Positions 1 to 64,000 of a stretch of 64,000 nucleotides of DNA are shown piece by piece. The translations under genes were made by a program, and so were the position numbers. The DNA comes from Candidatus Kaiserbacteria bacterium (GTDB lineage Bacteria; Patescibacteriota; Minisyncoccia; Phycocordibacterales; UBA2100). Positions within the stretch are counted from its first letter, which is position 1, and every line of letters begins with the position of its first letter. The stretch is taken from positions 35,272-99,271 of the forward strand of contig JACPLD010000002.1 of the NCBI GenBank assembly GCA_016186765.1. The letters run 5' to 3'. Under the pieces are notes generated by a model. It had not been told where the DNA came from and made no database searches. It saw only the letters and a list, made by a program, of their open reading frames with translations.

Positions 1-797
1 ACGCTCACGTTGGAGACAATTTTGTTCTCGCCGACGGGGATCTCGGGCGCGATGGCTTTTGCTTCCATTGCTACCATGTCACCACCGCGTCCGTAGGCGT
101 AAGGAATGGGCGGATAGCCTCCCTCGCTCTCGGAAAATCCGATAATGCGAACGAGCCGCACGTTCAACTGCTTCGCAAGTTCCGCCGCTTTCGTGCGTGC
201 GTCTTCGATCGCTTGACCGCGCGCCTCCCGTTTTAGCGCATCCTCGTCGTCAATCGTGAACGAAAGGCCGGAAACAGACGAGGCACCGAGCTCTCCAACT
301 CCCGAAAGCAGATTGCCGGCTTTTTCTGTGTCGCGCACTTTCACCGTGAGCGTCTGCGACACTTGGAACCCTCGCAGCTCCTGTCTTCCCGGAGGGCAAT
401 ACCCATCGCGACACACCGTTTGGATATAGTCATATTGTGGATACACGTTGTAGTCGGCTGTCCTGATGTCTTTTTCCTCGATTCCTTCCCCTTTCAGAAA
501 CGCAATAATCTCGTTCACCTTCTTCGTAGCTACGTCCTGCGCATCCTTCACCTCAACTGCCTCCTCCTGCACTGTCACGCTGAAAGTCGCTGTGTCCGGC
601 ACGGCGAATACCTCGCCTTCGCCGGAGACCGTGATGGTGTTCGTTGCTGGCACGCCAGTGCCGATGTAGCGCAACTCGCTAAACTCGCGTACGACGCCGA
701 CGAGGAGAAACAGCGCCAAGACACCTAAGGCGGTCGCCGCCATCGTGCGCGGCCAGTGCGTTGCGAGGATTATCTTGTCTGCAGTGCGTTCATCCAT
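1..797 (-). CDS. SIMPL/DUF541-domain (26 kDa periplasmic immunogenic protein-like) protein; the C-terminus runs off the window start
   Basis: Minus-strand frame is open for about 265 codons from ATG (complement of 795-797) to position 1. It is absent from the ORF track because no stop lies in the window. There is an N-terminal TM segment (LGVLALFLLVGVV) followed by GEGEV...PD.A.F and ...GENKIV, as in SIMPL proteins. Confidence 0.5.
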   Translation of the reverse strand, partial: MDERTADKIILATHWPRTMAATALGVLALFLLVGVVREFSELRYIGTGVPATNTITVSGEGEVFAVPDTATFSVTVQEEAVEVKDAQDVATKKVNEIIAFLKGEGIEEKDIRTADYNVYPQYDYIQTVCRDGYCPPGRQELRGFQVSQTLTVKVRDTEKAGNLLSGVGELGASSVSGLSFTIDDEDALKREARGQAIEDARTKAAELAKQLNVRLVRIIGFSESEGGYPPIPYAYGRGGDMVAMEAKAIAPEIPVGENKIVSNVS

Positions 798-872
798 AAA
801 GATAGTGGTTAGTGATTAGCCAGTAGTGGTTAGTAAAAGATAGCATATCAATGACCATGACGTTCGAATGAA

Positions 873-1490
873 GTGGATATTACGGCTATACTAGTCGCTA
901 TGGACCCGGGCTTCCTCATGGGGCTCATCGTTGATTACACCTACCTTATCATTGCTCCTGCGGCAATGATCATCGGTCCACCCGTGAGCCTTGTCGCAGG
1001 GGTGCTACTGCGTCTCGACGTTATATCCATAATCCCCACAGCGCTTGCGCTCGCGGCGGGAGAGCTTGGAGCTGACATCCTGTGGTATTGGATCGGCAGA
1101 CGCTACGGCGAGCAATTCGTCGAGCGCTACGGGCGCTACTTCGGCATCACCGAAAGTTCTATAGCCTATGCGAAAGACCTCTACAGCAGGCACCACGACA
1201 TCATTATCTTTACCTCAAAACTCACCGCCGGCTTTGGATTTGCCATGGTCATCCTTTTCACCGCGGGGCTTTCTCGCGTTCCCTTCCGTCGCTACATGAT
1301 GCTCAACATCGCCGGGCAATTCCTCTGGACCGCCGGACTTCTCTCGATCGGTTACTTCCTCGGCCACATTTACCTCAAGGTTGAAAACACCTTCGAAAAG
1401 ATGGCGCTCTTTGCCCTAGTTGCCCTCGTCCTCGCATCGCTCTTCGGCTTCAGCCGCTACCTTCGCTCCGGCATCCATAGGAAGCTGTGA
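873..1490 (+). CDS. DedA/VTT-family membrane protein
   Basis: Polytopic membrane protein of 205 aa with a DedA-like pattern (GPPVSLVAGVLL...LWYWIGRRYG). Confidence 0.65.
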   Translation: MDITAILVAMDPGFLMGLIVDYTYLIIAPAAMIIGPPVSLVAGVLLRLDVISIIPTALALAAGELGADILWYWIGRRYGEQFVERYGRYFGITESSIAYAKDLYSRHHDIIIFTSKLTAGFGFAMVILFTAGLSRVPFRRYMMLNIAGQFLWTAGLLSIGYFLGHIYLKVENTFEKMALFALVALVLASLFGFSRYLRSGIHRKL

Positions 1491-2212
1491 CGGGTATGCT
1501 TTCGATAATCATCCCGGCGCGAGAGGAGGAAAAAATAATCGAGCGCACTATTCGGCAGTTCGAGAGCCTGCGCATACCGCACGAGACAATCGTCTCCGAC
1601 GACGCGAGCTCGGATCGAACAGCCGAGATCGCACGGCGCTTCGCGGATGCCGTCGTTACCTACAATGGAAATAAGCACGTCGTCTCACGTGCGCGCAACG
1701 CGGGCGCGAAGGCGGCGCGCGGCGATATCTTCGTTTTCATCGATTCAGACTCATACTTTCCGGACCCCACCGATTTCTTCGAGCGAGCACGCGCCCAACT
1801 TGAGTCCGACTCCTCGCTCCTCGCGCTTGCAACCGCGCAGTGGGTGCGGAGCGATATGGAGCGCCCGGTCGACAGGCTTGTCTTTGGCCTCGACAATCTT
1901 ATCAATCGCTTTCTCAACAATGTGCTGCACCACGGCGCAGGTGCAGGCAAGTGCATGATCGTGCGAAAGAGCGCGTTCGAGCGTACCGGAGGATTCAATG
2001 AGAACCTCGTGTTCCGAGAGGATGGGGATTTTTTCAGGCGGATCTCGAAGATCGGAAAAGTCCGCTTTGATCCGAACCTTGCGGTCTATCACAGCGGGAG
2101 GCGGCTGCATCGCCTCGGCGTTGTGCGCTTCTACTCAAGCTGGATAATAAACGGTCTCTATACCGTATTTCTAGAGCGCGCTCGCGACAAAGAGTGGAAG
2201 CCGATTAGGTAG
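1487..2212 (+). CDS. Family 2 glycosyltransferase
   Basis: IIIPAREEE...SDDASSDRT...FIDSDS, a GT2 DxD-type fold. The true start may be ATG 1496, since GTG 1487 overlaps the DedA stop. Confidence 0.7.
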   Translation: MTGMLSIIIPAREEEKIIERTIRQFESLRIPHETIVSDDASSDRTAEIARRFADAVVTYNGNKHVVSRARNAGAKAARGDIFVFIDSDSYFPDPTDFFERARAQLESDSSLLALATAQWVRSDMERPVDRLVFGLDNLINRFLNNVLHHGAGAGKCMIVRKSAFERTGGFNENLVFREDGDFFRRISKIGKVRFDPNLAVYHSGRRLHRLGVVRFYSSWIINGLYTVFLERARDKEWKPIR

Positions 2213-3023
2213 CCTCCCTTGATTCGACAAACGTCTTGATCACGGCTGAAACATCATCCACATTGTTGAGCACAAGCATGTGGTTTGCATTGGGGAGCAT
2301 CTTGAACCTCGCTTGCGGCATGATGCTGGCAAGCTCGATCCCATGTGCGACGGGGACAAACGAATCGAGTGCGCCGTGCACGATGAGGGTGGGCATCGAA
2401 AGTCGCTTCCAATCGTGATCGCGATAGAACGAATAGACGTGATGCAGGCAGTGGAGGTACGAGCGGATGCCGGTATTCCACACGTCGGCCCAAAGGCGAC
2501 GCATGTCCCAGTCGCTCGAGTAGCCGAGCGTCGAGTAATCAACACGATCACCGCGCCAGTGGATCGACGGAAGTCTGGAGAATATCGCGGTCAATACGGA
2601 AAGCGGCCCGCGCGTGAGACGCGCGAGCAGAGTGCGGTGAACGCCATAATTTGGAGCAAGAAGCACAAGACGCTCAGCGCTCCCCCCGCGCAGCAGGAGC
2701 TCGAGCGCGACGAGTGTTCCAAATGAGTGACCGACGAGGCAATACGTTCCGATTCCAAGATGCGACAAGAGAAGCTCTATGTCCTCCGCAAACAGCTCAA
2801 GGTCGTATTCGCTGTATGTTCGCCACCGCCGCGACTTGCCGTGTCCGCGCAGATCGACCGTGATGATGTTGAATGACGGCTCGAAACGCCCTTCGAACGG
2901 GAACCACGCGGAAGAGCTCCCCGAGAGTCCGTGGAGAAGCACCAGTGTCTGGCGATCGGCCTGCATCTCGCTTACCCTGTAGTAGAGGGCCCGCTGCGGA
3001 AAGAATTCCTCTCTCATAGGCAC
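2205..3023 (-). CDS. Alpha/beta-fold hydrolase
   Basis: HGLSGSSSAW oxyanion region and a GHSFG nucleophile elbow; 272 aa. Confidence 0.7.
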   Translation of the reverse strand: MPMREEFFPQRALYYRVSEMQADRQTLVLLHGLSGSSSAWFPFEGRFEPSFNIITVDLRGHGKSRRWRTYSEYDLELFAEDIELLLSHLGIGTYCLVGHSFGTLVALELLLRGGSAERLVLLAPNYGVHRTLLARLTRGPLSVLTAIFSRLPSIHWRGDRVDYSTLGYSSDWDMRRLWADVWNTGIRSYLHCLHHVYSFYRDHDWKRLSMPTLIVHGALDSFVPVAHGIELASIMPQARFKMLPNANHMLVLNNVDDVSAVIKTFVESREAT

Positions 3024-3050
3024 CAGTACGCATTAGAGTATACTGCATGC

Positions 3051-3794
3051 GTGAAGATCAGCTTTGTGATCCCCGCATACAACGAGGAGGCCGATATCGG
3101 GCCATGCCTTGAGTCCGTGCAGAAAGAAATTATACGCGAGCGCGCCGATGCCGAGATCATCGTCGTCAACAACGCTTCCACCGACCGCACTGCGGACATT
3201 GCGCGGGGATTTCGGAATGTGCGCGTCGTCGAAGAGCCGCGCAAGGGACTAGTGCGGGCGCGACAGGCAGGCTTCAAAGTTTCCACCGGCGAACTTGTCG
3301 CAAACGTCGACGCCGACACGATGGTGCCACAAGGATGGCTTCACACGGTGCTCCAAGAGTTCGAACGAGACAAAAAACTCGTTGCGCTCAGCGGGCCATT
3401 CATCTACCACGACCTACCGCTTTTCTCCCGCATCCTCGTGCGCGTGTTCTATGCCGCCGGATACCTGATGTACTTTCTCAACAGGTTCGTGTTTCGCATC
3501 GGGTCGATGCTTCAGGGCGGTAACTTCGTTGCGCGTCGCGAGGCACTCCAAAAAATCGGCGGTTTTAATACCTCGATCGAATTCTACGGAGAAGATACCG
3601 ACGTGGCGCGCCGCCTATCGAAAATTGGCAACGTAAAATGGAGCTTTAAGCTCCCAATATACACCTCAGGTAGACGCCTCACACGCGAAGGAATCATTTC
3701 CGTCGGCCTGCGCTACGCGCTCAACTTTTTTTGGACGACCTTCTTCGGAAAACCCTACACACTCGCGTACAAAGACATTCGTCCGGAGAAGTAA
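3051..3794 (+). CDS. Family 2 glycosyltransferase
   Basis: ISFVIPAYNEE...IIVVNNASTDRT...NVDADT. The ORF-track start at 2931 overlaps the hydrolase; GTG 3051 (VKISFVIP) is the likely start. Confidence 0.65.
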   Translation: MKISFVIPAYNEEADIGPCLESVQKEIIRERADAEIIVVNNASTDRTADIARGFRNVRVVEEPRKGLVRARQAGFKVSTGELVANVDADTMVPQGWLHTVLQEFERDKKLVALSGPFIYHDLPLFSRILVRVFYAAGYLMYFLNRFVFRIGSMLQGGNFVARREALQKIGGFNTSIEFYGEDTDVARRLSKIGNVKWSFKLPIYTSGRRLTREGIISVGLRYALNFFWTTFFGKPYTLAYKDIRPEK

Positions 3795-3958
3795 CTTCCA
3801 TTTCTTGGGTGCCTATCCGGTTCTGCCCCGGAACTGCCAGCTCCACAAGCTGAAGTGCTGCTGTTACACCATAGGCACCATCGAACAACGGATTCTAGCA
3901 AAAAAAGCACATGCAGGCGACGCCGCCTTGTGAGAGGGCGGCGTCCAAAAAACCAAAC

Positions 3959-4345
3959 TCACACCGCCGGTTGTGTTGCGCCTGCCAGGGTTCCTTCTTT
4001 CATGCCAAAGCCAGCCCAAAGAGCTACCGCAGCGATGACAAGGTGCAGCAGGTGATCTGCCGTGTTGGTCGCGATGAGCCCCAAAACCGTGTCGCCCTGG
4101 AGAAAGCCCACTACCGCGACAACGGCGTACACCACGCCGAACACCTGAAAGTAGAGACGCGCATAGTTGCCGGCAAGTACGGCACCGAGCGCAAGCGCTC
4201 CGGAGAGAAGGTGGACGACGTTGTGGAGCGGATCCACCATGAATATCCCTAAGAGATGCCCGTCCGGAGTCAATGCCGGGACAAAGCCCAGAACACCGAT
4301 CGCAAGAAATACGATGCCGAAAACCCACGCTAGCGTTTGGATCAT
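3959..4345 (-). CDS. Small multi-TM membrane protein (DUF4383-like)
   Basis: 128 aa with four hydrophobic helices and no other motif. Confidence 0.4.
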   Translation of the reverse strand: MIQTLAWVFGIVFLAIGVLGFVPALTPDGHLLGIFMVDPLHNVVHLLSGALALGAVLAGNYARLYFQVFGVVYAVVAVVGFLQGDTVLGLIATNTADHLLHLVIAAVALWAGFGMKEGTLAGATQPAV

Positions 4346-4386
4346 ACGACTATGTTCTCTTCTTGTATGGATAATTCGACCTCCTT

Positions 4387-5493
4387 TTAGCGTACCACGA
4401 CCTCAACCGGCACGGGCTCGGCGACGTTTACAACCCTAAATGATACCCCGCCGATGAGCTGGCCGAACTCGGTGACGACGTTCACTCGCCACCGCCCTTC
4501 ACGAAGGCGAGTGTTGATCGAGTAGCCGCGATAGCCTCTCTCACGCCCTCCTACGATCGTGTATGGAATGACCTGCTCTGTCACCCATTTGTCCCTTGTA
4601 TCGTCGTACCACTGCCACTCGTGGGAAACGGCCGTTGAAAGCCCGGTGGGAGCGAAGATCGATGTGTACACATACGCTATCTCTCCGGGTGCGGCGTGAA
4701 ATACGGTGTTGTACCTGAGGTAGCCCTCATACCACTCGACCGGCTCCGCAAGAAGTTGGTACTCGTCGCCCACTCGCTCAACAGTGTGATAGACTCCTCC
4801 ATCTTTCAGCGCGAGAGGTAGGGGTGGAATCGCATTTGTGAAGTAGAGAACGTTGAACACGACAAAGATCGCCCCGATCGAACGAGCGATGGGTGTGAGC
4901 TCCCGCCGCAGCTCCGGCATAACAAACGACTGCACTACAAGGAACGCAGCGATAATGATGAGGCTCGTGAGGCCGCTTGCGACGAACATGTACGGCCCGA
5001 TCCTGCCAAAGAGGAGCGGAACGTAAAAAATGAGAAAGGAAAAGAGCGCGATGAAAAGAATGCTCATTTGGAATGCAAAACGAAGGTAAAAGCGCACGAA
5101 TCGCTCATTCGCGATAAGCAGGAGTGCGATAACGGCAACAAAAATCCAACTTAGTGAAAACGCCGCACTCCTCGAGTACAACGAGAGGAAAGCGATGAAG
5201 AGACCGCCAAAGGCATACTGCGATACGACCGGCAGGACAGGGGTCACTTTCAGGAGCCACCACTGCTGCAATCGCCCTGTCTGAATGAGACTGATGACGA
5301 GGCTGATCGAAGAGGCAAGTGCAAGGTAAAAGAAGAGTACGAGACTCGTTAAGAGCGTGTCGACGCGGCGCAGCAGAAAGAAGGTATCGATGAGAAGTGC
5401 TGCGACAAGCGTAAGAGGCGAGATGTACCGCATGTACCACTCCGCCGCCTCCTCGATACTTTCCGGGAGCTTGGGTAATCGCGGTCGGGGCAT
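4387..5493 (-). CDS. Hypothetical polytopic membrane protein with a C-terminal soluble beta-rich domain
   Basis: 368 aa; about 6 TM helices followed by a 130-aa non-membrane tail. Confidence 0.5.
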   Translation of the reverse strand: MPRPRLPKLPESIEEAAEWYMRYISPLTLVAALLIDTFFLLRRVDTLLTSLVLFFYLALASSISLVISLIQTGRLQQWWLLKVTPVLPVVSQYAFGGLFIAFLSLYSRSAAFSLSWIFVAVIALLLIANERFVRFYLRFAFQMSILFIALFSFLIFYVPLLFGRIGPYMFVASGLTSLIIIAAFLVVQSFVMPELRRELTPIARSIGAIFVVFNVLYFTNAIPPLPLALKDGGVYHTVERVGDEYQLLAEPVEWYEGYLRYNTVFHAAPGEIAYVYTSIFAPTGLSTAVSHEWQWYDDTRDKWVTEQVIPYTIVGGRERGYRGYSINTRLREGRWRVNVVTEFGQLIGGVSFRVVNVAEPVPVEVVVR

Positions 5494-5494
5494 A

Positions 5495-6055
5495 TCACGA
5501 GCGATAGCTTGGTGGACTCTCTACGACGCCAGCACGATGGTTCGCAAGTCGCGCGAGCGCATAAAAAAGAGACGAGAGGCGGTTTGCATATGCCCGACTT
5601 GATTCAGAAATGGAACGTTCTCCAGATTCATAGAGAGTCACCAAGCAACGTTCGGCGCGCCTAGACACAGCTCGAGCGATATCGAGGCGGGCAGAAAATT
5701 CCGTCCCGCCTGGTACCAAAAACGTCTTGATCTCGGGCAATTCCTTTTCGACCCCATTGATGAGGGCGCTCATTGTCTCGACGCTTGAAGGTGGCACTAA
5801 TTTCGGCGCTCCTGCCGCTTCCGCCTGTATCGTAAAGAGGTGATCTTGCACCTCGTCCAAGAGCTCCTTCACCTTTCGCTCTCCAACAAGAAAATCGTCG
5901 GGGCACGCGACCTTGCACCAGCCGACTATCGTATTGAGCTCATCGAGCTGCCCAAGGCACTCGAACACCGGAGACGACTTCGAGATACGCTCTCCCTTTG
6001 GGGTATCAAAAAGTTTCGTTGTGCCTTTATCGCCTTTCCCCGTAAAAAGAGCCAT
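5495..6055 (-). CDS. ATP:cob(I)alamin adenosyltransferase, PduO/MMAB type
   Basis: N-terminus MALFTGKGDKGTT...LGQLDELN matches the PduO-type adenosyltransferase signature. Confidence 0.65.
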   Translation of the reverse strand: MALFTGKGDKGTTKLFDTPKGERISKSSPVFECLGQLDELNTIVGWCKVACPDDFLVGERKVKELLDEVQDHLFTIQAEAAGAPKLVPPSSVETMSALINGVEKELPEIKTFLVPGGTEFSARLDIARAVSRRAERCLVTLYESGERSISESSRAYANRLSSLFYALARLANHRAGVVESPPSYRS

Positions 6056-6059
6056 ACGG

Positions 6060-6145
6060 GTGCGCAGGGGGAGACTCGAACTCCCATGCCCTTGCGGGCG
6101 CTACCACCTCAAGGTAGTACGTCTACCAATTTCGCCACCTGCGCA
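6060..6145 (-). tRNA. tRNA-Leu (anticodon GAG), class II with a long variable arm
   Basis: Reverse complement folds as GCGCAGG acceptor / anticodon stem CTACC / loop TTGAGGT / long V-arm / GGAGTTCGAGTCTCC T-arm. Confidence 0.7.
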
Positions 6146-6157
6146 GCGCAGTAAATA

Positions 6158-6613
6158 TTACTCGGTTTTCGCCTCAACTCCAGTCTTCTCGACTGTAACC
6201 TCCTCTTTGACGTCTACCTCAGTTTCTGCCGCTGACTCCGATGCTGCCGGGATGCTCCCCACCAGACGAGTACGACGCAGCTGTCGGCGCGCTTCGCGTG
6301 CGACTTTCTCACGGATATAGTAGAGCTTCGCGCGTCGAACGCGGCTGCGCTTCACGACCTCGATCCTGTCTATCATAGGAGAGTAGAGTGGGAAAATTTT
6401 CTCAACACCAACACCACTAAGCAGCCGCCGCACCGTAAAGGTCGCGCCCGGTTCACGCCCATGCTTGCGCGCGAGTACCAGTCCCTCAAATGCCTGCAAG
6501 CGATACTTTCCTTTCTCCTCCTCGATCTTCTGCCACACGCGCACCGTGTCCCCTGGCCGGAGATCTAGATTCTTTCGCGCTTCCACATCAACAGGTGAAA
6601 TCTTTATCGTCAT
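6158..6613 (-). CDS. rplS: 50S ribosomal protein L19 with a C-terminal extension
   Basis: MTIKI...[10 protein letters not shown]...[15 protein letters not shown]...TFTVRR...[12 protein letters not shown] is an unmistakable L19. Confidence 0.85.
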
Positions 6614-6625
6614 GACGGCGCACTA

Positions 6626-6640
6626 TACCCCGTGAGATAG
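6626..6640. repeat. 15-mer TACCCCGTGAGATAG, the inverted copy of CTATCTCACGGGGTA
   Basis: Exact reverse complement of the copy at 29789-29803. Together with 6711-6725 it forms the arms of a 100-nt hairpin upstream of rplS. Confidence 0.8.
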
Positions 6641-6710
6641 GAAATTACAAGATGCATTCCAGACTTGAGAGCGCTGCTGAATCAACACGGGTCCAATTTC
6701 TTACGGTTTC

Positions 6711-6725
6711 TTATCTCACGGGGTA
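6711..6725. repeat. 15-mer TTATCTCACGGGGTA
   Basis: Matches 14/15 positions of the copy at 29789-29803. Confidence 0.8.
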
Positions 6726-6739
6726 TACCACTGCGAATG

Positions 6740-7018
6740 TCAGAAAACAACGTCGAACGAATCGAATTCTTGCAAAGGAGAGCGCCACTCGACATCGATA
6801 TCCGAAACGCGTGCGAGAAATGGTCCTTTGCGCAGATGTTCGATGAGTTTTTCGAGCTTGTCGCGGTAGCCTTGCGCGACGACCTCGACACTGAAATCTG
6901 GTGTGTTGCGCACAAACCCCGTGAGAGCCAAGTGGCGTGCGTGCTTTGCAACGAAATCGCGATAGAGGACACCTTGGACTTTTCCCTTCACGATGCATCG
7001 CACTTCTTCGATTTCCAT
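6740..7018 (-). CDS. acyP: Acylphosphatase
   Basis: V.GKVQGV.YR...GFVRN motifs; 92 aa. Confidence 0.8.
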   Translation of the reverse strand: MEIEEVRCIVKGKVQGVLYRDFVAKHARHLALTGFVRNTPDFSVEVVAQGYRDKLEKLIEHLRKGPFLARVSDIDVEWRSPLQEFDSFDVVF

Positions 7019-7019
7019 G

Positions 7020-7091
7020 TGCGCGCTGAGGGATTCGAACCCCCGACCTTCGCTGTGTAAAAGCGTTGCTCTACCACTGAGCTAAGCGCGC
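7020..7091 (-). tRNA. tRNA-Val (anticodon TAC)
   Basis: GCGCGCT acceptor, GCTC/GAGC D-stem, anticodon loop TTTACAC, GGTTCGAATCC T-arm. Confidence 0.7.
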
Positions 7092-7211
7092 ATCCCCTCC
7101 GGCAGCTTGGAAACCCTCGGTTTTCCAACGCTCGCTTCGCTCGCTGCCTTCCTCCACGGGAAACTTCCTTTTCCCGACCCCTTCCCCTACCGAGGGGCCT
7201 CGCGAAGCGAG

Positions 7212-7283
7212 TCCCCTCGGTAGGAATCGAACCTACATAGCCGGCTTAGAAGTCCGGTGTTCTATCCATTGAACTACGAGGGG
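7212..7283 (-). tRNA. tRNA-Arg (anticodon TCT)
   Basis: Acceptor CCCCTCG/CGAGGGG (an unusual C1:G72 pair), GTTC/GAAC D-stem, loop CTTCTAA, GTAGGTTCGATTCCTAC T-arm. Confidence 0.6.
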
Positions 7284-7312
7284 GAGTCCCTGCATCGTAT
7301 AACTTCCTGCGG

Positions 7313-7645
7313 CTATTTTGAAGGGTCGGCAATCTCTGGTGGATTCTTTTTGAGATACTCGTAGTGCGTGCGGCGCGCCTCGAATTGCTCCAGGGCCGAT
7401 TCAAGTTCCCCTGTATTGAACGGAATACTACCACCTCCACTCGAAAGAAGCGGCGTCTCCACCTCCTCTTCAAAGATTGAATACGACTTCACTCCCGCAA
7501 AGATGGCAAGGAGCAAAAATAGTAGCGCTGCAAGGATGAGAAGCATTCGCCAGTACATGTCCGCGAGTACGCGGAGCTTCTCGGGCTCATGACGATACTG
7601 CCACGTATCGCGTATGCAGGCAGAAAGTCGTTTGAGCCATCTCAT
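7313..7645 (-). CDS. Hypothetical single-pass membrane protein, possibly PilP-like, last gene of the pilM-N-O run
   Basis: The start at MRWLKRL overlaps the pilO stop by 4 nt. One TM helix and no motif. Confidence 0.35.
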   Translation of the reverse strand: MRWLKRLSACIRDTWQYRHEPEKLRVLADMYWRMLLILAALLFLLLAIFAGVKSYSIFEEEVETPLLSSGGGSIPFNTGELESALEQFEARRTHYEYLKKNPPEIADPSK

Positions 7646-8199
7646 ATTGCAGGAATATCGGCTGTCGTGAGAAATCGCACTTTGGTGACCACCCGCCACA
7701 GACTTCGTGCAGACTTGCCGCTTTCGGGGCTTCCCAGTCGCTCGAACTGCAACTCGTCAAGAGCAGAGGGAAGCGGGAGCGATTCGAGGAATGCAACGAC
7801 GTGGGCCACCTGAGTGAACGATCCTTGTGAGTCTATCGTGAACGATGCGGTTCGAAGAGGAGAGGACTCGCTTGCGGCAATTGTGGGAGCCTGCCCGATC
7901 TGTATCGGAATTCCGGTGTCTCGCGCGAGCGCTTCAATCGTGTCAAGAATTTCCAAAAGATCGGCGTCCGAGAGCTCTTCAAGCTCTGCGCGCGCCTCTT
8001 TCGTCTCACGCGCTATCGCGTGCAGCCGAAGGGCTGAGGAGTGTTCGGCCGACTCCTCTTGCATACGCGCGATCGTTGCGCGGTGTTCCTCGGCTGCGGC
8101 AGAGATAGTCCATGCAAAGTAACCAACGGCAGCCCACAGCAAAAGCGCGAGTGCGAATGCGAGCCACGACACGTACCGGGTGACAAGAATGTTCAGCAT
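7642..8199 (-). CDS. PilO-like type IV pilus assembly protein
   Basis: N-terminal TM, a coiled coil, and a position immediately after pilN. Confidence 0.45.
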   Translation of the reverse strand: MLNILVTRYVSWLAFALALLLWAAVGYFAWTISAAAEEHRATIARMQEESAEHSSALRLHAIARETKEARAELEELSDADLLEILDTIEALARDTGIPIQIGQAPTIAASESSPLRTASFTIDSQGSFTQVAHVVAFLESLPLPSALDELQFERLGSPESGKSARSLWRVVTKVRFLTTADIPAI

Positions 8200-8207
8200 A
8201 CAAAGTA

Positions 8208-8720
8208 CTAAAAGGTGCCGGTAATCGTGAGCGTAAAGCGGCTCCCCGCCGTGCCAGCGAGAGCACCGATCGGCACGGTCACGCTCGAGAAACGCGCATC
8301 CCTTGAGAGAATCTCCCGATACGCATTGATGTCGTCACGCGACTTGCTCGTGCCACTAAGAACGATCATGCCTTCTTCTCCCCGCTTAAATGACATGCTC
8401 GTGATGACGGTGCCTGCTGGCCGAACACTCAGTATCTCCCCGAGCATATCGAGCGATGAGGTTGTCGAGGCAACTGGTGCGATATCTCGCAGAATGAGCC
8501 GCGCGCGCGCGAGCTCCTCGCGGTCTTCGCTCTCCGACAGCACTCCGGGAGTGGGGGACGAGCCCTCTCTCGGCGCGCCCACTATTGCGTACACAGGGAG
8601 GAGCGAAAGGAGCGCAACAACGCCGCAGACGATTGCAACGAGCGACCCTGTCCCCAAAAAGCGGGCGCGGAAATAGCTCCGTACCTGCTTGAGCTCTCGC
8701 GGCGAAAGAAGGTTTGCCAT
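8208..8720 (-). CDS. PilN-like type IV pilus assembly protein
   Basis: Short cytoplasmic N-terminus, a single TM (LVAIVCGVVALLSLLPVY), and a periplasmic domain, placed directly after pilM. Confidence 0.45.
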   Translation of the reverse strand: MANLLSPRELKQVRSYFRARFLGTGSLVAIVCGVVALLSLLPVYAIVGAPREGSSPTPGVLSESEDREELARARLILRDIAPVASTTSSLDMLGEILSVRPAGTVITSMSFKRGEEGMIVLSGTSKSRDDINAYREILSRDARFSSVTVPIGALAGTAGSRFTLTITGTF

Positions 8721-8729
8721 ACAGCAGCA

Positions 8730-9857
8730 CTATGCGCTTCGCAGCGCGAGTCCGATAGCCGTCGCAAACTGCAGCGACGCGCGACGCTCGATTGGAGGGA
8801 TATACTCATCGAACGAGCAGACGTTACGCCACACGCTCGGCCGCACGACCTCAACCTGAACGCGCGCCGCGAGATAGTCCCCAAGACCTTTGAGATTTCC
8901 GCTGCCGCCGAGGAGAAAAACTTGCTCGAGCGGCGTCAGCCGGTCGCCCCGTTCACTCCGACGTGTATCCCAGTAGTGAAAGTGGCGCACAACCTCGTCC
9001 GCAAGTGCGGAAGTAGTTCCAGTTATCGCCTCAAGCCCGGCCGAGCTCTTGCCATTGTGCGCAAGCAGTCCTTCCTCATTCTTGAATGTTGTGGCTGCCT
9101 CCGGCGTGAGTGCGAGTTTTTCGGAGAGAACATAATCGATGCTTCCGCCGCCAACGGCAACCGTCGAGGTGAAAATGGGGATGCCGCGCTTCAAGACCGC
9201 GAGCCCTGTGCGCAGCTCACCAAAATCGACTATGAGTGTGATAGGTTCGTTTCTTTCCGTGCTCGAAACAGCTCGTGCGATCGAGCGCGCCTCGACTTCG
9301 AGTGAGAGGAGTTCTATACCCGCTGCAGAAAATACAGAAGCATAGTGCTCGGCAAGCTCCTGGGGGAAAACGGTGACGCCGATCTCCATGTCCGCCTCGC
9401 CCCGCGCGATAACATCGAAATCGTACACGGCTTCGGCAGGCGCGATGGGAACCCGGTCCTGCAGCTCAAACTCGATCATAGAACACACGTGCCCGCGCGA
9501 GGAAACCTCAGGCACCTGCATGCTGAAGACGTAGGCCGATTCCTCGGGAAGCGCCGCGTGGGCACACTCGACACCCATCTTGTCTTTGAGGGTCCTCAAG
9601 ACCTCCGCAAGCGCAGGAGCATCTTCAACGACGCCGTTTACGACAATGCCGCTCTGAAGCGGTTCGCGGCCGAATGCTTGCACCTCCTTTCCTATGGCCC
9701 CGTCGTGAAGCACGATCCACTTTATGGAGGCGTCGGAAATGTCGATACCAGCCGCTCTCGGCAGCAGCAGGTGCGGCCGAGGGAACCATCTCGAAAGCGT
9801 GCGCGTCGCCGCGCTTGCGCCCTCAGATATAAACGCCGCTGGTGCCAGTATCCCCAT
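8730..9857 (-). CDS. pilM: Type IV pilus assembly ATPase-like protein PilM (actin/FtsA fold)
   Basis: GIDISDASIKWIVL... and ...LLGGSGNLKGLGDYL, a 375-aa actin-like fold. Confidence 0.7.
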   Translation of the reverse strand: MGILAPAAFISEGASAATRTLSRWFPRPHLLLPRAAGIDISDASIKWIVLHDGAIGKEVQAFGREPLQSGIVVNGVVEDAPALAEVLRTLKDKMGVECAHAALPEESAYVFSMQVPEVSSRGHVCSMIEFELQDRVPIAPAEAVYDFDVIARGEADMEIGVTVFPQELAEHYASVFSAAGIELLSLEVEARSIARAVSSTERNEPITLIVDFGELRTGLAVLKRGIPIFTSTVAVGGGSIDYVLSEKLALTPEAATTFKNEEGLLAHNGKSSAGLEAITGTTSALADEVVRHFHYWDTRRSERGDRLTPLEQVFLLGGSGNLKGLGDYLAARVQVEVVRPSVWRNVCSFDEYIPPIERRASLQFATAIGLALRSA

Positions 9858-9894
9858 TCAACGCCAAGTATACCCTAGAGTGAGCAGCTTATAC

Positions 9895-10293
9895 CTACCT
9901 CATGGGATGAATCGCGTCGCCGCGCATATCCAAGTAGCGCTGCAAAATTATCGTGGCAGCCGCGCTATCGTCATGGGGTCTTCCTTCGGGCGCAAACCGC
10001 GAGGCCTCCTTCGAACTTCCCGCCTCCCTCGCGACGGCGACAGGCAATCCCGTCTCCTTTTTCAATTTCTCAATAAAGGCGTCGGCATCTTTCGTGACAG
10101 GATTTTCCCCACCGCCAAAAGAACGCGTATCACCAACGACGATCGCTTCAATTTTCTCTTTTGTGATAACCTCTCGCAGTACCACAAGAAGCTCCGCGCT
10201 GTTTTCGAGAACTCCACGCGGAAAGGCGATACCTTCGCTCGATACTGAAAGTCCGATGCGCCTCGTGCCGTAGTCGATGCCGAGATACCTCAT
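9895..10293 (-). CDS. ruvX: Putative pre-16S rRNA nuclease / Holliday-junction resolvase YqgF (RuvX)
   Basis: MRYLGIDYGTRRIGLSVS start motif. Confidence 0.75.
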   Translation of the reverse strand: MRYLGIDYGTRRIGLSVSSEGIAFPRGVLENSAELLVVLREVITKEKIEAIVVGDTRSFGGGENPVTKDADAFIEKLKKETGLPVAVAREAGSSKEASRFAPEGRPHDDSAAATIILQRYLDMRGDAIHPMR

Positions 10294-10324
10294 GCAGGAA
10301 GTATGAAGTATGACGTGTGGAGTA

Positions 10325-10738
10325 TCAACGCTGCTCGAGTTTCGAGGTTTTGTACACATCAGGCCGGTGAGGTTTGAGACGAACTACCCTCACCAAAAGC
10401 TCTGCTTCCTCAAGGTCTTTTTCCAAATGATCAACGTACTCTCCGTGCTGGTCATACCCAAGCGCGATGACATCGGGTTTCTCTTCCACAATGTGACGCA
10501 CGTACCCTACCTCGTCGCCAAGCACGGCTTTATCGACCAAGGGATGCGCGGCAACGGTCGCGAGTCGCTCACTTTCATGGTGGCGCGGCGAAGAACCTTT
10601 GATGCGCACTGCAACAAGATCGCGCGCGACAGATGCGATAAGGTACGGCTCTTTTGCGAGAGCGCGCGCCTGCACGAAAAAGTGCTCATGCCCCGCGTGC
10701 AAGACGTCGAAGGTGCCGAACACCATGATGCGCGTCAT
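10325..10738 (-). CDS. Archaeal-type FAD synthase (FMN adenylyltransferase, RibL-like cytidylyltransferase fold)
   Basis: [10 protein letters not shown] nucleotidyltransferase motif plus DKAVLGD and [11 protein letters not shown], which are close to the RibL pattern. Confidence 0.55.
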
Positions 10739-10814
10739 AGCTCAATAATACAAAAAGAATGCCAGCGATACGCGCTGGCTCGGCCACTCTCGAGTACCTG
10801 AGTGGAAGGCTCCC

Positions 10815-11960
10815 TCATCGAATAGGCTCGTACCCGGCCGGCTTCGTGTGCTTCCCGAGGACGACCTGGCAGAGAGAGATGTGTTCTCCCGCGAAGAGTC
10901 CTTCGGACGCGGCGAGGTAGTACGTCCATGTGCGGTAGAACAACCGATCGTAGATGCCTCGTTTGTTGGGCTTGCCCTCGAAGCGAGGCCATGCTGCGAC
11001 GAAGTTCTCCCGCCAGAAGCGCAGAGTTCGAGCGTAGTCCTTCCCGAGCTCATGCCAGTCCCAGGGGAAGAAGAGCCCGCGAATGGCTCTTTCGATCTGG
11101 GAGCGCGCCGGCAGGATCCCGTACGGGAAGATGTACTTGTTGATCCAACGGTCCGCCGCACGTCCCACAATAGTGTGGAGAAGGAAGATGCCGTCGCCTT
11201 TCAAGCACCGGTACATGCACTGCATGAACGCTCGGTAGAATGCCGCGCCCACATGCTCAAACATGCCCACCGAGACGATCCTGTCGAAAGGCCGGTAGTG
11301 CTTGCACACGTCGCGGTAGTCCATGACGCGGATTTCAACCGGCAGTCTGGCACAGATTTCGCGTGCGTACGTAGCCTGCTCTTCGGAGAGCGTGACTGCT
11401 ACAACACTCACATTGAACTGCTCCGCGAGGAATCGCGCGAGTGTGCCGAAGCCACAGCCAACATCGAGCACGCGCATGCCCGGCTTGAGCTCAAGCTTTA
11501 AACCGATGAGACACATCTTGTCTTTTTGTGCCGATGTCAGCTCCCTCGCGCCCCAGCCGAAGTATGCGCAGGAATACTGCATTGTCTCCCCGAGCTTTGC
11601 TTTGTAGAACTCGTTGTCGAGGTCGTAATGCTCCGTAGCTGCGACACGCGCCCGGAGCCGCGTCTGCAGTTTCAACCTGCGGCTTAGGTGGAAGGGGTAG
11701 GCAATCAAACGCGCAAGGATGCCTGGCCCTACAGTTTTCACCCGCCGAATGCACTCCGGCAAGTCTTTCGTGTCCCAGGTACCTCTCTGATATTCTTCGC
11801 CAAAAGCGAGTGAACCCCAGAAAAGCACTCGGTAGAATAGCTGCGGGTCGCGAACCTCTATATCCCACGGCCGCGAACCGTTCAGAATGATATCGGCTCT
11901 TGCAAGCCGCCTCTGCGCCCACCTTTCAAGGAGACGCGTGAGGAACGGTATTTTCTTCAT
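10815..11960 (-). CDS. cfa: Cyclopropane-fatty-acyl-phospholipid synthase family SAM methyltransferase
   Basis: VLDVGCGFGTLARFLAE SAM motif, FEHVG, and CFA-synthase-like termini. Confidence 0.7.
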   Translation of the reverse strand: MKKIPFLTRLLERWAQRRLARADIILNGSRPWDIEVRDPQLFYRVLFWGSLAFGEEYQRGTWDTKDLPECIRRVKTVGPGILARLIAYPFHLSRRLKLQTRLRARVAATEHYDLDNEFYKAKLGETMQYSCAYFGWGARELTSAQKDKMCLIGLKLELKPGMRVLDVGCGFGTLARFLAEQFNVSVVAVTLSEEQATYAREICARLPVEIRVMDYRDVCKHYRPFDRIVSVGMFEHVGAAFYRAFMQCMYRCLKGDGIFLLHTIVGRAADRWINKYIFPYGILPARSQIERAIRGLFFPWDWHELGKDYARTLRFWRENFVAAWPRFEGKPNKRGIYDRLFYRTWTYYLAASEGLFAGEHISLCQVVLGKHTKPAGYEPIR

Positions 11961-12024
11961 GTGTGCTCTCCCTGAATGTAGAAGACTAGAAAAGACCTGC
12001 CCACGCTAGAGGCTAGGCGAATTT

Positions 12025-12393
12025 CTATGGCGAGTCAACCTTTCTGGCACGAAAATAGTTTCGGACAGCCTTGGTATCTTTTGCGATCGCGGCACGAAGG
12101 GTATCATCGTTTTCGAACGATTCGCTCTCACGGATTTTCTTGCACAGTTCTATTGAGATTTCTTTTCCATAGAGATTGGGCGCTGCATCGAGTAGGTGGG
12201 CTTCCAGTAGCTTCCTTTCCTGATCTGCAAACGCCGCGGCAAGATACTCTCTGCCATCGAGGAGAACCCGAGCAGCATATATTCCCGAGACACTCGAGTT
12301 GTCGAGCGAAATATTCACCGTGGGATATCCTAGGGCAGCCGCCCGTTTTTTTCCTTTTTGCACGATGCCTATGTGGGACCGAGAGTTATCCAC
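12025..12393 (-). CDS. Monofunctional riboflavin kinase (RibF C-terminal-domain type)
   Basis: GIVQKGKKRAAALGYPTVNI and flavokinase motifs; 122 aa with no FMNAT domain. Confidence 0.6.
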   Translation of the reverse strand: MDNSRSHIGIVQKGKKRAAALGYPTVNISLDNSSVSGIYAARVLLDGREYLAAAFADQERKLLEAHLLDAAPNLYGKEISIELCKKIRESESFENDDTLRAAIAKDTKAVRNYFRARKVDSP

Positions 12394-12461
12394 AGTCTAG
12401 AAATCATATCACGACTCCGGAAAGCAAAATGGGTTAAGATTGGTGTATTGGCAGAACTGGT

Positions 12462-13472
12462 ATGTCTAAATTGCATTCTCGCATATGTTTTCCTGCAGGG
12501 CGACAAAGAATATTCCTGCAAAAAGTCCTAAAAACAATGAAGATGACAGGCCAGGTGTGCGCGAAACAACTTGGCGTACACCCCCGGACATTTTCTGATT
12601 GGAGGCGCGAAGAATATTCTCTACCGCTCCCGATATTCAAAAAAATCATCAGGAAATCTGGACTCTCAGTCACGAATGTCGAAATACGGGAACCTCAGTG
12701 GCATCTTGAGGAAGCATCGGTAAAGGGAGGCTTCGCTCACTACAAAAAGTACGGATCAGTCTCTATTGACGAGGATCTTCGTAAGGAGCGTTGGCGCACT
12801 TGGTGGGAGAGCGAAGGCAGGTTCAAACAGTCAAATTGGTTTAGGACAAGACCCGTGCGGAAACCGATCCCCAATACGGCGTTGGCAGAATTTGTGGGTA
12901 TTGTTATAGGTGACGGCGGAATAACCAATCGACAAGTTACGATTACTTTGAACAGTGAAACGGATCATGAGTATTCTCAATTCGTAAGCGGCCTAGTGAC
13001 GAGATTGTTTAAAGTACCTGTCAGTAAAATAATGCGAAAAGGCGACATCGCCGTACGTTTAACCTGTTCTCGAACAGAAATGGTACGCATATGCATTGGT
13101 ATTGGCCTCAAGAAAGGAAACAAGCTGAAGCAAAATCTCGACATTCCTCTTTGGATAATGCGAAATCCACAATATGCAAGGGCATGCCTACGCGGACTCA
13201 TGGATACTGATGGTTGCATCTTCAATGAATGCCATAACATTCGCGGGAAGCGGTACTGCTATCCTCGATTGTCATTGGTAAGCGCCTCGGAGCAGCTTCG
13301 CCATTCAGTAAAAAGAATTTTGCACGAACATGGATTCTCGCCTACACTGCGGAATGCAAGAAGCGTCAACTTGGAACGTCGCGAGGATATCGTTCGATAC
13401 TTCCGAAAAATAGGAAGTAATAATCTGAAACACATTCGACGCTTCGAACAATTTACAGGAGGGGTCGGATAA
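12462..13472 (+). CDS. Free-standing LAGLIDADG homing endonuclease (double motif) with an N-terminal HTH
   Basis: LAEFVGIVIGDGGI and LRGLMDTDGCIF motifs. The stop codon lies inside the first 15 nt of tRNA-Ser. Confidence 0.7.
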   Translation: MSKLHSRICFPAGRQRIFLQKVLKTMKMTGQVCAKQLGVHPRTFSDWRREEYSLPLPIFKKIIRKSGLSVTNVEIREPQWHLEEASVKGGFAHYKKYGSVSIDEDLRKERWRTWWESEGRFKQSNWFRTRPVRKPIPNTALAEFVGIVIGDGGITNRQVTITLNSETDHEYSQFVSGLVTRLFKVPVSKIMRKGDIAVRLTCSRTEMVRICIGIGLKKGNKLKQNLDIPLWIMRNPQYARACLRGLMDTDGCIFNECHNIRGKRYCYPRLSLVSASEQLRHSVKRILHEHGFSPTLRNARSVNLERREDIVRYFRKIGSNNLKHIRRFEQFTGGVG

Positions 13473-13539
13473 TGGTATTCCACTAGTCTTGAAAACTAGC
13501 GCCCGCAAGGGCTTGTGAGTTCGAATCTCACCCCCTCCG
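13458..13539 (+). tRNA. tRNA-Ser (anticodon TGA), class II
   Basis: GGAGGGG acceptor, loop CTTGAAA, long V-arm CGCCCGCAAGGGC, GTGAGTTCGAATCTCAC T-arm, and G73. Confidence 0.7.
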
Positions 13540-13594
13540 CAGCTATTCACAGCCCCTCCCGAGAGAGCTTGCGCCCAGTGTACAATGCCTTTAT

Positions 13595-13999
13595 ATGAAA
13601 CACAGGGGTTTTACGCTTATTGAGTTACTCGTCGTTATCGCTATTATCGGCCTGCTTGCATCGATCGTCGTCGCTTCGCTTGCTTCCGTGCAGGGAAAAG
13701 GGCGCGACGCGCGCCGTGTTGCAGACATCGACGCTCTAAAGAAAGGGCTCACGATCTACTCGATCGACAAAGGCTCATTCCCGATCGCGACAGCAACGAC
13801 AACGCTCGCGGCAACCTCGACAGTTGGCGCGGCGCTCATCAGCTCGGATTCAATGACGACAATCCCGACTGATCCGAACGGCTCGCAATACTACTACGTG
13901 TCAAATTCGACGGGGACTACCTACAACATCAACTTCTGTCTTGAAACGAACTCCATCAAAGGATTCGCACAGGGCTGCAACAACTACGTGAGACCCTAA
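13595..13999 (+). CDS. Type IV pilin / pseudopilin (prepilin N-terminal methylation motif)
   Basis: M.HRGFTLIELLVVIAIIGLLA is the class III signal peptide. Confidence 0.75.
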   Translation: MKHRGFTLIELLVVIAIIGLLASIVVASLASVQGKGRDARRVADIDALKKGLTIYSIDKGSFPIATATTTLAATSTVGAALISSDSMTTIPTDPNGSQYYYVSNSTGTTYNINFCLETNSIKGFAQGCNNYVRP

Positions 14000-14116
14000 C
14001 AGTTAAGCTCCAAACACCAAGAAACAAATTCCAAACGATACCGGTTTGGAATTTAGGTTTTGAGTATTGAACATTGTTTGGTTATTGCGTCTTGTGATTT
14101 GGGATATTATTGGGAC

Positions 14117-14587
14117 ATGCCTCAATCATCCATTCCCATCCGCTGGAGAGCGTACGAGCATGAGCACATCGAACGCGGTGGCGACTGGTACTGGGCACTC
14201 GGAATCTTTGCCGGAGCCGTGGCACTCATTAGCGTGCTCCTTGGCAATATACTCTTTGGTATTGTCATCCTCGTTGCCGCCGGCACGCTTGCCATGCTTG
14301 CCTCCTCACCGCCGCCATTAGTCGAATTCGAGCTCTCTGATCGGGGCATCAAAATCGGCGATACGATGCACCGCTACGAGGACATCATCTCGTTTTGGGT
14401 CGAGGATCACGACGCCGATCCGCCCATTCTTCTCGTTGATACTACCAAGTGGCTTTCCCCCAATCTTGTGATCCCTCTCGAGGATGTCGACCCGAAGCAC
14501 GTGCGTGCATACCTCGTGGAGCGTGCGAGCGAAGTGCCGATGAAAGAGCCCGTGTGGCACAAAATCCTCGAGGCCTTCGGACTCTAA
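14117..14587 (+). CDS. Hypothetical membrane protein
   Basis: Two TM helices; the start at MPQSSIPIRW is chosen over the upstream extension. Confidence 0.4.
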   Translation: MPQSSIPIRWRAYEHEHIERGGDWYWALGIFAGAVALISVLLGNILFGIVILVAAGTLAMLASSPPPLVEFELSDRGIKIGDTMHRYEDIISFWVEDHDADPPILLVDTTKWLSPNLVIPLEDVDPKHVRAYLVERASEVPMKEPVWHKILEAFGL

Positions 14588-14595
14588 AACAGGAA

Positions 14596-14673
14596 CTAGC
14601 CAATAGCCAATAGAGTTTAGGGAACACAAAGATTCCCATGAGGATCTCCCCTAGTGGCTATACCCTAGTGGCT
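14596..14673. repeat. About 80-nt palindromic intergenic element (CCAATAGCCAATAG ... CTAGTGGCTA ... CTAGTGGCT)
   Basis: Shares its arms and a GGGTTTAGGG core, in inverted orientation, with 48039-48124. It sits between two convergent gene ends, in a terminator position. Confidence 0.7.
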
Positions 14674-14675
14674 CA

Positions 14676-16550
14676 TTACTGAACGGTGACGATCGTGCTC
14701 GCCTGCCGCGTGCCGCCGCCGATCGTTACGCACTTGAGAACGAATGTTGCAGCAGAGGAGAGCGGTGGTGTGACGACTGCGCCATTCACGTTCGTCGCAT
14801 TTTTATTCTGCTCGGTAAAGCTCGGCAGGTCGGGACTCGAAATGACGCACGACTGCATCCCCGAGGTAACCCATCCAATTGCCGAAGTTGTGCCAGAGAA
14901 CACCGTCTTTGGATTCGTGATAAGTACGATCCCGGGTTTTGCGACCTGTATGCTGCAATCCTTCGATACGTTCCTGCCCTCATCGGTACACGTGAGACCA
15001 TAGGTCGCGACGTTCGTACCCAATGGAGGATTCGCGATGGTGACAGTGGTCGAGCCAGTCTGCGCGCCGTTCGTCTGGAAGCCAGAGCCAGAACTCGTGC
15101 CTGAGGAGCAGGAATAGGTGATCGCTATCGTCATTCCGACATCAGCGATCTGCGGCTGGCACGAGAGCTGTGCGGTGAGCGACGTGCCGCCACTGCCCGT
15201 CGGCACGCACTGCCAGCCGACGACACATGAGTTGTTTTGCCCGCCGTAGGTCGGCTTCCACGTTCCGTCTTGGCACGGTTGCTGCGGTTGCACGGGCGCC
15301 GGCGGACAATTTTGCCCTTGCTGAGGCGGGGGAGCACACTTATTGCTCCCTGAACCGGAGCCCCCGAACAATCCGAACAGTCCCGAGCTTCTGGAATCTC
15401 CCGACCCTTGAGCACAGCCGTACTGGCAGTATTGCACGGGGGTGTCAACGCACTGATTGTTACGAGAGTACAATGTGTTGCCTTGACAGATCGTCTGCCC
15501 ACCGTAGCACGTTCCTGGCGGACGCGGCATCTGGTTCCCCGGCGGAGGCTGCCCTCCAAGACCCTGCGGCATCCCTCCTCCACCTCCCGGCCCTCCTGGA
15601 GGAGGAAACGTTGACGGCGACGGCGGAGGAGGAGGGGGTGGTCCAGGCGGGGGTGGAGGTGGTGTATTACCATCACCACCCGGCGGATTCTCGAGAGCAC
15701 TCAATTTCTTCTGATTCTCTCTCAACTGAGCAAGACGGCTCTGAAGTTTTTCCAACCCTTCCTGTGCTTGGTCAAGATTTTCTTGCGTGTCGTCCCTGTC
15801 GTTATACTGTTTATCGCATGGAACGCCACCTGTATCACCGACACATTTGGCGAGCTTGTCAAGGGCTGCTTCGTAGGCTTCGCGAGATTCTTTGACGGCC
15901 GTTTCTTGATCTTTGATTTTCGACTCGACATCTTCAATCTCGCCGTCGAGGACTTTCTGCAGGGCATCCTGGGTCGCCTTATCAAGCGTGCCCTGCGAAC
16001 CGAGAGCGTCCGTGAGGTCTTTACTTAGCTCAGGCGATTTCTCTAATATCTTCTTGATCTCTTCCGCACTCAATGGCTTGCCGTTCTCGTCAAAAAATTC
16101 GTTCTGGCATTCACCCTTTTTTACATTGGGGTTCGGGATTGATTGTATCTCACCAGTTCCATCACGCTTGAGGACCACTTTGGAGTCCATGCCGGAACAC
16201 TCCTTCGCGCCATAAAAGTAACTCACGCACCTGTTTGCTTCAACCGTTTCGCCTTTCCCTAGTTTCGTTGTTGCACTACCAGCAATAACAATCTGATTAG
16301 GTTTTGTTGCTTTGCTCTTCAGCCCACTGCATATCTTTTCTATTTCCTTGCTGAGCTTTTCCTGTTCGGCTTTCGCAGACCCCTCCGTAGGAGACGCCGC
16401 AACTGCAACCTGCGTGTCACCTGCTACCGAAGAAAGCGGTGGGGTGGCGAGCTCGAAGGTAGCAACAGCTCCTGCGCCGAGCATGAGGGCAACCACGAGC
16501 GCACCAAGGACAGACACGCCACGCTCTCCCGCATGCGGGGATTTGCTCAT
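14676..16550 (-). CDS. Secreted Cys-rich, poly-proline protein (paralogue A), probably a surface protein
   Basis: Signal peptide, coiled coil, PPPPPPGPPPPPPPSPSTFPPPGGPGGGG, many Cys pairs, and a C-terminal domain shared with 22031-23419. Confidence 0.65.
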   Translation of the reverse strand: MSKSPHAGERGVSVLGALVVALMLGAGAVATFELATPPLSSVAGDTQVAVAASPTEGSAKAEQEKLSKEIEKICSGLKSKATKPNQIVIAGSATTKLGKGETVEANRCVSYFYGAKECSGMDSKVVLKRDGTGEIQSIPNPNVKKGECQNEFFDENGKPLSAEEIKKILEKSPELSKDLTDALGSQGTLDKATQDALQKVLDGEIEDVESKIKDQETAVKESREAYEAALDKLAKCVGDTGGVPCDKQYNDRDDTQENLDQAQEGLEKLQSRLAQLRENQKKLSALENPPGGDGNTPPPPPPGPPPPPPPSPSTFPPPGGPGGGGGMPQGLGGQPPPGNQMPRPPGTCYGGQTICQGNTLYSRNNQCVDTPVQYCQYGCAQGSGDSRSSGLFGLFGGSGSGSNKCAPPPQQGQNCPPAPVQPQQPCQDGTWKPTYGGQNNSCVVGWQCVPTGSGGTSLTAQLSCQPQIADVGMTIAITYSCSSGTSSGSGFQTNGAQTGSTTVTIANPPLGTNVATYGLTCTDEGRNVSKDCSIQVAKPGIVLITNPKTVFSGTTSAIGWVTSGMQSCVISSPDLPSFTEQNKNATNVNGAVVTPPLSSAATFVLKCVTIGGGTRQASTIVTVQ

Positions 16551-16767
16551 GCCTCAATGATACTCCCTCGATGAAGAGGCCCGCGTGTCAATGTGGAAAA
16601 GCAACGTATTTCATACCCTCGGCAGGAATCTCCCTCACCTCTCGGCTCGCCGTCACTCGCCTCGGGCTGGGCACCGTCTCGCGGTTGCGCGTGCTCGCGC
16701 AACATCGCTCCGGCGTTCGATTCCGCACGCACGATGCCTGAGCATCGTGCTCTCGGGTCGTTAGCAC

Positions 16768-16839
16768 TCCCCTCGGCAGGAATCGAACCCACATTACATC
16801 CTCCGCAAGGATGCGTCCTATCCATTGAACGACGAGGGG
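16768..16839 (-). tRNA. tRNA-Arg (anticodon GCG)
   Basis: CCCCTCG/CGAGGGG acceptor, loop TTGCGGA. The T-stem has two G.U pairs, so this could be degenerate. Confidence 0.55.
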
Positions 16840-16867
16840 GAATAGCAACAGCGTAATTGAAGTTGCT

Positions 16868-17134
16868 CTATGTCGCAATCGCGCGGATCCGCTGCGTGGT
16901 GCGCGACTTCATTCGAGCCGCCGCATTTTTCTTGATAGTCCCGCCTTTCGCGGCTTTGTCGAGCGCTTGGTAGAGCTGAGGTAGCATCGCCTGCGCCTCT
17001 TTTTCCTTCTTCGCGTCGATCAGCTTCCCGATCTGCTTGACGGCATCTTTCATCGCCTTCTTGCGGCGCTCATTGAAAACGTGGCGCCGTTTTGCCGCAC
17101 GCTCTGCCTTTTTTGCCGATGACGTCTTAGCCAC
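16868..17134 (-). CDS. rpsT: 30S ribosomal protein S20
   Basis: MAKTSSAKKAERAAKRR...A.NK..KS. Confidence 0.8.
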   Translation of the reverse strand: MAKTSSAKKAERAAKRRHVFNERRKKAMKDAVKQIGKLIDAKKEKEAQAMLPQLYQALDKAAKGGTIKKNAAARMKSRTTQRIRAIAT

Positions 17135-17261
17135 AGTCGTGAAATCCTACCCGAAGTGCTTACGATATGCAATCGCGGCCTGCCCCGTTGCAAAACACAC
17201 AGAGTCGAGCGCTACCATGCCGTTCCGTAGCAGAAGTTTTGCTGCGGGGTATGATACTAAA

Positions 17262-17828
17262 ATGATCGGCCGGATCGAAGGTGAGGTGTCCGTCAAACGA
17301 GCCGGATTCGCGATACTCTCTGCAGGCGGCGTCGGCTACAAAATTGCGGCAACGCGCGAAGCGCTCGCCTCGCTGAAGACAGGAGGAAAAGCGGTGTTCT
17401 GGACGCACCTTGCTGTCCGCGAAAACTCGTTCGATCTCTATGGATTCCGCAGCGAAGACGAGCTCTGGTTCTTCGAGCTCCTTCTCACCGTTCCTGGCGT
17501 CGGTCCCAAATCAGCGCTCGCCATTCTTGATCTTGCTCCGGTGGAGACCTTGCGCTCGGCGATCGCGCAGGGAAACGCGCAGTACCTAACGAAAGTCTCC
17601 GGCGTCGGGAGAAAAACTGCGGAAAAAATCATCCTCGAATTGCGCGAGAAGGTGGGGAGAGGCGCGGGAGGGGCTGCCTTGCAAGGCGATGAGGATGCCC
17701 TTGAGGCTCTTGCGAGCCTCGGCTACTCGCTCCATGAAGCGCGCGACGCGCTCCGTAAAGTGCCCCATTCGCTTACCGAGGGGAGCGCCAGGCTGCGCGC
17801 CGCACTGAAGATTCTCGGTGCGAAGTAA
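17262..17828 (+). CDS. ruvA: Holliday junction helicase subunit RuvA
   Basis: MIGRIEGEV...GVGYKI...LLTVPGVGPKSALAIL...VSGVGRKTAEKI. The upstream ORF extension was rejected. Confidence 0.8.
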   Translation: MIGRIEGEVSVKRAGFAILSAGGVGYKIAATREALASLKTGGKAVFWTHLAVRENSFDLYGFRSEDELWFFELLLTVPGVGPKSALAILDLAPVETLRSAIAQGNAQYLTKVSGVGRKTAEKIILELREKVGRGAGGAALQGDEDALEALASLGYSLHEARDALRKVPHSLTEGSARLRAALKILGAK

Positions 17829-17830
17829 GC

Positions 17831-19180
17831 ATGCTTAGGGCTCTCAAAGAACTCGTGCACACGCTCGTTCCCTCGCCGATCCTCACGAGGATCCTCTCCG
17901 CCTACCACTTTATGCTCGCTTCCCTTGCGGCAGTCGTCTACGGCTTTCCTTCGCGTTTTCTCTTCGTCGTCGGGGTCACCGGGACAAAAGGAAAAACGAC
18001 CGTGACGGAGATGGTAAACATAATTCTCGAAGAAGCGGGGCATACTACCGCTCTCATAAACTCCATACACTTCAAGATTGGGGAGAAATCAGAACCGAAT
18101 CTCACGCGCATGTCGATGCCGGGACGTTTCTTCATTCAAAAGTTTTTGAGCGACGCCGTACGCGCTCAGTGCACAGCTGCCGTCTTAGAGATGACCTCCG
18201 AAGGCGCGAGGCAACATCGCCATCGATTCATCGATCTGAACGCGCTCATCTTCACCAACTTCGCACCTGAGCACATCGAATCTCACGGCTCGATCGAGGC
18301 GTATGCGAATACGAAGTTCGAGATCGGCAAAGAGCTCGCGCGCTCGAATAAACGTCCACGCTTCATCGTGGCAAATGCTGAGGACAAAGAGGCTACTCGC
18401 TACCTTAGCTTGCCCGTCGAATACGCACTTCCCTTTTTGCTCGCTGCAGAAAACGCCTCGGCCGACGAGCACGGCGGCTCGTTCATGATCGATGGAACAC
18501 GAGTAACGATTAGTTTGCCCGGCGCGTTTTCGCTACGCAACGCGCTTTCAGCGGCTATGCTTGCGCGCGCGCTGGGGATCGCACCCGCGGTGATCGCACG
18601 AGCACTCGAAAAACTGAAAAAAGTCCCCGGGCGCGCGGAGCGAATCGAAGCCGGCCCCGCCTTCGCCAAGGCTTCGGCGGGCAAGCAGAGTTTCACCGTC
18701 GTCGTCGATTATGCGCATACGCCCGATTCCCTCGCAGCGCTCTACGACGCCTATCGCAACGTAAAGAAAATTTGCGTCGTAAGCGCAACGGGCGGAGGGC
18801 GAGATACGTGGAAACGCCCCGTCATGGGACACATCGCCGAGGAACAATGCGAGACCGTCATCCTCACGAACGAGGATCCATACGACGAGGATCCACAGCA
18901 GATTGCCGAGGACATCGCGCGGGGTATGAGCAAGCGCCCAGAAATTATCATGGACAGGCGCGAGGCGATTTCGAGAGCTCTCGAAATCGCCCTGAGTATG
19001 TCGAAGGGCATCCCTCGACAGGCTCGGGATCCCAGTAATCAAAACGGCATCGCCGTTTTGATTACTGGGAAAGGCACAGATCCTTCCATCTGCGGACCAC
19101 GCGGCACAAAAATTCCCTGGAACGACGGGCAGGTTGCGCGCGAGGAGCTCGAAGCTCTCCTCAAGAAAGGCACGGTGTAA
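17831..19180 (+). CDS. murE: Mur ligase, MurE-like (UDP-MurNAc-tripeptide synthetase)
   Basis: GVTGTKGKTT P-loop and the DYAHTPDSL signature. Confidence 0.65.
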   Translation: MLRALKELVHTLVPSPILTRILSAYHFMLASLAAVVYGFPSRFLFVVGVTGTKGKTTVTEMVNIILEEAGHTTALINSIHFKIGEKSEPNLTRMSMPGRFFIQKFLSDAVRAQCTAAVLEMTSEGARQHRHRFIDLNALIFTNFAPEHIESHGSIEAYANTKFEIGKELARSNKRPRFIVANAEDKEATRYLSLPVEYALPFLLAAENASADEHGGSFMIDGTRVTISLPGAFSLRNALSAAMLARALGIAPAVIARALEKLKKVPGRAERIEAGPAFAKASAGKQSFTVVVDYAHTPDSLAALYDAYRNVKKICVVSATGGGRDTWKRPVMGHIAEEQCETVILTNEDPYDEDPQQIAEDIARGMSKRPEIIMDRREAISRALEIALSMSKGIPRQARDPSNQNGIAVLITGKGTDPSICGPRGTKIPWNDGQVAREELEALLKKGTV

Positions 19181-19210
19181 TCGTTTCGTTGGCTATAATG
19201 GGATGGAAGT

Positions 19211-20212
19211 ATGATCGTCCGTGTCCTCATCGGCTTTGCGATCGTCACACTCGCCGTGCTCATTTTCCTTTGGCTTGCGACAGGCGGTGTGCAAGAGATT
19301 GCCACTATCGCGCGCGGGATTACCAATCCGCTCCGTATTTTTAGCGGAGGATTGAGTTCGTTTCGCCTCCCCTGGCAGCCTGAACAGCTGACGCGTGGCC
19401 CGATCGTGAACGCTGGTGAAGAAATTCCAGGTACAGAAGGTACACAAGAGCACGGTGCGCCGGAAGAAGAGTTGGCCGGTGCACAGAAAGAGTACGACGC
19501 TATCGTGAAGGAGATGCAGTCAGCACAGAATTTCGGCGAGCCTTCGCCGTACCGTGGGCAGGTAACGCTTATGCAAGCCTCTGCTGCACAAAGCGGCGCT
19601 TCAGAGGAGTACATGGAGCTCGAAGCTGCATGGGACAACACAGCACCAGTGAAGATAAGCGGTTGGTCGCTCCAGAGCGCACTCACGGGCATTCGCGCCT
19701 ACGTGCCGCGCGGCGCGCATCCTTTCATCTTGGGTTCCGTCAACATACAAAACGACATCTACCTCGATCCGGGCAGCTCTGCTATCCTCCCCTCGGGAGC
19801 ATCTCCCCTTGGGACCTCATTCAGAGAGAATGCGTGCACGGGATACCTCGGCAGACTGCAGAGCTTTACGCCGCCTTTGGAGCGCGTCTGTCCCGCTCCG
19901 AGAGATGAGTTGCCGTTCACACCGGAAAACATCAGAACATATGGAGAGGCGTGCTTCGATTTCGTGCAAACGATTACCTCGTGCACTTTTCCTGCAGACG
20001 TTCCCTCGAACGTCTCGCCCGCATGCCACCTCTTTCTTGCGAACAACCTCTCCTACAACGGTTGCACGCAAAACCACCGCCATGAGAGCGATTTCGCGCG
20101 TAACACATGGCGCATGTACCTCAATGCCGGCGGCGAGCTCTGGCGCAACTCGCACGACATCATCCGATTGCTCGACCAACAAGGAAGGACTGTCGATATG
20201 GTCTCCTACTAG
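19211..20212 (+). CDS. Membrane-anchored hypothetical protein with a lamin-tail-domain (LTD)-like segment
   Basis: N-terminal TM; EYMELEAAWDNTAPVKISGWSLQS resembles the LTD core (W.EL.N.....D.SGW.L). Confidence 0.4.
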   Translation: MIVRVLIGFAIVTLAVLIFLWLATGGVQEIATIARGITNPLRIFSGGLSSFRLPWQPEQLTRGPIVNAGEEIPGTEGTQEHGAPEEELAGAQKEYDAIVKEMQSAQNFGEPSPYRGQVTLMQASAAQSGASEEYMELEAAWDNTAPVKISGWSLQSALTGIRAYVPRGAHPFILGSVNIQNDIYLDPGSSAILPSGASPLGTSFRENACTGYLGRLQSFTPPLERVCPAPRDELPFTPENIRTYGEACFDFVQTITSCTFPADVPSNVSPACHLFLANNLSYNGCTQNHRHESDFARNTWRMYLNAGGELWRNSHDIIRLLDQQGRTVDMVSY

Positions 20213-20676
20213 GCGACAGCTGAAAATAGGATGATTCCCGCGACGACAGCAACGTTGAGCGACTCTTTTTTCCCATGCATGGGAATTTCCACCAGTATGT
20301 CGCAAAGCCTACGAATCGAGGGTGGGATACCGCGCACTTCGTTGCCGAAGATAAAAAGTGTTTTTGCTCTTGCGCGAAAGCGTCGGTAATCGCGCGCACG
20401 CACATCCTGTTCGACCCCGACGATCGTCCACCCTTCACGCTTCAGACGTCGAACTACTTCCCAAGGCGAGCGCGCAGACTCCCACGAGACAAACTTCTCG
20501 GCGCCAAGCGCCGCTTTTGCGATATCTTTTCGCACTCGTCCGAAGCGGTCGTACGGAACAGGCGTATAACCGGTGAGATACATCTTCGAAACGCCTGCTG
20601 CATCGGCGGTCCGAAATATCGAGCCCACATTGTGCGTACTCCGCACGTTATGTAAGAGCACAGCGATCTCCCTCAT
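20209..20676 (-). CDS. SpoU/TrmH-family RNA 2'-O-methyltransferase
   Basis: HNVGSIFRTADAAGV...ALGAEKFV...FGNEVRGI...LNVAVVAGIIL are the SPOUT motifs. Confidence 0.7.
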   Translation of the reverse strand: MREIAVLLHNVRSTHNVGSIFRTADAAGVSKMYLTGYTPVPYDRFGRVRKDIAKAALGAEKFVSWESARSPWEVVRRLKREGWTIVGVEQDVRARDYRRFRARAKTLFIFGNEVRGIPPSIRRLCDILVEIPMHGKKESLNVAVVAGIILFSAVA

Positions 20677-20709
20677 GGCTGCACGATAGCAAGATGCTAT
20701 ACTTTCGCC

Positions 20710-21054
20710 ATGCTTTCAGTATTTCCCGAACTCCTCTTCCTCTCCCCACTCGCACCGTTTCTACTGCGCATCGCGCTTGCGATGCTTTTCGCACTCGCAG
20801 CATGGAACCATGTTGCACGTCCAGATGCTGCGTCGCGCGTGCTCGCCATCTTCGAATTCGTCGTCGCGATTGCTCTCGTCGTGGGCGCATGGACACAGCC
20901 TGCAGCACTACTTGGCGCTATCATCGCCGCGGTGTGGTTCTTCCAGAAGACAAGCCGCGTGTACGAGCTAAGTACCATCCTTCTTACGCTCGTTATATCT
21001 CTCTCACTCGTCATCACGGGCGCAGGCGCTTTCGCGGTCGATCTGCCTTTGTAG
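20710..21054 (+). CDS. DoxX-like small membrane protein
   Basis: 114 aa, three TM helices. Confidence 0.45.
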   Translation: MLSVFPELLFLSPLAPFLLRIALAMLFALAAWNHVARPDAASRVLAIFEFVVAIALVVGAWTQPAALLGAIIAAVWFFQKTSRVYELSTILLTLVISLSLVITGAGAFAVDLPL

Positions 21055-21090
21055 TAATTCGAACCTCCATCTGCTAGGATATTAAGGCAA

Positions 21091-21163
21091 CCGCCCGTAG
21101 CTCAATTGGTAGAGCAGCGACCTTTTAAGTCGTTGGTTCCGCGTTCGATTCGCGGCGGGCGGA
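21091..21163 (+). tRNA. tRNA-Lys (anticodon TTT)
   Basis: CCGCCCG/CGGGCGG acceptor, GCTC/GAGC D-stem, loop CTTTTAA, CCGCGTTCGATTCGCGG T-arm. Confidence 0.7.
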
Positions 21164-21166
21164 CCT

Positions 21167-22024
21167 GTGAACTCATTTAAACAACGCTGCATCGAACTGC
21201 GGAAGCAGGACCTGACTCTTCCGGAAATAGTGCGAATCACGGGTCGCCCGAAATCCTCCGTACACTTTCACATACAAGATATTCCACTTAGCAGTCGGAA
21301 ACTACAGAAAATTCGAGATGCAAACGTACTACACATAAGAAACATCGCATTGCAACGCAGAGGCGTGAGCGCGCGACTTTTTAAGAAATTCACGAAGTGG
21401 GACCGTGATCTGGTCTGCCTTGTCTCTCACCTACTCTTTGATGGTGAAATAAAACGCGGTGGGTGCATCTACAACAATAGAAATGCTGCGTTGCTTGAAC
21501 ATGTAGAAAGTTGCATGAAAAGAATCTACCCTGCTTCGCCAAGGCGATACATCAACACACATACCGGTGTATCTCGTATCAGCTACTTCAATGTGTCACT
21601 TGGAGAATACATAAAGGAAAAGTCGGTGCATTTGCTTCGAGCAATACCTTCAATGTCCGTGGAACTTAAAAGAGCTTTTTTACAGTCCTTTTTTGATGAT
21701 GAGGGATGTGTCAACTTTCGGCCGCACAGAAATCATCGACGGATCCGAGGATACCAAAAGGATGTGGCGATCTTGAGCGTGGTTAAAAGACTACTTGCCG
21801 ATTTTTATATTGAATCGCGCATTCAGCTTCCAAACGAAATAGTAATCATCGGTAAGGAAAATTTTCTTAAATTCCAAAAAGAAATCGATTTCTCTCCGGG
21901 CGTACGCATCAATGGAAAGCGCTCCAATAGCATCTGGAAAAAATCTCTCGAGAAGCGCGAATTGCTTGAGCGTGCAATAGCATCTTACAAACCCGTCGGA
22001 AGCAACGGCGTGCACCGTACGTAG
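21167..22024 (+). CDS. Free-standing LAGLIDADG homing endonuclease (second, divergent copy) with an N-terminal HTH
   Basis: LVSHLLFDGEI and LQSFFDDEGCVN motifs; overall layout homologous to 12462-13472. The only possible start is GTG, 3 nt after the tRNA-Lys 3' end. Confidence 0.6.
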   Translation: MNSFKQRCIELRKQDLTLPEIVRITGRPKSSVHFHIQDIPLSSRKLQKIRDANVLHIRNIALQRRGVSARLFKKFTKWDRDLVCLVSHLLFDGEIKRGGCIYNNRNAALLEHVESCMKRIYPASPRRYINTHTGVSRISYFNVSLGEYIKEKSVHLLRAIPSMSVELKRAFLQSFFDDEGCVNFRPHRNHRRIRGYQKDVAILSVVKRLLADFYIESRIQLPNEIVIIGKENFLKFQKEIDFSPGVRINGKRSNSIWKKSLEKRELLERAIASYKPVGSNGVHRT

Positions 22025-22030
22025 TGCGGA

Positions 22031-23419
22031 CTAAATTGTGAGTTGAACCGTTACGTAGTCCGTCACGGGCGTTCCGCCAGGAGTGAGACACGAGATCGTG
22101 AATGTCGTTGCGCCCGAAAGTGGGACCGTCGCGGCCCCACCCGAGAGCGAGTCTTCATTGAAGCTCCCATCGGGCGAGGTGATTGAGCAGGTTGAGACTC
22201 CCCTTGTGTTCCAAAATACCGACGTGCGCGTGCCAAGCGACACCTTATCCGGCACTGCCCAGATCTCAACCTGCGGCGGCACGGTCGGCGCCTGCGGCTG
22301 TGGGGCAGGTGCGGGGGCAGGGGCAGGAGCCGGCGGGGTTGCCTGTTTCTCGACGACGGGCACCGAGGGGGGCGCGGGAGAACCCACCTGATAGCCACGC
22401 CACGCGCAGAGACTGTCGAAGAACGCTGGCGGGATCACGAAGGAGATAACAGAAGTCCCCCATGGGCGACTCTGACACATACCCGAAACAATGCCCTGCG
22501 GCTGCCCGCCGAGCGTATCGGAGCCGTAGAAGCCAGCAACCTCCGTGTTCGCTCCAGGGTCGCGCGCCTGTGCGACGATGGTTGCGCCCCCGTCGGTCAC
22601 GACGATATCACCCCGCGTCCCGGATTGCAGATTCACCTGCTCGCCGGAGAGGTTCGTGCCGATGGCAGGAGCAGGAGGTGGTGTGGTACCTGTGGATGTC
22701 TTTACTTCCCCGAGCTTGGGAAGCGCATCGCTCACGTTCAACAATGCGCCCTCCCCGGCGCCGCTTCCGGCGTTCAGCGCATTCAAAAGCTCGTCGGAGC
22801 CGCTTGTGGTCAAAAGCGAATTTAGTGAATCTGATGTCGGGGGAACATAGTAGGCGCAAGGATCCACCGAAGGAACCGTCACCTGGTAGTACGACGTGCA
22901 GCCGCTCGCACCTCCAAGGTTTCCCGACTGCGGGGGTGGTGGCGGGGGTGGTGGCGGCTGTCCTCCACCCCCTCCACCTTGCATCGCCTGCTTCAGCATA
23001 TCCATGACACCCTTGAGCACATCCATCATTCCCTTCGCATCGCCAACGCCCTGCGATTGGCCCTGCTGGTCCGTGAAGCTCGTTCCTTCACATTTATTTG
23101 CTGCCACACATATGCCGATAACCTTCCCGCCGGGCGGTGTATCGAAACATATCCCGGGAGGGCACAGGTACGTGTTCTTGCCGCCGATGCATGTGCCGTT
23201 CGGTCCGGGGATTTTGTTGCAACCACATTTGGGTATCCAAGGATTGCACATCGCGTTCGCCGCGCCACTCATCGCTGCATAAGCAGTAAAAGGAACAACG
23301 AGGAATGCCAAAAGAAATCCCACGGTAAGAACCATCGCGAGACGAAGACTCATGCACTCAATGCTACAAGACCGTATACAATCCGCAACAGCTTTTTTTA
23401 GGATTTGTTGACACCCCAT
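22031..23419 (-). CDS. Secreted Cys-rich, poly-proline protein (paralogue B)
   Basis: Signal/TM segment, Cys-rich N-terminus, GGGGGGQPPPPPPPPPQ and PAPAPAPAPAPQPQAP runs, and a C-terminal domain WNTRGVSTCSITSPDG...ATTFTISCLTPGG...VTVQ aligned with paralogue A. Confidence 0.6.
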   Translation of the reverse strand: MGCQQILKKAVADCIRSCSIECMSLRLAMVLTVGFLLAFLVVPFTAYAAMSGAANAMCNPWIPKCGCNKIPGPNGTCIGGKNTYLCPPGICFDTPPGGKVIGICVAANKCEGTSFTDQQGQSQGVGDAKGMMDVLKGVMDMLKQAMQGGGGGGQPPPPPPPPPQSGNLGGASGCTSYYQVTVPSVDPCAYYVPPTSDSLNSLLTTSGSDELLNALNAGSGAGEGALLNVSDALPKLGEVKTSTGTTPPPAPAIGTNLSGEQVNLQSGTRGDIVVTDGGATIVAQARDPGANTEVAGFYGSDTLGGQPQGIVSGMCQSRPWGTSVISFVIPPAFFDSLCAWRGYQVGSPAPPSVPVVEKQATPPAPAPAPAPAPQPQAPTVPPQVEIWAVPDKVSLGTRTSVFWNTRGVSTCSITSPDGSFNEDSLSGGAATVPLSGATTFTISCLTPGGTPVTDYVTVQLTI

Positions 23420-23434
23420 TAGAGAACTTCGTCT

Positions 23435-24073
23435 CTAATGGGGCAGGCCCAGAATGTAGTGCTCGAGGGCATATTCGAGCTCGAAGCCCGAACGACGAGC
23501 CTCGTGGGGAAGCTCGGCCAATTCTGCGACGAGTCTTGCCGCTCGCGCTTGCGCTGCGCCGCGCGATTTCAAAAACATGTCCTTCGCCCCCCAAAAGAGA
23601 ACACCGTGGATCGCTTCGGGTGCTTCATCGCGCGAAAGCGCGCGCTGGTACTCGACCCAAAGCCGCTTCTTGTCGCCCCCTTTAAGCGCATAGGCAAGCG
23701 CGAATATTCCGCTGCGCTCCTTTTCCTTCCTCGTATCGAATCGCTTCGAAGTCTCCGCGTATTTCTCGAGCTTCTTTCGCGTATCTGCATCGAGCTTTTC
23801 CTCCAGAATAAAAAATGGTTCGTCGGATTCTTTTAGATGAATGATGTTGTCGAGCACAACGCTTCGCATCTCTTCGTTTTCGAACGTTCCGTCAAGCACA
23901 ATAGCGCATCTCTGTCCAAACATACCACCTCCCGCAAGTGCCGCTCGGAGATCTTCGAGCGAATTCGCATCTGTTATCCGAACGACGTCCCGCTTGCCCT
24001 GAGCTCGTCGAAGGGCCTTGTTCATCTCCGCGCGTGCTTTTTCTCGGTCAGTTCCAAGAAATAGGTGCAACAT
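23435..24073 (-). CDS. Hypothetical protein, possibly a short DNA polymerase III delta (HolA-like) subunit
   Basis: Position directly downstream of polA and weak N-terminal resemblance only. Confidence 0.3.
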   Translation of the reverse strand: MLHLFLGTDREKARAEMNKALRRAQGKRDVVRITDANSLEDLRAALAGGGMFGQRCAIVLDGTFENEEMRSVVLDNIIHLKESDEPFFILEEKLDADTRKKLEKYAETSKRFDTRKEKERSGIFALAYALKGGDKKRLWVEYQRALSRDEAPEAIHGVLFWGAKDMFLKSRGAAQARAARLVAELAELPHEARRSGFELEYALEHYILGLPH

Positions 24074-24183
24074 ACTCTTCTACCTTAGCATTGCGAGGCC
24101 GCGTGTGGCTTTTGGAGTCTTCGCGCAGGCCGGTGGGCCGAGCGGGAGCAATTTTCTAGCAAGAAAAGTAGCGAGCATAAAAG

Positions 24184-26568
24184 TCATACGCGGCTGAGCT
24201 TGCGTACATCGCCCCAGTTTGGTCCGATCGAGATTTCCGCAACAATCGGTACACCACTCAGTTTCTCCGAAGGTACAACAGATTCCATGATGTCGCGAAG
24301 CGCGCGCGCGACACCCTCTGCGTCGTTTTCCTCCACCTCGTAAACCAATTCGTCGTGTACCTGCAAAAGGAGCCGTGCCCTATCTCGCCATCCATTTTTC
24401 TCGATCAAGGCATCGGCCTCGACCATCGCGAGCTTGATGATGTCGGACTGCGTTCCTTGGATCGGTGCGTTGATCGCCATGCGCTCGGCCTGTGCCTTGA
24501 TGTTGGGTAGCGCGGATTGGAGCCCGGGAAAGTAGCGCCTGCGACCGAAGAGCGTTTCGGTGTAGCCAAGCCGGCTTGCTTGGGCTTTTGTCTGTTCGAT
24601 GAATCGTGCGAGGCCGGAATAATTCTTGAAGTACTCCGAAAGAAAATCTGCCGCCTCTTGCCGGGAGACATTCTCGCCGAGTGCCTGACGCAAAGCGTTC
24701 ACGCCCATGCCGTAGAGAATGCCAAAGTTGATGACCTTCGCCCTGCGGCGCATTTCGTAGTCGACGTGCTCGGGCAGAACATTGAAGACTTCCGCTGCCA
24801 CGGCGGCGTGCACGTCGCCGCCTTTCTTGAATACGTCAATGAGCTTTCGATCACCTGCAAGCCCGGCCGCCACGCGAAGCTCTATTTGCGAATAGTCTAT
24901 CGCGGAGAGCACAAAGCCCTTATCGGCAGTGAAGGCCGAGCGGATCCTGCGACCATACTCACTCTTGATGGGAATGTTTTGGAGATTGGGTTTCTCACTG
25001 GCCATGCGTCCCGTGGTCGTCCCCGCCTGCAAAAACTGCGTGCGCAGCCTACCGTCCCCGGCAATGAGTGTCGGGATTTTTTCAATATAGGTGGAGAGGA
25101 GCTTTTGGAGCTCTCGGTACGCGAGAATATCTGCAATGATGGGGTGCAAAGGCGAGAGCTTCGCGAGTTCCTCCTCGCGCGTCGTGCGCGCACCCGTCGC
25201 CGTCTTCTTGTGTCGCGCGGGCACGATCTTCAGCTCGTCGAAGAGCACCGTCGCAAGCTGCTTAGGAGAGTTCACATTGAATTCGCGTCCCGCGTGCTTA
25301 TAAATGCGACCGGCAATCTCGCCTAATCCCCGCCCATAATCGCTCGAAAGCTCTTCCAAGTACGTGGTGTCGACGAGAATGCCTGTTTTGTTCATACGCT
25401 CGACTACGGAGATGAGCGGGCGCTCGATTTTCTCGAAGATGTCATTGAGTCTGCCTGTTTTGTGCAGCTCAGAAAAAATCGCCTCCCTTGCCCGTTCGAA
25501 ATCGTCAACACCCACATAGCGCAGGATGTCCTCAAGCGAGGGACTCGTGGTGTCGGAATGCAAAAGCCAGAGTGCGATCGATGTTTCCTTGAGCGCCTGC
25601 GCATCAAGTGAGGATGAAAGACCGTCCTTCGCGTCCTTCACAGATCCTACCGCGGAGCGGACGCGCTCCTTGAGCGAGCGGAATTCGAGCTCGTCGCACA
25701 GAGCTTCGATCGAGGTCGCATTGTCCTCAAGGTGCCAGTGGCGCTTGGGCAGCTCGAAGTGGATTGGTGTGTCGGCGTGTATCGTTGCAAGCTCTTTTGA
25801 AAAGACCGCGTCATTGAAGTGCTCTTTCACGAGTTCCACGTAGCGTTTGCGCACGTCGGCGCGCTCGGCCACCTTCTCGACACCCTCCGTCGCAAGCGCC
25901 CGCGCGATATCTTCGATGCTTCCGAACGCGCGGATGAGCTTCATCGCGCTCTCCTCGCCGACGCCAGGGACACCCTTGATGTTATCCGACGGATCGCCAC
26001 GGATTCCTTTGAGATCGGTGACGTACTCGGGGCCGAAGCCGTAGCGCTCTTTCACAAGGTCAATGTCGTAGAGAAGCGTGTCGGTTATCCCTTTGCGCAT
26101 CGTGTAGACCTTCACGTTATCCGAGACGAGCTGCAGCGTATCCAAGTCTCCTGTCACGATAATAATATGCATGTCCTTGCGGAGCCCAAGCTTTTTCACG
26201 ATCGTGCCGATCACATCATCGGCCTCGTAGCCCGGTGCCTCGTAGAGCGGAATGCCGAAGGCATCAAAAATCATCGGCGCGCGCGAAAGCTGCTCTACGA
26301 GCTCCGCCTCCGCCGGCGTGCGCGTCGCTTTGTACGCTTTGAAAACTTCGTGACGGTTCGTTTTCCCCGGCAAATCGCGCGCGGCGACGATGTAGTCGGG
26401 CTTCAGATCGTCGATCGCCTTCAAGAGCGTTGCGGTGAGGCCGTAGAGTGCACCCGTGGGCTCACCCTTCGAAGTCGAGAAATCTGGTATCGCGTGGTAG
26501 GCGCGGTGCAAAATTGCGTGCGCATCGAGTATCACAAGCCGCTTACCCTTCTTGGATTTCTTTGCCAT
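24184..26568 (-). CDS. polA: DNA polymerase I (5'-3' exonuclease plus polymerase domains)
   Basis: KRLVILDAHAILHRAYHA N-terminus and DYSQIELRVAAGLAGD plus QVHDELVYE polymerase motifs. Start set at the internal ATG 26568. Confidence 0.9.
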   Translation of the reverse strand: MAKKSKKGKRLVILDAHAILHRAYHAIPDFSTSKGEPTGALYGLTATLLKAIDDLKPDYIVAARDLPGKTNRHEVFKAYKATRTPAEAELVEQLSRAPMIFDAFGIPLYEAPGYEADDVIGTIVKKLGLRKDMHIIIVTGDLDTLQLVSDNVKVYTMRKGITDTLLYDIDLVKERYGFGPEYVTDLKGIRGDPSDNIKGVPGVGEESAMKLIRAFGSIEDIARALATEGVEKVAERADVRKRYVELVKEHFNDAVFSKELATIHADTPIHFELPKRHWHLEDNATSIEALCDELEFRSLKERVRSAVGSVKDAKDGLSSSLDAQALKETSIALWLLHSDTTSPSLEDILRYVGVDDFERAREAIFSELHKTGRLNDIFEKIERPLISVVERMNKTGILVDTTYLEELSSDYGRGLGEIAGRIYKHAGREFNVNSPKQLATVLFDELKIVPARHKKTATGARTTREEELAKLSPLHPIIADILAYRELQKLLSTYIEKIPTLIAGDGRLRTQFLQAGTTTGRMASEKPNLQNIPIKSEYGRRIRSAFTADKGFVLSAIDYSQIELRVAAGLAGDRKLIDVFKKGGDVHAAVAAEVFNVLPEHVDYEMRRRAKVINFGILYGMGVNALRQALGENVSRQEAADFLSEYFKNYSGLARFIEQTKAQASRLGYTETLFGRRRYFPGLQSALPNIKAQAERMAINAPIQGTQSDIIKLAMVEADALIEKNGWRDRARLLLQVHDELVYEVEENDAEGVARALRDIMESVVPSEKLSGVPIVAEISIGPNWGDVRKLSRV

Positions 26569-26653
26569 GCACGCTGCATGATACGCCACTCGGGAGCGAA
26601 GTCGACCTCGAATCAGCGGCCTTTCCTCTCTTTTTGTGCGGTAGAATGGATGG

Positions 26654-28348
26654 ATGACGACACAGTTCAACGAAAAGAAGCAGGCCGAGCGGCTTGAGGA
26701 GCTTCGCAAGAAAGAAGAGGAGCAACTTGCGGAAATGCTCTCGCACAAGTACGGCGTCGACTACGTCGATCTCACAAAAAAATCCATCGACACAGACGCG
26801 CTCCGCCTAGTAGGAGAAGAGGAAGCACGCGCTGCTGAGATCGCCGCGTTCCGTAAGATCGCCAAAAAGCTCTTCGTCGCGATGCGCGCGCCGGAGAGGA
26901 GCGACACGCTGCAGGTAGTGGAGAAACTGAAGCGCCTCGGCTACGAGGTGCAGCGATTCATCGTCTCTCGCGACTCGCTTGCGCACGCGTGGGATCGCTA
27001 CCACGACCTTTCCTACGCGACCGAAACCGAAGCGGGAATACTTACGCTCAGCAACGAAACAATCCAGCGAATGCTCGAAAAGCTGAAGACCCTCAACGAC
27101 GTCCGCACGGAAATCGCAAGCTACGCGGGAAGCAAGGACACGCACCGCATCTCGCGCGTCTTGGAGATCATCATGGGCGGTGCCTTATCGCTTGGCGCTT
27201 CCGACGTACACCTCGAGCCTGAAGAGGAGGGAGTGCGCATGCGCTACCGCCTCGACGGCGTCTTGACCCTCGTACTGCAGTTCGACGCACCCACCTACGC
27301 TCTGATCGCTTCGCGAATCAAACTCCTCTCCGGACTAAAGCTCAACATCAAGAACGCCGCACAGGACGGGCGCTTCTCGATAGTCGTGAACGAAAAGGAG
27401 ATCGAGATCCGCACGAGTGTGTTACCCGGCGCGTATGCGGAAACGATCGTGATGCGTATCTTGGATCCCACGACGATCGCGCTCCCGATGGAAAGATTAG
27501 GCTTCGACAAGTACCTCATGGAGATTTTCAGGGTCGAGATCGCAAAGCCAAACGGCATGATCCTCAACACCGGTCCTACCGGATCTGGAAAGACGACAAC
27601 CCTCTACGCATTCCTTAGGCAGGTGCATAACCCCGGCATCAAGATCGTCACGATAGAAGACCCGATCGAGTACCACCTTCCCGGTATCGTGCAGACGCAG
27701 GTCTCGAAAGACTATACCTTTGCAGAGGGCTTGCGCTCCACACTTCGGCAAGACCCAGATGTAATCATGGTTGGCGAGATTCGCGACAGCGAAGTTGCCT
27801 CAACGGCGGTGCACGCCTCTCTCACGGGGCACCTCGTCTTCTCGACACTGCATACGAATGATGCCGCGGGCACGTTCCCGCGCCTCATCGATATGGGCGT
27901 GAACGCCGACATTTTGGGAGCGGCTGTAACGACAGCGATGGCGCAGCGCCTGGTGCGTCGACTTTGTGAACACTGCCGCGAGGCAAAGGTGATCGCCGGG
28001 GAGGATAAAAAACTCATGGAGCCGCTCCTCAAGAGCATCCCGCACGCCGAAGACCTTCCAAAAAATCGCGACACGATGTGGATTGCGAAGGGCTGCGACA
28101 AATGCGGCGGCTTAGGCTACAAAGGCCGCATCGCTGTCGTTGAGGTCATCCTCATGGACAAAGAGATCGAGGAGTGCGTGCGGCACTCCAGCAGCGAGCG
28201 TGACATCTGGAAAGCGGCACGGCACCAAGAGATCCGCCGAATGGCGCAAGATGGTGTCGTGAAAGTGCTGCAGGGCACTACCTCGCTCGATGAACTCGGC
28301 AGAGTAGTTGACTTACGAGATGAGGTCATGTTGGAAGCAATTGCATGA
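26654..28348 (+). CDS. pilB: Type IV pilus assembly / type II secretion ATPase (PilB/GspE family)
   Basis: GPTGSGKTTTLYAFL Walker A, HLVFSTLHTND, and the C-terminal Cys cluster CEHC...CDKCGG. Confidence 0.85.
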   Translation: MTTQFNEKKQAERLEELRKKEEEQLAEMLSHKYGVDYVDLTKKSIDTDALRLVGEEEARAAEIAAFRKIAKKLFVAMRAPERSDTLQVVEKLKRLGYEVQRFIVSRDSLAHAWDRYHDLSYATETEAGILTLSNETIQRMLEKLKTLNDVRTEIASYAGSKDTHRISRVLEIIMGGALSLGASDVHLEPEEEGVRMRYRLDGVLTLVLQFDAPTYALIASRIKLLSGLKLNIKNAAQDGRFSIVVNEKEIEIRTSVLPGAYAETIVMRILDPTTIALPMERLGFDKYLMEIFRVEIAKPNGMILNTGPTGSGKTTTLYAFLRQVHNPGIKIVTIEDPIEYHLPGIVQTQVSKDYTFAEGLRSTLRQDPDVIMVGEIRDSEVASTAVHASLTGHLVFSTLHTNDAAGTFPRLIDMGVNADILGAAVTTAMAQRLVRRLCEHCREAKVIAGEDKKLMEPLLKSIPHAEDLPKNRDTMWIAKGCDKCGGLGYKGRIAVVEVILMDKEIEECVRHSSSERDIWKAARHQEIRRMAQDGVVKVLQGTTSLDELGRVVDLRDEVMLEAIA

Positions 28349-28361
28349 TTTGACCACAAAA

Positions 28362-28385
28362 CCCCATTGCGGGGGTGCAATGGGG
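28362..28385 (+). terminator. Hairpin CCCCATTGC-ggggt-GCAATGGGG after pilB
   Basis: Perfect 9-bp stem, located 14 nt after the pilB stop. Confidence 0.5.
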
Positions 28386-28684
28386 TGTTAGTGTTTGAAT
28401 AGCCCTTCGACAAGCTCAGGATAAACGAGGCACACAATTTCGGGCGATGCTTTCGACATGAAAGTTGCGGCGTGGTTCTAAGGATAGGGGCCGTAAGGCC
28501 GCAAGGCGGCCTACCGCCACCGTCCTCGAAAAAGCCACCATCGCCCGAAGCTATGTGCCTCGGCAGCGTTACAAAAATGAATTACAAAAAGAGGTATACG
28601 TAAACTGCGCGAAAGAGTATCACATAATATTTAAAAGTCAAGAGCCTCGTTCCCCGCGTCAGACGCGGCAAATGAGCCTCCGCT

Positions 28685-29686
28685 ATGAAAAAAGAAACAG
28701 AAAAATCGCCGCGTTCCCTTGATCAAGCGCTCCGCCCTTCGGATTGGAAGGACTACGTTGGGCAAACAGGCATCAAAGAAAATCTCCGCATTCTCCTCAC
28801 GGCCGCGAAAGGCCGCAATCACCAGCCTGAACACGTTCTTTTGTACGGCCCTCCCGGTCTGGGCAAAACGACGCTCGCGCATCTGATGGCGCGAGAGATC
28901 GGCGCCTCGCTCCGGAGCACCTCCGGGCCTGCGATCGAGCGTGTGGGCGACCTCGCATCGATCCTCACCAACCTCTCTCCCGGCGACGTGCTCTTCATCG
29001 ACGAGATACACCGCCTCAACCGCACGATCGAGGAGGTGCTCTACCCTGCGATGGAAAGCGGCGTCCTCGACATCGTCATCGGCAAGGGCCCCTCGGCACG
29101 CACCGTACAGCTCGAGCTCCCACCATTCACCCTTATTGCCGCGACGACCCGCATCTCGATGCTCTCTGCACCTTTGCGCTCCCGCTTCTCCGGTGGCACG
29201 TTCCGCCTCAACTACTACGACGAGGCCGAGATCATGGAAATTCTCGCGCGCTCCGCAAAAATCCTACACATTATGACCGACGGTGAGTCGGTTCGCGAGA
29301 TCGCTCGTCGCTCTCGCGCAACACCACGTACCGCCAACTACCTTTTGAAGCGCGCGCGGGATTTTGCTGAGGTGAACGAAGAAAAATTGGACCTGAAGAC
29401 AGTGAAGAAAGCACTCGCGCTCCTTGAAATCGATGAGGGTGGCCTCAACCAAACCGATCGTGACATTCTTGCGGTCATCGTTGAGAAATTCAAAGGCGGT
29501 CCTGTCGGATTGAAAACTGTCGCGGCGTCGCTTTCAGAAGAAGAAGAAACGATCGAAGAAGTGCACGAGCCGTACTTGATGCAACTCGGATTGCTAGAAC
29601 GTACTCCGCGAGGACGAGCCGTCACCTCAAAAGGCTACGCCCACATCGGCGCTGAAACATCGCGAGAACAGAAGAGGCTGATTTGA
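28685..29686 (+). CDS. ruvB: Holliday junction ATP-dependent DNA helicase RuvB
   Basis: LLYGPPGLGKTTLA, DEIHRL, and full-length similarity to RuvB. Confidence 0.9.
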   Translation: MKKETEKSPRSLDQALRPSDWKDYVGQTGIKENLRILLTAAKGRNHQPEHVLLYGPPGLGKTTLAHLMAREIGASLRSTSGPAIERVGDLASILTNLSPGDVLFIDEIHRLNRTIEEVLYPAMESGVLDIVIGKGPSARTVQLELPPFTLIAATTRISMLSAPLRSRFSGGTFRLNYYDEAEIMEILARSAKILHIMTDGESVREIARRSRATPRTANYLLKRARDFAEVNEEKLDLKTVKKALALLEIDEGGLNQTDRDILAVIVEKFKGGPVGLKTVAASLSEEEETIEEVHEPYLMQLGLLERTPRGRAVTSKGYAHIGAETSREQKRLI

Positions 29687-29788
29687 CGAAGTGTGGATAA
29701 GAAGCAAACCCGCGCTTGCAGGGACATACAATGACCGCAACGCACGGTAGCGCTCCGTGGAGCATACACCCCATGAGATGGCGAAAGA

Positions 29789-29803
29789 CTATCTCACGGG
29801 GTA
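29789..29803. repeat. 15-mer CTATCTCACGGGGTA, paired with a degenerate inverted copy at 29769-29781
   Basis: Same motif as at 6626-6725. Confidence 0.8.
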
Positions 29804-29832
29804 AAGAAAAGCTGCTCCACGGCGTTTTAGCG

Positions 29833-29861
29833 AAAGAGGCCTCCGCGGGGGAGGCCTCTTT
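29833..29861. terminator. Bidirectional hairpin AAAGAGGCCTCC-gcggg-GGAGGCCTCTTT
   Basis: Perfect 12-bp GC-rich stem flanked by T-rich runs, lying between the convergent ruvB and 30122-31858 genes. Confidence 0.6.
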
Positions 29862-30121
29862 CGTTTCTCGGCCATTTGCGGATCAGTTGCTTTGGCCGAC
29901 GGCTCCTGCAACGCAGTGCTTGCGCACCGGACCCAAGGAGCTGTCATCTGGTGTGTCGGGGATCGCTCCCGTCCTCTCTCGATGACGCCTGACGCACGGT
30001 AAAGCGCATCAGTGCTCCCGAGTATAGCGGGCCGTACTTGGTGTCAAATTTATGCAACTATCCCTTTTTTGGGGATTTCCTGTGCATGGAGCTGTGTATA
30101 AACCGTCCTCCCCGCTAATCC

Positions 30122-31858
30122 CTAGAGCCACCAGAAGAGCGCCTCCCCGATGTTCGTAAAGAGAGTGCCGACTGCTTCTCCAATTGTTCCGAAGCTTTTA
30201 CCCATCACCGAAAAGAAACTCCGCGGCGGAGGTGTACCCTCTTCCCCCTCGCCGGGAATAAATCCATCAATTGGCGAAAACGGCTCGAACGGCGTGTCCG
30301 AAATCTGCGGCTCTTCGGTTTCACTCACTCCTTCCACATCTGCGCTTTGCGATGCATCGCCTCCAACATATGGGGAAGAAGTAGTGCCCGCGATGTCCTC
30401 GATCGCTTCGCTAGCACCTCGGGCACTCTCCCCTCCCGCAAAGCCTGACGGAATCGATTCGAATGGTTCGGAGGCGACATTAATGGGCTCAACTATCGTG
30501 GGATCTCCCGGCACGAGCGTCGACTCGTCGGCGGAAAGTGTCAAGATCAAACGTCCGCGCTCAAGCGGCGGCTTCTCCTCGCGCACGGGCAGCTGCTCCT
30601 CTGCTTCGCCCACTGACTCCTGCTGCAACGTTTCCTCGGAGGAAAAAGCACTGCTCACAAATTCGCCCACCGGCGCCACGACGTTGTCTAAAATCGTACG
30701 GACGAACGAATCTGCACCCTCCTGCCCCTCAAGATCTTTCGCTGTTACGTTCACACTCGGCCGCTTTGTGTTTTGCGCGAGGTTCGCGATGATGTCGGCC
30801 GGGGAAGGCAGCGGTTTGGGAAAGGTGGGCATGGTAGTGACGGTGACCCCGAAGTCTTTGTTGTAGTAATAGCTAGGCTCTTGCGGGGTGTGCGCGATTG
30901 TGCGGACCGTGGAACCACCCGCGCTGCCGCTTCCACCTCCGCTTCCGCCGTTACCGAACACCCAATTTGCGACATTGCTCAAAATCGGCGAATCCCAAAA
31001 CGACTGCCTCGGCACACCGGACTCACTCGGCGGTCCTCCTCGCGCGTCGCCAGAAGATTTGCTCGGAGCAGCACCAGAGTCTGCTATGTTTCCAATTCGT
31101 TGCGCCGCAGAAGTTTGTGCACCCGGAGTTTCCCCCCCTGCCGAGGACGCGGGCGCTTGGGCAGTGGGAGCTTGCGCTGCGATTTGTCCGGTCGGTGCTG
31201 TAGGCGCTTGAGCGGCTGGTTCAGTAGGTTTTGTAGCATCGGAAGCCGGAATAACTTCCGCAGCAGTAGGCCTTGTGGGGTATTCGGGAGCAGACTCGTA
31301 ACCAGCCGCAGGCTTAGGAGGTGTGCACCCTTCACAAACAGTACCCGTGTTAAGCCCCGCGGTTGGTTTAGTAAGCTGCTTCAATGATTCCTCATCCCCC
31401 TCTTCGATTTGTTGGGGATTCCCTTCCTCATCCACGTAATAATCAGCTTTACAATTCTCGACTCCAACACAGTGACCTTGCACATCTACATTGGCTTCTT
31501 CCTTAAATTCAACGCACGACCTCCCGAACAAGTTAGTTATCTGCGCCGGCTTACCTGTTGAGGAATCATATCCCGGAAATGTCGCCGGATACCATCTGCT
31601 CTTGTCACCCACCTCAAGATAGCGCGCCGTTGGAGTTTCAGAAGGACATTGTTTATTCGAGCCTGTTAATGACTGCGGCACATCTGACAGCAGAGATCCG
31701 CCCGAGCTGCCGGACGATGCTGGGGCGCTTACGTCCGCAGCCGCCAGCTGCCCTTTAGGCAGGACCGCATCAGCATCCGGCTCTAGCACCCAGACCATCG
31801 TCCCAAATGCAAGACACAAACCGAAGAATACAAGAAGTCTCTGCGCTCCCTGCTGCAT
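30122..31858 (-). CDS. Large secreted low-complexity protein (Ala/Pro/Thr/Gln-rich)
   Basis: N-terminal signal anchor and PTEPAAQAPTAPTGQIAAQAPTAQAP repeats; 578 aa. Confidence 0.5.
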   Translation of the reverse strand: MQQGAQRLLVFFGLCLAFGTMVWVLEPDADAVLPKGQLAAADVSAPASSGSSGGSLLSDVPQSLTGSNKQCPSETPTARYLEVGDKSRWYPATFPGYDSSTGKPAQITNLFGRSCVEFKEEANVDVQGHCVGVENCKADYYVDEEGNPQQIEEGDEESLKQLTKPTAGLNTGTVCEGCTPPKPAAGYESAPEYPTRPTAAEVIPASDATKPTEPAAQAPTAPTGQIAAQAPTAQAPASSAGGETPGAQTSAAQRIGNIADSGAAPSKSSGDARGGPPSESGVPRQSFWDSPILSNVANWVFGNGGSGGGSGSAGGSTVRTIAHTPQEPSYYYNKDFGVTVTTMPTFPKPLPSPADIIANLAQNTKRPSVNVTAKDLEGQEGADSFVRTILDNVVAPVGEFVSSAFSSEETLQQESVGEAEEQLPVREEKPPLERGRLILTLSADESTLVPGDPTIVEPINVASEPFESIPSGFAGGESARGASEAIEDIAGTTSSPYVGGDASQSADVEGVSETEEPQISDTPFEPFSPIDGFIPGEGEEGTPPPRSFFSVMGKSFGTIGEAVGTLFTNIGEALFWWL

Positions 31859-32006
31859 ACCTACATGGTAGCGCTTTTTGCCCTCTTCAAAATGCTCTGC
31901 GTGAACAACCTCTCAACCCAGTTTCGGCTTATACAAAAGTCCATAGAGAAGAGGCCGGACGTTCGCACGCGCGAATGCCGGCCCCGACTCCTCGCTGTCG
32001 CATCCT

Positions 32007-32285
32007 TCATCGGGAAGCAGCCTTTGGTGGCCTGCTGATGAGTCTGACTCCACCGTAAGCCTCGTCGCCTTCCACTCGGACAATGACCCCAACCAAGCTT
32101 CCGTCGGGAAGCCTGACTTTCGTCCAGCACCATTCGACTCCTTTTTCGTCAGGAGCAGGGTGGCACCCGTTCTCGGGGGCAGCCTTCTCAGCCGCCAAAA
32201 CTGCCGGTGGGGGTGGATCTTCAGCGTAGGCCGCAAAGGGCAGCGCCGCTGCAGCGGCAGCAATCAACATCAGAAAGGCGCGCAT
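32007..32285 (-). CDS. Small secreted hypothetical protein
   Basis: MRAFLMLIAAAAAALPFAAYA signal peptide; the start lies just downstream of a REP copy. Confidence 0.3.
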   Translation of the reverse strand: MRAFLMLIAAAAAALPFAAYAEDPPPPAVLAAEKAAPENGCHPAPDEKGVEWCWTKVRLPDGSLVGVIVRVEGDEAYGGVRLISRPPKAASR

Positions 32286-32348
32286 GGCGGCCTCCTTAAG
32301 CTGTTTGCGATCCCACTTATGGCAGGGACCTTCTCCGCACAACGCACC

Positions 32349-32373
32349 TGCGGTCAAGGTAAGACCTTGACCG
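32349..32373. repeat. REP-like palindrome CGGTCAAGGT-aag-ACCTTGACCG (copy 1)
   Basis: Same 21-25-nt perfect hairpin as at 34897 and 35632. Confidence 0.85.
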
Positions 32374-32657
32374 TTAAACACGCTCTGCGGAGAATCCCTG
32401 CCTGCCTGCAAACAGGCCTGCCCACGATATGAGGAGTCTTTGAAAGAACAACGCCTGCCCGCCGAAGCCTCGGCGTAGGCGGGGACTTTTGTAAGTCCGG
32501 CTTTGCGCTCCACCTCGGGAGTCCAAGGCCGGACCAGCAATGGAGTACTACAACTGCATCATATGCCTTCTGATGCGTACGTGAAGAGCATTATGCCAGA
32601 ATGAAAGCGTTTGTCAACCGATTGACAGGTGGGACACTTTTGGTACACTCCATACAT

Positions 32658-32897
32658 ATGGCAACGAGCAAAACACGTTTGCAAATCACGCTTGCCCCCG
32701 ACGTGGGTCCCGCGATCAAGCTCCTCGCCAAGCGCGACCGCGTACCCGCAGCGACCAAAGCCGCGCAACTCCTACGCCAGGCCATCGAGATGGAGGAGGA
32801 TCTGTACTTGTCGAAGATCGCAGAGGAGCGTGACGTTCCCGGCGCAAAATGGCTCACGGAAAAAGAGTTCTGGAAAGCTGCAATGAAAAAGAAATAA
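32658..32897 (+). CDS. Ribbon-helix-helix type II antitoxin
   Basis: 79 aa; RLQITLAPDV beta-strand followed by two helices. It ends 3 nt before the RelE/ParE gene. Confidence 0.55.
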   Translation: MATSKTRLQITLAPDVGPAIKLLAKRDRVPAATKAAQLLRQAIEMEEDLYLSKIAEERDVPGAKWLTEKEFWKAAMKKK

Positions 32898-32900
32898 CCC

Positions 32901-33176
32901 ATGCGCTATAGTGTTCTTTTTGTACATGCCGTCTTGGCAAAAGACGTACCGTCACTCGACCGTAGCGTGTTGCAGCAGATACACGAAGCCATCGATTCCA
33001 AATTGAAAACGGATCCGGATGTCTTCGGGAAACCGCTCCGCCGCTCGCTCAAAGGTTATCGCTCGCTTCGCGTGGGCAATTATCGGATCGTATATCGAAT
33101 TGAAAAAGCGCTGGTACGCGTTGTTGCGATCATTCACCGCTCGCGTGGATACGAAGAGGTCTCCCGTCGGACGTAA
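32901..33176 (+). CDS. RelE/ParE-family type II toxin
   Basis: LKGYRSLRVGNYRIVYRIEKALVRVVAIIHRS is the classic RelE/ParE core. Confidence 0.8.
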   Translation: MRYSVLFVHAVLAKDVPSLDRSVLQQIHEAIDSKLKTDPDVFGKPLRRSLKGYRSLRVGNYRIVYRIEKALVRVVAIIHRSRGYEEVSRRT

Positions 33177-33216
33177 GAAACAGAAAGACCGCACTTCGCA
33201 CGAGCGCGGTCTCGAG

Positions 33217-33564
33217 TCACTCTCCATACGTCCCATACTGCCCGTACCGATAGAGTAGCATCTGAATGCTCTCGATGTCGGCACCAAGCACATACTCGCG
33301 GCAGACGAGTGTCGCCGGGACGCCCCCTTGGTGCGTCAACCGCCACAGCGCGTCTGCGCACACAGTGTCCTTCTCTATGTCGCACTTCATGTACAGAACG
33401 CCTGCATCATCAAGAAAGCGCTCCAAATAGAGACAGTACGGGCACCATGCCGTCCTAAAGACGACAACGGGTTTCACCTTGCCATCGCACACGATGGCGT
33501 TCGCCGGCAATGGAGCGAGCGCGATGAGCGCCGCGCACAAGAAAAGCCAACGTTTCATCGTCAT
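33217..33564 (-). CDS. Secreted glutaredoxin-like thiol-disulfide oxidoreductase
   Basis: Signal peptide followed by the WCPYC active site. Confidence 0.6.
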   Translation of the reverse strand: MTMKRWLFLCAALIALAPLPANAIVCDGKVKPVVVFRTAWCPYCLYLERFLDDAGVLYMKCDIEKDTVCADALWRLTHQGGVPATLVCREYVLGADIESIQMLLYRYGQYGTYGE

Positions 33565-33664
33565 GTCCTCCTGAACACTGTTGCAACTCTCACGAGTGTG
33601 GCACGGCTACACGCTCGAATCAAACAGAAGTGGCCGCTCCTTCGAGAGCGACCACTCAAGGTCT

Positions 33665-34228
33665 TCACGGCATCTTGCCGAGCAGGTACTTCCTGGGACT
33701 TTCGGCTACAGTGCCTTCTTCTGGCCCGGGGTCTTTCCCGCACAGCCCGCCTTGCCTGCGAAGCTCGTAGCCCGGTACATTGGACTGCCGGATGAACGCC
33801 ATCCGTCCGCAGTAGCTGGGAACAGCGACCCCAACTTCGACGGGCCTGTCCTTCGACGGGATCTGCATCGCAACCCCGTCTGAAAAGGGATAGGGCTCCC
33901 TGTACATGAAACAGGATTCCTCATCCCATTCCATCTCCTGATTGCCGTTAACATCAGGAGCTTTCGTCTCGAACCCATCGACCAGATAGCCGTTGGCGTC
34001 CCGTCCAACGATTTTCGGGACAGGTTGGCCAGTCGCGGGATTCAGCTTCCATGCCGGGTGCGACCGGCAGAACTCTACCCAGAGGTAGAACATGGTTTGA
34101 AGCTCCGCGGGCTTCTTGATTAACTCGGTGTTGATACGAGTCGGAGGAAGCGGCTGGCCGTCTTGGGCCATTGCGCCGTTTACACCCAGGCCCAGCAGAA
34201 ACGCTAGGGCCGCGACGGTGATTCTCAT
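33665..34228 (-). CDS. Secreted hypothetical protein
   Basis: MRITVAALAFLLGLGVNGAMAQ signal peptide and four Cys residues. Confidence 0.4.
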   Translation of the reverse strand: MRITVAALAFLLGLGVNGAMAQDGQPLPPTRINTELIKKPAELQTMFYLWVEFCRSHPAWKLNPATGQPVPKIVGRDANGYLVDGFETKAPDVNGNQEMEWDEESCFMYREPYPFSDGVAMQIPSKDRPVEVGVAVPSYCGRMAFIRQSNVPGYELRRQGGLCGKDPGPEEGTVAESPRKYLLGKMP

Positions 34229-34357
34229 CCTGATTTCCTTTCTCCTTATGCAGTTGTCAAGTGTCAACCCCCTGTAAACTAAATCACGGCCCATGATTGC
34301 TGTCCAGTTGTAGCGCAGGATATCCCTACTCATACTCTAGTGACAAACTTCTAGCGT

Positions 34358-34888
34358 ATGGCCGGACACAGCAAGTGGGCGCAGATCAAGCGCCAAAAGG
34401 AGAAGACCGACGCGGCCAAAAGCGGTCTGTGGAGCAAACTAGGGAAGCGCATCACAGTCGAATCGAAAAAGGCAAAAGGCGACATGAACGCGCCCAACCT
34501 TCGCTCCGCGATAGAGCTCGCCAAGTATGCGAACATGCCGAAAGGCAACATCGAGCGCGCGGTAGCCCGCGGCACTTCGGCTGACGCCGCGGCGCTCGAA
34601 GCGGTCACCTACGAAGCCTACGGACCGGGCGGCGCGGCTATTGTCATCGAGGCTCTCACGGACAGCCGCAACCGCACGTCGCAAGAGATCAAACACATCC
34701 TTTCTAAAAACGGCCTCGCGCTCGCTTCCCCCGGAAGTGCACTCTGGGCATTTGAAAAAACTACCGAGGGATACGAACCGAAAACGAATGTTCCTCTTTC
34801 GGACGCAGACAACGAGCAGTTGATAAAAATCTTGGAGGAGATCGACGCCCACGACGACGTCGAGAATGTATATACGAACGCCGAGTAA
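34358..34888 (+). CDS. yebC: YebC/PmpR-family DNA-binding regulator (short form)
   Basis: MAGHSKWAQIKRQK... Confidence 0.8.
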   Translation: MAGHSKWAQIKRQKEKTDAAKSGLWSKLGKRITVESKKAKGDMNAPNLRSAIELAKYANMPKGNIERAVARGTSADAAALEAVTYEAYGPGGAAIVIEALTDSRNRTSQEIKHILSKNGLALASPGSALWAFEKTTEGYEPKTNVPLSDADNEQLIKILEEIDAHDDVENVYTNAE

Positions 34889-34896
34889 TGCACCCA

Positions 34897-34923
34897 CAGC
34901 GGTCAAGGTAAGACCTTGACCGC
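34897..34923. repeat. REP-like palindrome AGCGGTCAAGGT-aag-ACCTTGACCGCT (copy 2, 12-bp stem)
   Basis: Perfect 27-nt palindrome immediately 5' of the RAYT gene. Confidence 0.85.
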
Positions 34924-34942
34924 TGATGGTATACTTGCCTCA

Positions 34943-35647
34943 ATGGGCGAGCGAAAAGTTTTCTTCCAGCCCGGCGAGTGGTTCCACTGCTATAACCGCG
35001 GCGTGGACAAGAGGCGTGTATTTATGTCGCCAAGTGACTACCGTCGTTTTCTAGCGCTCATGTACGCATGCAACAACATTGAACCAATTCATGTCAGCGA
35101 CTACGAGCGCGGACTTAGAAGTAAGAAACTTGCCGATGTCCTCGCCATCGCACGGAAAGCACCGCTTGTAGACATCGGCGCGTACAATCTGATGCCAAAC
35201 CATTACCATCTTCTCTTGCGGGAGAGGATCGACGGCGGACTAACGTCCTTCATGCGGAAGCTCGGAACAGCGTATACGATGTATTTCAACATCAAATACG
35301 AGCGAGTCGGCGCACTCTATCAAGGTGCATTCAAGGCGAAGCATGTAAGAACCGACGGATACTTCAAGCGGCTGGTGAACTATATTCACGGCAACCATGC
35401 GGAGCTGACAGAACCAAAATGGAAGGAAGGGAAAGTCAAAAATGAGACTGCGTTATTGAAGGCTCTTGTCGCGTATCCACACTCGAGTCTCCGAGATTAC
35501 TACAGAGATCCTCGGCCAGAATCAGTGATAGTCAGCACAACTTCGCTTCTTGATGTTATCGATGCGATGCCGCGATTAAGGGATATCTTAAAGGATGCGC
35601 GAGTCTTCGCACACCTCCATGATGGGGAGCTCGAGCGGTCAAGGTAA
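34943..35647 (+). mobile_element. REP-associated tyrosine transposase (RAYT, IS200/IS605 Y1 HUH family)
   Basis: FHCYNRG N-terminus, HUH motif MPNHYHLLL, and catalytic-Tyr helix RLVNYIHGNH. It is flanked by REP copies 2 and 3. Confidence 0.75.
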
Positions 35648-35656
35648 GACCTTGAC
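35632..35656. repeat. REP-like palindrome GCGGTCAAGGT-aag-ACCTTGACC (copy 3)
   Basis: Overlaps the RAYT stop and sits 10 nt before the ruvC start. Confidence 0.85.
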
Positions 35657-35665
35657 CAGTTCGGT

Positions 35666-36139
35666 ATGAAAGTACTTGCCATTGATCCCGGCTACGGACG
35701 CTGCGGCATTGCGGTCGTAGAAAAAGAAAACGGAAAAGAAATCCTCATTTATTCCTCATGCGTCGAAACTCCTGCAACGAGTGAGTTTCCGGAGCGGCTC
35801 GCAATCGTTGCGGATGAATGTGCGCGCCTTCTCAGAGAATACAAACCAGGCGCACTCGTGCTTGAGAAGCTGTATATCACCAAAAACCAGAAGACCGCAA
35901 TGCGCGTTGCCGAAGTGCGCGGCGCTCTTATCAGCGCAGCGGCGCGTGCGGGTGTTCCCATCTCCGAGTACACGCCGAGCGAGGTAAAGGCCGCAGTTAC
36001 GGGTAACGGCCGCGCCGACAAGCACGCGGTAACGAAGATACTGCACGCGCTCGTGAAGATTGAAAAAGAGATAAAACATGACGACGAGTACGATGCAATA
36101 GCGATAGCGGTCACGCATCTCGCACGCGTACGTCATTAG
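35666..36139 (+). CDS. ruvC: Crossover junction endodeoxyribonuclease RuvC
   Basis: MKVLAIDPGYGRCGIAV... Confidence 0.85.
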   Translation: MKVLAIDPGYGRCGIAVVEKENGKEILIYSSCVETPATSEFPERLAIVADECARLLREYKPGALVLEKLYITKNQKTAMRVAEVRGALISAAARAGVPISEYTPSEVKAAVTGNGRADKHAVTKILHALVKIEKEIKHDDEYDAIAIAVTHLARVRH

Positions 36140-36157
36140 CGCTACAATTGCCCAAAC

Positions 36158-38533
36158 ATGATCCGAAAAATCCGGAAGTTGTGGCGGAAGATGCCGGCGT
36201 GGATGGAGCTTTCACTTGTCGCGATGGCGGCGTTCTTTTTAATTGCGCTCGGGAGCGCGGTCGTGTGGGCGACTCTGACACCTATCCCCGCCATCGACAA
36301 CTTTGAGAATCGCAAGGTCGCAGAGTCGACAAAAATCTTCGATCGCACCGGCAACATTGTGCTTTTCGACGTCTATGGCCAGATCCGCCGCACCTCGGTA
36401 CCGCTCGAGGAAATTTCTCCATATATCCAGAAAGCGACGATCGCGATCGAAGACACCGAGTTCTACAACCACAGAGGCTTCCGCCCACTCTCCTTTGCGC
36501 GCGCACTGCTCGCGAATCTGAAAAGCGGAAGCTTTAGCCAGGGCGGATCCACCATCACACAGCAGGTCGTGAAAAATGCGCTGCTGACGCAGCGAAAAAC
36601 CATTGGCCGCAAGCTCGAGGAGATCATCCTCGCGCTCCGGCTCGAGCGCGCCTACACGAAGGAACAGATCCTGCAGACCTACCTCAACGAGACTTCCTAC
36701 GGTGGAACCATCTACGGGGTGCAGGAAGCAAGCCAGTACTTCTTCGGCGTCGACGCCAAAGACATCGACCTCGCGCAGGCCGCCTACCTCGCCGCATTAC
36801 CGCAAGCGCCCACACGCTACTCGCCCTATGGTAGCCATCGAGACCTTCTCGATGCCCGCCAAAAGCTCGTGCTGCGGCGCCTTCTCGATGAGAAACTGAT
36901 AACCGAGGAGGAGTACGAACAAGCTGCCGAAGAAGCCGTCACGTTCCGCGGCGGACAGACGGCAGGCATCAAGGCGCCGCACTTCGTCTTCTTCATCCGC
37001 GAGTACCTCGAAGAAAAGTATGGCGCCGACACCGTAGCGCAGGGGGGCCTTCGCGTCGTCACCACGCTCGACTGGGAGCTGCAGGAAAAAGCCGAAGAGG
37101 TTGTCAAAAAGCACGCGCCCTCGATGGAGAGAAATTTCAACGCTGGCAACGAGGGCGTCGTCGCGATCGAGCCCTCAACCGGGCAAATCCTCGCCATGGT
37201 CGGCTCACGCGACTACTTCGAAGAGAAAATCGACGGCGCGGTCAATGTGACGACCTCCTTCCAACAGCCGGGCTCGGCCTTCAAGCCCTTCGTCTATGCA
37301 ACCGCACTCGAGCGCGGCTACACGCCGGAGACAGTTGTCTTCGATCTGCAGACGCAGTTTTCGACAGCCTGCTCGCCGCAGGAGGTGACGAACTCTACGC
37401 CGCCCTGCTATGCGCCAACGAGCTTCGACAATACCTTCAAGGGTCCGGTGACATTCCGCGAAGCGCTCGCGCAATCCCTCAACATTCCCGGCGTGAAAAC
37501 CCTTTACCTCGTCGGCGTCGAAAACGCCTTGAAGATGGCAGAGCGCGTCGGCATCACGACACTCGGCAACGCGGCGGGCTATGGTCTCACGCTCGTTCTC
37601 GGCGGTGGCGATGTGACGCCCTTGGAGCTCACGGGCGCGTACGCCGTTCTCGCAAACGACGGTGTGAAAAATCCCCCGACGGGAATCCTTCGCGTGGAGG
37701 ACCGGGAGGGAAACGTCTTGGAAGAGTACGAGGAGCAAAGCGAACGAGTGATGGAAGCGCAGATCGCGAGACAGATCAGCGATATCCTTGCCGACAACGT
37801 CGCGCGCACACCCGAGTTTGGCGCAAACTCGCCGCTCTACTTCCCGGGCTACGACGTCGCGGCAAAAACAGGCACGACGAATGATTACTGGGACGTCTGG
37901 ATTCTCGGCTACACACCCTCAATTGCGATAGGTGCGTGGGCCGGCAACAACGACAACACGCCGATGGAAAAACGTATCGCTGCGTTCATCATCGCGCCGA
38001 TGTGGCACGAGATCATGGCGTTCGCGCTCGAAACGTATCCAGCAGAGTCGTTCACGCCACCTGCGCCGGAAAATGATGAGGCGCTCCCTCCGGTATTGCG
38101 GGGCAACTGGAACACCGACCCTTCACAGGGCGTGCACGAGATCCTCTACTGGGTCGACAAAGATAATCCCCGGAGCGGTCGCACCTCCAACCGCAGCGAT
38201 CGGCAGTTTCTCTACTGGGAGTATCCGCTTTCGCTCTGGGGTGCAAGCCTCGGCGCACCGAATGCGCCTCCCTTAGGATTTATCATCACCTCTCCTCCCA
38301 ATACTGGAGTCGTGCGCGCCTTCGAGCCGTTCACGCTCTCGGCGATGCACCCGCATCCGGAACTTGTGGAGCGCGTCTCCTACTACCTCAACGGTGGCTA
38401 TGTCGGTGCCTCTGTGCAAGCCCCATATGCCCTCACGCTCGTGCCGGAAGGCACCGGCGCGATGCAGCTCACCGCGGTTGCGGAAACCGCACTCGGCGCC
38501 GAAACGAGCACCATCATGTTCACCATCCAATAA
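36158..38533 (+). CDS. Class A penicillin-binding protein (glycosyltransferase plus transpeptidase)
   Basis: GT51 motifs (EDTEFYNHRGF, GGSTITQQ) and transpeptidase motifs (SAFKPF, KTGTT). Confidence 0.85.
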   Translation: MIRKIRKLWRKMPAWMELSLVAMAAFFLIALGSAVVWATLTPIPAIDNFENRKVAESTKIFDRTGNIVLFDVYGQIRRTSVPLEEISPYIQKATIAIEDTEFYNHRGFRPLSFARALLANLKSGSFSQGGSTITQQVVKNALLTQRKTIGRKLEEIILALRLERAYTKEQILQTYLNETSYGGTIYGVQEASQYFFGVDAKDIDLAQAAYLAALPQAPTRYSPYGSHRDLLDARQKLVLRRLLDEKLITEEEYEQAAEEAVTFRGGQTAGIKAPHFVFFIREYLEEKYGADTVAQGGLRVVTTLDWELQEKAEEVVKKHAPSMERNFNAGNEGVVAIEPSTGQILAMVGSRDYFEEKIDGAVNVTTSFQQPGSAFKPFVYATALERGYTPETVVFDLQTQFSTACSPQEVTNSTPPCYAPTSFDNTFKGPVTFREALAQSLNIPGVKTLYLVGVENALKMAERVGITTLGNAAGYGLTLVLGGGDVTPLELTGAYAVLANDGVKNPPTGILRVEDREGNVLEEYEEQSERVMEAQIARQISDILADNVARTPEFGANSPLYFPGYDVAAKTGTTNDYWDVWILGYTPSIAIGAWAGNNDNTPMEKRIAAFIIAPMWHEIMAFALETYPAESFTPPAPENDEALPPVLRGNWNTDPSQGVHEILYWVDKDNPRSGRTSNRSDRQFLYWEYPLSLWGASLGAPNAPPLGFIITSPPNTGVVRAFEPFTLSAMHPHPELVERVSYYLNGGYVGASVQAPYALTLVPEGTGAMQLTAVAETALGAETSTIMFTIQ

Positions 38534-38536
38534 AAG

Positions 38537-38618
38537 ACCAGTGAACAGAGAACAGTAAACAGCGAACAGAAGGGTGGGCTGTCTTTTGATTTACTGTTCT
38601 CTGTTTGCTGTTCGCTGG
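38537..38618. terminator. Long hairpin built from tandem GAACAG-type heptads; bidirectional terminator between PBP1A and dnaN
   Basis: Left arm CCAGTGAACAGAGAACAGTAAACAGCGAACAG, right arm CTGTTCTCTGTTTGCTGTTCGCTGG. Confidence 0.6.
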
Positions 38619-38621
38619 TCT

Positions 38622-39716
38622 CTATCTATTAAGGGGCATCACAAGGTACGTGAACGATGGATCCGAGACGCCCCTGATCACTAAGGGCTTCCCCGCACCT
38701 GAAAAGCCGAGAATGATGGAATCGGATTCGATAGTCGGCAGGCAATCTGCGAGGTAGCCGATGTGAAAATTGATGTCGAGGTCCTCCCCCGAGAGCGCGG
38801 CATCAAGCGAGTCTGACATCTCACCTATATCCGCGCTGCGCGCGGTCGCACTGAAAATCTTTCTACTAGGGTAAACATGGAAGCCGATGTGTTGATCATT
38901 GCCCGAAAAAACCCGTGCTTTCTTCAGCATTTCAGAGAGATCGCTTTTCAAAACGGTCGCTTCCGTAGAAAAGATCTTCGGGACGATCTCCTTGTAGTTC
39001 GGAAACGTGCCGTCAACGATGCGCGAGATGAAACGGACACCATCAGCGGAGACCGAAAGTTGTGATTCGTCAGCGGTAAGCTTCACCTGCGCTCCTTCAG
39101 CGTGTTCGAGCACGTGGGAAAGTTCGAGTGCGTGCCTGAGAGGAAGGAGCACCTCCTCTCCCCGCTCACTCGAGCCGATCATCTTCTCGGCGAGCCTGAA
39201 CGAATCGGTTGCGACACAGATAACCCCAGTGGCTCCCACTAAAAGGTAGATGCTCCCCAACTCCGGTCGTATCATTGAGGGTGAGGCCGCATACGAAACA
39301 GCCTGCAAGCCTCGCAAGAGTTGCTCTCGAGAAACATTCTCCCCCTTCCCGTCTGTCGGTGGCGAGAGGGTCGGGAACTCATCGTGCGGCATACCCTTTA
39401 TAACGGTCTTCGTCCCCCTCGATTCAATGAGGAGGTTGCCATCCTCCGCCGACAAAGTCACCTTGTCACCGTGGGTTGAGCGCAGAGTTTGCGAAAGCAC
39501 GATAGCGGGCACCGCGATGATCCCTTTTTCATCAACCTCACCAGGGACAACAACCTCAACACCTGCTTCAAGATTTGTTGCCCGTAGTACGATGGTTTTC
39601 CCACTCACCTCAAGAAGGATGCAGGATAGTGTTGGGAGTGTTTCCTTCTTACCCGTGAGCCTCTCCGCAATGAGAACACCACCCAGAATCTTTTCTTTGG
39701 TTGTTGATGCTCTCAT
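38622..39716 (-). CDS. dnaN: DNA polymerase III beta sliding clamp
   Basis: Full-length DnaN-like sequence and its position after dnaA. Confidence 0.85.
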   Translation of the reverse strand: MRASTTKEKILGGVLIAERLTGKKETLPTLSCILLEVSGKTIVLRATNLEAGVEVVVPGEVDEKGIIAVPAIVLSQTLRSTHGDKVTLSAEDGNLLIESRGTKTVIKGMPHDEFPTLSPPTDGKGENVSREQLLRGLQAVSYAASPSMIRPELGSIYLLVGATGVICVATDSFRLAEKMIGSSERGEEVLLPLRHALELSHVLEHAEGAQVKLTADESQLSVSADGVRFISRIVDGTFPNYKEIVPKIFSTEATVLKSDLSEMLKKARVFSGNDQHIGFHVYPSRKIFSATARSADIGEMSDSLDAALSGEDLDINFHIGYLADCLPTIESDSIILGFSGAGKPLVIRGVSDPSFTYLVMPLNR

Positions 39717-39943
39717 ACTATTCTTTTATATATAAATACTATTACTACTACTAGTCCTGTGGATATGGGGTATATGTTGAATTGATCGAGGGATTAATCG
39801 ACTGTTTGGTTTTTGAGATATGTTGAAAACATTCGGATTCGATGTTGGTGATGTGGATGAGATGCGACTACGTGGTAGTAGGTGTTGAAAAGAGTAAAGA
39901 TGTTCTCTGGTAATTCGGGTAGCAATTCACAGGAAATCCGCTG
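39717..39943. promoter_or_regulatory. Candidate oriC / DNA unwinding region between dnaA and dnaN
   Basis: A strongly AT-rich island in a 60% GC genome, with DnaA-box-like 9-mers ATATCCACA (complement of 39757-39765) and TCATCCACA (complement of 39853-39861). Confidence 0.5.
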
Positions 39944-41302
39944 CTACGAATGGATTAATGTACGAAGGTGGTCGATTTCCTGCTCGAGTGACGTGTTCGA
40001 TTTTATCTCCTCTTTTATCTTCTCGCATGAATGAATTACCGTCGTGTGGTCGCGCCCGCCGAGCTTCTCGCCGATCGAGGGATACGACACACTGAATTCT
40101 TCCCGCAGCATGTACATAATGACTTGCCGTGGCTTCACCACTTCTTTCTTGCGCGTTTTTTCGTAAATGCTCTTTTCGTTCACCTCGTAGTAGCTTGCGA
40201 TACGGCGCACCACCTCTTCAACAGATATCCCTCTATTCGGCTTGATATTGTGCTTGATGAGCGCGCGCACGTCCGCTTGTGTCACTCCCTTTCCTTTCAG
40301 CTGGGAGCGGCACACGATCATGTTGAGTATACCCTCGAGCTCGCGGATATTGCCGCGGACGTTCTCCGCGATATAGAGGATAATGTCCTCGGGAATAGAA
40401 AAACCGTGCTGGTCGAGCTTCGCCTTGATGATCGCGATGCGAGATTCCATGTCTGGCTCTGGGATCTCTGCGATCATGCCGGCGCTAAAGCGGCCGCGCA
40501 GACGCTCTTCAAGTCCGGAGAGCATTGCGGGGTGCTTATCAGAAGAAAAGACGATCTGCTTGTTGTTGTCGTAGAGCGTGTTGAAGAGGTGGAAGAGCTC
40601 TTCCTGTGTTTTTTCTGTGTTCGCGATGAACTGCACATCGTCCATGACGAGTATATCGTATGCCCGGTACTGATCTTTGAATGAGTTGGCACGACCGGCG
40701 CGCACCGCGTTTAAGTAGTCGACAGAGAAACGCTCACTCGTGACGTAGAGAACCTTCTTGCTCGCATGCGTTTTCTTGAAACGGTTCCCGACGGCCTGAA
40801 TGAGGTGTGTCTTACCGCGTCCGGTTGCCCCGTAAACGAAGAGCGGATTGTATGCGAGGCCCGGACGCTCGATGACTGCTTTCGCGGCAGCGTGCGCGAG
40901 CTGGTTGAAGGGTCCGACGACGAACGTCTCGAAGGTGTAGCGCGGGTTCAGATTGTCGCGCTTGTCGATATAGAGGTTGTCGAGGTCGAGTGATGCGTTC
41001 TCTGGTGCCTGAACACGCGCCGGCCGCCTCTCCGCGGCCGCGGGAGCGCGGTGCACGACGTACTCGACGCTGCGGATGCTCGCGTCAAGGCCGCGGAGGG
41101 CTTTGAGGACGAGCTTGTTGTGCTTCTCGACGAGCCACTCCTTCACGATCTTAGAAGGAACGGCGACTTGGACGACTCCGCTGGAGCGCCCGGCGATGTC
41201 GGTGTTCTTGAACCACGTTCGAAAACTTGCCTCCGATGTGCCAAGCTCGATCTGGACGAGAGCATTTTGCCAAAGCTCGCGGTTGCTTAGGGGAAACGAC
41301 AT
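39944..41302 (-). CDS. dnaA: Chromosomal replication initiator DnaA
   Basis: GATGRGKTHL, LMDDVQF, and the C-terminal VLREEFSVSYPSIGEKLGGRDHTTV. Confidence 0.9.
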   Translation of the reverse strand: MSFPLSNRELWQNALVQIELGTSEASFRTWFKNTDIAGRSSGVVQVAVPSKIVKEWLVEKHNKLVLKALRGLDASIRSVEYVVHRAPAAAERRPARVQAPENASLDLDNLYIDKRDNLNPRYTFETFVVGPFNQLAHAAAKAVIERPGLAYNPLFVYGATGRGKTHLIQAVGNRFKKTHASKKVLYVTSERFSVDYLNAVRAGRANSFKDQYRAYDILVMDDVQFIANTEKTQEELFHLFNTLYDNNKQIVFSSDKHPAMLSGLEERLRGRFSAGMIAEIPEPDMESRIAIIKAKLDQHGFSIPEDIILYIAENVRGNIRELEGILNMIVCRSQLKGKGVTQADVRALIKHNIKPNRGISVEEVVRRIASYYEVNEKSIYEKTRKKEVVKPRQVIMYMLREEFSVSYPSIGEKLGGRDHTTVIHSCEKIKEEIKSNTSLEQEIDHLRTLIHS

Positions 41303-41470
41303 AGAAGAAGTGAAGCTCGGACATTATACGCGCACCATTCCCTACGCAAAGATTGCGCAATCGCGCTCCGTGTGTTCACATCATGGGGACAAGGTGGGGA
41401 CATCATTTGCTGCAGCAGGCTGCTGCTCACTCATTTGGAAAAATAAGGAAATCAGGGTATGGTGCTCGTC

Positions 41471-41605
41471 ATGAAACGAACCTATCAGCCGAAAAAGCGC
41501 AAGCGCGCGCGAACGCACGGGTTTCTGAAGCGATCACGTAGCCGCGGCGGACGGCGCGTGCTCATGCGACGGCGCCGCAGAGCGCGCGCGCGGCTTTCTG
41601 CATAG
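41471..41605 (+). CDS. rpmH: 50S ribosomal protein L34
   Basis: [44 protein letters not shown], 44 aa; below the ORF-track length cutoff. Confidence 0.85.
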
Positions 41606-41608
41606 GCA

Positions 41609-41941
41609 ATGAAGAGAAACTCTCGCCTGACGCGCGTCGATTTTCCGGCTGCCCGCGTACGGGTACGATTCCACGGCGCGTTTTTCTCGCTCTCGGCCTC
41701 GCCGCTATCGCGCGAGCGTCAGACCTCGTTCACATGCGTTGTTTCGAAGCGCGTCGCGCAGAACGCGACGCAAAGAAATCTCATCAAGCGTCGCTGTCGC
41801 GAGGCCGTGCGTGCTCGTTTACGGACATTCACGGCTGAAACACCGCCCGCACTTGTGTTTCGCGCAAAAAAGGAAGCCGCAGGCGCGTCGTTTAGTATGA
41901 TAAAGCGTGATGTAGACACTCTCGTCGATAAAATTTCATAG
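41609..41941 (+). CDS. rnpA: RNase P protein component
   Basis: Position after rpmH; basic; KRRCREAVRARLR motif. Confidence 0.7.
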   Translation: MKRNSRLTRVDFPAARVRVRFHGAFFSLSASPLSRERQTSFTCVVSKRVAQNATQRNLIKRRCREAVRARLRTFTAETPPALVFRAKKEAAGASFSMIKRDVDTLVDKIS

Positions 41942-41994
41942 AGCCTTCTTCGTACTCTATACTCCATACTCCATACGCGGTACAATCTGCGACA

Positions 41995-42714
41995 ATGATC
42001 TCCGCTGTGTTCCATGTGTTCATCTATGACCCGCTCTACAACGGGCTCGTTTTTTTGGTGGGCATTATGCCAACGCACGATGTCGGCCTTGCCGTGATCG
42101 TGCTCACCATCTTGGTACGCGTACTTCTCTTTCCTCTCTCGCGCCGCGCTGTGGAGACGCAGCTTGCGATGAAGAAGATCGCACCAGACGTCGAACGTCT
42201 CAAGCAGAAGTACAAAGCAAACCGTGAGGAGCAAGCAAAAGCACTCTTTGCTCTCTATCGCGAGCATGGCGTTCATCCTTTTGCGAGTATCGGACTTCTT
42301 CTGGCGCAACTCCCGGTCCTCTTCGCACTCTACTGGATATTCGCCAGCGGCGGCTTGCCGGATATTCATCCCGAGCTTTTGTATTCGTTTATTTCCCCGC
42401 CGGAAGGTGTGAACATGGCCTTCCTCGGGCTTCTTGACATGGCGGGGCACAGCATTGAGCTCGGCGTTTTGGCTGCGATCACGCAGTTTGTGTACACACG
42501 ACTCTCGATGGGCGCTCCAGAAAAAAAGTCTGCGGGAGAAAGCGCAACGTTCTCAGCCGATCTCGCGCGCAGCTTTGAGGTGCAGGCGCGCTATGTGCTT
42601 CCTGCGACGTTCGTGGTGCTCTCCTTCTTTATCCCAAGCGCGGCTATGCTCTACCTTACGACGAGCAACGCGTTCATGATCGGACAAGAGCTCTTTGCGG
42701 GGAGAAGGTTTTAG
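41995..42714 (+). CDS. yidC: Membrane protein insertase YidC (short form)
   Basis: Five TM helices and the YidC/Oxa1 pattern LLAQLPVLFALYWIF; located after rnpA. Confidence 0.8.
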   Translation: MISAVFHVFIYDPLYNGLVFLVGIMPTHDVGLAVIVLTILVRVLLFPLSRRAVETQLAMKKIAPDVERLKQKYKANREEQAKALFALYREHGVHPFASIGLLLAQLPVLFALYWIFASGGLPDIHPELLYSFISPPEGVNMAFLGLLDMAGHSIELGVLAAITQFVYTRLSMGAPEKKSAGESATFSADLARSFEVQARYVLPATFVVLSFFIPSAAMLYLTTSNAFMIGQELFAGRRF

Positions 42715-42791
42715 GCTTTAGAAGGTTTAAGGTGTCAGGTGTAAGGGGAAAGAATTTGCCTTATCCCTAAAACCTTTCCCCTGCTACCTTC

Positions 42792-43319
42792 GTGCTGTAT
42801 AGTGCCCCGATGAACGATACCGTCGGTTCGACTATCGAAACGATATTGAAGGAACTTTTAGATGCCACCGGAGTAGCTTATACGGGTATTTCACGTAGCG
42901 ATGTTGCCGGGCAGGCAATTTTCGCTATTTCTGCTGACGATGGGCGGACCCTCATTGGCACGCACGGCGATACGGTGCACGCACTCGACCATCTGGTAAA
43001 AAAGATCGTCGAGAAACGCCTTGGCGGAACCCGCGAGACAGTGGAAGGTGGGGGTGCTGAAGGAGAACGGCCCGAACTTCACTTTTTAGTCGACGTGAAC
43101 GATTACCGAGCGAAGCAGATCAAAGAGCTCCAACAGAAGGCTCTCATGATGGCAGAGCGGGCGCGTTCGTTCCAGTATGACGTTGAACTCTCTCCGATGA
43201 CTGCCTACGAGCGTCTCATCATTCACACGACGCTGCAGAACGAGCCGAATGTGAAGACGGAGTCGCAGGGCGAGGGGCGCAATCGCCGCGTCGTGATCCG
43301 CTACACCAGCGCCGCGTAG
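42792..43319 (+). CDS. Jag/KhpB RNA-binding protein (KH plus R3H)
   Basis: Position after yidC and a C-terminal R3H-like segment. Confidence 0.7.
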   Translation: MLYSAPMNDTVGSTIETILKELLDATGVAYTGISRSDVAGQAIFAISADDGRTLIGTHGDTVHALDHLVKKIVEKRLGGTRETVEGGGAEGERPELHFLVDVNDYRAKQIKELQQKALMMAERARSFQYDVELSPMTAYERLIIHTTLQNEPNVKTESQGEGRNRRVVIRYTSAA

Positions 43320-43328
43320 GAGAATTGT

Positions 43329-43772
43329 TCAATAGAGGGGCGGAGCTGTCCGACCGCCGCCGACGTTTGCTCCTTCGCGGAAGCCGATTTCCAGTTTTAG
43401 AATGTCCGGATTGATCTGATAGAGGATGAGCCAGACCGCAAGCAGGAGAAAGAGGCCGAGGAGTGTATCTCTGATTATCTCTTTCGCCCTGTCTTTCGAT
43501 GTCCAGAGGTCACTCGACATGTAGACGAAGCCTGCCCACGCGAGCCGCAGGACCGCGAGTATGGCACCGGCCGCGATCGCGCCGACAAAAACTCTGTTCA
43601 TGAATGGACCGAGTTCAGTCTCGCTGTATGCACCGCGGAGTTTCGGCGAGTCGCCAAAGCTCTCAAGCGGAACGAATACCTGCGCGGATGCGATATCAAC
43701 ACTCAGCGCAACAATTGCGCAAGAGGCAACCAGAATGAGCACGAAGAGGATCCTTGTACGAGGAAGCGTCAT
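43329..43772 (-). CDS. Putative T4SS pilin-like protein (VirB2/TrbC-like) with signal peptide and two TM helices
   Basis: Signal peptide (ILFVLILVASCAIVALSVDIASAQ) followed by a small two-TM mature part; last gene of the T4SS-like operon. Confidence 0.35.
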   Translation of the reverse strand: MTLPRTRILFVLILVASCAIVALSVDIASAQVFVPLESFGDSPKLRGAYSETELGPFMNRVFVGAIAAGAILAVLRLAWAGFVYMSSDLWTSKDRAKEIIRDTLLGLFLLLAVWLILYQINPDILKLEIGFREGANVGGGRTAPPLY

Positions 43773-43773
43773 A

Positions 43774-44991
43774 CTATTCTTCGATGCGCAAAAGCCAGAG
43801 CGTTTTGTCGATCGCGTTCCCGAAGGCGATGTAGTTCCCGTTCGCATCGATTGCAGGCTCTTCGACGTCGAAGGTCGTATTTGCAGATCCGTAGAGCGGC
43901 TCGGCCGCGTTTGCGCTCACATCGACTTTCCACCACGCGTCGGATGTGTGCATCTCCCCCCGGTACCATGCATCGAGAAAATTCGTAGGTGGAAGTTGCT
44001 GCGGCACCGCGCAATACGCGGTGAGCGCAGAGGGAGCCCACACACATTTGTCGGCGACGGTGCGAATCGGAAGAAGGACCGTGGAGATGGCGTCAGTTCG
44101 GGCGAAAAGTGATACGTTCTGTGCCGAAGATCCATAGAGGTGCGCGGAGAGCTTCGGGTGCGGCAGGAACGTAAGGCCTTGCACGTTCTCGACGATTGGC
44201 TGAAGTGAATTTTCCCGCACGAGGTACGCGTGCCCAGCCGCGTTATCGGAGGCATTTTCGACGGCCGTGATTCTGCCATCAGAGAGAAAATCGATCTGCC
44301 AGCCCAATACTGCCGAATCGAAGATCTTTTTTTGTTTTTTTTCGTCCCACGAGGTGCGAATACCTGCGCTGCCTTGGAGCGTGTCGACAATGTAGAATAG
44401 TTCTGCGCCACTTGGATCCATCGCGATTGAGCGGATATTGTTTACGAGACGTCTCTGCTTGAGGGTAGCCGGCGCCTGCGGAGATGTGCTTGTGGAAATT
44501 TCTCCTGCAACAGTCGCGACGGCTCCGGCCTCGTCGATGCCGCGCATAATCACGCGATCGCCTGCGACGAGCGCTTCGTAGGTACGCGGCACGAGCGTGT
44601 TGGTGAGGCGTTCGAGCGCGCCCGTTTCCGGAGAGACGTCGAAGATGTATCCCGATCCGCGCTCGACGAAGCGCAGCTGCGACACCCCATCCCTTTGGAC
44701 GAAGGCATGCCCCGCCGTTGGCGTTTTCCCGACCTGTGTGAGACGAGGTAGTCCGTTTTCTTCGCTCTGTATGATCCCACCGACAAGCGTGGAGAAACTC
44801 GAAACGATGTTCTCATACGTGCTCCCGATCTGCTCGCTAAACGGCTGTGGCAGTCCTATGCCGCGTCCCACGTCCTCCTCGGTTATGTTCGTCCTCTCTT
44901 CTTTGAGGAAAAAGTACCAGCCGGCGAGCGCTGCGAGCATCACGACGACGAGAGCGATGAGCACGTATTGAATGATTGAAATCGGCTTCAT
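43774..44991 (-). CDS. Hypothetical membrane-anchored protein, T4SS-associated
   Basis: N-terminal TM (MKPISIIQYVLIALVVVML) and a beta-rich ectodomain. Confidence 0.45.
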   Translation of the reverse strand: MKPISIIQYVLIALVVVMLAALAGWYFFLKEERTNITEEDVGRGIGLPQPFSEQIGSTYENIVSSFSTLVGGIIQSEENGLPRLTQVGKTPTAGHAFVQRDGVSQLRFVERGSGYIFDVSPETGALERLTNTLVPRTYEALVAGDRVIMRGIDEAGAVATVAGEISTSTSPQAPATLKQRRLVNNIRSIAMDPSGAELFYIVDTLQGSAGIRTSWDEKKQKKIFDSAVLGWQIDFLSDGRITAVENASDNAAGHAYLVRENSLQPIVENVQGLTFLPHPKLSAHLYGSSAQNVSLFARTDAISTVLLPIRTVADKCVWAPSALTAYCAVPQQLPPTNFLDAWYRGEMHTSDAWWKVDVSANAAEPLYGSANTTFDVEEPAIDANGNYIAFGNAIDKTLWLLRIEE

Positions 44992-44996
44992 ACTTG

Positions 44997-46037
44997 TCAC
45001 TCGCTTCCCACAAAGGGAGCTTGAGCGCCAGCGCTCTGGAAATTTACCAGCCACGAGCCAGGCGCATTGATGAAAAGATTTGTAGCATGCTTGAGCAGGA
45101 GCTCAATGAGTGCGCTTCCACTCGAGCCAGATGCGTTGATCGTGAGTCCACTCGGGTGCTCTGGATCATTTGCGATCCCAATATCATTCACGCGCCAATT
45201 GTAGATTAGGGCGGTATCATCGGGACTTGCAGCCTCGGCGAAGTATGGCACGGCAGCAAATGTCGTCTCTATCTCGGGGATCTGATTCTCGCGCGCAAGC
45301 GCGCGGTGGTAGGCGATGCCGAACACCGGATCGTTCTCGTAGAGTGCGACGTGTGGTTCCTGCGAACTGATGCGCGCGCTTGCAACACCCTGGAGTCTCC
45401 CATCGGATGTTTTTGCTTCTACCGATATCGTCTCGGAGGCAAACAGTGGTGGGCTCTCGACAGTAGCTTTCGACTTGCCGCGGCCCGATGCCGCAGCTAT
45501 CACGTAGCCGTCTCTTTTCCAGGTGAAGATAATGTCGCGCAGTGGTACTGAAGAGCCGCTTCGAACAAAGCGAGGGATCGCCTCGAGACGGAGGTTCGTG
45601 CCGGCTGAAGGGAGCGCGCGTCCGCGATAGAACGGCGGCACGTACGAATCCGCTTCCCATAATAAGTCGAGCTCGACGGGGGCAATGGTCGCTTCGGCTG
45701 AGGAAAACTCTAGAGCGTTTTCTAGTGCGGTGACCGTCAGTTGTGTCTCGCTCCCGAGCGCTCCTGCAGTCACGTCAACCTCGGTGACGCCAATTCCCTC
45801 CGCGATAGGTTTACCGTTTGCGCTCCACCTAAGTTGCGTTTCTGAAAGATCTAGGAGGCTCGAGCGCGCTCGCGCGTGCAGGCGCTCTCCCGGCGCGGGA
45901 TGCGCCGGGGTGAGCTCAAGCGCGAGGTCGACGCCGAAGATGAGATCGAACTGGGCGTACGCGGGCGGAGCGGCCATTAGTGCCAAGCAAAAAAGGGTAC
46001 AAAGAAGGAGCGCGTTTCGCATCGCCATGACCGGCAT
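44997..46037 (-). CDS. Hypothetical secreted protein, T4SS-associated
   Basis: Signal peptide MAMRNALLLCTLFCLALMAAPPAYAQ. Confidence 0.45.
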   Translation of the reverse strand: MPVMAMRNALLLCTLFCLALMAAPPAYAQFDLIFGVDLALELTPAHPAPGERLHARARSSLLDLSETQLRWSANGKPIAEGIGVTEVDVTAGALGSETQLTVTALENALEFSSAEATIAPVELDLLWEADSYVPPFYRGRALPSAGTNLRLEAIPRFVRSGSSVPLRDIIFTWKRDGYVIAAASGRGKSKATVESPPLFASETISVEAKTSDGRLQGVASARISSQEPHVALYENDPVFGIAYHRALARENQIPEIETTFAAVPYFAEAASPDDTALIYNWRVNDIGIANDPEHPSGLTINASGSSGSALIELLLKHATNLFINAPGSWLVNFQSAGAQAPFVGSE

Positions 46038-46085
46038 TATACCGCGCTCTTCTGTCGCTCCTGGACAAGGCAGGGCATGCGAGCA

Positions 46086-48032
46086 TCACATCGTCGTCTT
46101 TGAGGCCTGCGCATCATCTCGTGCGAGAACCGATTTAAGGCGGGCACCTGCGCTATCAGGAGCTCGTATCTGTGCCGCCTGCGGGATCCCAGCTGGTGTA
46201 TCTCCCGGGAGCTGCCCCGCATTCGCGAGTTCTTGCTTCGCCTTTTTGATCGCGAGGATCTGCGAAGGGTCGGATGTGATGATCTGGTCTTCGGTATAGC
46301 TCGCGATTACCTTGATCGCGACGTGCTTTAGCCCAGCGAAGAAAATGCCCTCTCCCACATCCGACTCGAGCAACAGGTACTTTTCTTCATCGGAGAGTTT
46401 AAACGTTTGCTGAACGAGGTCGACCGAGGTTGGCGATTGCCGAAGAAGGATTTGGATCGAGGAGTTGGTGATCATCGGGATGCCGTAGGGAGAGTTGAGG
46501 AAGTCGGAAACATCCTGCGTGATCGTCGAGATGCCGAGGTAGTACTTGCGCCCGCGCTTCGCGATCCCGAAGAGGAAGGAGGCAGTGTCCTCGCTTCGCA
46601 TCATCCACCACGCCTCGTCGATCACGAGGAGTCGCTTGCGCAGTTCTTTTCTCACGGTGTTCCAGATGTAGTGCGTGATGATGTACATCGCGACAGGTTT
46701 GAGATCGTCCTCCATGTCGCGAACAGAAAAGACGATGAGCTTTTTGTTCATGTCGACGTTCGTGGGCCGGTTCATGAACCCAGCCCACGTCCCCTTCGTG
46801 TATTTGGAAAGGCGCGCGACTAATGACTCCGAGCCTTCCATGCCGGATAGGACGAGCTCGAAGTCGGAAAGCAAGGGCGGCTCGACGGATGCGAAGTTTG
46901 CCTCCGCGGTGATGTCTTTGAGGGCGTAGGTTTCGGTGATCGCCTTGTCGATGACCGCATCCTCCTCGGGCGTGAGGCCGCCTAGCATGATGCGGAAGAG
47001 CCCCACGAGCGAGATGATGTTGTTGCGCAGCACGTCGGAAGGGTTTTCGTCTTCGCGCGGGATGGGAAGATCGAAGGGATTGATGTGGTGCTCGGATGAA
47101 AGGGAAATGTTGAAGTAGCGTCCGCCGACGGTTTCAGCGAGGTACTCGTACTCGCGCTCGGGGTCGATGACGATTACCTCGGCGTCGAACATGAGGGAAC
47201 GCAGTATCTCGAGCTTCGTCATGTAGGATTTGCCCGCGCCGGATTTCGCGAATGTCACCGAGTTGTAGTTCTCTAAGCTAAAGCGGTCGAAGAGGATCAG
47301 CGAGGAGTTGTGGCGGTTGATGCCGTAGAGAATGCCGCGATCGCTTGTGAGGTCGAAGGAGATGAATGGAAAGATTGATGAGAGCGGTGCAGAGTTGAGT
47401 TTCGTGTGTACGTCGAGCTCGTCGAGAGCAAGCGGCAGCACTGAGCGAAATCCTCCTTCCTGCTGGAAAAGCGCTGGACGGATGTAGACGAGGCGACCCT
47501 CGAGAATGGAGCGGACCTCGCTTTCGATCTTGTCGACCTCCTCGCGCGTCGCGCCGTAGATGGTGAGGTAGAGGCCGACTTCAAAGATGCGCTCCTGCGC
47601 CTGCTGCAGGGAGTCGCGGAGCTTCTCGAGGTCTTGGTAGGCAGTATCGAGCACTGGGTCGCGAACCATCCCCTTCTCCTCACGCGTCGCGATCTGGCTC
47701 TGCACCTCCGCCACTTTTTTCTGGAACTTGCGGAGCACCTCGATGGTATCCATCGGATGCACGAGGATCGAGATATCGATCACCTTGTCCATGTTGATGA
47801 TGGGCGCAAACCATCCCGTTGTGAGGAAGCGCGGGTAGGAGATCACGAAGAACGTGCGGGCAATCTTTTCGCCAAGGTCGATCTCCCGCGAGCTGATCCT
47901 AAGCGCGTGTGGCGCGATCACGTCTTGAAGCGATAGTACGCCGGTCTTGTAGATCTCCTCGGGAAGAACAGGCAGCACCGCTGCTGCAGGCGCAGTCTTC
48001 TTTTTGAAAGGGAGGAGGTCGGTAAATGCCAT
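46086..48032 (-). CDS. VirB4/TrbE/CagE-family T4SS ATPase
   Basis: Walker A FAKSGAGKSY, Walker B LLVIDEAWWMM, and a VirB4-like N-terminal domain. Confidence 0.8.
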   Translation of the reverse strand: MAFTDLLPFKKKTAPAAAVLPVLPEEIYKTGVLSLQDVIAPHALRISSREIDLGEKIARTFFVISYPRFLTTGWFAPIINMDKVIDISILVHPMDTIEVLRKFQKKVAEVQSQIATREEKGMVRDPVLDTAYQDLEKLRDSLQQAQERIFEVGLYLTIYGATREEVDKIESEVRSILEGRLVYIRPALFQQEGGFRSVLPLALDELDVHTKLNSAPLSSIFPFISFDLTSDRGILYGINRHNSSLILFDRFSLENYNSVTFAKSGAGKSYMTKLEILRSLMFDAEVIVIDPEREYEYLAETVGGRYFNISLSSEHHINPFDLPIPREDENPSDVLRNNIISLVGLFRIMLGGLTPEEDAVIDKAITETYALKDITAEANFASVEPPLLSDFELVLSGMEGSESLVARLSKYTKGTWAGFMNRPTNVDMNKKLIVFSVRDMEDDLKPVAMYIITHYIWNTVRKELRKRLLVIDEAWWMMRSEDTASFLFGIAKRGRKYYLGISTITQDVSDFLNSPYGIPMITNSSIQILLRQSPTSVDLVQQTFKLSDEEKYLLLESDVGEGIFFAGLKHVAIKVIASYTEDQIITSDPSQILAIKKAKQELANAGQLPGDTPAGIPQAAQIRAPDSAGARLKSVLARDDAQASKTTM

Positions 48033-48038
48033 AGGCGT

Positions 48039-48124
48039 TAGCCACTAGCCACTAGGGTTTAGGGGGAGCAAAGTTGAATTTCATAGGTATTCTCTAATGG
48101 CTAATTACTAGTGGCTATTGGCTG
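48039..48124. repeat. About 85-nt palindromic intergenic element (AGCCACTAGCCACTAG ... CTAGTGGCTATTGGCT)
   Basis: Inverted homologue of 14596-14673, lying directly upstream of the virB4 start. Confidence 0.7.
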
Positions 48125-48780
48125 TTCAGTGGCATTGGCTTGCCCGCTTCGCCGGGGTTGAAGAGTTTATAGAAGAGCTCAATTGCTTCCTCGGTTCCCA
48201 ACTGTACCGTGCGCACGCCGGTGCGGATCAATCCTTGCTGCACGATCGCAACACGCTGCTCGAGCTGCGAGACCTGCTCCTCGAATGTTCTGTTTGCGTC
48301 AGCCGCAGTAGCCTTCTTCTTGTTCCACGGCAGCATCGACGCAGGGCCGCCTTTCCCGATCGGCGCGAGCGAAGGTGCATACGGCACGACGACGAAGAAA
48401 TTTTTCGTCATGATGTTTGCTGCCTCCGTAAAGCTCTTAATGAATTCTATGTATTCGCGTATCTGGATGCGCATCAGGTCATCGAGTTGCTCTTTGAAAC
48501 GCTCTTCGAGCGTTGCAACGTACGGACGGATATCGAGCATGCGTGATTGTACGAAGATCTGCACGGAGAAGTCGAGCGAGTTGAGAAAGTTCTGGAATTG
48601 CAGGAGGAATGCGCTCTGTTCGTCTTCCGATTTCAGCGCGAAGTTGAGTGAGGAAGCAAGGAGTATCGCGCGCAACCCCCCACCTTTCAGGATGACGATG
48701 CCGTCGCGTACCTCGGCAATCGGCACGAATTCCTGTGCCGATCTCTTGCCAGCGCCGAGGGTTTGGAGGGGTGTGGACAT
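48115..48780 (-). CDS. Hypothetical protein resembling a VirB4 N-terminal domain
   Basis: FVPIAEVRDGIVILKGG...NFALKSEDEQ...FLNSLDF.VQI pattern, as in the N-termini of conjugative VirB4 ATPases. Confidence 0.4.
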   Translation of the reverse strand: MSTPLQTLGAGKRSAQEFVPIAEVRDGIVILKGGGLRAILLASSLNFALKSEDEQSAFLLQFQNFLNSLDFSVQIFVQSRMLDIRPYVATLEERFKEQLDDLMRIQIREYIEFIKSFTEAANIMTKNFFVVVPYAPSLAPIGKGGPASMLPWNKKKATAADANRTFEEQVSQLEQRVAIVQQGLIRTGVRTVQLGTEEAIELFYKLFNPGEAGKPMPLNSQ

Positions 48781-48782
48781 GG

Positions 48783-49271
48783 TTATTGGACAAGCGCCTC
48801 GCGAGCTGTTCGCACGGGTGCGACGATGCCACCGACGTGTTCACGGTCCTCTGCGACCCCCGCTGCGATCCGCTCCTTGATGTCGAGACTCCACGCGAGC
48901 TCGTGCAATTTGCTTTCGGCGAGCTTTGGAATGTAGACTTCCGATGTAGGCTCGATTTTCTGTTCTCGCTTGCCTGTTTTCTGTTTGCTTCTCAGCTCAT
49001 TGCTCCAGAGATAGAGCTTGCTTCGTACAAGGTAGTAGAAGCCATTTTCCAAACCGAGAACGAAGGGGCGGCCGTTCCACTGCAGGAACGCGAGCGCTGC
49101 CGCAAGCCCCCCGATGCCAAGTATCAGTGGGCCCGCGAGATAGAGCGGGAGCACACGCCATAGGAGGTACGCCGCACCGGCGCCACCTGCCATATAGATG
49201 AACTGCTTGAAGGTGAGCGGTCCGAAGATCTTGTCTTCGACCTCGATGAATTGGGGGACCTGAAATTGCAT
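48783..49271 (-). CDS. VirB3/PrgI-like small T4SS membrane protein
   Basis: 162 aa, two TM helices near the N-terminus, immediately upstream of the VirB4-like genes. Confidence 0.4.
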   Translation of the reverse strand: MQFQVPQFIEVEDKIFGPLTFKQFIYMAGGAGAAYLLWRVLPLYLAGPLILGIGGLAAALAFLQWNGRPFVLGLENGFYYLVRSKLYLWSNELRSKQKTGKREQKIEPTSEVYIPKLAESKLHELAWSLDIKERIAAGVAEDREHVGGIVAPVRTAREALVQ

Positions 49272-49306
49272 ACTCGAGAGAGCAGCGAACAGAGAACAGC
49301 GAACAG
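49272..49306. repeat. GAACAG heptad repeat block (AGCAGCGAACAGAGAACAGCGAACAGTTAACG)
   Basis: Same heptad family as 38537-38618; inverted partner at 49669-49708. Confidence 0.75.
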
Positions 49307-49687
49307 TTAACGCAGTTTCGCGCGGAGCGCGTACAGCATTCTGCCGGTTTCGTCCAGCTGCATCTCAATTGTACTACAGTCTTTTTCGGTACAGTACGAG
49401 AGTTCTTTCGCAATTGTGAGGAGGGTTTCGAGCTCAGTCAGCGAGCCGTGCGATATCCTTAGAAAGTTTGCAAATTCCTTGGGAGTATTTCTTCCGTAGC
49501 CTTCGGCAATATTGGCTGCGACAGAGACTCCAGCACGCCGCATTTGGGAAGTCAGGGCAAATAGCTCATCTTTGGGAAATTTTTTCGTCAGTGTATATAC
49601 TCCAAGCGAAAGCTCAACGGCTTTCTGCCAAACCAAAAGCTTTCTATAAGAATGGCTACCCTCTAGATTTTTCTGTTCTCTGTTCAC
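49307..49687 (-). CDS. Four-helix-bundle protein (23S rRNA intervening-sequence protein family)
   Basis: YRKLLVWQKA...LTSQMRRAGVSVAANIAEGYGR...SLTELETLL. The N-terminus MNREQK is encoded by the heptad repeat itself. Confidence 0.7.
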   Translation of the reverse strand: MNREQKNLEGSHSYRKLLVWQKAVELSLGVYTLTKKFPKDELFALTSQMRRAGVSVAANIAEGYGRNTPKEFANFLRISHGSLTELETLLTIAKELSYCTEKDCSTIEMQLDETGRMLYALRAKLR

Positions 49688-49708
49688 TGTTTTCTGTTAT
49701 CTTGCTCA
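49669..49708. repeat. GAACAG heptad repeat block (complement: GATAACAGAAAACAGTGAACAGAGAACAG)
   Basis: Inverted relative to 49272-49306; the pair brackets the four-helix-bundle gene. Confidence 0.75.
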
Positions 49709-50314
49709 CTGCGGCGGTTCTCTGTAGGGATCGTCGTGAATATCTTTGCGCGCACTCGAGGGCTCCCCAGCTCTATATGCTCCTGAGGTTGGACCGCGAA
49801 CGGCCTTCTCGGTTCCCTGTGGAGGTGGAGGTGTTGCCGGTACGACAGGAAGTGGTGCTGCAATCACTGAAGTGTTTTCCTCCCTTTCCCCTATAACCTT
49901 TCCCCTATCACCTGTACTTGCAAGCACCTGCGCGCGTGTTGCCTCGACGCTACTCACCTCTTTTTCTTTCGCCTCCGGATGCTCGAGTTCCCGCTCGAGT
50001 TCTTGCCGAATGGGCTCAAACACGATGCGCGAGACATCACTTGCAAGAGAATTTGTAACTTCATCAGAAACTTCAAGGTCAGCTTTTAAGTTTTTTGCCA
50101 GCTCTTCTGGCGGCTGAAATCCAAGCAAGGTGAGCATCACGTTGTTTTCGAGCAGTTGCCACTGATCCAAATGCAGATGTTTTGTGTCGGCGAGCTCACG
50201 CAGCTGTTTTTGTATGCCCACGGATGTTATGGCATCTTGGACGACCTTAGGCAGCTCTTTGAACCGATCCTGGATTTTTTCGTCGAGCTCTTTTTTTGAG
50301 ATGTCAGCGTTCAT
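49706..50314 (-). CDS. Hypothetical acidic/coiled-coil protein
   Basis: Start at MNADISKK, 5 nt after the VirB6-like stop; Pro-rich C-terminus. Confidence 0.35.
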   Translation of the reverse strand: MNADISKKELDEKIQDRFKELPKVVQDAITSVGIQKQLRELADTKHLHLDQWQLLENNVMLTLLGFQPPEELAKNLKADLEVSDEVTNSLASDVSRIVFEPIRQELERELEHPEAKEKEVSSVEATRAQVLASTGDRGKVIGEREENTSVIAAPLPVVPATPPPPQGTEKAVRGPTSGAYRAGEPSSARKDIHDDPYREPPQ

Positions 50315-50318
50315 ATCA

Positions 50319-52790
50319 CTATGGCGTGCGCGGTGGCGGCGGTGCTTGCGGTGGAGGAGGAGGCGAAGGCGCAGTTTCGGCCTGAACGCTTGCCACCACA
50401 TCTCGCAGATTTGCAGTCCGTACTCTCTTCTTGTACAGGTCCCGCGTATTCTGTGCAACTATCTCGTTTGCTCCGGTTAACTTGCCGATCGCACGGGTCA
50501 GAACGTCGCCCGATCTTCTTCCAACTCTCTCCGCGATGTTCGCTGCGCTCTCCCCCATTGCTGCCACGATTTCTTTTCCTATTTGCTCGGTTTGCTCTTC
50601 GTATTCACCCACAGCCTTTTCCGCTTCTTTGACGGGGCGCTCGAGCACATCTATGCGCTGCTGAATGAGCTGTACGGCCTGTCTTGCTCTTGCAATGCGC
50701 TGGTCTTCAATCTTCATTTCAGCACTGCGGCGCGCGATGTCGGCAGGTGAACCGGCGCTCGCTCTAAATCTTTCCTCGATTACGACTTTGTTTCGAGATG
50801 CGCTGCCCTCTTCGTTCTGAGCATGCTGTTGCGTGGCGATAAGCTTTTCACCCAGCTGCTCGAATCTCTTTACAGTCTCCGCATTTGCTCGCTCCGCATC
50901 CCGCCTCACCTGAAGGTCTTTGAGCCCAGCTTCCCGCTTCTCTCGTACCTCCTGCTTTGCTTTTTCATTTTGATCTGCAGAAGGCGCGATTTTCGCGGCC
51001 TCTTTCTCTGCAGCTTCCGTTCGAGCTTTTATCTGATCTGCGTAGCTCTTCGTGGCTTTGACTGATTCTCCCGTGAAGTCAGCCCCAGCAGCCCTCGCGG
51101 CGCTCTTCATCACACCAGTATCCATGATGTTCATTCTGCTTTCGGCGATTGCACTGCCACGCGCTGCTCGCCGCAGCTTTGTATCTGCAAATCCCTCCAG
51201 TCTCCGGGCTTTTGCGGCCGCCTCGTCCGCTGCTTTCGTGTAGCCTGCTCTGCGAAACCCTGCCTCTTCTTGTCGTGCCGCCCCTGCTTCGTCGCGTGCC
51301 TCGCGTGCCTGCTTGAGTCGGCTCCTCTCGTATCGGTAGCCAAGCCACCCGGCCGTCTGGCGAAGAGCTGGAGCGACAAGGAATCGCGAGCCTGCGGTTA
51401 AGGGGAGTGCGCTGAAAGCTGTTGCGAACCTGAAGCCAGCAATGGAGCGAGCGAATGCGTTTGCGGATATGACGGACACGATGAGAAGACCGATTACAAT
51501 GACGTAATTGAAAAGCGCTTCGAGGTTCAAGGTCTGGCTCGGGTCGGCGACCATAGCGCCGAGCGTTCCACTTTGGGGTAGGGCCTGCGCAACCTTGAGC
51601 GACGCCCACAAGAAAATCATGAGAATGGGGGCAAATGTCGCAGCTTTGATCAGCGACTGCCACCACGTTGAGAATCCTTTTCCGATGAATTGCTGCGGAA
51701 TGAGCCAGCTTGCGAACGCAAGCGCGGACGTCATCATGAGGAAGATGAGCAGCACGGCTCGTGCGATGAGCAGGAAGGAGGCGTAGAGAAACACCCCCGC
51801 CGCAATGAGGAGGAGAGTCGCAGACACGAGCCCGTGCAGGAGGGCGTACCAGCCGTTTGCATTGGTGAATTTGTTACTTTCGTCGCCGAAGGCTGCGCGA
51901 GAGAGCGCCTGGTACGTTTCTGCCATCGTCGCGATACCCATCACTTTGATGAATTCACCCGCGATACCTGTTTTTACGAACTCGGTATCGAATGCTCCTT
52001 GCAAATTTCGTGATTCGCTCTGGAAGCCGCTTGCTCTGACGAATTGCAGCGCGGTGAAGTTTGATGCATCGATAATCGCTTTACTGAAAAGGAGGCTGAA
52101 ATTAATCAGCACGGCGACGATAAGCACGCGCGCGATCAACTTCTTTTCTCCAAACTCTTTTACGCCGAGGATGATGTTTATTGCAATGAAGACGAACATC
52201 GAGATGATAACGATATTGGCAAGGTCTCGGAGCGCGGTCCATCCAACCTCGATTGCCTGACGCACCTCCGTTCTAAGCAGCGTCTCTCCAAACTTGACGA
52301 CCGTGTGATCTATTAGAAGGTTGAATAGGTACCCGGCGGTAGCAAGGAGCCACGCTGTCGCTGTAACAAGGGCGGTGCCGATGACAGTACTTACCAGTCT
52401 GCCGAAACACGTGATGCCAAACCAATCAATGAGCGATTCACAGCGATTTCCAGCGACTGGCGTAGATCCCTCGACTTTCTTTCCTTGACTGTCAACGCAG
52501 ATTGGTGCTACGTAATATGTTCCGGTTCCGGGTGTCCTTGTCCATTCAGCGGCAACACTTTGTCCAGCTGGACATGTATGGGAGGACGTATCAATAGCTG
52601 TGCCGTAACCTACACGGTCGTCAAACTCTCTCCTGCACTCAACTCTTCCGCTGGAGAGTGTCGTCATGGTTGAACCAGGGGGACATACATAGTTCTGTGC
52701 TTCGGCTACCGTTGTTGTGGCTAGTTGGATGGCAATACTCATACCAATCAACAAAGGGACAAATATAAGGATCAGTTTTTTCCTTGCGGA
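50319..52790 (-). CDS. VirB6/TrbL-like polytopic T4SS membrane protein with a long C-terminal coiled-coil/Pro tail
   Basis: Signal peptide, Cys-containing ectodomain, at least 6 TM helices, then about 350 aa of charged coiled coil ending in PSPPPPPQAPPPPRTP. Confidence 0.5.
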   Translation of the reverse strand, partial: SARKKLILIFVPLLIGMSIAIQLATTTVAEAQNYVCPPGSTMTTLSSGRVECRREFDDRVGYGTAIDTSSHTCPAGQSVAAEWTRTPGTGTYYVAPICVDSQGKKVEGSTPVAGNRCESLIDWFGITCFGRLVSTVIGTALVTATAWLLATAGYLFNLLIDHTVVKFGETLLRTEVRQAIEVGWTALRDLANIVIISMFVFIAINIILGVKEFGEKKLIARVLIVAVLINFSLLFSKAIIDASNFTALQFVRASGFQSESRNLQGAFDTEFVKTGIAGEFIKVMGIATMAETYQALSRAAFGDESNKFTNANGWYALLHGLVSATLLLIAAGVFLYASFLLIARAVLLIFLMMTSALAFASWLIPQQFIGKGFSTWWQSLIKAATFAPILMIFLWASLKVAQALPQSGTLGAMVADPSQTLNLEALFNYVIVIGLLIVSVISANAFARSIAGFRFATAFSALPLTAGSRFLVAPALRQTAGWLGYRYERSRLKQAREARDEAGAARQEEAGFRRAGYTKAADEAAAKARRLEGFADTKLRRAARGSAIAESRMNIMDTGVMKSAARAAGADFTGESVKATKSYADQIKARTEAAEKEAAKIAPSADQNEKAKQEVREKREAGLKDLQVRRDAERANAETVKRFEQLGEKLIATQQHAQNEEGSASRNKVVIEERFRASAGSPADIARRSAEMKIEDQRIARARQAVQLIQQRIDVLERPVKEAEKAVGEYEEQTEQIGKEIVAAMGESAANIAERVGRRSGDVLTRAIGKLTGANEIVAQNTRDLYKKRVRTANLRDVVASVQAETAPSPPPPPQAPPPPRTP

Positions 52791-52795
52791 CATAA

Positions 52796-54373
52796 CTATA
52801 TCTTCCACCGCTCTGCCCAGAGGCGCGGAATGTCTGCGTTGTTGATGTTGCACCAGCCGGTCGAAGGAGAGGGCGAGTCGCCCCACGCTTGAGCGGTGTC
52901 TTGGATGAGTGTCTGCATAGCGCTTGCAACGTCGTCGCGCTGCTTGAGCGCGTTTTCCGCATCAAACCTCGTATGTAGTTCGCGCTCTGCGACTAAGGTA
53001 TCGAGCTGCTGGAGCGCAATACGTTGTGCATTCTGCGATGCCGTGTTGGTGACGCCCGCAATGAGTTGATCGATGAGCCCGAGCGCGCGCCGCGAATTCT
53101 GGACGTTTGTGAGCGCGGCATTGGCAAGAGGCGCGATCTGCGAATCGATAACCTGCTGCGAGAACGCAAGCGAGCTCGTGGAAGTGTTGATCTTGTTCGG
53201 GTCGAGCGTAAGGCCGCTTTGGGTGGCGTAGTTCTGCGCTCTCGGCACGACAAGCTCCCAGCACGCGCGTTCCATGTTTCGGAGCTGGTTGATGGCCTGC
53301 GTGAGGTTTGCAGCGATCGCCTCCATTGAGGCGAGGTAGCGGCCCTCGATCTCGCGGCTCGCATTGAGGATGCTAAGCGCTGCATTCACCGCCGCCCCAA
53401 TGACGCCTTGCGAAGAGTCTCTCGCTACTTGGTCGATGTACGCGGGCTGCCCTCCCCTACTCTGCATGATGCCTGAGAATCCGCGGTTGTCGGAGATGAT
53501 CTGCGTCGTTACCCCTGCGTACAGCGCACTGATCATCTCTCCAATGTCATCGGCGCTCTCAAGTTGCCGGACCGACGAGCCGAGGATCTGCTGGAACGAT
53601 TCCTGTACGACGGAGGATGGCGTCAAGATCTTTTCTTGGAATGGATCCTGTGCGTTGTCGGTGAGGGCATAGAAGCCGCGGCCCCAATCCCAGACCATTT
53701 TCTGATTTTCGACGGCTTGTGCATCACGTGCGTCCGCCAGATCTTCGAAGTACAGTGCGGCAAGGTGTGGTATGCATACGGGATTCGTCATTGCAAATAT
53801 TGATCCGATCGGATCATCCGATTGGTTTTGTATCCTGGCGTTGATGTCGTCGTAGGGACACTTGAGAAGGGATTCCGGCGCTCTCGTTTCTTGTTGGTAC
53901 GTGGCCGCGCTCCAGCGGACTATATTGTCCCTAAATATGGGCGTGAGTCCCTGTGCTGTGTCGCCCGTCAATGTTGTCAACCTTGACCTGTCTCTCACGG
54001 CCAAAAGCTCTGCTTCAGGATCTACGACGTAGCGCTTGTTGCCTTCGCGGCCAGTTTCTATCGCAACGCTGGCTCTCTTCAAGAGTGCGCTCATCGCGCT
54101 TTCGCGCAGACGGTCCTGGAGCGGTCGCAGCACGCACTCTTTGTAGACGAGGATGCCGGTGTTCAAGGTTACTGCAGCGTCGTTGACCGGGACGTAGACG
54201 CCACCGATCGCGGCAAGCGTACCCGCCGAGGCATTGGCGCCCGCAGTCTGATTACATCCAAAAATACCCTCATTTTTAAACTGGTAGTTGTTTTGCGCAG
54301 CTGCCGCGAAGGGCACGGCGCTCAAGCTGATCCCAAGCAAAGCAATTTGGACATGTCGCAGGTAGGGCGTCAT
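52796..54373 (-). CDS. Large secreted hypothetical protein, T4SS-associated
   Basis: Signal peptide ALLGISLSAVPFAAAAQ; 525 aa. Confidence 0.45.
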   Translation of the reverse strand: MTPYLRHVQIALLGISLSAVPFAAAAQNNYQFKNEGIFGCNQTAGANASAGTLAAIGGVYVPVNDAAVTLNTGILVYKECVLRPLQDRLRESAMSALLKRASVAIETGREGNKRYVVDPEAELLAVRDRSRLTTLTGDTAQGLTPIFRDNIVRWSAATYQQETRAPESLLKCPYDDINARIQNQSDDPIGSIFAMTNPVCIPHLAALYFEDLADARDAQAVENQKMVWDWGRGFYALTDNAQDPFQEKILTPSSVVQESFQQILGSSVRQLESADDIGEMISALYAGVTTQIISDNRGFSGIMQSRGGQPAYIDQVARDSSQGVIGAAVNAALSILNASREIEGRYLASMEAIAANLTQAINQLRNMERACWELVVPRAQNYATQSGLTLDPNKINTSTSSLAFSQQVIDSQIAPLANAALTNVQNSRRALGLIDQLIAGVTNTASQNAQRIALQQLDTLVAERELHTRFDAENALKQRDDVASAMQTLIQDTAQAWGDSPSPSTGWCNINNADIPRLWAERWKI

Positions 54374-55170
54374 GATTGTTTTTGCTTCTCGTATGTCGCG
54401 AGCGCGTCGAAGCTGCTGAAGAGCCGCAACTCCGTCTCGTTGTAGGTTCTCAAGAGTGCAGCTGATGCGAATGGGTCATCCGAATATTCGGTCAGGCGTT
54501 CGACGACAGCGGCGAATTCTGAAAGTGCGTTCAAAACCCCGATGTGCTCGGAGAGGGCGTCTTCCGGCACGACGATGTTCGCAGTGTTCTCGATCCCGGC
54601 GCGGTAATTTTTTGCGGCGCTCTTCAGCTGCTCGAGGTAGCGCGCATCGTGTGTCTCGATGTAGGTGGCAAAAAGCTCTAGCTCATATCCTGGGTTCTTG
54701 AGCAGAGGCTCGAGCGCGATCCGGAGGTCGTTGCGATAGGCGAGCATTCGCTCGTACGAGATGTCAGCGTCAGTCTTGATGTCTCTCCCATCGTATGCTT
54801 CGTACGAGACGCTCGCTTTCAATGAGCCGGCGATGTCTTTGGCGATTTTTTCGCCCTCCTCCGTCGTGTACGATCCGCTCTCTGCGAGCGTGGCGTACGA
54901 GCCAACCAAGGCACCGATCACATTTTCTGCGATGTGTGAAATGCCATCCTCGTCTTCTGGCGTTCCCGCGAGGGATAGGGCATCAGGAGAATCTCCCGTG
55001 AGCGGGACCTGCCAGTTGATGCTCCCATATGGCGTTCTCGCGATGTTCGATGTACTCACCCCTCCGTTTTTCGCGCTCACAAAACGTCCACCCTGCGAAA
55101 CGGTCTTGTATCCTTGTGCAAATGCGACGATCAGGAGTGCTGCGACCGCGAGAGCTGCGACTATCTTCAT
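54370..55170 (-). CDS. Secreted hypothetical protein, T4SS-associated
   Basis: MKIVAALAVAALLIVAFAQG signal peptide; the stop overlaps the next start (ATGA). Confidence 0.4.
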   Translation of the reverse strand: MKIVAALAVAALLIVAFAQGYKTVSQGGRFVSAKNGGVSTSNIARTPYGSINWQVPLTGDSPDALSLAGTPEDEDGISHIAENVIGALVGSYATLAESGSYTTEEGEKIAKDIAGSLKASVSYEAYDGRDIKTDADISYERMLAYRNDLRIALEPLLKNPGYELELFATYIETHDARYLEQLKSAAKNYRAGIENTANIVVPEDALSEHIGVLNALSEFAAVVERLTEYSDDPFASAALLRTYNETELRLFSSFDALATYEKQKQS

Positions 55171-55320
55171 AGGCAAAGAGCGCTCGAGCTGAACGTGTCG
55201 AGTTTCCACGCTAAAAGTATACCTCCTATATGGGGAATTCACGGGGATAACGCGTGGATAGGGAGCAGGTTTAAGGGGAAAGGTTTCAGGTTTCTTAACC
55301 TAGCACCTTGCCCCTAACAC

Positions 55321-56208
55321 CTATAACCCTACTTGCGAGAATGTGAAGATGCTTCCGGCATCTTCGGGTGCAAACGAAACGCCGTATGCCGAAATGAGCG
55401 TTGCGAGCGAGACGTAATTCCTCACGTAGGCTTCTACCGCTGCGTTATATGCGAGCATGGCATTGAGTACCGCCTCGTCAGTATTTGCCTCTGGAACGGC
55501 AGAGAGTTTCGCGCCGAGCTCCCGGTAGCTTGCGGCCACCTTCTGGTGCGAGCTTACTATCTCAGAGGGTACTTCCATCTCGGCGAGTTGCTCTCCCACA
55601 TCCCCGAGCGCGCGCGCGAGTGAGAGGAGCACGGCATTTTTCTCAGGATCTTCTCTGTCTTCGAACTGGTCTTTGAGGATCTGCGGTGCGCTACGGTACA
55701 TGTCTTCGAACGACTGAATGTATAAGCCAGCCTCGTTGCCATAGTTGAAAAGCGCTTGCTGTGTGGGTGTCAGCTCCTCTCCCCTCGTCGACGTGCTTAT
55801 GAGGGTGAGCGGGATAAATGAGTACGCGTCGAGCGCGGGAGGAGCCGTGCTTCCATCACCCGCCGCGACACGTGGAGGAGCCGAGAGTAGTGCGACGAAT
55901 GCGTCGAAGTCGAAGTCGATCTCGCTTTGCGGTTGCGCGAGCGGAAGTTGTTCCGTTGCTGTCGTGTAGTAGAACGGAGGACCGCTCAGCACTTGCGTGT
56001 AGAGATTGTCTGCAGGGGTGGAGGGCAACTGCCTTACGCCGACGTTCGTCGGGTCGAAGAGGTTGCTCCCGACGCCGCCCCATGCGCGAATACCAGATGT
56101 CTGAGGGTTCACATCAGAGCGGTTTACGACGATAGTTCCGCCGATCACAAGTACAAGAATTGCACCCCCAAACGCGGCGATGTATGGGTGCGCGAAGAGC
56201 CAGGACAT
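55321..56208 (-). CDS. Membrane-anchored hypothetical protein, first gene of the T4SS-like operon
   Basis: N-terminal TM AAFGGAILVLVIGGTIVV. Confidence 0.4.
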   Translation of the reverse strand: MSWLFAHPYIAAFGGAILVLVIGGTIVVNRSDVNPQTSGIRAWGGVGSNLFDPTNVGVRQLPSTPADNLYTQVLSGPPFYYTTATEQLPLAQPQSEIDFDFDAFVALLSAPPRVAAGDGSTAPPALDAYSFIPLTLISTSTRGEELTPTQQALFNYGNEAGLYIQSFEDMYRSAPQILKDQFEDREDPEKNAVLLSLARALGDVGEQLAEMEVPSEIVSSHQKVAASYRELGAKLSAVPEANTDEAVLNAMLAYNAAVEAYVRNYVSLATLISAYGVSFAPEDAGSIFTFSQVGL

Positions 56209-56320
56209 AGGGTATAGGGTACAGGTGTTAGGTTATAGGGGCAATGCAGAGAGGTGAGTTTCTCCTAGAACCTGAAACCTAGAACCTGATCCCTGTGCAA
56301 AGAGTGATACAATTTTTCCC

Positions 56321-57274
56321 ATGACAGCGCGAGTTGTCTCAATTGCGACAATTGTCTTTGTCGTCAGTCTGTTGCCACTCTTTGCACACGCGTTTCCCTT
56401 TGGGGGCAGGGCCTCAATTGTCTTGCAGTGCGTATACAACTCCACGATCTACGTGAACCTCGGCCCGCCGCGCGGCGGCGAATTTATCTGGACGACGGGG
56501 ACGAAAACGTACCAGTTCGGTCCCCCGGCGCGCTCCGGCCAGTGGCTCTTGGGACTTGCCGGTGCTCCGTACTACTGTATCTACCGCATCTCTCCCCTCA
56601 CGATCTACACGGGCATCGCTATAACGATGATGGGTTCAAGCGGGCCCGGGGCTCCAGCAGCTCCGCCAACCCGCGGGCCGACTCCGCCCGCGCCCTCTCC
56701 GGCTCCGTCTCCCGCACCCTCGCCTGCTCCGGGTCCGACCCCGACCCCCACTCCGACTCCACCTCCGCCGCTCCCGTCCCCGAGCGCTTTGGGCAAAGTC
56801 GTGATAAGCGAGGTCTACGTGGCGGTCGATTCTGCTCACGGCACCAAGCCCTCGGGTGAATGGGTCGAGCTCTACAACGGTTCGGGCGCAATGATGGACG
56901 TGTCCGGATGGACATTGCGCGACGACTCAGCTACCTCGACGATCCCTTCGGGCACCACACTTGCTGCCGGCAGATTCCTCGTTATGTTTGCAAGTTCGGC
57001 TGCCAAGGCCTCTTGGAATGTTCCGACAGATGCCAAAACCGCTTCGCTCACAGGTATCATCGGCAACGGGCTCTCTTCCTCAGGCGACATCGTTACCTTG
57101 AGGAACGCTTCCGGAGCAACAATCGATGCTGTATCGTGGGGAACGAACACGAACGCTTTCAATCCGAGCGCTCCGGTCACGTCGACCGGCAACTCGCTCT
57201 CGCGTCTCAACCTCTCGCAGGATACCGATAGGGCGAGTGACTGGACTGTGCGGTCTCCCTCTCCGGGCAAGTAG
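56321..57274 (+). CDS. Secreted lamin-tail-domain (LTD) protein with a Pro/Ser/Thr linker
   Basis: Signal peptide; PAPSPAPSPAPSPAPGPTPTPTPTPPPP linker; LTD core VVISEVYVAV...EWVELYNGSGAMMDVSGWTLRDD. Confidence 0.65.
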   Translation: MTARVVSIATIVFVVSLLPLFAHAFPFGGRASIVLQCVYNSTIYVNLGPPRGGEFIWTTGTKTYQFGPPARSGQWLLGLAGAPYYCIYRISPLTIYTGIAITMMGSSGPGAPAAPPTRGPTPPAPSPAPSPAPSPAPGPTPTPTPTPPPPLPSPSALGKVVISEVYVAVDSAHGTKPSGEWVELYNGSGAMMDVSGWTLRDDSATSTIPSGTTLAAGRFLVMFASSAAKASWNVPTDAKTASLTGIIGNGLSSSGDIVTLRNASGATIDAVSWGTNTNAFNPSAPVTSTGNSLSRLNLSQDTDRASDWTVRSPSPGK

Positions 57275-57277
57275 TTT

Positions 57278-58084
57278 TCAGCTGCTAGCTGACAGCTGTT
57301 GCGTGAGACGTTTCCATTTCTCAAGCAGCACGTCTTCGGCGCGTGCGTCTTCGGGAATGCCGCAGTGCGCGAGTGCTTCAAGAGTTACAGACTTTGATAC
57401 GACCCTTGCAAGATTTCCCGAAAGAAGTTTGCGCTTTGATGCAAAGCCCATACGCACAACCTTGAAGAATGCGTCTTCATCGACATCCGAGAAAAAATCT
57501 CGCGAGACATTGTCGATAAGAAGAATGGCGGAATCCACTGATGGAGGCGGAGAAAAATTCCCGCGCGATACCGAAGCCACGACCTGCGGCGTGCCGTACG
57601 CTTTCACCGAAAGTGAGAGAACACTTTCCTTTCCGTCCCGCGTAACGATGCGCGCCGCGACCTCTTTTTGCACGAGAAGCGCGAGCGCGCGCGGCTGCGG
57701 ATCAGCTGTCAGGAACGACCGAATAATCTCCCCGGTGAGGTAGTACGGAATATTTGCGGCCAAGACGTACTTTTTTAGCTCTAATTTTTGCGGTGTGATA
57801 TTGCGGATGTCGTCAGCAACAAGCGTCAACTTTTTTTCGTCGATCTCTCGGGCAAACGTCGGCTTCAACTGTTTGATAAGTGTGTCGTCCTTCTCGACCG
57901 CAACAACGCGTGCCCCCGTTGCGAGTAATTCTTTCGTGAGCGCGCCCCTTCCCGGCCCGATCTCGAGTATGGTTTCATCTCCGCGAACACTGATCGACTT
58001 TACAAGCGCGCGAGCAGCCCACTGTCCCGTCAAAAAATGTTGTCCGAGGCGCGGGGCCCTTCTAGTGGATGGTTTCTTCCTCAT
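57278..58084 (-). CDS. rsmA: 16S rRNA (adenine1518/1519-N6)-dimethyltransferase
   Basis: LGQHFL, ILEIGPGRGALT, and NIPY motifs. Confidence 0.85.
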   Translation of the reverse strand: MRKKPSTRRAPRLGQHFLTGQWAARALVKSISVRGDETILEIGPGRGALTKELLATGARVVAVEKDDTLIKQLKPTFAREIDEKKLTLVADDIRNITPQKLELKKYVLAANIPYYLTGEIIRSFLTADPQPRALALLVQKEVAARIVTRDGKESVLSLSVKAYGTPQVVASVSRGNFSPPPSVDSAILLIDNVSRDFFSDVDEDAFFKVVRMGFASKRKLLSGNLARVVSKSVTLEALAHCGIPEDARAEDVLLEKWKRLTQQLSASS

Positions 58085-59954
58085 AGGTGCCGGCTCTATC
58101 GAGTGTTGCGTACTCCAAGAGTCGCGGATCGATGTCTTGGAGGAATTCTGAAGGGAGAGCTGTCTCGCGCGAGCCGTATTTCATGCGCGCGGAGGCGAAG
58201 GAGAGAAAGACGCGCTTGCGTGCGCGGGTGAGCGCGACGTAAAAAAGTCTCCGCTCCTCTTCCTCATCACGTCTCTCGTCTTCTCGCGTCGAAGGAAAGA
58301 GCTCCTGCTCAAGTCCCGTGATGAAGACCACATCGAATTCGAGGCCTTTGGATGCATGCGCAGTCATCAGCGATACCGCCTCGATGCTTTGGTCCACCTC
58401 GTCCTGCTCGCTCTGAAGTGCCGCCTCCTCGAGAAGTCGATCGATGCCGAGAGGCGGTGTTTCGAAATCAAATTTCACCGCAAGGTTCACGAGTTCGTGA
58501 ACGTTTTCCAGCCGCTCATTACCTCGTTCCGCTTCGTCTTTGAGGAGTTTTTCGAGGCCGCTTGCTTCGAGGGTAAAACGAACGGCCTCGGAGGTGGGCA
58601 AAGTTGTCGCGGCAGCGCCAATATCCCGCAGAACCTTCCGAAAATTCTCGACCTTCGCGCGCGCTCCGGCGGGAAAAGCGTGTTCTGCACCTGAAAATAG
58701 TTTCGCGAGTGTCGAGGGACCGATGCCTCGTGGAGGTACGGCGATGATGCGTGCGATATCGCTGCGGCTCTGCGGATTCAGCGCAGCGCGAAGGTACGAG
58801 AGTACATCTTTTACCTCCTTACGCTCAAAAAATCGTGTGCCGATAACTCGATACGGGAGACCTCGGTGCAGGAACGCTTCTTCAAGCGCGCGCGATTGGA
58901 AGTTTTCCCGGTACAAAACCGCGATCTTTGCAGGCGAAGTACCGGTCTCGATGAGCTCTGATGCATATTGGGCGACGAACCACGCTTCATCTGTCTCGTT
59001 GCGCGCGGGAAAGAGCAGGAGTGCCTCGCCCGTTTCGTTCTCGGTGAAGAGGGTTTTTGGCAGACGCTTCAGATTTTTTTCGATGACCAAGCCTGCTGCA
59101 GTAAGGATCGTGCGCGTCGAGCGGTAATTTTGCTCGAGCGTTACGACGCGTGTTCCGGGGAACGTTTTCTCAAAGGAGAGGAGGTATCCGATGTCAGCGC
59201 CGCGCCAGCTGTAGATGTTTTGGTCGATGTCGCCGACCACACAGATGTTGTTTCGCGGGGAGGCAAGCAGCGAGGCGATCTCATACTGCACACGGTTCGT
59301 GTCTTGGTACTCATCGATCGTAATGTGGACAAAACGCTCTCGAAGTCGCGCGAGTGTCTCGGGCGAGTCTCGCAGGAGGGAAAGCAATCGCACAAGGAGG
59401 TCGTCGAAGTCGAGCGCGCCTTCTTCCGAAAGTCGTTTTTCGTACTCCTCCCACGCTCGCGCGATGAGGCGCTCACGGAAATTCTTCGCCTCCGCTGCGT
59501 ATTCATTGGCGCGGATTGCATTGCCCTTCTCTCTCGAAAGGACGGCAAGTACGGCGCGCGACGGCATATCGCTACCGAGTGATTCGAGCACTTTCTTGAG
59601 GGTGCGGGTCGAATCGTCCCGATCCCAGATAGAGAAGCGCTCCGGTACCTTCGCCTCTCGGTGAAACTCCCGAAGCAGCCGTACGCCGAGCGAATGGAAG
59701 GTTGTCACGAGAGGTACTCCCCGAGCTTTCGGTACGAGAGAGAGCACCCGCTCCCGCATTTCTTGCGCAGCTTTGTTTGTGAACGTGAGGGCAAGAATCT
59801 CGCGGGCGGGTACACCACGCTGAAGGAGCCGACCGATACGGTGGGTGATGGTCTTCGTCTTCCCCGCCCCGGCACCGGCGATGATGAGAAGTGGTCCCTC
59901 AAAATGCTCCACGGCCTCTTTTTGCCTTTGGTTTAAGCCATTTTTGTCTTTCAC
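58062..59954 (-). CDS. UvrD/PcrA/Rep-family ATP-dependent DNA helicase
   Basis: LNQRQKEAVEHFEGPLLIIAGAGAGKT, the TFH motif, and the VALTRARKRV motif VI. The start is uncertain: GTG 59954 is used, and the maximal ORF reaches 60005. Confidence 0.85.
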   Translation of the reverse strand: MKDKNGLNQRQKEAVEHFEGPLLIIAGAGAGKTKTITHRIGRLLQRGVPAREILALTFTNKAAQEMRERVLSLVPKARGVPLVTTFHSLGVRLLREFHREAKVPERFSIWDRDDSTRTLKKVLESLGSDMPSRAVLAVLSREKGNAIRANEYAAEAKNFRERLIARAWEEYEKRLSEEGALDFDDLLVRLLSLLRDSPETLARLRERFVHITIDEYQDTNRVQYEIASLLASPRNNICVVGDIDQNIYSWRGADIGYLLSFEKTFPGTRVVTLEQNYRSTRTILTAAGLVIEKNLKRLPKTLFTENETGEALLLFPARNETDEAWFVAQYASELIETGTSPAKIAVLYRENFQSRALEEAFLHRGLPYRVIGTRFFERKEVKDVLSYLRAALNPQSRSDIARIIAVPPRGIGPSTLAKLFSGAEHAFPAGARAKVENFRKVLRDIGAAATTLPTSEAVRFTLEASGLEKLLKDEAERGNERLENVHELVNLAVKFDFETPPLGIDRLLEEAALQSEQDEVDQSIEAVSLMTAHASKGLEFDVVFITGLEQELFPSTREDERRDEEEERRLFYVALTRARKRVFLSFASARMKYGSRETALPSEFLQDIDPRLLEYATLDRAGTYEEETIH

Positions 59955-60351
59955 TCGAGCACTATAACATGGCGATGCGCAGCTATTGACAAATCGGTTA
60001 TCCACTCGCGAAATGTAGTATGAATTGACGCTGAAGCCTCTTTAAAGGTACAGTGAACAGGACGGTGGCATGACCGTTCATTCTTTCTGGCCTATCTCTC
60101 GTAATGGTGAGGTATAAAGCCAAGATTTGCTGTTTTTGCTGCGCCACCTCAAGAAACTGGCTTATTGTCTAGCGAAGCGAGCGAAGAGCAAAAGCGTGCC
60201 TTTGCTGTTCCGAGCGAGCGACGATAAAAGCCAATGAAATTGGCTTATCGAAGGTTCTCATACTAACGCTCCGGCGGGTCGGGAACGCCCGTCTGCGAGC
60301 CGACATACATCGTGGAAAACCGCTCGATCGGCGCGTGTTTCCTTTGGGAAG

Positions 60352-61356
60352 ATGGTCTCTCTTATCTCCCTTGTGATGCTCGTCGGTACAGTTCTGCCCG
60401 CCTCCGCGCGGGCAGCTTTTTTGGGCGACCTTTTTGCCTCGCTCCGAGGGAGCATAGAGGCGCACGAGGGACGAAGCGGGAGGAATCTGCAAACGCTCGA
60501 GCTTGCGAAGCCCGCAATGAACGTGGATCCACAGAGCGGTCGCGGTGGTGGCGATATCGTCGTCGTCGACGGCTCGGCGCTCATGCCTGAAGAAGGGCCG
60601 TCGGGTACTATCGCTGATATCGAGAAACCCAAAAATTCTACGATCAGCATCTACGTCGTGCGCACGGGAGATACGCTCGGGAGAATAGCCGAGATGTTTG
60701 ATGTCTCGGTAAATACGATTCTTTGGGCAAACGACCTGCCCCGCGCCTCTCAAATCAAGGTCGGGCAAGTGCTAACGATCCTTCCGGTGACAGGCATCAA
60801 GTACACGGTCAAGAAGGGAGATACGCTTGCCTCTATAGCGAAGCGCTACGGCGGAGACGCGAACGAGATCGCAAGCTACAACGGCATCGAGGGGCCGCTT
60901 ACGGCGGGTCTTGAGATCATCATTCCCGACGGTGAGGTATCCGCACCTGCGCCGACGCCGAGACGCGCGACGCCCACGTATGGTACCTCTGCCGGCACAC
61001 CTTCTCAGGTCGGCTACTACCTCCGCCCCATAGCGGGTGGCATCCGCAGTCAGGGCATTCATGGTTACAATGGCGTCGACCTCGCCGCTCCACTGGGGAC
61101 CCCTGTCGTTGCTTCCGCGGAGGGTGACGTGATCGTCGCGAAGAGAACGGGATGGAACGGTGGGTATGGGCAGTACGTCGTGATACAGCACGCAAATGGC
61201 AGCCAGACGCTTTACTCACATAATTCGAGCGTCATCGTTTCGGTGGGACAGCACGTGCAGCAAGGACAGGTCATTGCCTACGTCGGGCAATCCGGCAAGG
61301 CCACAGGAGCGCACGTGCACTTTGAGATCCGCAATGGCATTCGCAATCCGTTCTAA
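60352..61356 (+). CDS. Secreted M23-family metallopeptidase with two LysM domains
   Basis: Signal peptide, two YVVRTGDTL/YTVKKGDTL LysM repeats, and the M23 signatures H.Y.G.D plus HVHFEIR. Confidence 0.8.
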   Translation: MVSLISLVMLVGTVLPASARAAFLGDLFASLRGSIEAHEGRSGRNLQTLELAKPAMNVDPQSGRGGGDIVVVDGSALMPEEGPSGTIADIEKPKNSTISIYVVRTGDTLGRIAEMFDVSVNTILWANDLPRASQIKVGQVLTILPVTGIKYTVKKGDTLASIAKRYGGDANEIASYNGIEGPLTAGLEIIIPDGEVSAPAPTPRRATPTYGTSAGTPSQVGYYLRPIAGGIRSQGIHGYNGVDLAAPLGTPVVASAEGDVIVAKRTGWNGGYGQYVVIQHANGSQTLYSHNSSVIVSVGQHVQQGQVIAYVGQSGKATGAHVHFEIRNGIRNPF

Positions 61357-61467
61357 CGTATGTCGGGCAACTTACTACAGGCAATTGTGCTTTTGATACG
61401 GATGTTTGTTTGATCAGCTCGCTCCTCGCTTGCTGGGGGTTTGTTTTTTTGTTAGTTTGAGGTAGTT

Positions 61468-62502
61468 GTGCCGAAACTCACTGTCGACGTTATTGTCGAT
61501 CTCCAATACGGAGATTGCGGCAAAGGCAAAGTTGCCCACCATCTTTGTGAGAGCGGAACCTACACGCATGTGCTTCGCTACAACGGTGGGGCGAACGCCG
61601 GCCACACCATCTTTCATAGGGGGAAAAAATTCATCACCCACCAGATCCCAGCCGGTGTTTTTTTTGGCATCAGGAGCGTCGTTGGCAATGGTTGCGTCCT
61701 TGATCCGATCCAGTTCTTCAACGAGCTGAAGACGCTCAAGGAGGGTGGCGTCGATACAAAAGATAAGGTGTTTGTTGCGGAGAACACGCACATTATCACG
61801 GAGGCGCATCGCGATGAAGATCGCCGCGAGGGAGTGCGCATAGGTACCACCGGGCGCGGGAACGGTCCCGCGTATCGCGAGAAGTACGGTCGCACAGGAG
61901 TGCGCGCGGCTGATGTACCCGAGTTGAAGCCATATCTCGTCAATGTATATGACGAGTGGTATGGGCTCTTCGACAAAGCTCAGGGTAAACGGAAGAACGT
62001 GCGCATTCTTGCCGAGGGCGCGCAGGGCTTCGGCCTCGATATCGACTGGGGCGATTACCCGTACGTCACCTCGTCGCACTGTACGACGGCTGGCGTGCTT
62101 TTGAATGGGCTTCCGCCGCAGGCGGTGGGGAGCGTGTGGGGAGTTGCAAAGGTGTACGAAACGTACGTGGGGAGCAAAAAATTCCAACCTGATGGTGATG
62201 TGTTCAACAAGATTGCCGATGTGGGCGAGGAATTTGGCGCGACCACCGGCCGGCGGCGTCAGACGAACTGGATGAATATGCAAACGCTCGAGCGCGCGAT
62301 CCGCATCAATGGCGTTACGCACATTGTGCTCAATAAGGTCGACGTTTTGCGTGCGGTAAAGCAGTGGGCTCTGTACGATAAGGAGAGGAAAGTTGAGTTC
62401 AAGGGTGAAAAGGAAATGAAAGCCTTTATCACCGAGCGTCTCAACAAACTCGGCCTTTCCGAACACACTATTTTTTTCTCGGAGAGCAGGGAACGAATTT
62501 GA
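61468..62502 (+). CDS. purA: Adenylosuccinate synthetase
   Basis: DLQYGDCGKGKV, NGGANAGHT, and GTTGRGNGPAY; GTG start. Confidence 0.85.
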   Translation: MPKLTVDVIVDLQYGDCGKGKVAHHLCESGTYTHVLRYNGGANAGHTIFHRGKKFITHQIPAGVFFGIRSVVGNGCVLDPIQFFNELKTLKEGGVDTKDKVFVAENTHIITEAHRDEDRREGVRIGTTGRGNGPAYREKYGRTGVRAADVPELKPYLVNVYDEWYGLFDKAQGKRKNVRILAEGAQGFGLDIDWGDYPYVTSSHCTTAGVLLNGLPPQAVGSVWGVAKVYETYVGSKKFQPDGDVFNKIADVGEEFGATTGRRRQTNWMNMQTLERAIRINGVTHIVLNKVDVLRAVKQWALYDKERKVEFKGEKEMKAFITERLNKLGLSEHTIFFSESRERI

Positions 62503-62904
62503 ATGTTACGAGCTTATGCACACCACGCGGTTGCATTTATACAAAACATGTGGGATAGTCTTTCCATGTCAAAGGAGAAATCATCGATGCGGAACGACCT
62601 TGCACGCGAGCGTACGGAATTAGCAAATCAGCGCACACTTCTCGCCTACGGCCGCACGTCGCTCGGGCTCTTTGCAGTGGCGATCTTCGTTTTTAGATTC
62701 GCGAGTACTGATACTGCTCGCATACTCGGGCCTCTTTCTCTGACGGCCGCTCTCTTTGTCATGTTGTGGGGTCTTTGGAGCTTCCGAAGTACGTCCGAGC
62801 GAGTTAATGGAAAGCCAAAAAGGAAGGGTGGCGTGTTCCGCTCACTCAGTATCTTGTCGCGCCTCATGCTCGCTCCTCGTAGACATACTGACGATATCGA
62901 TTGA
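62503..62904 (+). CDS. DUF202/YidH-like small membrane protein
   Basis: RNDLARERTELANQRTLLAYGRTSLGL followed by two TM helices. Confidence 0.5.
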   Translation: MLRAYAHHAVAFIQNMWDSLSMSKEKSSMRNDLARERTELANQRTLLAYGRTSLGLFAVAIFVFRFASTDTARILGPLSLTAALFVMLWGLWSFRSTSERVNGKPKRKGGVFRSLSILSRLMLAPRRHTDDID

Positions 62905-62918
62905 TCATTTTTTGGCTG

Positions 62919-64000
62919 TCAGAATTCCCGTGCTCGGTATTGGAGCGCCTCTAACATGTGTATCGGCTCGATTGTCTCGCTTCCGGCGAGGTCAGCGACG
63001 GTGCGCGCGAGTTTAATGGTGCGGTGATAGCCGCGCGGCGAGAGTTTCATTTGTCGCGCCGCTCCTATGAGTGCGGCTTCGGCTTTATCGGAGAGTCTTG
63101 CGAGCGTTTCGATATGCTTCGGCTTCATGTCGGCGTTCGTGAATATCGCGGTACCTTTGAAACGGTCGCGTTGTCTCTTTCGCGCCCCTGCAATTGCTTC
63201 CCGCGAGGCTTTCGTTTGGGTTTCTCTACCTGCTCTATACTTTCTGTTCACTGTTAGCTGCTCTGGCGGCATCTCGCCGACGTGTACCCACATGTCGATG
63301 CGGTCTGCAACGGGTCCCGATATCTTGCGGCGGTACTTATCTATTGCGTACGGCAAGCACTTGCACCTTGCGCCTCCCCAAAAGCCGCAGGGACACGGAT
63401 TCAAAGCCGCGATGAGCATGAAGTTCGCGGGAAATGTGACCGAGCCTTTTGCGCGCGAAATGGAGACGACCCTGTCTTCTAAGGGCTCGCGCAGGGCATT
63501 TATGACGTCGCGGTGGAACTCGGGGAACTCGTCCGCAAAAAGGACGCCGCGGTGCGCGAGCGTCACTTCGCCCGGGCGGATGAGAGAGGATCCCCCGCCG
63601 ATGAGAGAGGCGTACGAAGAAGTGTGGTGCGGCGAGCGAAAAGGGGGCCTCTCCATAGGGCCGCCCGCGAGCGTCCCGGCGAGCGAATGGATCGTCGTTA
63701 CCTCGACCATCTCTTCTTCGGAGAGGTCGGGCAAGATTGCTGCGGTAGCCCGCGCGAGCAGGGTTTTGCCGGTGCCGGGCGGACCGTAGAGCGCGATGTT
63801 GTGGCCGCCGGAAGCGGCGATCACAAGCCCGCGCTTCGCATCCTCCTGCCCGCGTATCTCGTCGAGCGCGGCGTCATCTTGCATACCGCGGCGCACCCTC
63901 CGCACCCGTGGAATCTCTCTATGATCTCCATTTTCGAGCAGCGCAAGCAGGTGCTCGAGCGAAGCGACCGCATGGATCCGGAGGCCTGATACGAGCGATG
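62919..64000 (-). CDS. comM: YifB/ComM-family Mg-chelatase-like AAA+ ATPase (competence protein ComM); N-terminus beyond the window end
   Basis: GQEDAKRGLVIAASGGHNIALYGPPGTGKTLLA and the C-terminal Mg-chelatase domain. The frame stays open upstream of GTG 63905 to position 64000. Confidence 0.75.
   Translation of the reverse strand, partial: SLVSGLRIHAVASLEHLLALLENGDHREIPRVRRVRRGMQDDAALDEIRGQEDAKRGLVIAASGGHNIALYGPPGTGKTLLARATAAILPDLSEEEMVEVTTIHSLAGTLAGGPMERPPFRSPHHTSSYASLIGGGSSLIRPGEVTLAHRGVLFADEFPEFHRDVINALREPLEDRVVSISRAKGSVTFPANFMLIAALNPCPCGFWGGARCKCLPYAIDKYRRKISGPVADRIDMWVHVGEMPPEQLTVNRKYRAGRETQTKASREAIAGARKRQRDRFKGTAIFTNADMKPKHIETLARLSDKAEAALIGAARQMKLSPRGYHRTIKLARTVADLAGSETIEPIHMLEALQYRAREF

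Follow-up and report, generated by a model that had tools for sequence, protein, structure and literature searches.

Nearly all characterised systems made of REP elements and REP-associated tyrosine transposases (RAYTs) come from Proteobacteria, Cyanobacteria, and Bacteroidetes. Patescibacteria have ultra-small genomes, and known members of the IS200/IS605 family carry both end hairpins on one strand. The class-1 transposases of IS200 type are defined by a Y-x3-Q motif and those of class 2 by Y-x3-NP (Quentin 2018, PMC6006769). The same survey, whose data set consists of complete genomes and is older than most CPR genomes, reported a preference of the non-IS TnpA_Y1 genes for large genomes (Quentin 2018, PMC6006769). 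No REP-like hairpins were reported there for subclass 2.1, some members of which have terminal inverted repeats of the form GGGG[AT][CG]A[CG], and in-frame REPs inside tnpA_REP were described as unique to subclass 2.4, with some 2.8 members too (Quentin 2018, PMC6006769).

The locus considered here belongs to a 195-kb contig of a metagenome-assembled Kaiserbacteria genome and lies in the window (the whole stretch of DNA that was analysed, 64 kb long), where a gene for a 234-aa protein sits between yebC and ruvC and is bordered by hairpins. Its catalytic set, the systematic occurrence of hairpin pairs at homologous genes, the solo copies of these hairpins, and the differing chromosomal sites in close relatives lead us to regard 34897–35657 as a REPtron-like cassette, namely a class-2 Y1 HUH gene of RAYT type with its cognate hairpins, a reading to which we assign a probability of about 60%. 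The features concerned are the following.

32351–32373, + strand: solo hairpin with a 10-bp stem and an AAG loop, in a divergent intergenic region.
34358–34888, + strand: yebC, 176 aa, the left boundary, with the Pfam domains TACO1_YebC_N and Transcrip_reg.
34897–34925, + strand: upstream cognate hairpin, with a perfect 13-bp stem (CAGCGGTCAAGGT / ACCTTGACCGCTG) and an AAG loop.
34927–34935, + strand: extended -10-like box TGGTATACT, between the upstream hairpin and the ATG, as read from the sequence.
34943–35647, + strand: RAYT-like class-2 TnpA_Y1 gene, 234 aa, with the HUH residues H87 and H89, the catalytic Y147, and N151.
35111–35134, + strand: decayed relic of an internal hairpin, GGACTTAGAAGTAAGAAACTTGCC, corresponding to G57-LRSKKL-A64.
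35637–35657, + strand: downstream cognate hairpin with a 9-bp stem and an AAG loop.
35666–36139, + strand: ruvC, 157 aa, the right boundary (Pfam RuvC, 136.6 bits).

The preliminary description of this locus had proposed that the open reading frame encodes an HUH Y1-transposase-like protein, and this is confirmed by the presence of the LMPNHYHLLL and NYIHGNHAE motifs and by the HMM search that it called for, in which residues 61–150 match Pfam Y1_Tnp (PF01797) with 30.7 bits for a curated cut-off of 23. The NCBI record of the exact protein reads "transposase [Candidatus Kaiserbacteria bacterium]". With the NCBIfam RAYT equivalog model REP_Tyr_transpos (NF047646), the score of 30.6 bits falls short of the cut-off of 80; the protein is a distant relative and no equivalog. 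In an alignment of 27 homologues sharing 45–70% identity, H87, H89, Y147, and N151 are invariant, and a helical C-terminal extension (YPHSSLRDY in the window protein; EPKWK..G...N and YPYSSL.DY in the alignment) is likewise conserved. The motif surrounding the catalytic Tyr has YIHANPAE as family consensus and reads YIHGNHAE in the window protein and its closest relatives, a substitution of Pro by His that leaves N151 untouched; the Y-x3-NP signature of class 2 is thus recognised through the invariant N151, with NH as the reading of the window clade. This Y-x3-N(P) motif points to class 2, the RAYT side, and not to class 1 (IS200, Y-x3-Q).

When the PDB sequences were searched with the family profile, all matches were marginal (ISDra2 TnpA, E 0.05; 4er8, E 0.9), and a structure comparison was required. 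The AlphaFold2 model built on the 27-homologue alignment (mean pLDDT 89.7, pTM 0.88) matches 4er8, 2vhg, and 2ec2, which supports the HUH/Y1 assignment, and its predicted fold is closer to that of TnpA_REP than to those of IS608, ISDra2, or IS200 TnpA. The 234-aa protein therefore retains the HUH/Y-x3-N catalytic set and, as modelled, has the fold of E. coli TnpA_REP, and catalysis is predicted. A Pfam search for an HTH domain in this protein gave no match.

An exact 21-mer, GGTCAAGGTAAGACCTTGACC, occurs three times in the 64 kb (32352–32372, 34901–34921, and 35637–35657), with the AAG loop always on the + strand, against zero expected from dinucleotide shuffles; searching the 64 kb with up to 3 mismatches or with a variable loop brought no fourth copy. 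Two of these copies bracket the open reading frame, as the preliminary description had stated, and its count of one RAYT and at least three palindromes agrees with the single RAYT-like gene detected by tblastn in the window and the three exact copies. Its other details need some correction, since the stem of the 5' copy is a perfect one of 13 bp and not 12 bp, and since the 3' copy does overlap the stop codon but is separated from the ruvC ATG (35666) by 8 nt instead of 10 nt. The upstream hairpin ends 17 nt before the ATG of the RAYT-like gene. The 5' arm of the downstream hairpin encodes the last residues of the protein (ERSR), and the TAA stop codon (35645–35647) straddles the last stem base and the loop. 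The solo hairpin, which is followed by GTTAAACACG, is situated 2.5 kb upstream, with no RAYT remnant alongside. As single-stranded DNA, the upstream, downstream, and solo hairpins fold with -17.7, -11.6, and -14.3 kcal/mol, respectively (z -7.0, -5.2, and -3.9). The same arrangement of gene and hairpins is present in three independent Logan assemblies (L001–L003).

A search of Rfam over 31000–37000 at E<=1 returned no match, so that the hairpin is not among the known RNA families. An ordinary terminator, the interpretation that the preliminary description had set against its own, finds no backing in the terminator scan, which detected no T-tract at the two flanking hairpins. Directly 3' of the upstream hairpin lies the TGGTATACT box, with 7 nt between its end and the ATG, and boxes of TGGTATAA type occupy the same place in many homologous loci. 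A simple sigma-70 scan demanding a -35 hexamer found no promoter at the RAYT-like gene, and it is for this reason that we infer, and do not assert, that TGGTATACT is an extended -10-like box, implying a near-leaderless mRNA.

The 234-aa protein belongs to a large family. Indeed, 592 homologues were retrieved by word index, the named ones being all assigned to Kaiserbacteria, Paceibacterota, "Patescibacteria group", or unclassified "bacterium", and an exhaustive profile search yielded 1,084 clusters at 50% identity (E<=1e-30). From a scan of JGI metagenomes, which returned more than 526 loci, 80 were retained and examined for perfect hairpins in the 80 nt upstream of the start and from -45 to +110 nt around the stop, a matched pair being defined by six apical stem bases and a loop length that are alike on both sides. 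Such a pair borders 38 of the 68 family genes with enough flanking sequence; among 129 other ORFs of 150 aa or more from these loci, it borders 1. The hairpins are found 1–50 nt before the ATG, near a -10-like box, and at the stop codon in most family loci. Copies of the hairpin within a locus share a locus-specific identity, with stems such as ATGTCAAGGC, GGGAGGC, CCAAAGGC, CACGAGGC, GTGAAGGT, and GCGAAGGG. Positions 2 to 4 of the stem, counted from the loop, are A (39/39), G (38/39), and G (37/39), which was no part of the search requirement, and the apex AGG-N-loop-N'-CCT is invariant across the family.

The identity between flanking copies is 100% over 6 nt (by construction) and still above 65% at 10 nt, but some 13 nt away from the loop it has fallen to background, a decay that delineates a repeat unit of roughly 10–12 nt on each side of the loop, devoid of an asymmetric tag. 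Beyond about 12 nt from the loop, no shared flank or tag was found among the family hairpins, and GT[AG]G is present at 4 of 156 hairpin feet versus some 6 expected by chance. Because the stems are perfect palindromes, orientation can be read from the loop only; the relative loop orientation of the flanking pairs is inverted in 19 cases, direct in 15, including the window, and of another kind in 5, a mixture at odds with both the REPtron and the IS200 rule. How far the lower stem diverges correlates weakly and not significantly with the divergence of the protein (rho 0.09, permutation p ~0.07), and we do not claim a phylogenetic co-evolution of the two. One locus, L056, harbours two RAYT-like paralogues (3–629 and 1506–2189) that are 49.5% identical and 0.9 kb apart; each has a different cognate hairpin, of the CCGAAGG/CCGGAGG type for one and GTGCGAAGGG-tgg for the other, and upstream of the second lie three tandem half-site repeats, GAAGGTGCGAAGGGTGT.

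Inspection of the coding sequences showed that, in about 14 of about 70 loci, the hairpin specific to the locus recurs intact inside the gene, 153–175 nt after the ATG, at codons ~52–58. Examples are L050, L062, L064, L076, L080, L084, L089, L096, L104, L110, L113, L115, and L118. The family peptide Q-G-(P/K)-T-L is the translation of a CAAGGT-NNN-ACCTTG hairpin, and in L113 and L118 the internal hairpin is read in another frame (IEVEP/MEVEP). Furthermore, in loci where the flanking loop would introduce a stop codon, the internal copy has the complementary loop (taa/tta in L050, tga/tca in L115). Given this second reading frame and these flipped loops, it seems to be the DNA structure, rather than the peptide, that is kept. 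In the window, the relic at 35111–35134 no longer folds (ssDNA z -1.3). The site of the internal hairpin coincides with the least confident loop of the structural model, which connects the first helix to the second strand (pLDDT 67).

Hairpins are also found away from the flanking positions. In the window, this dispersal amounts to one solo hairpin in 64 kb, close to the gene, and the homologous loci hold 19 copies beyond the flanking pair in 233 kb, about 8 of them internal to the gene and most of the others within 1 kb of it. An exact-pattern scan for GGTCAAGGT-NNN-ACCTTGACC was carried out on a collection that has one genome per species and to which the source genome does not belong; it returned 35 loci against roughly 9 expected by chance according to our own estimate. 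About 22 of these 35 loci fall in CPR genomes (Saccharibacteria and Yanofsky-, Wolfe-, Vogel-, and Kaiserbacteria), with several copies per genome and with loops and outer stems that are genome-specific. Thus, Yanofskybacteria RIFCSPLOWO2_01_FULL_49_17 has at least five exact-core copies with a TGA/TCA loop, one of the five adjoining a RAYT homologue, about 22 nt before its ATG (L034), and one Saccharibacteria MAG has at least five copies with a TTC/GAA loop (GTC in one) and AATT...AATT outer stems. No ORF of at least 100 aa covers 16 of the 22 CPR sites. The behaviour of these hairpins is REP-like at low density, about one exact-core copy per 50–60 kb. An identical 18-nt core, GGTCAAGGT/ACCTTGACC, is shared across CPR classes (L004–L038), where complementary outer flanks lengthen the stem; the system may have spread horizontally, or a conserved protein may constrain the sequence.

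The position of the cassette was compared with that of its relatives. The closest RuvC relatives (76–81% identity) retain the downstream synteny ruvC-PBP-dnaN. That the insertion splits a normally contiguous yebC-ruvC pair, as had been suggested together with a check of this contiguity in related genomes, is true of part of the relatives: the distance between yebC (176 aa in L127) and ruvC is 9 nt in L127 and 84 nt in L126, but the two do not adjoin in L124. Neither a RAYT gene nor an AGG-apex hairpin is present at the yebC-ruvC junctions of L126 and L127, and none of the 80 metagenome loci has a RAYT-like gene between yebC and ruvC. Since the junction is intact and hairpin-free in L126 and L127, the 760-bp hairpin-gene-hairpin unit was either inserted here or precisely lost there. 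The two closest homologues that were looked up (~70% identity) reside elsewhere, beside YceG in L119 and after RecG in L122; they share a closely related hairpin, TGGCAAGGT-aag/ctt-ACCTTGCCA, and in L122 the stop codon lies within the hairpin loop, as in the window. Each exact protein was found in a single genomic context. A phage or plasmid origin of the cassette is unsupported, as neither a close homologue nor a copy of the palindrome was found in the phage, plasmid, and viral-contig collections, which hold little CPR material.

Several observations were made on the surroundings of the cassette. The empty-site yebC-ruvC spacer of L126 (1211–1294) contains short tandem repeats of CTAGAAGCT type in place of a hairpin. 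YebC is 176–182 aa long (window; L126, 662–1210; L127, 2461–2991) versus ~240 aa in the NCBIfam/TIGR models, its middle domain being apparently partly missing and its scores under the equivalog cut-offs; as this short form is conserved in relatives, it does not result from truncation by the insertion. From the solo hairpin to yebC extends a variable island (32288–34340) with an antitoxin-like ORF (32601–32897), a ParE toxin gene (32901–33176), a glutaredoxin-like gene (33217–33564, - strand), and a 222-aa ORF without Pfam matches (33665–34333, - strand); at this position the relatives have other genes, for a PemK toxin in L126 and ruvB in L127. Because dnaN (38622–39716, - strand) and dnaA (39944–41302, - strand) coincide with the cumulative GC-skew minimum, at ~38–40 kb, the replication origin is probably located to the right of the cassette at a distance of about 5 kb, with yebC-RAYT-ruvC-PBP oriented head-on to the leftward fork. 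Cassettes were found near replication or recombination genes in the window (ruvC/yebC/dnaN/dnaA), in L122 (RecG), and in L119 (DnaB and RecR within 5 kb), a proximity that may be a coincidence, as the cases number three and such genes are plentiful in these small genomes. Other repeats are present in the window as well. A CCCGCC...GGCGGG hairpin occurs at 18655–18686 and 32453–32484, in copies that are 91% complementary, and 80 nt separate one of them from the solo RAYT hairpin. Position 32454 is exactly where the Logan contig L001 starts, as would be expected if this element is multi-copy. Three further families, GCCCTTCGACAAGCTCAGG (23991–24016 and 28402–28427), ACAG/CTGT-rich runs around the dnaN region (38535–38624, 48956–49311, and 49669–49703), and CCTTTCCCCTATAACC (49880–49917, 55257–55283, and 56212–56249), show no AGG-apex hairpin form in the window.

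Several explanations compete with the REPtron-like cassette. That the palindromes arose by chance or through an assembly artefact is practically excluded: short palindromes do arise randomly, but the three copies observed when shuffles predict none, the identical sequence in three independent assemblies, and the family-wide difference in matched pairs (38/68 versus 1/129) refute it. A fully domesticated, immobile enzyme, the hairpins of which would be cis-regulatory elements (operator, mRNA 3'-end stabiliser or terminator, attenuator) and the solo copy coincidental, is quite improbable in our opinion. Hairpins that hug the start and stop codons in most loci, an internal copy within the mRNA, and the low copy number in the window would agree with such a function. 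It is harder to reconcile with the missing hairpin-plus-T-tract terminator at the window copies, with the several solo copies that other CPR genomes carry far from any RAYT gene, with the invariance of the catalytic residues, and with a cassette whose position differs between close relatives and which is precisely absent at their yebC-ruvC junction.

An autonomous, minimal insertion sequence of IS200 type, in which the hairpins would be the ends of a self-transposing element of ~760 bp and the solo hairpins footprints or decayed copies of it, not a REP population sustained in trans, is in our view unlikely. The size, the single gene, and the same-strand subterminal hairpins in the window match the IS200 architecture, the homologues are not syntenic, and the yebC-ruvC junction shows an insertion polymorphism with empty sites that lack even one hairpin. 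Against this stand the Y-x3-N(P) signature of class 2 in place of Y-x3-Q (Quentin 2018), a predicted fold nearer to TnpA_REP than to IS608, ISDra2, or IS200 TnpA, the inversion of flanking loops in half of the family loci, and the intact, perfectly palindromic solo hairpins, of which other CPR genomes have several each. Moreover, the 64 kb contain a single copy, every exact protein was seen in one context, and the neighbours are yebC and ruvC, not a tnpB partner. With its Y-x3-N motif, its single copy in the window, and no tnpB, the element is not a member of IS200/IS605, for which Y-x3-Q, multiple near-identical copies, and frequently tnpB are expected. The REPtron-like reading has its own difficulties, namely a single solo hairpin in 64 kb and near the gene, the lack of GT[AG]G or of another shared tag at the hairpin foot, the score under the RAYT equivalog cut-off together with NH for NP in the window clade, the mixed loop orientation, and the weak correlation between stem and protein. 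The initial identification as a RAYT is therefore upheld in part: the TnpA_REP-like structure, the Y-x3-N catalytic motif, and the flanking palindromes are those of a RAYT/REPtron, and the GT[AG]G-tagged REP and the equivalog profile are wanting. As a more speculative and rather doubtful extension, the element may be a still-active, self-mobilising class-2 Y1 element, an intermediate between IS200 and domesticated RAYTs that is spreading among CPR and has the internal hairpin as a functional self-target. If true, this in-frame hairpin would serve, for example, in autoregulation or in the programmed cutting of its own gene.

For the REPtron-like cassette, a mechanism can be put forward by analogy with TnpA_REP and IS608 TnpA. 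At the replication fork, where single-stranded DNA is exposed and the hairpin can fold, a dimeric enzyme would bind it, presumably by reading the AGG/CCT apex, would cleave beside the hairpin via a 5'-phosphotyrosine intermediate, and would then rejoin the DNA. Hairpins would be copied or moved in this way and, rarely, the whole hairpin-gene-hairpin unit. More speculatively, binding at the upstream hairpin, which abuts the extended -10 box, would also autoregulate the gene.

In the open-access papers that were searched, we found none linking REP or RAYT with Patescibacteria or CPR, and a widespread, unusually compact RAYT-like system in ultra-small genomes has apparently gone undescribed. The chemistry itself is unsurprising; the recognition code is readable, and the self-embedded hairpin is odd. 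A large family of non-IS TnpA_Y1 genes in Patescibacteria contrasts with the reported preference for large genomes. With its invariant apex and variable stem, the compact hairpin makes the recognition code directly testable with oligonucleotides, and the apex can serve as a key with which to search any CPR genome for such elements. Occupied and empty yebC-ruvC junctions provide a natural before-and-after pair for insertion chemistry, and the internal in-frame hairpin raises the question of whether such enzymes target their own gene.

Compared with known systems, the window protein is 14–17% identical to E. coli TnpA_REP (YafM; subclass 2.2 of Quentin 2018, group 2 of Bertels), and has 234 aa with an extra helical tail versus 165 aa, and an NHYH rather than a DHLH HuH motif. 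While the E. coli REPs have a GTAG guide and a bulge, the hairpins here are short perfect palindromes with an AGG/CCT apex and neither of these, and the cassette departs from the E. coli REPtron by its low copy number, its direct flanking copies, and its ultra-small-genome host. With the IS200/IS605 TnpA proteins (IS608, ISDra2, IS200) it shares the HUH/Y1 chemistry, bounding hairpins, which in the window lie on one strand, a size of ~0.7 kb, and the absence of a visible target duplication on integration. Flanking hairpins without GT[AG]G and with copies elsewhere in the genome recall the "atypical secondary structures" of subclass 2.6 and class 3, but these are described as weaker than the perfect 9–13-bp stems found here, their hosts are Bacteroidetes for the former and Planctomycetes and Acidobacteria for the latter, and class 3 has a Y-x4-Q motif. 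A hairpin embedded in frame in the gene is also seen in subclass 2.4 (Bertels group 4; Cyanobacteria, Bacteroidetes); the one described here precedes the HuH motif, at codons ~52–58, and is of the short AGG-apex type. By motif comparison alone, the best fit in the motif table is subclass 2.1 (Bertels group 1, "TIRYT"; PMC6006769), which has a median length of 238 aa, NH[YF]H, an FQ-type middle motif (LYQG/LFQG here), a Y[IV]HLNP-type Y motif (YIHANP in the family), and SS in the proximal tail (YPYSSL). The present family differs from it in that the HTH-like distal domain of subclass 2.1 has no Pfam match here and in that cognate hairpins are the rule.

Follow-up and report, generated by a model that had tools for sequence, protein, structure and literature searches.

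A conserved chromosomal type IV secretion gene row beside the replication origin of Candidatus Kaiserbacteria

Type IV secretion systems (T4SS) of Patescibacteria have already been published, including their lineage, their TrsD homologues and pilins, the lack of relaxases and the proximity to dnaA and ksgA (PMC12102498; PMC10633639). Quinonero-Coronel et al. 2025 (Microb Genom, PMC12102498) described the phylum-wide architecture and the dnaA/dnaN/ksgA/rnpA/rpmH neighbourhood. Their dataset includes Paceibacteria, for which proximity to dnaA/dnaN is stated explicitly, and at least 58 of their table rows name Kaiserbacteria. To grow as an epibiont, Southlakia epibionticum requires a homologous cluster, SEML1_0006-0019 (Wang et al. 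2023, Cell, PMC10633639; PMC12857230), and T4SS essentiality has been shown in this one Saccharimonadia species only (PMC10633639, PMC12857230). Systems of this clade are chromosomal and share an MPF_FATA-type VirB4, an adjacent TrsD homologue, a PrgI/VirB3 protein, a VirB6 and a VirB2-like pilin (PF18895); they have no relaxase or coupling protein (T4CP) nearby and adjoin dnaA, dnaN, ksgA, rnpA and rpmH. MPF_FATA conjugation systems include Trs of pGO1/pSK41 (TrsC, TrsD, TrsE), Prg of pCF10 (PrgH, PrgI, PrgJ) and CTn2 (CD1110).

Here, we analysed a 64-kb stretch of DNA (the window) from a genome of Candidatus Kaiserbacteria, class Paceibacteria. Exact matches bear locus tags of Candidatus Kaiserbacteria (HYW60_01765, HYW60_01795, HYW60_01800). 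We conclude that its T4SS genes (Table 1) very probably encode a vertically inherited, chromosomal, non-conjugative system of the Patescibacteria, an MPF_FATA derivative that gained a VirB2-type pilin. Since such systems were published in 2023-2025, the locus confirms what is already known and is no discovery. Our additions to the published description are minor, namely the conserved head-on orientation and the IVP cassettes, on both of which PMC12102498 is silent. The comparison set consists of the 80 kept species-level loci bearing the closest VirB4 relatives, with titles that name Patescibacteria (Kaiserbacteria, Paceibacterota, Parcubacteria etc.) or the unclassified 'uncultured bacterium'.

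Table 1. Features of the T4SS gene row and of its origin-side flank, in window positions.
Feature	Position	Strand	Description
g1	55321..56208	-	Bitopic membrane protein, first gene of row; 295 aa; TM residues 10-28
g2	54370..55242	-	N-terminal signal/anchor, then helical domain; g1 paralogue; 266-290 aa; likely start 55170
g3	52796..54373	-	Secreted protein with conserved cysteines; 525 aa; predicted long helical bundle
g4	50319..52793	-	Extended VirB6-like polytopic channel protein; 824 aa; longest ORF to 52886
g5	49706..50314	-	Cytoplasmic protein; ~202 aa; conserved N-terminal domain, disordered Pro-rich tail
g6 cassette	49277..49695	-	419-nt insertion; ORF 49307-49687, 126 aa
g7	48783..49271	-	PrgI/VirB3-type small membrane protein; 162 aa; two TM segments
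g8	48115..48780	-	TrsD-like, free-standing VirB4 N-terminal domain homologue; 221 aa
TrsD/VirB4 spacer	48033..48114	-	Long-loop hairpin; 82 nt
g9	46086..48032	-	VirB4-family ATPase; 648 aa; middle and C-terminal parts of full-length VirB4
g10	44997..46037	-	Secreted protein, repeated Ig-like beta-sandwich units; 346 aa; signal peptide
g11	43774..44991	-	N-terminally TM-anchored protein; 405 aa; TM residues 4-22; longest ORF to 45054
g12	43329..43772	-	VirB2-type T4SS pilin; 147 aa; longest ORF to 43847
rpmH, rnpA, yidC, jag	41471..43319	+	Origin-side set, convergent with T4SS operon
Likely oriC	39717..39943		AT-rich dnaA-dnaN spacer; two near-consensus DnaA boxes, 39758 and 39852

The row consists of 12 minus-strand ORFs within 43329-56208, all intact, with start codons picked by N-terminal signal or TM segments and by orthologue alignment. 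With these starts 97.9% of the span is coding and the gaps from g1 to g12 are 78, -4, 2, 4, 18, 35, 2, 82, 48, 5 and 1 nt, which agrees with the twelve or thirteen packed genes of an earlier note on this DNA. From this spacing alone we infer that the genes may be co-transcribed. The earlier note counted several ATGA overlaps because it took the longest ORFs as genes; a single true one is found, where g2 ends 4 nt into g3. It also took the whole row to be T4SS-like; one gene, g6, is an unrelated inserted cassette. Two genes, g5 and g6, had been left undescribed.

The core components are those of a T4SS. The ATPase g9 scores 356 bits against NF045971 (NCBIfam curated cut-off 325; model positions 185-733) and matches PF19044 (E 8e-25); among its PDB relatives 4ag5 is best (E 3.7e-40) and TrwK gives an E of 5e-9. 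The Walker A motif is AKSGAGKS (residue 262), the Walker B motif LLVIDE (residue 468). The profile search thus upholds the earlier assignment as a VirB4 ATPase with both motifs, which its proposers allowed might fail. Across the 80 loci this protein is 74-92% identical. The protein likened earlier to a VirB4 N-terminal domain is g8, which both matches TrsD (NF041427, E 1.4e-6) and aligns to N-terminal positions 4-233 of the VirB4 models NF045975 and NF045971; it was found in 78/80 loci. The VirB3/PrgI-like protein proposed earlier is g7, which exceeds the cut-off of PF12666 (37.4 bits against 27, E 3.7e-9) and occurs in 76 of the 80 loci. Likewise, the supposed 820-aa VirB6-like protein is g4, in which a signal peptide and a small Cys-containing beta domain precede 6-7 TM helices, a coiled coil of ~300 aa and a Pro-rich tail, and for which the fold search matched TrwI/VirB6 and DotA. 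The final gene, g12, confirms the VirB2-like small protein: alignment and topology show two hydrophobic helices besides a signal peptide, and the protein scores 27.2-27.7 bits against PF18895, a margin of ~1 bit over the cut-off of 26.6 for the window protein, while 29 of 30 orthologues match this family and 6 also match TrbC/VirB2 (PF04956).

How does this set compare with described systems? As in pGO1, a separate TrsD-like protein precedes VirB4, and as in CTn2, the ATPase belongs with CD1110, whose family's curated cut-off it exceeds. The row shares the PrgI-type VirB3 with monoderm MPF_FATA systems and has no VirB7, VirB9 or VirB10 outer-membrane parts. In contrast to those systems, it lacks a relaxase, a T4CP, a recognisable VirB1 hydrolase, a VirB8-like protein and an LPxTG adhesin; it is fixed in the chromosome and not carried on a mobile element, and it has a VirB2-type pilin, which monoderm conjugation systems lack (PMC12102498). 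The likeness to diderm MPF_T systems (Agrobacterium VirB, R388 Trw) and to DotA of Dot/Icm lies in the fold of g4, in a pilin family overlapping TrbC/VirB2 and in the homology of VirB4 to TrwK, whereas VirB7-VirB11 are missing, g3, tested for a VirB5-like role, was not shown to be a VirB5, the envelope is monoderm and g4 carries the coiled-coil extension. The lineage is not that of a VirB-type diderm system but monoderm MPF_FATA (pGO1/CTn2-like) with a VirB2-type pilin added. Within the Patescibacteria, S. epibionticum has a 6-gene pilin array where the Kaiserbacteria locus has one pilin gene, and this locus differs from others of the clade in that virB4 is not directly followed by a gene for a peptidase or lysozyme; the gene of a LysM-M23 peptidase is found 4 kb upstream, outside the row.

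Five function-unassigned proteins (g1, g2, g3, g10 and g11) carry a predicted N-terminal signal peptide or TM anchor, in agreement with the five secreted or membrane-anchored proteins reported before. The helical C-terminal domain of g1 is paralogous to that of g2 (family hhalign 96% probability, E 3e-9, ~130 aa); neither protein has a Pfam or PDB match, and BLAST found g1 only in the nearest 18 of the 80 loci. With g3, they make three fast-evolving helical surface proteins. Directly downstream of VirB4, g10 is a conserved core partner (78/80 loci) with a repeated W..NG motif in its alignment; its orthologues match BiPBP_C (5/35) and Ig_3 (3/35), and it weakly resembles Hoc, an Ig-like protein (E 0.012). 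In g11 (69/80 loci) the TM anchor is possibly followed by a beta-propeller: the PDB profile search returned TolB only, weakly (E 0.0024), and none of 29 orthologues has a Pfam match. No TM segment and, in Pfam and NCBIfam profile searches, no family match were found for g5, yet its place between VirB6 and PrgI is conserved: BLAST found the protein in 47/80 loci, and all 6 distant loci inspected have it in this slot.

The g6 cassette is not a part of the T4SS but an insertion resembling a 23S rRNA intervening sequence (IVS). Its ORF, a four-helix bundle, matches 23S_rRNA_IVP (PF05635, E 2e-39), and its inverted repeat (49277-49299/49673-49695) forms a terminal stem of ~30 bp, which closes the element in the MFE as well as in the centroid fold. 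Its GC is 0.47, whereas the operon without it has 0.559, and it occurs in only 16 of the 80 loci, at two alternative slots. The PF05635 ORF, the GC below that of host DNA and the sporadic distribution are common to S23p/IVP-carrying 23S IVSs, and in size (~420 nt) and build, with a closing inverted-repeat stem, it is like the 428-nt IVS of Coxiella burnetii (PMC4990558). Yet 23S IVSs sit in helix 45 of 23S rRNA, whereas g6 lies in the spacer of a protein-coding operon. The TrsD/VirB4 spacer, with an RNA fold of -17.7 kcal/mol (z -2.2), is probably what remains of such a cassette without its ORF. This spacer measures 1-6 nt in most related loci, is a hairpin of 76-167 nt with simple-repeat arms in 8, and reaches 440-675 nt in 5, with an IVP match in 4 of these.

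The row lies next to the origin. The cumulative G-C minimum, at 39757, falls on a DnaA box in the dnaA-dnaN spacer, where AT content is 0.60-0.68. In the origin-side set rpmH was read from the translated peptide, rnpA and yidC are PF00825 and PF02096, and jag has R3H/KH domains; the stop of g12 is 9 nt from that of jag. From the operon end it is 2.0 kb to dnaA and ~3.6 kb to the likely oriC. The operon had been said to start about 2 kb from dnaA/oriC; it is near the origin, but its 3' end is what adjoins it, the start (56208) being at the far end. Row gene order is conserved across the 80 loci, and 57 of the 60 related species with enough flank share the order ksgA-T4SS-jag/yidC-dnaA-dnaN, which answers the earlier call to check conservation at the origin. 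As dnaA is always on the operon's strand (57/57 loci), with yidC on the opposite one (64/64), the operon is head-on to the replication fork, as first proposed.

An import machine is an unlikely reading, by which T4SS and pilus would bring host DNA, nucleotides or other building blocks into a cell unable to make nucleotides and so feed it, on the model of ComB of Helicobacter or archaeal Ced. It has been raised for Saccharibacteria, where comEC is dispensable and the T4SS essential (PMC11665869; PMC12857230). VirB4 part-matches the model of the DNA-import ATPase CedB (E 6e-9), and no export-type coupling protein is nearby. But this match is only ~70 residues long and falls in the shared P-loop region, VirB4 models from conjugative systems have far higher scores, profile searches recognised no nuclease or DNA-binding component in the row, and import is without experimental support in any patescibacterium.

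That the row is an integrative conjugative element near the origin, or its remnant, with a T4SS for cell-to-cell DNA transfer, is very improbable. It is true that the nearest models of VirB4 are conjugative (CD1110 of CTn2, the Mbov_0397 ICE family, TraC), that TrsD and PrgI are families of conjugation systems and that a transposase of IS200 type is encoded 8 kb from the row (34916-35647). Yet the scanned window ORFs (among them every ORF of at least 450 aa, but not five of 133-344 aa) gave no domain match to VirD4, relaxase, VirB11 or integrase, and there was no Walker A motif in the three large window ORFs without Pfam match, and no direct or attachment repeats flanking the row. The earlier note had likewise seen no VirD4, relaxase or VirB11, and the relaxase or coupling protein with attachment repeats that it thought might turn up nearby was looked for and is not present. 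The operon has the GC of its flanks (0.556), and the identity of VirB4 tracks that of DnaA, DnaN, YidC and KsgA (rho 0.52-0.71). Phylum-wide, relaxases occur in only 103 of 3,035 genomes (PMC12102498). With none of these genes found in the scanned ORFs and a recurrent place between ksgA and jag/yidC/dnaA, the locus is thus not an integrative conjugative element. A VirD4 could be encoded elsewhere in the genome, beyond the window; T4CP homologues are far from virB4 in most genomes (PMC12102498), so that the system might still transfer DNA. A decaying, non-functional relic of an ancient conjugation system is less credible still: VirB4 is split across two genes and a cassette breaks the row, but the split is kept in 78/80 loci and typical of the pGO1 subclass (PMC12102498), every ORF is intact with the Walker motifs kept, VirB4 is conserved above DnaA (median identity 78% against 55% in the same 56 genomes), which suggests strong selection on it, and the homologous system of S. 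epibionticum is essential.

A chromosomal, non-conjugative Patescibacteria T4SS fits the secretion or surface-contact role first suggested, and the genome is of the epibiont type, consistent with the lifestyle then proposed. By analogy with the VirB/Trw and Prg/Trs systems, a VirB4 hexamer would sit at the membrane, docked to VirB3 and VirB6, and, driven by ATP, pull pilin from the bilayer into a short pilus or conduit on the VirB6 platform. The proteins g10, g11 and g1-g3 may form the wall-spanning and host-contacting parts, in place of unrecognisable VirB8, VirB1 and adhesin. As the T4SS has neither a relaxase nor a coupling protein with it, we favour a role in protein export or as a contact conduit. 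Such a machine would mediate contact-dependent traffic between the epibiont and its host cell.

The cluster of twelve genes at 43329-56208 (g1 to g12, with g1 at the 56208 end) is a member of the already published Patescibacteria type IV secretion system (T4SS). It consists of twelve consecutive minus-strand ORFs, for which we picked start codons that leave N-terminal signal or anchor segments in place and are consistent with orthologue alignments. With these starts the intergenic distances are 78, -4, 2, 4, 18, 35, 2, 82, 48, 5 and 1 nt, and 97.9% of the region is coding. This tight spacing shows that the dense co-directional row described in the earlier note is correct, with gaps from -4 to 82 nt, but the several ATGA overlaps that it mentioned reduce to a single true one, at the g2/g3 junction. 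The NCBI-annotated proteins HYW60_01795 (782 aa) and HYW60_01765 (326 aa) begin downstream of predicted signal peptides, and upstream ATGs at 52793 and 46037 give back both the signal peptide and the tight spacing (ORFs 50319-52886 and 44997-46037). At the other end of the row, jag (plus strand) and the pilin gene g12 (minus strand) are convergent with stops 9 nt apart (43319-43329), so close that no terminator would fit between the origin-side block and the row of T4SS genes. The promoter and terminator scan found sites no more often than expected by chance and was thus uninformative; the Rfam scan matched tRNAs alone.

Positions and identification of the T4SS genes, their spacer elements and their neighbours
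Feature	Position	Strand	Basis or remark
g9, VirB4-family ATPase	46086-48032	-	NCBIfam, Pfam and PDB matches; Walker motifs
g8, TrsD-like VirB4-N homologue	48115-48780	-	NF041427; N-terminal positions of VirB4 models
g7, PrgI/VirB3 membrane protein	48783-49271	-	PF12666
g12, VirB2-type pilin	43329-43772	-	PF18895; topology
g4, extended VirB6-like protein, 824 aa	50319-52793	-	Pfam matches of orthologues; predicted fold
g6, 23S_rRNA_IVP four-helix-bundle ORF	49307-49687	-	PF05635, E 2e-39
g6 cassette, 419 nt, between g5 and PrgI	49277-49695	-	terminal stem of about 30 bp
TrsD|VirB4 spacer hairpin	48033-48114	-	folding; simple-repeat arms
dnaN	38622-39716	-	left of operon
dnaA	39944-41302	-	left of operon
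rpmH	41471-41605	+	followed by rnpA, yidC and jag, all plus strand
Divergent lamin-tail-domain surface protein, then ksgA and uvrD/pcrA			right of operon

Five components could be identified, and each agrees with what had been read from the sequence alone. The VirB4 ATPase g9 scores 356 bits against NCBIfam NF045971 (CD1110 family; curated cut-off 325; model positions 185-733) and matches the Pfam family P-loop_TraG (PF19044) with E 8e-25. Its nearest solved structure is the C-terminal domain of Thermoanaerobacter VirB4 (4ag5, E 3.7e-40), followed by R388 TrwK; the Walker A (AKSGAGKS, residue 262) and Walker B (LLVIDE, residue 468) motifs are both intact, and the best non-patescibacterial model is of MPF_FATA type. 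The earlier note had made its reading depend on this assignment, and the assignment stands. The protein said to resemble a VirB4 N-terminal domain, g8, is a remote match to NF041427 (TrsD/TraD family; E 1.4e-6, below the curated cut-off) and aligns with the N-terminal positions of VirB4 models as well. This means a VirB4 divided over two genes, as in the pGO1 subclass; the TrsD-like homologue adjoins virB4 in 78 of the 80 related loci that we kept for comparison. The PrgI/VirB3 assignment of g7 is clear (PF12666, 37.4 bits, cut-off 27). The proposed VirB2-like protein g12 passes the PF18895 cut-off of 26.6 bits by little (27.2-27.7 bits), and 29 of 30 orthologues match this family, six of them also matching TrbC/VirB2 (PF04956); its topology is a signal peptide followed by two hydrophobic helices.

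The VirB6-like protein g4 and its close homologues match nothing in Pfam, while six of 29 more distant orthologues match TrbL/VirB6. For residues 1-540 AlphaFold gives a model (pLDDT 83, pTM 0.70) whose four top PDB matches in Foldseek are TrwI/VirB6. We accept g4 as an extended form of VirB6, having a coiled-coil stretch of some 300 aa together with the Pro-rich tail already proposed for it. A VirB6-type polytopic protein lies near virB4, as in other Patescibacteria.

This set of genes closely follows the published description. Quinonero-Coronel et al. 2025 surveyed 3,035 Patescibacteria genomes, and part of their genome table has more than 1,000 rows that name Paceibacteria and at least 58 that name Kaiserbacteria (PMC12102498). 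In their survey the VirB4 of Patescibacteria forms a monophyletic clade nested in MPF_FATA, and TrsD is the most abundant associated component, besides PrgI/VirB3, VirB6 and VirB2-like pilins; relaxases are nearly absent and T4CP genes lie far from virB4 (PMC12102498). The system is found near dnaA, dnaN, rnpA, ksgA and rpmH, the proximity to dnaA and dnaN being explicit for Paceibacteria (PMC12102498). The window has the same features: a VirB4 with Walker motifs, TrsD beside virB4, PrgI/VirB3, VirB6 and a pilin, no relaxase or coupling protein nearby, and a chromosomal site near dnaA and ksgA. The interpretation of the row as a T4SS-like cluster is thus supported. In Southlakia epibionticum, the one species for which this is shown, Tn-seq found the homologous genes SEML1_0006-0019 to be essential for epibiotic growth, and their pilins and lack of coupling and relaxase proteins were already noted (Wang et al. 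2023; PMC10633639).

The place of the operon is conserved too. The cumulative G-C minimum at 39757 falls on a DnaA box of the AT-rich spacer between dnaA and dnaN, which puts the origin about 3.6 kb from the 3' end of the operon. Hence, the operon is on the lagging strand and transcribed head-on to the fork, as had been claimed. The neighbourhood of dnaA, dnaN, ksgA, rnpA and rpmH is backed by 57 related species. We scanned one genome per GTDB species and obtained no fewer than 571 VirB4 relatives, of which 80 loci were kept; these are all labelled Patescibacteria or unclassified 'uncultured bacterium', with a VirB4 identity to the window of 74-92%. Exact protein matches are the Candidatus Kaiserbacteria locus tags HYW60_01765, HYW60_01795 and HYW60_01800. 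The conserved order is uvrD-ksgA-(LTD)-g1-g2-g3-g4-g5-PrgI-TrsD-VirB4-g10-g11/pilin-[jag, yidC]-dnaA-dnaN. Conservation at the origin, which the earlier note had proposed to check, is evident: of the 60 loci whose flank is long enough, 57 have dnaA, in every case on the strand of the operon, and yidC is always on the opposite one. VirB4 identity correlates with that of DnaA, DnaN, YidC and KsgA (rho 0.52-0.71). In the same genomes, ranked by VirB4 similarity, the median identity of VirB4 (78%) exceeds that of DnaA (55%), YidC (44%) and DnaN (40%), and the surface parts g10, g11 and g1-g3 have 27-39% in these loci chosen by VirB4 similarity. The GC content of the operon equals that of its flanks. 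Synteny, identity correlations, VirB4 conservation and GC together indicate vertical inheritance under strong selection and exclude an integrative conjugative element.

Several other elements lie in the same surroundings. The lamin-tail-domain secreted protein (56321-57274, plus strand) is encoded divergently from the T4SS promoter region, and 19 of 80 loci have kept it in that place; a second such protein is encoded at 19211-20212 (plus strand). A cell-wall hydrolase with two LysM domains and a peptidase M23 domain (60352-61356, plus strand) lies 4 kb upstream of the operon, past ksgA and uvrD, and could be what was reported as a 'VirB1-like' hit close to virB4 in Paceibacteria. Two free-standing LAGLIDADG-domain ORFs, both on the plus strand, abut tRNA genes (12462-13472 with tRNA-Ser at 13458-13540; 21167-22024 with tRNA-Lys at 21091-21165), and GC dips to 0.48-0.51 around both sites. 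An ORF with an IS200-like Y1 transposase domain (34916-35647, plus strand) is found 4 kb from dnaN.

How might the machine work? From established T4SS biology, VirB4, with TrsD, would dock on VirB3 and VirB6 at the membrane and energise pilin extraction and the assembly of a short pilus or conduit. The secreted or anchored proteins g10, g11 and g1-g3 would provide the wall-spanning and host-contact parts, and the T4SS would mediate contact-dependent traffic with the host. Reviews have speculated on effector export, a conduit and the uptake of host molecules (PMC12857230, PMC11665869). We lean tentatively, with a confidence that at best approaches even, towards protein export or a contact conduit over import; import of DNA or nucleotides we consider unlikely. 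Conjugation is scarcely credible. The scanned ORFs of the 64-kb window, among them every ORF of at least 450 aa, contain no domain of VirD4/TcpA, relaxase or VirB11, in agreement with the earlier note, and no integrase domain either; neither relaxase nor coupling protein appears in the 3.4 kb beyond the window's right end. Three large ORFs without Pfam match are secreted proteins that lack a Walker A motif. No long direct repeats were found to flank the operon, and the non-conjugative reading is upheld. A T4CP could exist elsewhere in the genome. An integrative conjugative element or conjugative MPF_FATA system is marked by a relaxase with oriT, VirD4/TcpA, and an integrase with att repeats at a variable site, and the scanned ORFs of the window hold no relaxase, coupling ATPase or integrase domain; we reject the element given the conserved synteny (same locus in 57 species), the lack of relaxase, T4CP and integrase, and the uniform GC. 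Of a diderm MPF_T system, the VirB7, VirB9 and VirB10 core and VirB11 have no Pfam or NCBIfam matches here. The sole T2SSE-family ATPase found (26654-28348) was rejected as VirB11: it has the MshEN domain of PilB-type pilus ATPases, has unrelated neighbours and is 18 kb away. Type IV pilus genes (PilM, PilN-like, PilB with MshEN) are dispersed in the window, apart from the T4SS, at 8208-9857 (minus strand) and 26654-28348 (plus strand).

Six members of the row were left without assignment to known components. The secreted g10 (346 aa, signal peptide) is found in 78 of 80 related loci and has repeated W..NG units with weak Ig-like/BiPBP_C matches. The TM-anchored g11 (405 aa; 69 of 80 loci) has weak TolB-propeller matches, and g5 is a cytoplasmic protein of about 202 aa with conserved position. 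Both g1 and g2 are bitopic, and the helical domains at their C-termini, about 130 aa long, are paralogues of each other (hhalign 96%, E 3e-9). The secreted g3 (525 aa) is predicted to form a long helical bundle (pLDDT 79), and its place directly upstream of VirB6 suggests a candidate, unproven VirB5-like role. Profile searches of the PDB with g1, g2, g3, g4, g10, g11 and the pilin gave nothing significant, with weak hints of Ig-like folds for g10, TolB for g11 and designed coiled coils for g1. A VirB8-like nature of g1 and g2 seems unlikely, since judging by sequence they look helical rather than NTF2-like and their profiles match helical designs only. BLAST detects g1-g3 in only the nearest 18-26 of 80 species, and the same slots in six distant loci that we inspected (L029, L037, L045, L058, L066, L073) hold genes of similar size and topology. 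Hence, g1-g3 are fast-evolving surface parts, and this fast evolution fits parts in contact with the host. The pilin-domain gene of these six loci is longer, at 235-355 aa, and always precedes g11 instead of following it (at about 13.3-14.6 kb). Five of these distant Paceibacteria loci (L029, L037, L045, L066, L073) have an extra small polytopic membrane gene between VirB4 and g10 (at about 11.8-12.6 kb), fused to g10 in L029; it is absent from the window and from L058. Structural or genetic studies of the system would need to include the conserved partners g10, g11 and g5.

The twelfth ORF, g6, is not part of the T4SS machine. It encodes a 23S rRNA intervening-sequence protein (IVP) within a cassette whose terminal stem is present in both MFE and centroid folds and whose GC of 0.47 is lower than the 0.559 of the remaining operon. 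Its homologues are sporadic (16 of 80 related loci; g6-type cassettes occur in L004, L014, L016, L023, L027, L049, L057, L059, L060, L064, L065, L069 and L076), nearly all within the T4SS row and on its strand, in the slots g5|PrgI or TrsD|VirB4. Complementary arms of simple repeats (duplex z down to -7) often enclose them. The cassette resembles the intervening sequence (IVS) found in Coxiella 23S rRNA, a 428-nt element that has a terminal stem of 28 bp and an S23p ORF and is excised by RNase III (PMC4990558). Like such IVS elements, the g6 cassette has a PF05635 ORF in a terminal inverted-repeat stem and a sporadic distribution. Yet, the g6 cassette sits between two protein-coding genes, in mRNA and not in 23S rRNA where IVS elements are located. 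We rejected g6 as the Avd protein of a DGR, as the bAvd match, at 33.7 bits, stays below the cut-off of 40 and no reverse transcriptase domain turned up in the window's scanned ORFs. The TrsD|VirB4 spacer has 1-6 nt in most species, but is a hairpin of 76-167 nt with simple-repeat arms in the window and eight other loci (L004, L005, L007, L009, L014, L016, L049, L068), and several of its loops contain 'AAAATAC..ATG'. In five loci it reaches 440-675 nt, with an IVP match in four of them. The hairpin is probably an ORF-less remnant of an IVP cassette. Hairpins with a purine-rich (AGGTTTAAGGGGAAAGG-like) and a pyrimidine-rich arm also occur in the spacers 42697-42791, 55243-55320 and 56209-56300 (fold z -2.7 to -3.1, without a U-tract after them). 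They resemble the arms bracketing IVP cassettes in other species, and a copy of the motif lies within g5 (49880-49917).

Orientation relative to replication and IVP cassettes are both absent from Quinonero-Coronel et al. 2025 (PMC12102498). One might speculate that the fixed head-on place, a few kb from oriC, is functional and no accident of history: the dosage of the T4SS would be coupled to replication initiation, and the host-contact genes g1-g3 would change faster through head-on conflict. The stem cassettes repeatedly colonising two operon spacers would act as RNase III processing sites, and cuts at their stems would give transcript segments of differing stability, which would determine the proportion of structural to ATPase subunits. 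Published descriptions of the Patescibacteria T4SS contain neither idea, and we judge it quite improbable that both hold jointly. What is new is minor: the invariant head-on orientation, the fold-level VirB6 support in Paceibacteria, the g1/g2 paralogy and the IVS-like cassettes, of which the conserved orientation and the cassettes are small new observations.

The window adds no new kind of system; it gives a clean, fully annotated Kaiserbacteria example. The fold-level support for VirB6 is useful in Paceibacteria, since in most cases profiles built from sequence do not succeed there. Few machines are known to be essential for epibiotic life in the Patescibacteria, a very large and mostly uncultured group, and their T4SS is among them.

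Follow-up and report, generated by a model that had tools for sequence, protein, structure and literature searches.

Intervening sequences (IVSs) of the 23S rRNA that contain an S23p ORF possess inverted repeats and are considered to be selfish elements; IVSs devoid of an ORF exist as well. In the IVS of Coxiella burnetii two to three tandem GACAGAT heptamers, their number varying between strains, are located just 5' of the S23p start, and RNase III cleaves the 28-bp terminal stem in vitro, its 5' cut having been mapped to the first of these heptamers (PMC4990558). ORFs of the 23S_rRNA_IVP type have also been found in insertions within the 16S and 23S rRNA of CPR bacteria (PMC11270868). Four-helix-bundle genes are furthermore present inside cas operons, where they have been interpreted as functionally associated, and the RxxxSxxxNxxE motif of the PF05635/TIGR02436 four helix bundle proteins was described in the same work (PMC3936711). 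Heptanucleotide repeats, often arranged as inverted pairs, occur in unexplained excess in Xanthomonas, Nostoc, Beggiatoaceae, Bacteroidetes and Geobacter (PMC4692102, PMC4679880, PMC2700814).

The locus analysed here carries a gene of the PF05635 family between two inverted arrays of heptads, placed in a spacer of a T4SS-like operon. It is located in the window, i.e. the whole 64,000-nucleotide stretch of DNA that was analysed, and NCBI names an identical protein from a Candidatus Kaiserbacteria bacterium.

Organization of the element and its host operon

The genes of the operon are encoded on the minus strand in the order: 807/855-aa membrane protein, 202-aa protein (p202), 126-aa ORF, PrgI-family protein, TraC-like protein and VirB4-like ATPase. 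The 126-aa ORF (49307..49687, minus strand, GTG start) is preceded by p202 (49706..50314, minus strand), which is conserved in the T4SS-like operons of relatives, and followed by the PrgI-family gene (48783..49271, minus strand), the TraC-like gene (48115-48780, minus strand) and the gene of the VirB4-like ATPase (46086-48032, minus strand). An earlier sequence-only reading of this DNA had placed the ORF in a T4SS operon, between a "VirB3-like" gene and the next one; the neighbour in question belongs to the PrgI family.

The ORF is enclosed by two arms built of heptads. The 5' arm (49673..49702, minus strand), with the sense units ATAACAG, AAAACAG, TGAACAG and AGAACAG, begins 6 nt after the TGA stop of p202 and holds the GTG start codon (49685-49687). 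The 3' arm (49277..49306, minus strand), with the sense units CTGTTCG, CTGTTCT, CTGTTCG and CTGCTCT, directly follows the TAA stop of the ORF and ends 5 nt before the ATG of prgI. The first six codons, GTG AAC AGA GAA CAG AAA, all lie within the 5' heptad array, as had been proposed before. The bracketing of the ORF by inverted heptad blocks, drawn in the sequence-only reading at 49272-49306 and 49669-49708, was likewise recovered, with the limits moved to those of the two arms. On the plus strand the GAACAG units extend over 49277/49283-49306 and the CTGTTC units over 49673-49700/49702, and the pair of blocks constitutes an inverted repeat of 23 nt that is 87% complementary, with 373 nt between its halves. 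The GAACAG double unit, GAACAGNGAACAG, occurs 14 times in the window at no more than one mismatch, against 0.45 expected, a count reached in 0 of 100 shuffles. The complete element (49277-49702) is about 430 bp long, has sense orientation and takes up the spacer that separates two genes of the T4SS-like operon.

Folding of a 455-nt RNA that covers the element revealed a heptad stem closing both the MFE and the centroid structures; the stability of the whole fold was unremarkable (z -1.5). The Rfam scan of positions 36000-58000 (E up to 1) gave no match, the element being situated outside rRNA with protein genes as neighbours, and the PADLOC run gave no match either. The closing stem and the result of the Rfam scan, together with the PF05635 assignment described below, agree with the initial view of an rRNA-IVS-like stem-loop with an ORF outside rRNA. 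The element sequence is identical in six independent assemblies obtained from other samples, and an assembly artefact is therefore excluded; among these six assemblies no variation in heptad copy number within the population was observed.

Characteristics of the four-helix-bundle protein

The ORF product matches the PF05635 23S_rRNA_IVP profile with an E-value of 2e-39 and 134.5 bits (cut-off 33.8), TIGR02436 with 131.8 bits (cut-off 24) and NF008911 with 139.3 bits (cut-off 137). The RxxxSxxxNxxE helix face is present, its residues R51, S55, N59 and E62 being invariant in the family alignment. The nearest solved structure is that of the pentameric XCC0516 (2GSC, E 1.9e-21), and 2RLD also matches; by homology to XCC0516 and to Avd, the ORF product is expected to be pentameric. 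No catalytic domain able to move DNA is recognisable in the 126-aa protein. A paralogue search within the window found the gene in one copy only. Comparison of the closest ORF pairs gave dN values of 0.14-0.20 with dS saturated, and omega was about 0.18 where computable. The four-helix-bundle ORF is maintained by purifying selection.

Distribution of the element in related operons

The comparison covered 68 loci surrounding PrgI relatives and another two that were reached via close homologues of the ORF. The spacers p202/prgI, prgI/traC and traC/virB4 were each found in three states among the relatives: (i) a tight junction or a short promoter-like spacer; (ii) an ORF-less heptad hairpin of 60-125 nt, present in L094 (two spacers), L095, L098, L103, L104, L106, L137 and L159; (iii) a PF05635 gene flanked by heptad arms, 410-490 nt in length. 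The third state was observed in the p202/prgI position in 8 of 36 scored spacers and additionally in L007, L110 and L150, in the prgI/traC position in L117, and in the traC/virB4 position in L007 and L156, the last spacer also containing divergent members in L101 and L117. In all T4SS loci every four-helix-bundle gene points in the same direction as the operon. The p202/prgI spacer is empty and 44 nt long in L092 (PrgI 79% identical) and in L155, which are relatives as close as any. Different protein clades occupy the same spacer across relatives, and the heptad type follows the protein clade and not the spacer.

The relationship of arms and ORF is illustrated by locus L007, where a single operon contains two cassettes belonging to two protein clades and two heptad families. 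Its traC/virB4 cassette encodes a protein 75% identical to that of the p202/prgI cassette of the window and possesses the same AAACAG/GAACAG arms, and its own p202/prgI cassette encodes a protein of the other clade and possesses AGGTTTC-type arms. The DNA alignment of the window with L007 displays homology that runs from the 5' arm through the ORF into the 3' arm and is bordered by unrelated flanks, which indicates that the arms travel with the ORF. The order of the heptad units is conserved in both arms between elements of different spacers. In L149 both arms are intact and enclose an ORF of which the first helix (42 aa) is left, with a total length of 173 nt; this cassette is an intermediate toward an ORF-less hairpin.

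The alignment of empty with filled spacers revealed neither an insertion junction nor a target-site duplication, the spacers being unrelated, and the insertion event was therefore not directly seen. Many heptad arrays in the relatives start exactly at the upstream stop codon. The three spacer states, the homology with L007 that includes the arms, and the L149 intermediate support the original suggestion of a mobile or recombinogenic unit that exists with or without the ORF; the heptad blocks recur, the flanks pair, and relatives carry the ORF together with the repeats.

Heptad hairpins without an ORF

Tandem 7-nt units in the intergenic DNA of the window exceed chance, and ORF-less heptad hairpins outnumber the ORF-containing one six to one. 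One of these (38535..38620), which is very stable (dG -45.7 kcal/mol, z -7.1), is composed of GAACAG heptads and sits between a convergent PBP1A-type gene (36158-38533, plus strand) and dnaN (38622-39716, minus strand). It had been described from the letters alone as a hairpin of 4 left and 3 right heptads at 38537-38618; the hairpin itself is confirmed, and its limits are wider, with 5 left and 4 right units when the outer ACCAG/CTGGT units are counted. The sequence-only reading had also taken it for the PBP1A/dnaN terminator, a role that is putative: the hairpin could terminate dnaN transcription, since TTTTATT follows it on the dnaN strand, and on this strand only. The terminator scan does not call it, because its loop is longer than 8 nt. 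In general, the heptad hairpins remained uncalled in the terminator and promoter scan, the counts of which were not above those of shuffles.

Another hairpin (48039..48123, TAGCCAC family, z -4.3) is located in the same operon as the element, in the traC-like/virB4 spacer, i.e. in the spacer that is occupied by a four-helix-bundle gene with arms in L007 and L156. In-operon hairpins such as this one are not followed by a U-run and therefore cannot be simple terminators. The remaining hairpins are a weakly folding one of the TAGCCAA family between convergent ORFs (14597..14671, z -0.7), one of the AGGTTTN family (42700..42790), one of the AGGTTTN/NNACCT family (55260..55335, z -4.5) and one of the TAGGGTA/CCTAGAA family (56197..56299), those at 42700..42790 and 56197..56299 having heptad arms as well. 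Folding is weak in three of the six ORF-less hairpins (z -0.7 to -2.0). Several heptad families coexist in this genome, GAACAG being only one of them.

A strict periodicity scan (at least 85% over 3 units) finds too few of these arrays, as one heptad position is free, and a scan for the N4YAG/CTRN4 pattern was used instead. It detected seven (N4YAG) and seven (CTRN4) arrays of three or more units in the window, against about 0.8 and about 1.0, respectively, expected from dinucleotide shuffles. All five array pairs of the window follow the order 5'-YAG...CTR-3', the reverse order being found in none.

Heptad arms across the PF05635 family

The analysis was extended to 80 loci of PF05635 relatives from species-representative genomes of Acidobacteriota, Bacteroidota, Fibrobacter, Chloroflexota, Planctomycetota, Proteobacteria, Firmicutes and several CPR groups. 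Periodicity was measured in the 90 nt upstream and the 80 nt downstream of the gene in 78 loci, as the best fraction over four units. Period 7 alone was enriched, with a mean best fraction of 0.68 compared to 0.38-0.47 for periods 5, 6, 8 and 9 (78 loci). Among the 78 loci, 19 upstream and 29 downstream flanks had a period-7 fraction of at least 0.8, compared to 1-2 flanks for the other periods. The upstream and downstream arms were complementary, with a score of at least 20, in 55 of 75 loci; of the 59 controls, taken at a displacement of 1 kb, none (0) reached this score.

The heptads differ from locus to locus (TGGTTAG, GGTGTAG, GCAGTAG, GGAACAG, TTTTCAG, CTTCTAG and others), and both arms remain complementary; this change of heptad with preserved pairing is covariation on a large scale. 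A YAG core (TAG or CAG in 5'-arm sense) is present in 78% of strong arms; the shuffled consensus gives 27% and the opposite polarity 7%. The arms of PF05635 loci follow the pattern 5'-(N4YAG)n ... (CTRN4)n-3', the N4YAG unit of the window element being NGAACAG. G predominates in the 5' arm and C in the 3' arm (466 G:C vs 140 C:G pairs), and this polarity is identical when read from either strand. Mismatches within the arms are of G.U type in 39 and of A.C type in 29 cases, which does not single out the sense RNA; the constraint could therefore lie in the DNA or concern both strands. In 61 of 70 PF05635 loci the gene has the same orientation as its upstream neighbour.

The same bracket was identified in plasmid copies of cultured cyanobacteria (Calothrix, Geminocystis, Anabaena sp. 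90, Nostoc and Trichormus), the Anabaena sp. 90 copy being located between cas6 and cas4. The copy of the Azospirillum lipoferum 4B plasmid AZO_p2 is embedded in a 23S rRNA gene (Rfam LSU, 2548 bits) and is a classical IVS; its arms are formed by AGAGGAC, GGATGAC, AGAGGAC and GGAGGAC on one side and by CCGTCCT, CTGTCTT, CTGTCAT and CCGTCTT on the other. The heptad bracket is a property of PF05635 genes throughout the family and not a peculiarity of this locus.

A recognition code between protein and heptad was considered but is not claimed: the overall correlation (Mantel r 0.16) vanishes in comparisons across taxa, where the protein distance is 0.528 vs 0.530. Similar heptads occur in distant taxa without more similar proteins, and co-inheritance therefore explains why heptad type and protein clade are linked.

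Proposed mode of action and alternative explanations

The element at 49277-49702 is probably a mobile, selfish, IVS-type PF05635 element that resides in an mRNA operon, leaves MITE-like relics and is a presumed target of RNase III. It would be co-transcribed with the T4SS-like operon, and base-pairing of its arms would yield a stem of about 25 bp around the ORF, in which the start codon is hidden. By analogy with the Coxiella IVS, RNase III may be expected to cut the heptad stem. Such a cut would part the upstream from the downstream cistrons and limit ORF expression. The hairpins devoid of an ORF, including that at 38535-38620, may represent MITE-like relics produced by internal deletion, which could persist as RNA-end or processing structures. 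Their arms may also offer homology for re-acquisition of the ORF, which would be copied into ORF-less hairpins of the same family; as an alternative, movement could depend on the protein acting with host factors. The putatively pentameric protein would act on nucleic acid, either for spread or for maintenance. Arrays of NNNNTAG would give stops in all three frames from either direction and could thereby render insertions beside gene ends harmless. This idea fits the arrays that begin exactly at an upstream stop codon; the CAG-type arms of the window element provide stops via the free heptad position only.

Rather than through RNA, the arrays may act on DNA, as cruciform or slipped structures or as binding sites of the pentamer, in recombination, replication pausing or regulation, with the RNA stem being incidental. 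This reading is given a modest chance. It would account for the mismatches, which show no wobble bias toward the sense strand, and for the polarity of the arms (G/T-rich 5' arm with YAG), which is the same on both strands. Avd, a relative of the protein, binds nucleic acid and a polymerase, which also suits an action on DNA. However, the strong co-orientation of the ORF with the upstream host genes is not anticipated by it, the rRNA IVS stems of the same heptads are demonstrated substrates of RNase III, and protein and heptad do not covary across taxa.

It is unlikely that the heptad hairpins came first, as pre-existing host elements (slippage repeats, REP-like sequences or terminators) into the loops of which the gene inserts preferentially, the arms then being the target. 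The surplus of ORF-less hairpins in the window, the existence of heptanucleotide repeats with no stated link to this gene (PMC4692102, PMC4679880, PMC2700814) and the recurrence of similar heptads in distant taxa whose proteins are dissimilar would all be compatible with such a history. A target would not, however, be expected to keep the order of heptad units in both arms between elements residing in different spacers, nor to follow the protein clade within one operon, as the two families and two genes of L007 do. The arms that remain in L149 after decay of the ORF, and the bracket in 55 of 75 loci across phyla, also speak for arms and ORF as parts of one unit.

A role of the gene as a true accessory or regulatory part of the CPR T4SS-like system, with the hairpins as operon-internal regulatory structures, is very improbable. 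Its presence in the p202/prgI position in 8 of 36 scored spacers and three further loci would suit such a role, but the gene is missing from the equally close relatives L092 (PrgI 79% identical, 44-nt spacer) and L155, other spacers are used as well, different clades are found in the same spacer, and the same cassette occurs in rRNA, cas operons and plasmids of unrelated phyla (PMC3936711). Finally, the notion that the gene is the Avd accessory of a diversity-generating retroelement (DGR), or a remnant of one, was rejected and retains practically no probability, as bAvd (PF22296) and the Avd equivalog (NF033474) match weakly, their 33.7 and 36.4 bits lying under the respective cut-offs of 40 and 80 bits, while 23S_rRNA_IVP scores 134.5 bits, and the ORF has T4SS genes on both sides with no reverse transcriptase or template/variable repeat adjacent to it.

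Significance of the heptad cassette

If a single cassette architecture holds true, it would join three puzzles that have been treated separately. The first is the role of the ORF of the 23S IVS, open since 1993. The second concerns 7-nt tandem repeats, which constitute an over-represented class of long repeats in many bacterial genomes. The third is posed by the genes annotated as "four helix bundle protein", which are numerous and scattered, even within cas and secretion operons. As a tentative generalization, to which we would give somewhat less than an even chance, PF05635 genes may be the signature of pan-bacterial mobile cassettes with YAG heptads, of which the 23S IVS is one context. ORF-less relics would then account for much of the unexplained heptanucleotide hairpins (cyanobacterial STRR, Xanthomonas, Beggiatoaceae and Geobacter), and the association with cas genes would reflect selfish insertion. 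With one shared architecture, all three puzzles would become testable in tractable carriers, among them Nostoc PCC 7120, N. punctiforme, Azospirillum and Xanthomonas. Annotation would then have to treat heptad hairpins and PF05635 genes within operons as insertions that may cut polycistronic mRNAs, and not as parts of the operon.

In the open full-text literature, heptamers beside an S23p ORF were noted only in the Coxiella paper (PMC4990558), and no description of a family-wide inverted heptad bracket or of a YAG core was found. Non-rRNA cassettes treated as IVS-type elements, or ORF-less heptad hairpins treated as their relatives, were not found in the open full-text literature either. The family-wide heptad rule is provisionally considered new.

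Comparison with known systems

The protein shares with Avd, the accessory of DGRs, a homologous four-helix-bundle fold and, as predicted by homology, a pentameric state. In contrast to Avd, it falls under the Avd family cut-offs and has no reverse transcriptase or template repeat nearby.

The arrangement of the element resembles that of REP/BIME-RAYT systems and of pairs of MITEs with autonomous elements, in that a gene is bracketed by inverted short repeats and accompanied by many gene-less intergenic copies. The differences relate to the gene, the repeat and the insertion site: the four-helix bundle is the sole ORF, with no transposase fold or recombinase gene; the repeat is a tandem heptad array and not a fixed palindrome; and no target-site duplication was found.

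The described heptanucleotide repeats used for comparison were the STRR of Calothrix and Nostoc, the GGGAATC inverted pairs of Xanthomonas, TAACTGA of Beggiatoaceae, cyanobacteria and Bacteroidetes, and the paired MTYCTGA arrays of Geobacter. Like the arrays of the window, these are intergenic tandem units of 7 nt, often in inverted pairs, variable in copy number and often abutting start or stop codons. The YAG/CTR core can be recognised in several of the known heptamers, namely TAACTGA (= CTGATAA units) and MTYCTGA. The phyla with known heptanucleotide repeats are also rich in PF05635 genes, and the cyanobacterial plasmid copies have heptad arms. Unlike here, the papers on these repeats tie them to no gene.

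The ORF-less IVSs of Enterobacteriaceae and the rRNA insertions of CPR bacteria (PMC11270868) are similarly short hairpins, which occur with or without an ORF at sites of the same kind and are scattered phylogenetically; the hairpins of the window differ from the ORF-less rRNA insertions in lying between protein genes and in being built of heptads.

The closest counterparts are the 23S rRNA IVSs of Coxiella burnetii, Leptospira and Azospirillum. The element of the window is distinguished from them by its position, since it sits in the spacer of a protein operon and not in helix 25 or 45 of the 23S rRNA, and by the predicted outcome of processing, which, by analogy, would cut an mRNA instead of fragmenting rRNA. 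In other respects the organization is shared: the protein belongs to the same family, the ORF is placed in the loop of an inverted-repeat stem, the arms are heptameric, the size is about 430-470 nt, and the start region lies in or beside the 5' arm. The heptad of Coxiella, GACAGAT, and those of the window are both of the ACAG type.

Cassettes inside rRNA and cas loci

On plasmid AZO_p2 of Azospirillum lipoferum 4B, a PF05635 ORF has been identified within a 23S rRNA gene that is itself genuine, scoring 2548 bits against Rfam LSU. The ORF interrupts this gene at the helix-45 region (about 1437-1905 of locus L163), and the arms of the insertion are heptad arrays: AGAGGAC GGATGAC ... / CCGTCCT CTGTCTT .... 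On plasmid pANA02 of Anabaena sp. 90 a four-helix-bundle gene is located between cas6 and cas4, with GGTGACA / CTGTCAC heptads on either side. An "association" of this protein family with cas loci has been published (PMC3936711); it may reflect insertion of the cassette rather than function.

Heptads within coding sequence and one-armed arrays

The 202-aa gene of the window (49706-50314, minus strand) contains five heptads in a row, in frame, at 49883-49913 (sense: GTACAGG TGATAGG GGAAAGG TTATAGG GGAAAGG), which encode TGDRGKVIGEREENT. They fall in a hypervariable, indel-rich linker of the protein, and the homologue in locus L096 has TERTENGEQKTETQ at the matching position. The coding sequence of this gene seems to have absorbed heptad arrays. 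Two one-armed arrays without a clear partner arm are also present in the window (799-833 and 63244-63264), represented by GTGGTTAG-type repeats and CTGTTCA CTGTTAG CTGCTCT; these may be decayed hairpins.

Spacers and genes of the T4SS-like operon

The spacer between the 202-aa gene and prgI is empty in two comparison loci, L092 (351-402) and L155 (4836-4887). Both empty spacers start with TGAACAG, i.e. the stop codon followed by ACAG, forming one GAACAG unit, which may be chance, a seed or a footprint. An extended -10-like box (TGCTATAAT) precedes prgI in both and is missing from spacers that hold the cassette.

The VirB4-like ATPases of two other loci, L007 (2067-6116) and L101 (6652-10245), possess an intein with a LAGLIDADG domain, unlike the window VirB4 (46086-48032). 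The dnaN-dnaA spacer of the window (39717-39943), a possible site of the replication origin, is 227 nt long and AT-rich and contains short direct repeats (TACTATTACTACTACTAGT).

Other small ORFs in repeat hairpins

In loci L105 and L106 a GIY-YIG gene (PF01541) lies in the spacer between the 202-aa gene and prgI (4410-5003). It carries long inverted repeats of its own and is nested in a decayed four-helix-bundle cassette. The remnants of this older cassette are only a C-terminal coding piece (..NSLLSEVSRMLRVMIEKLEASN) and a 3' arm of AGCTTCT-type heptads. In L153 a PD-(D/E)XK_3 "GxxExxY" gene (PF13366), flanked by arms of ATTCGTAA-type repeats, occupies the prgI-traC spacer, and the following spacer is filled by an ORF-less hairpin of the same repeat type (repeat-hairpin features at 860-1440 and 2110-2250). 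This PF13366 system is a parallel to the four-helix-bundle cassette: a small ORF in a repeat hairpin, built from another gene and another repeat.
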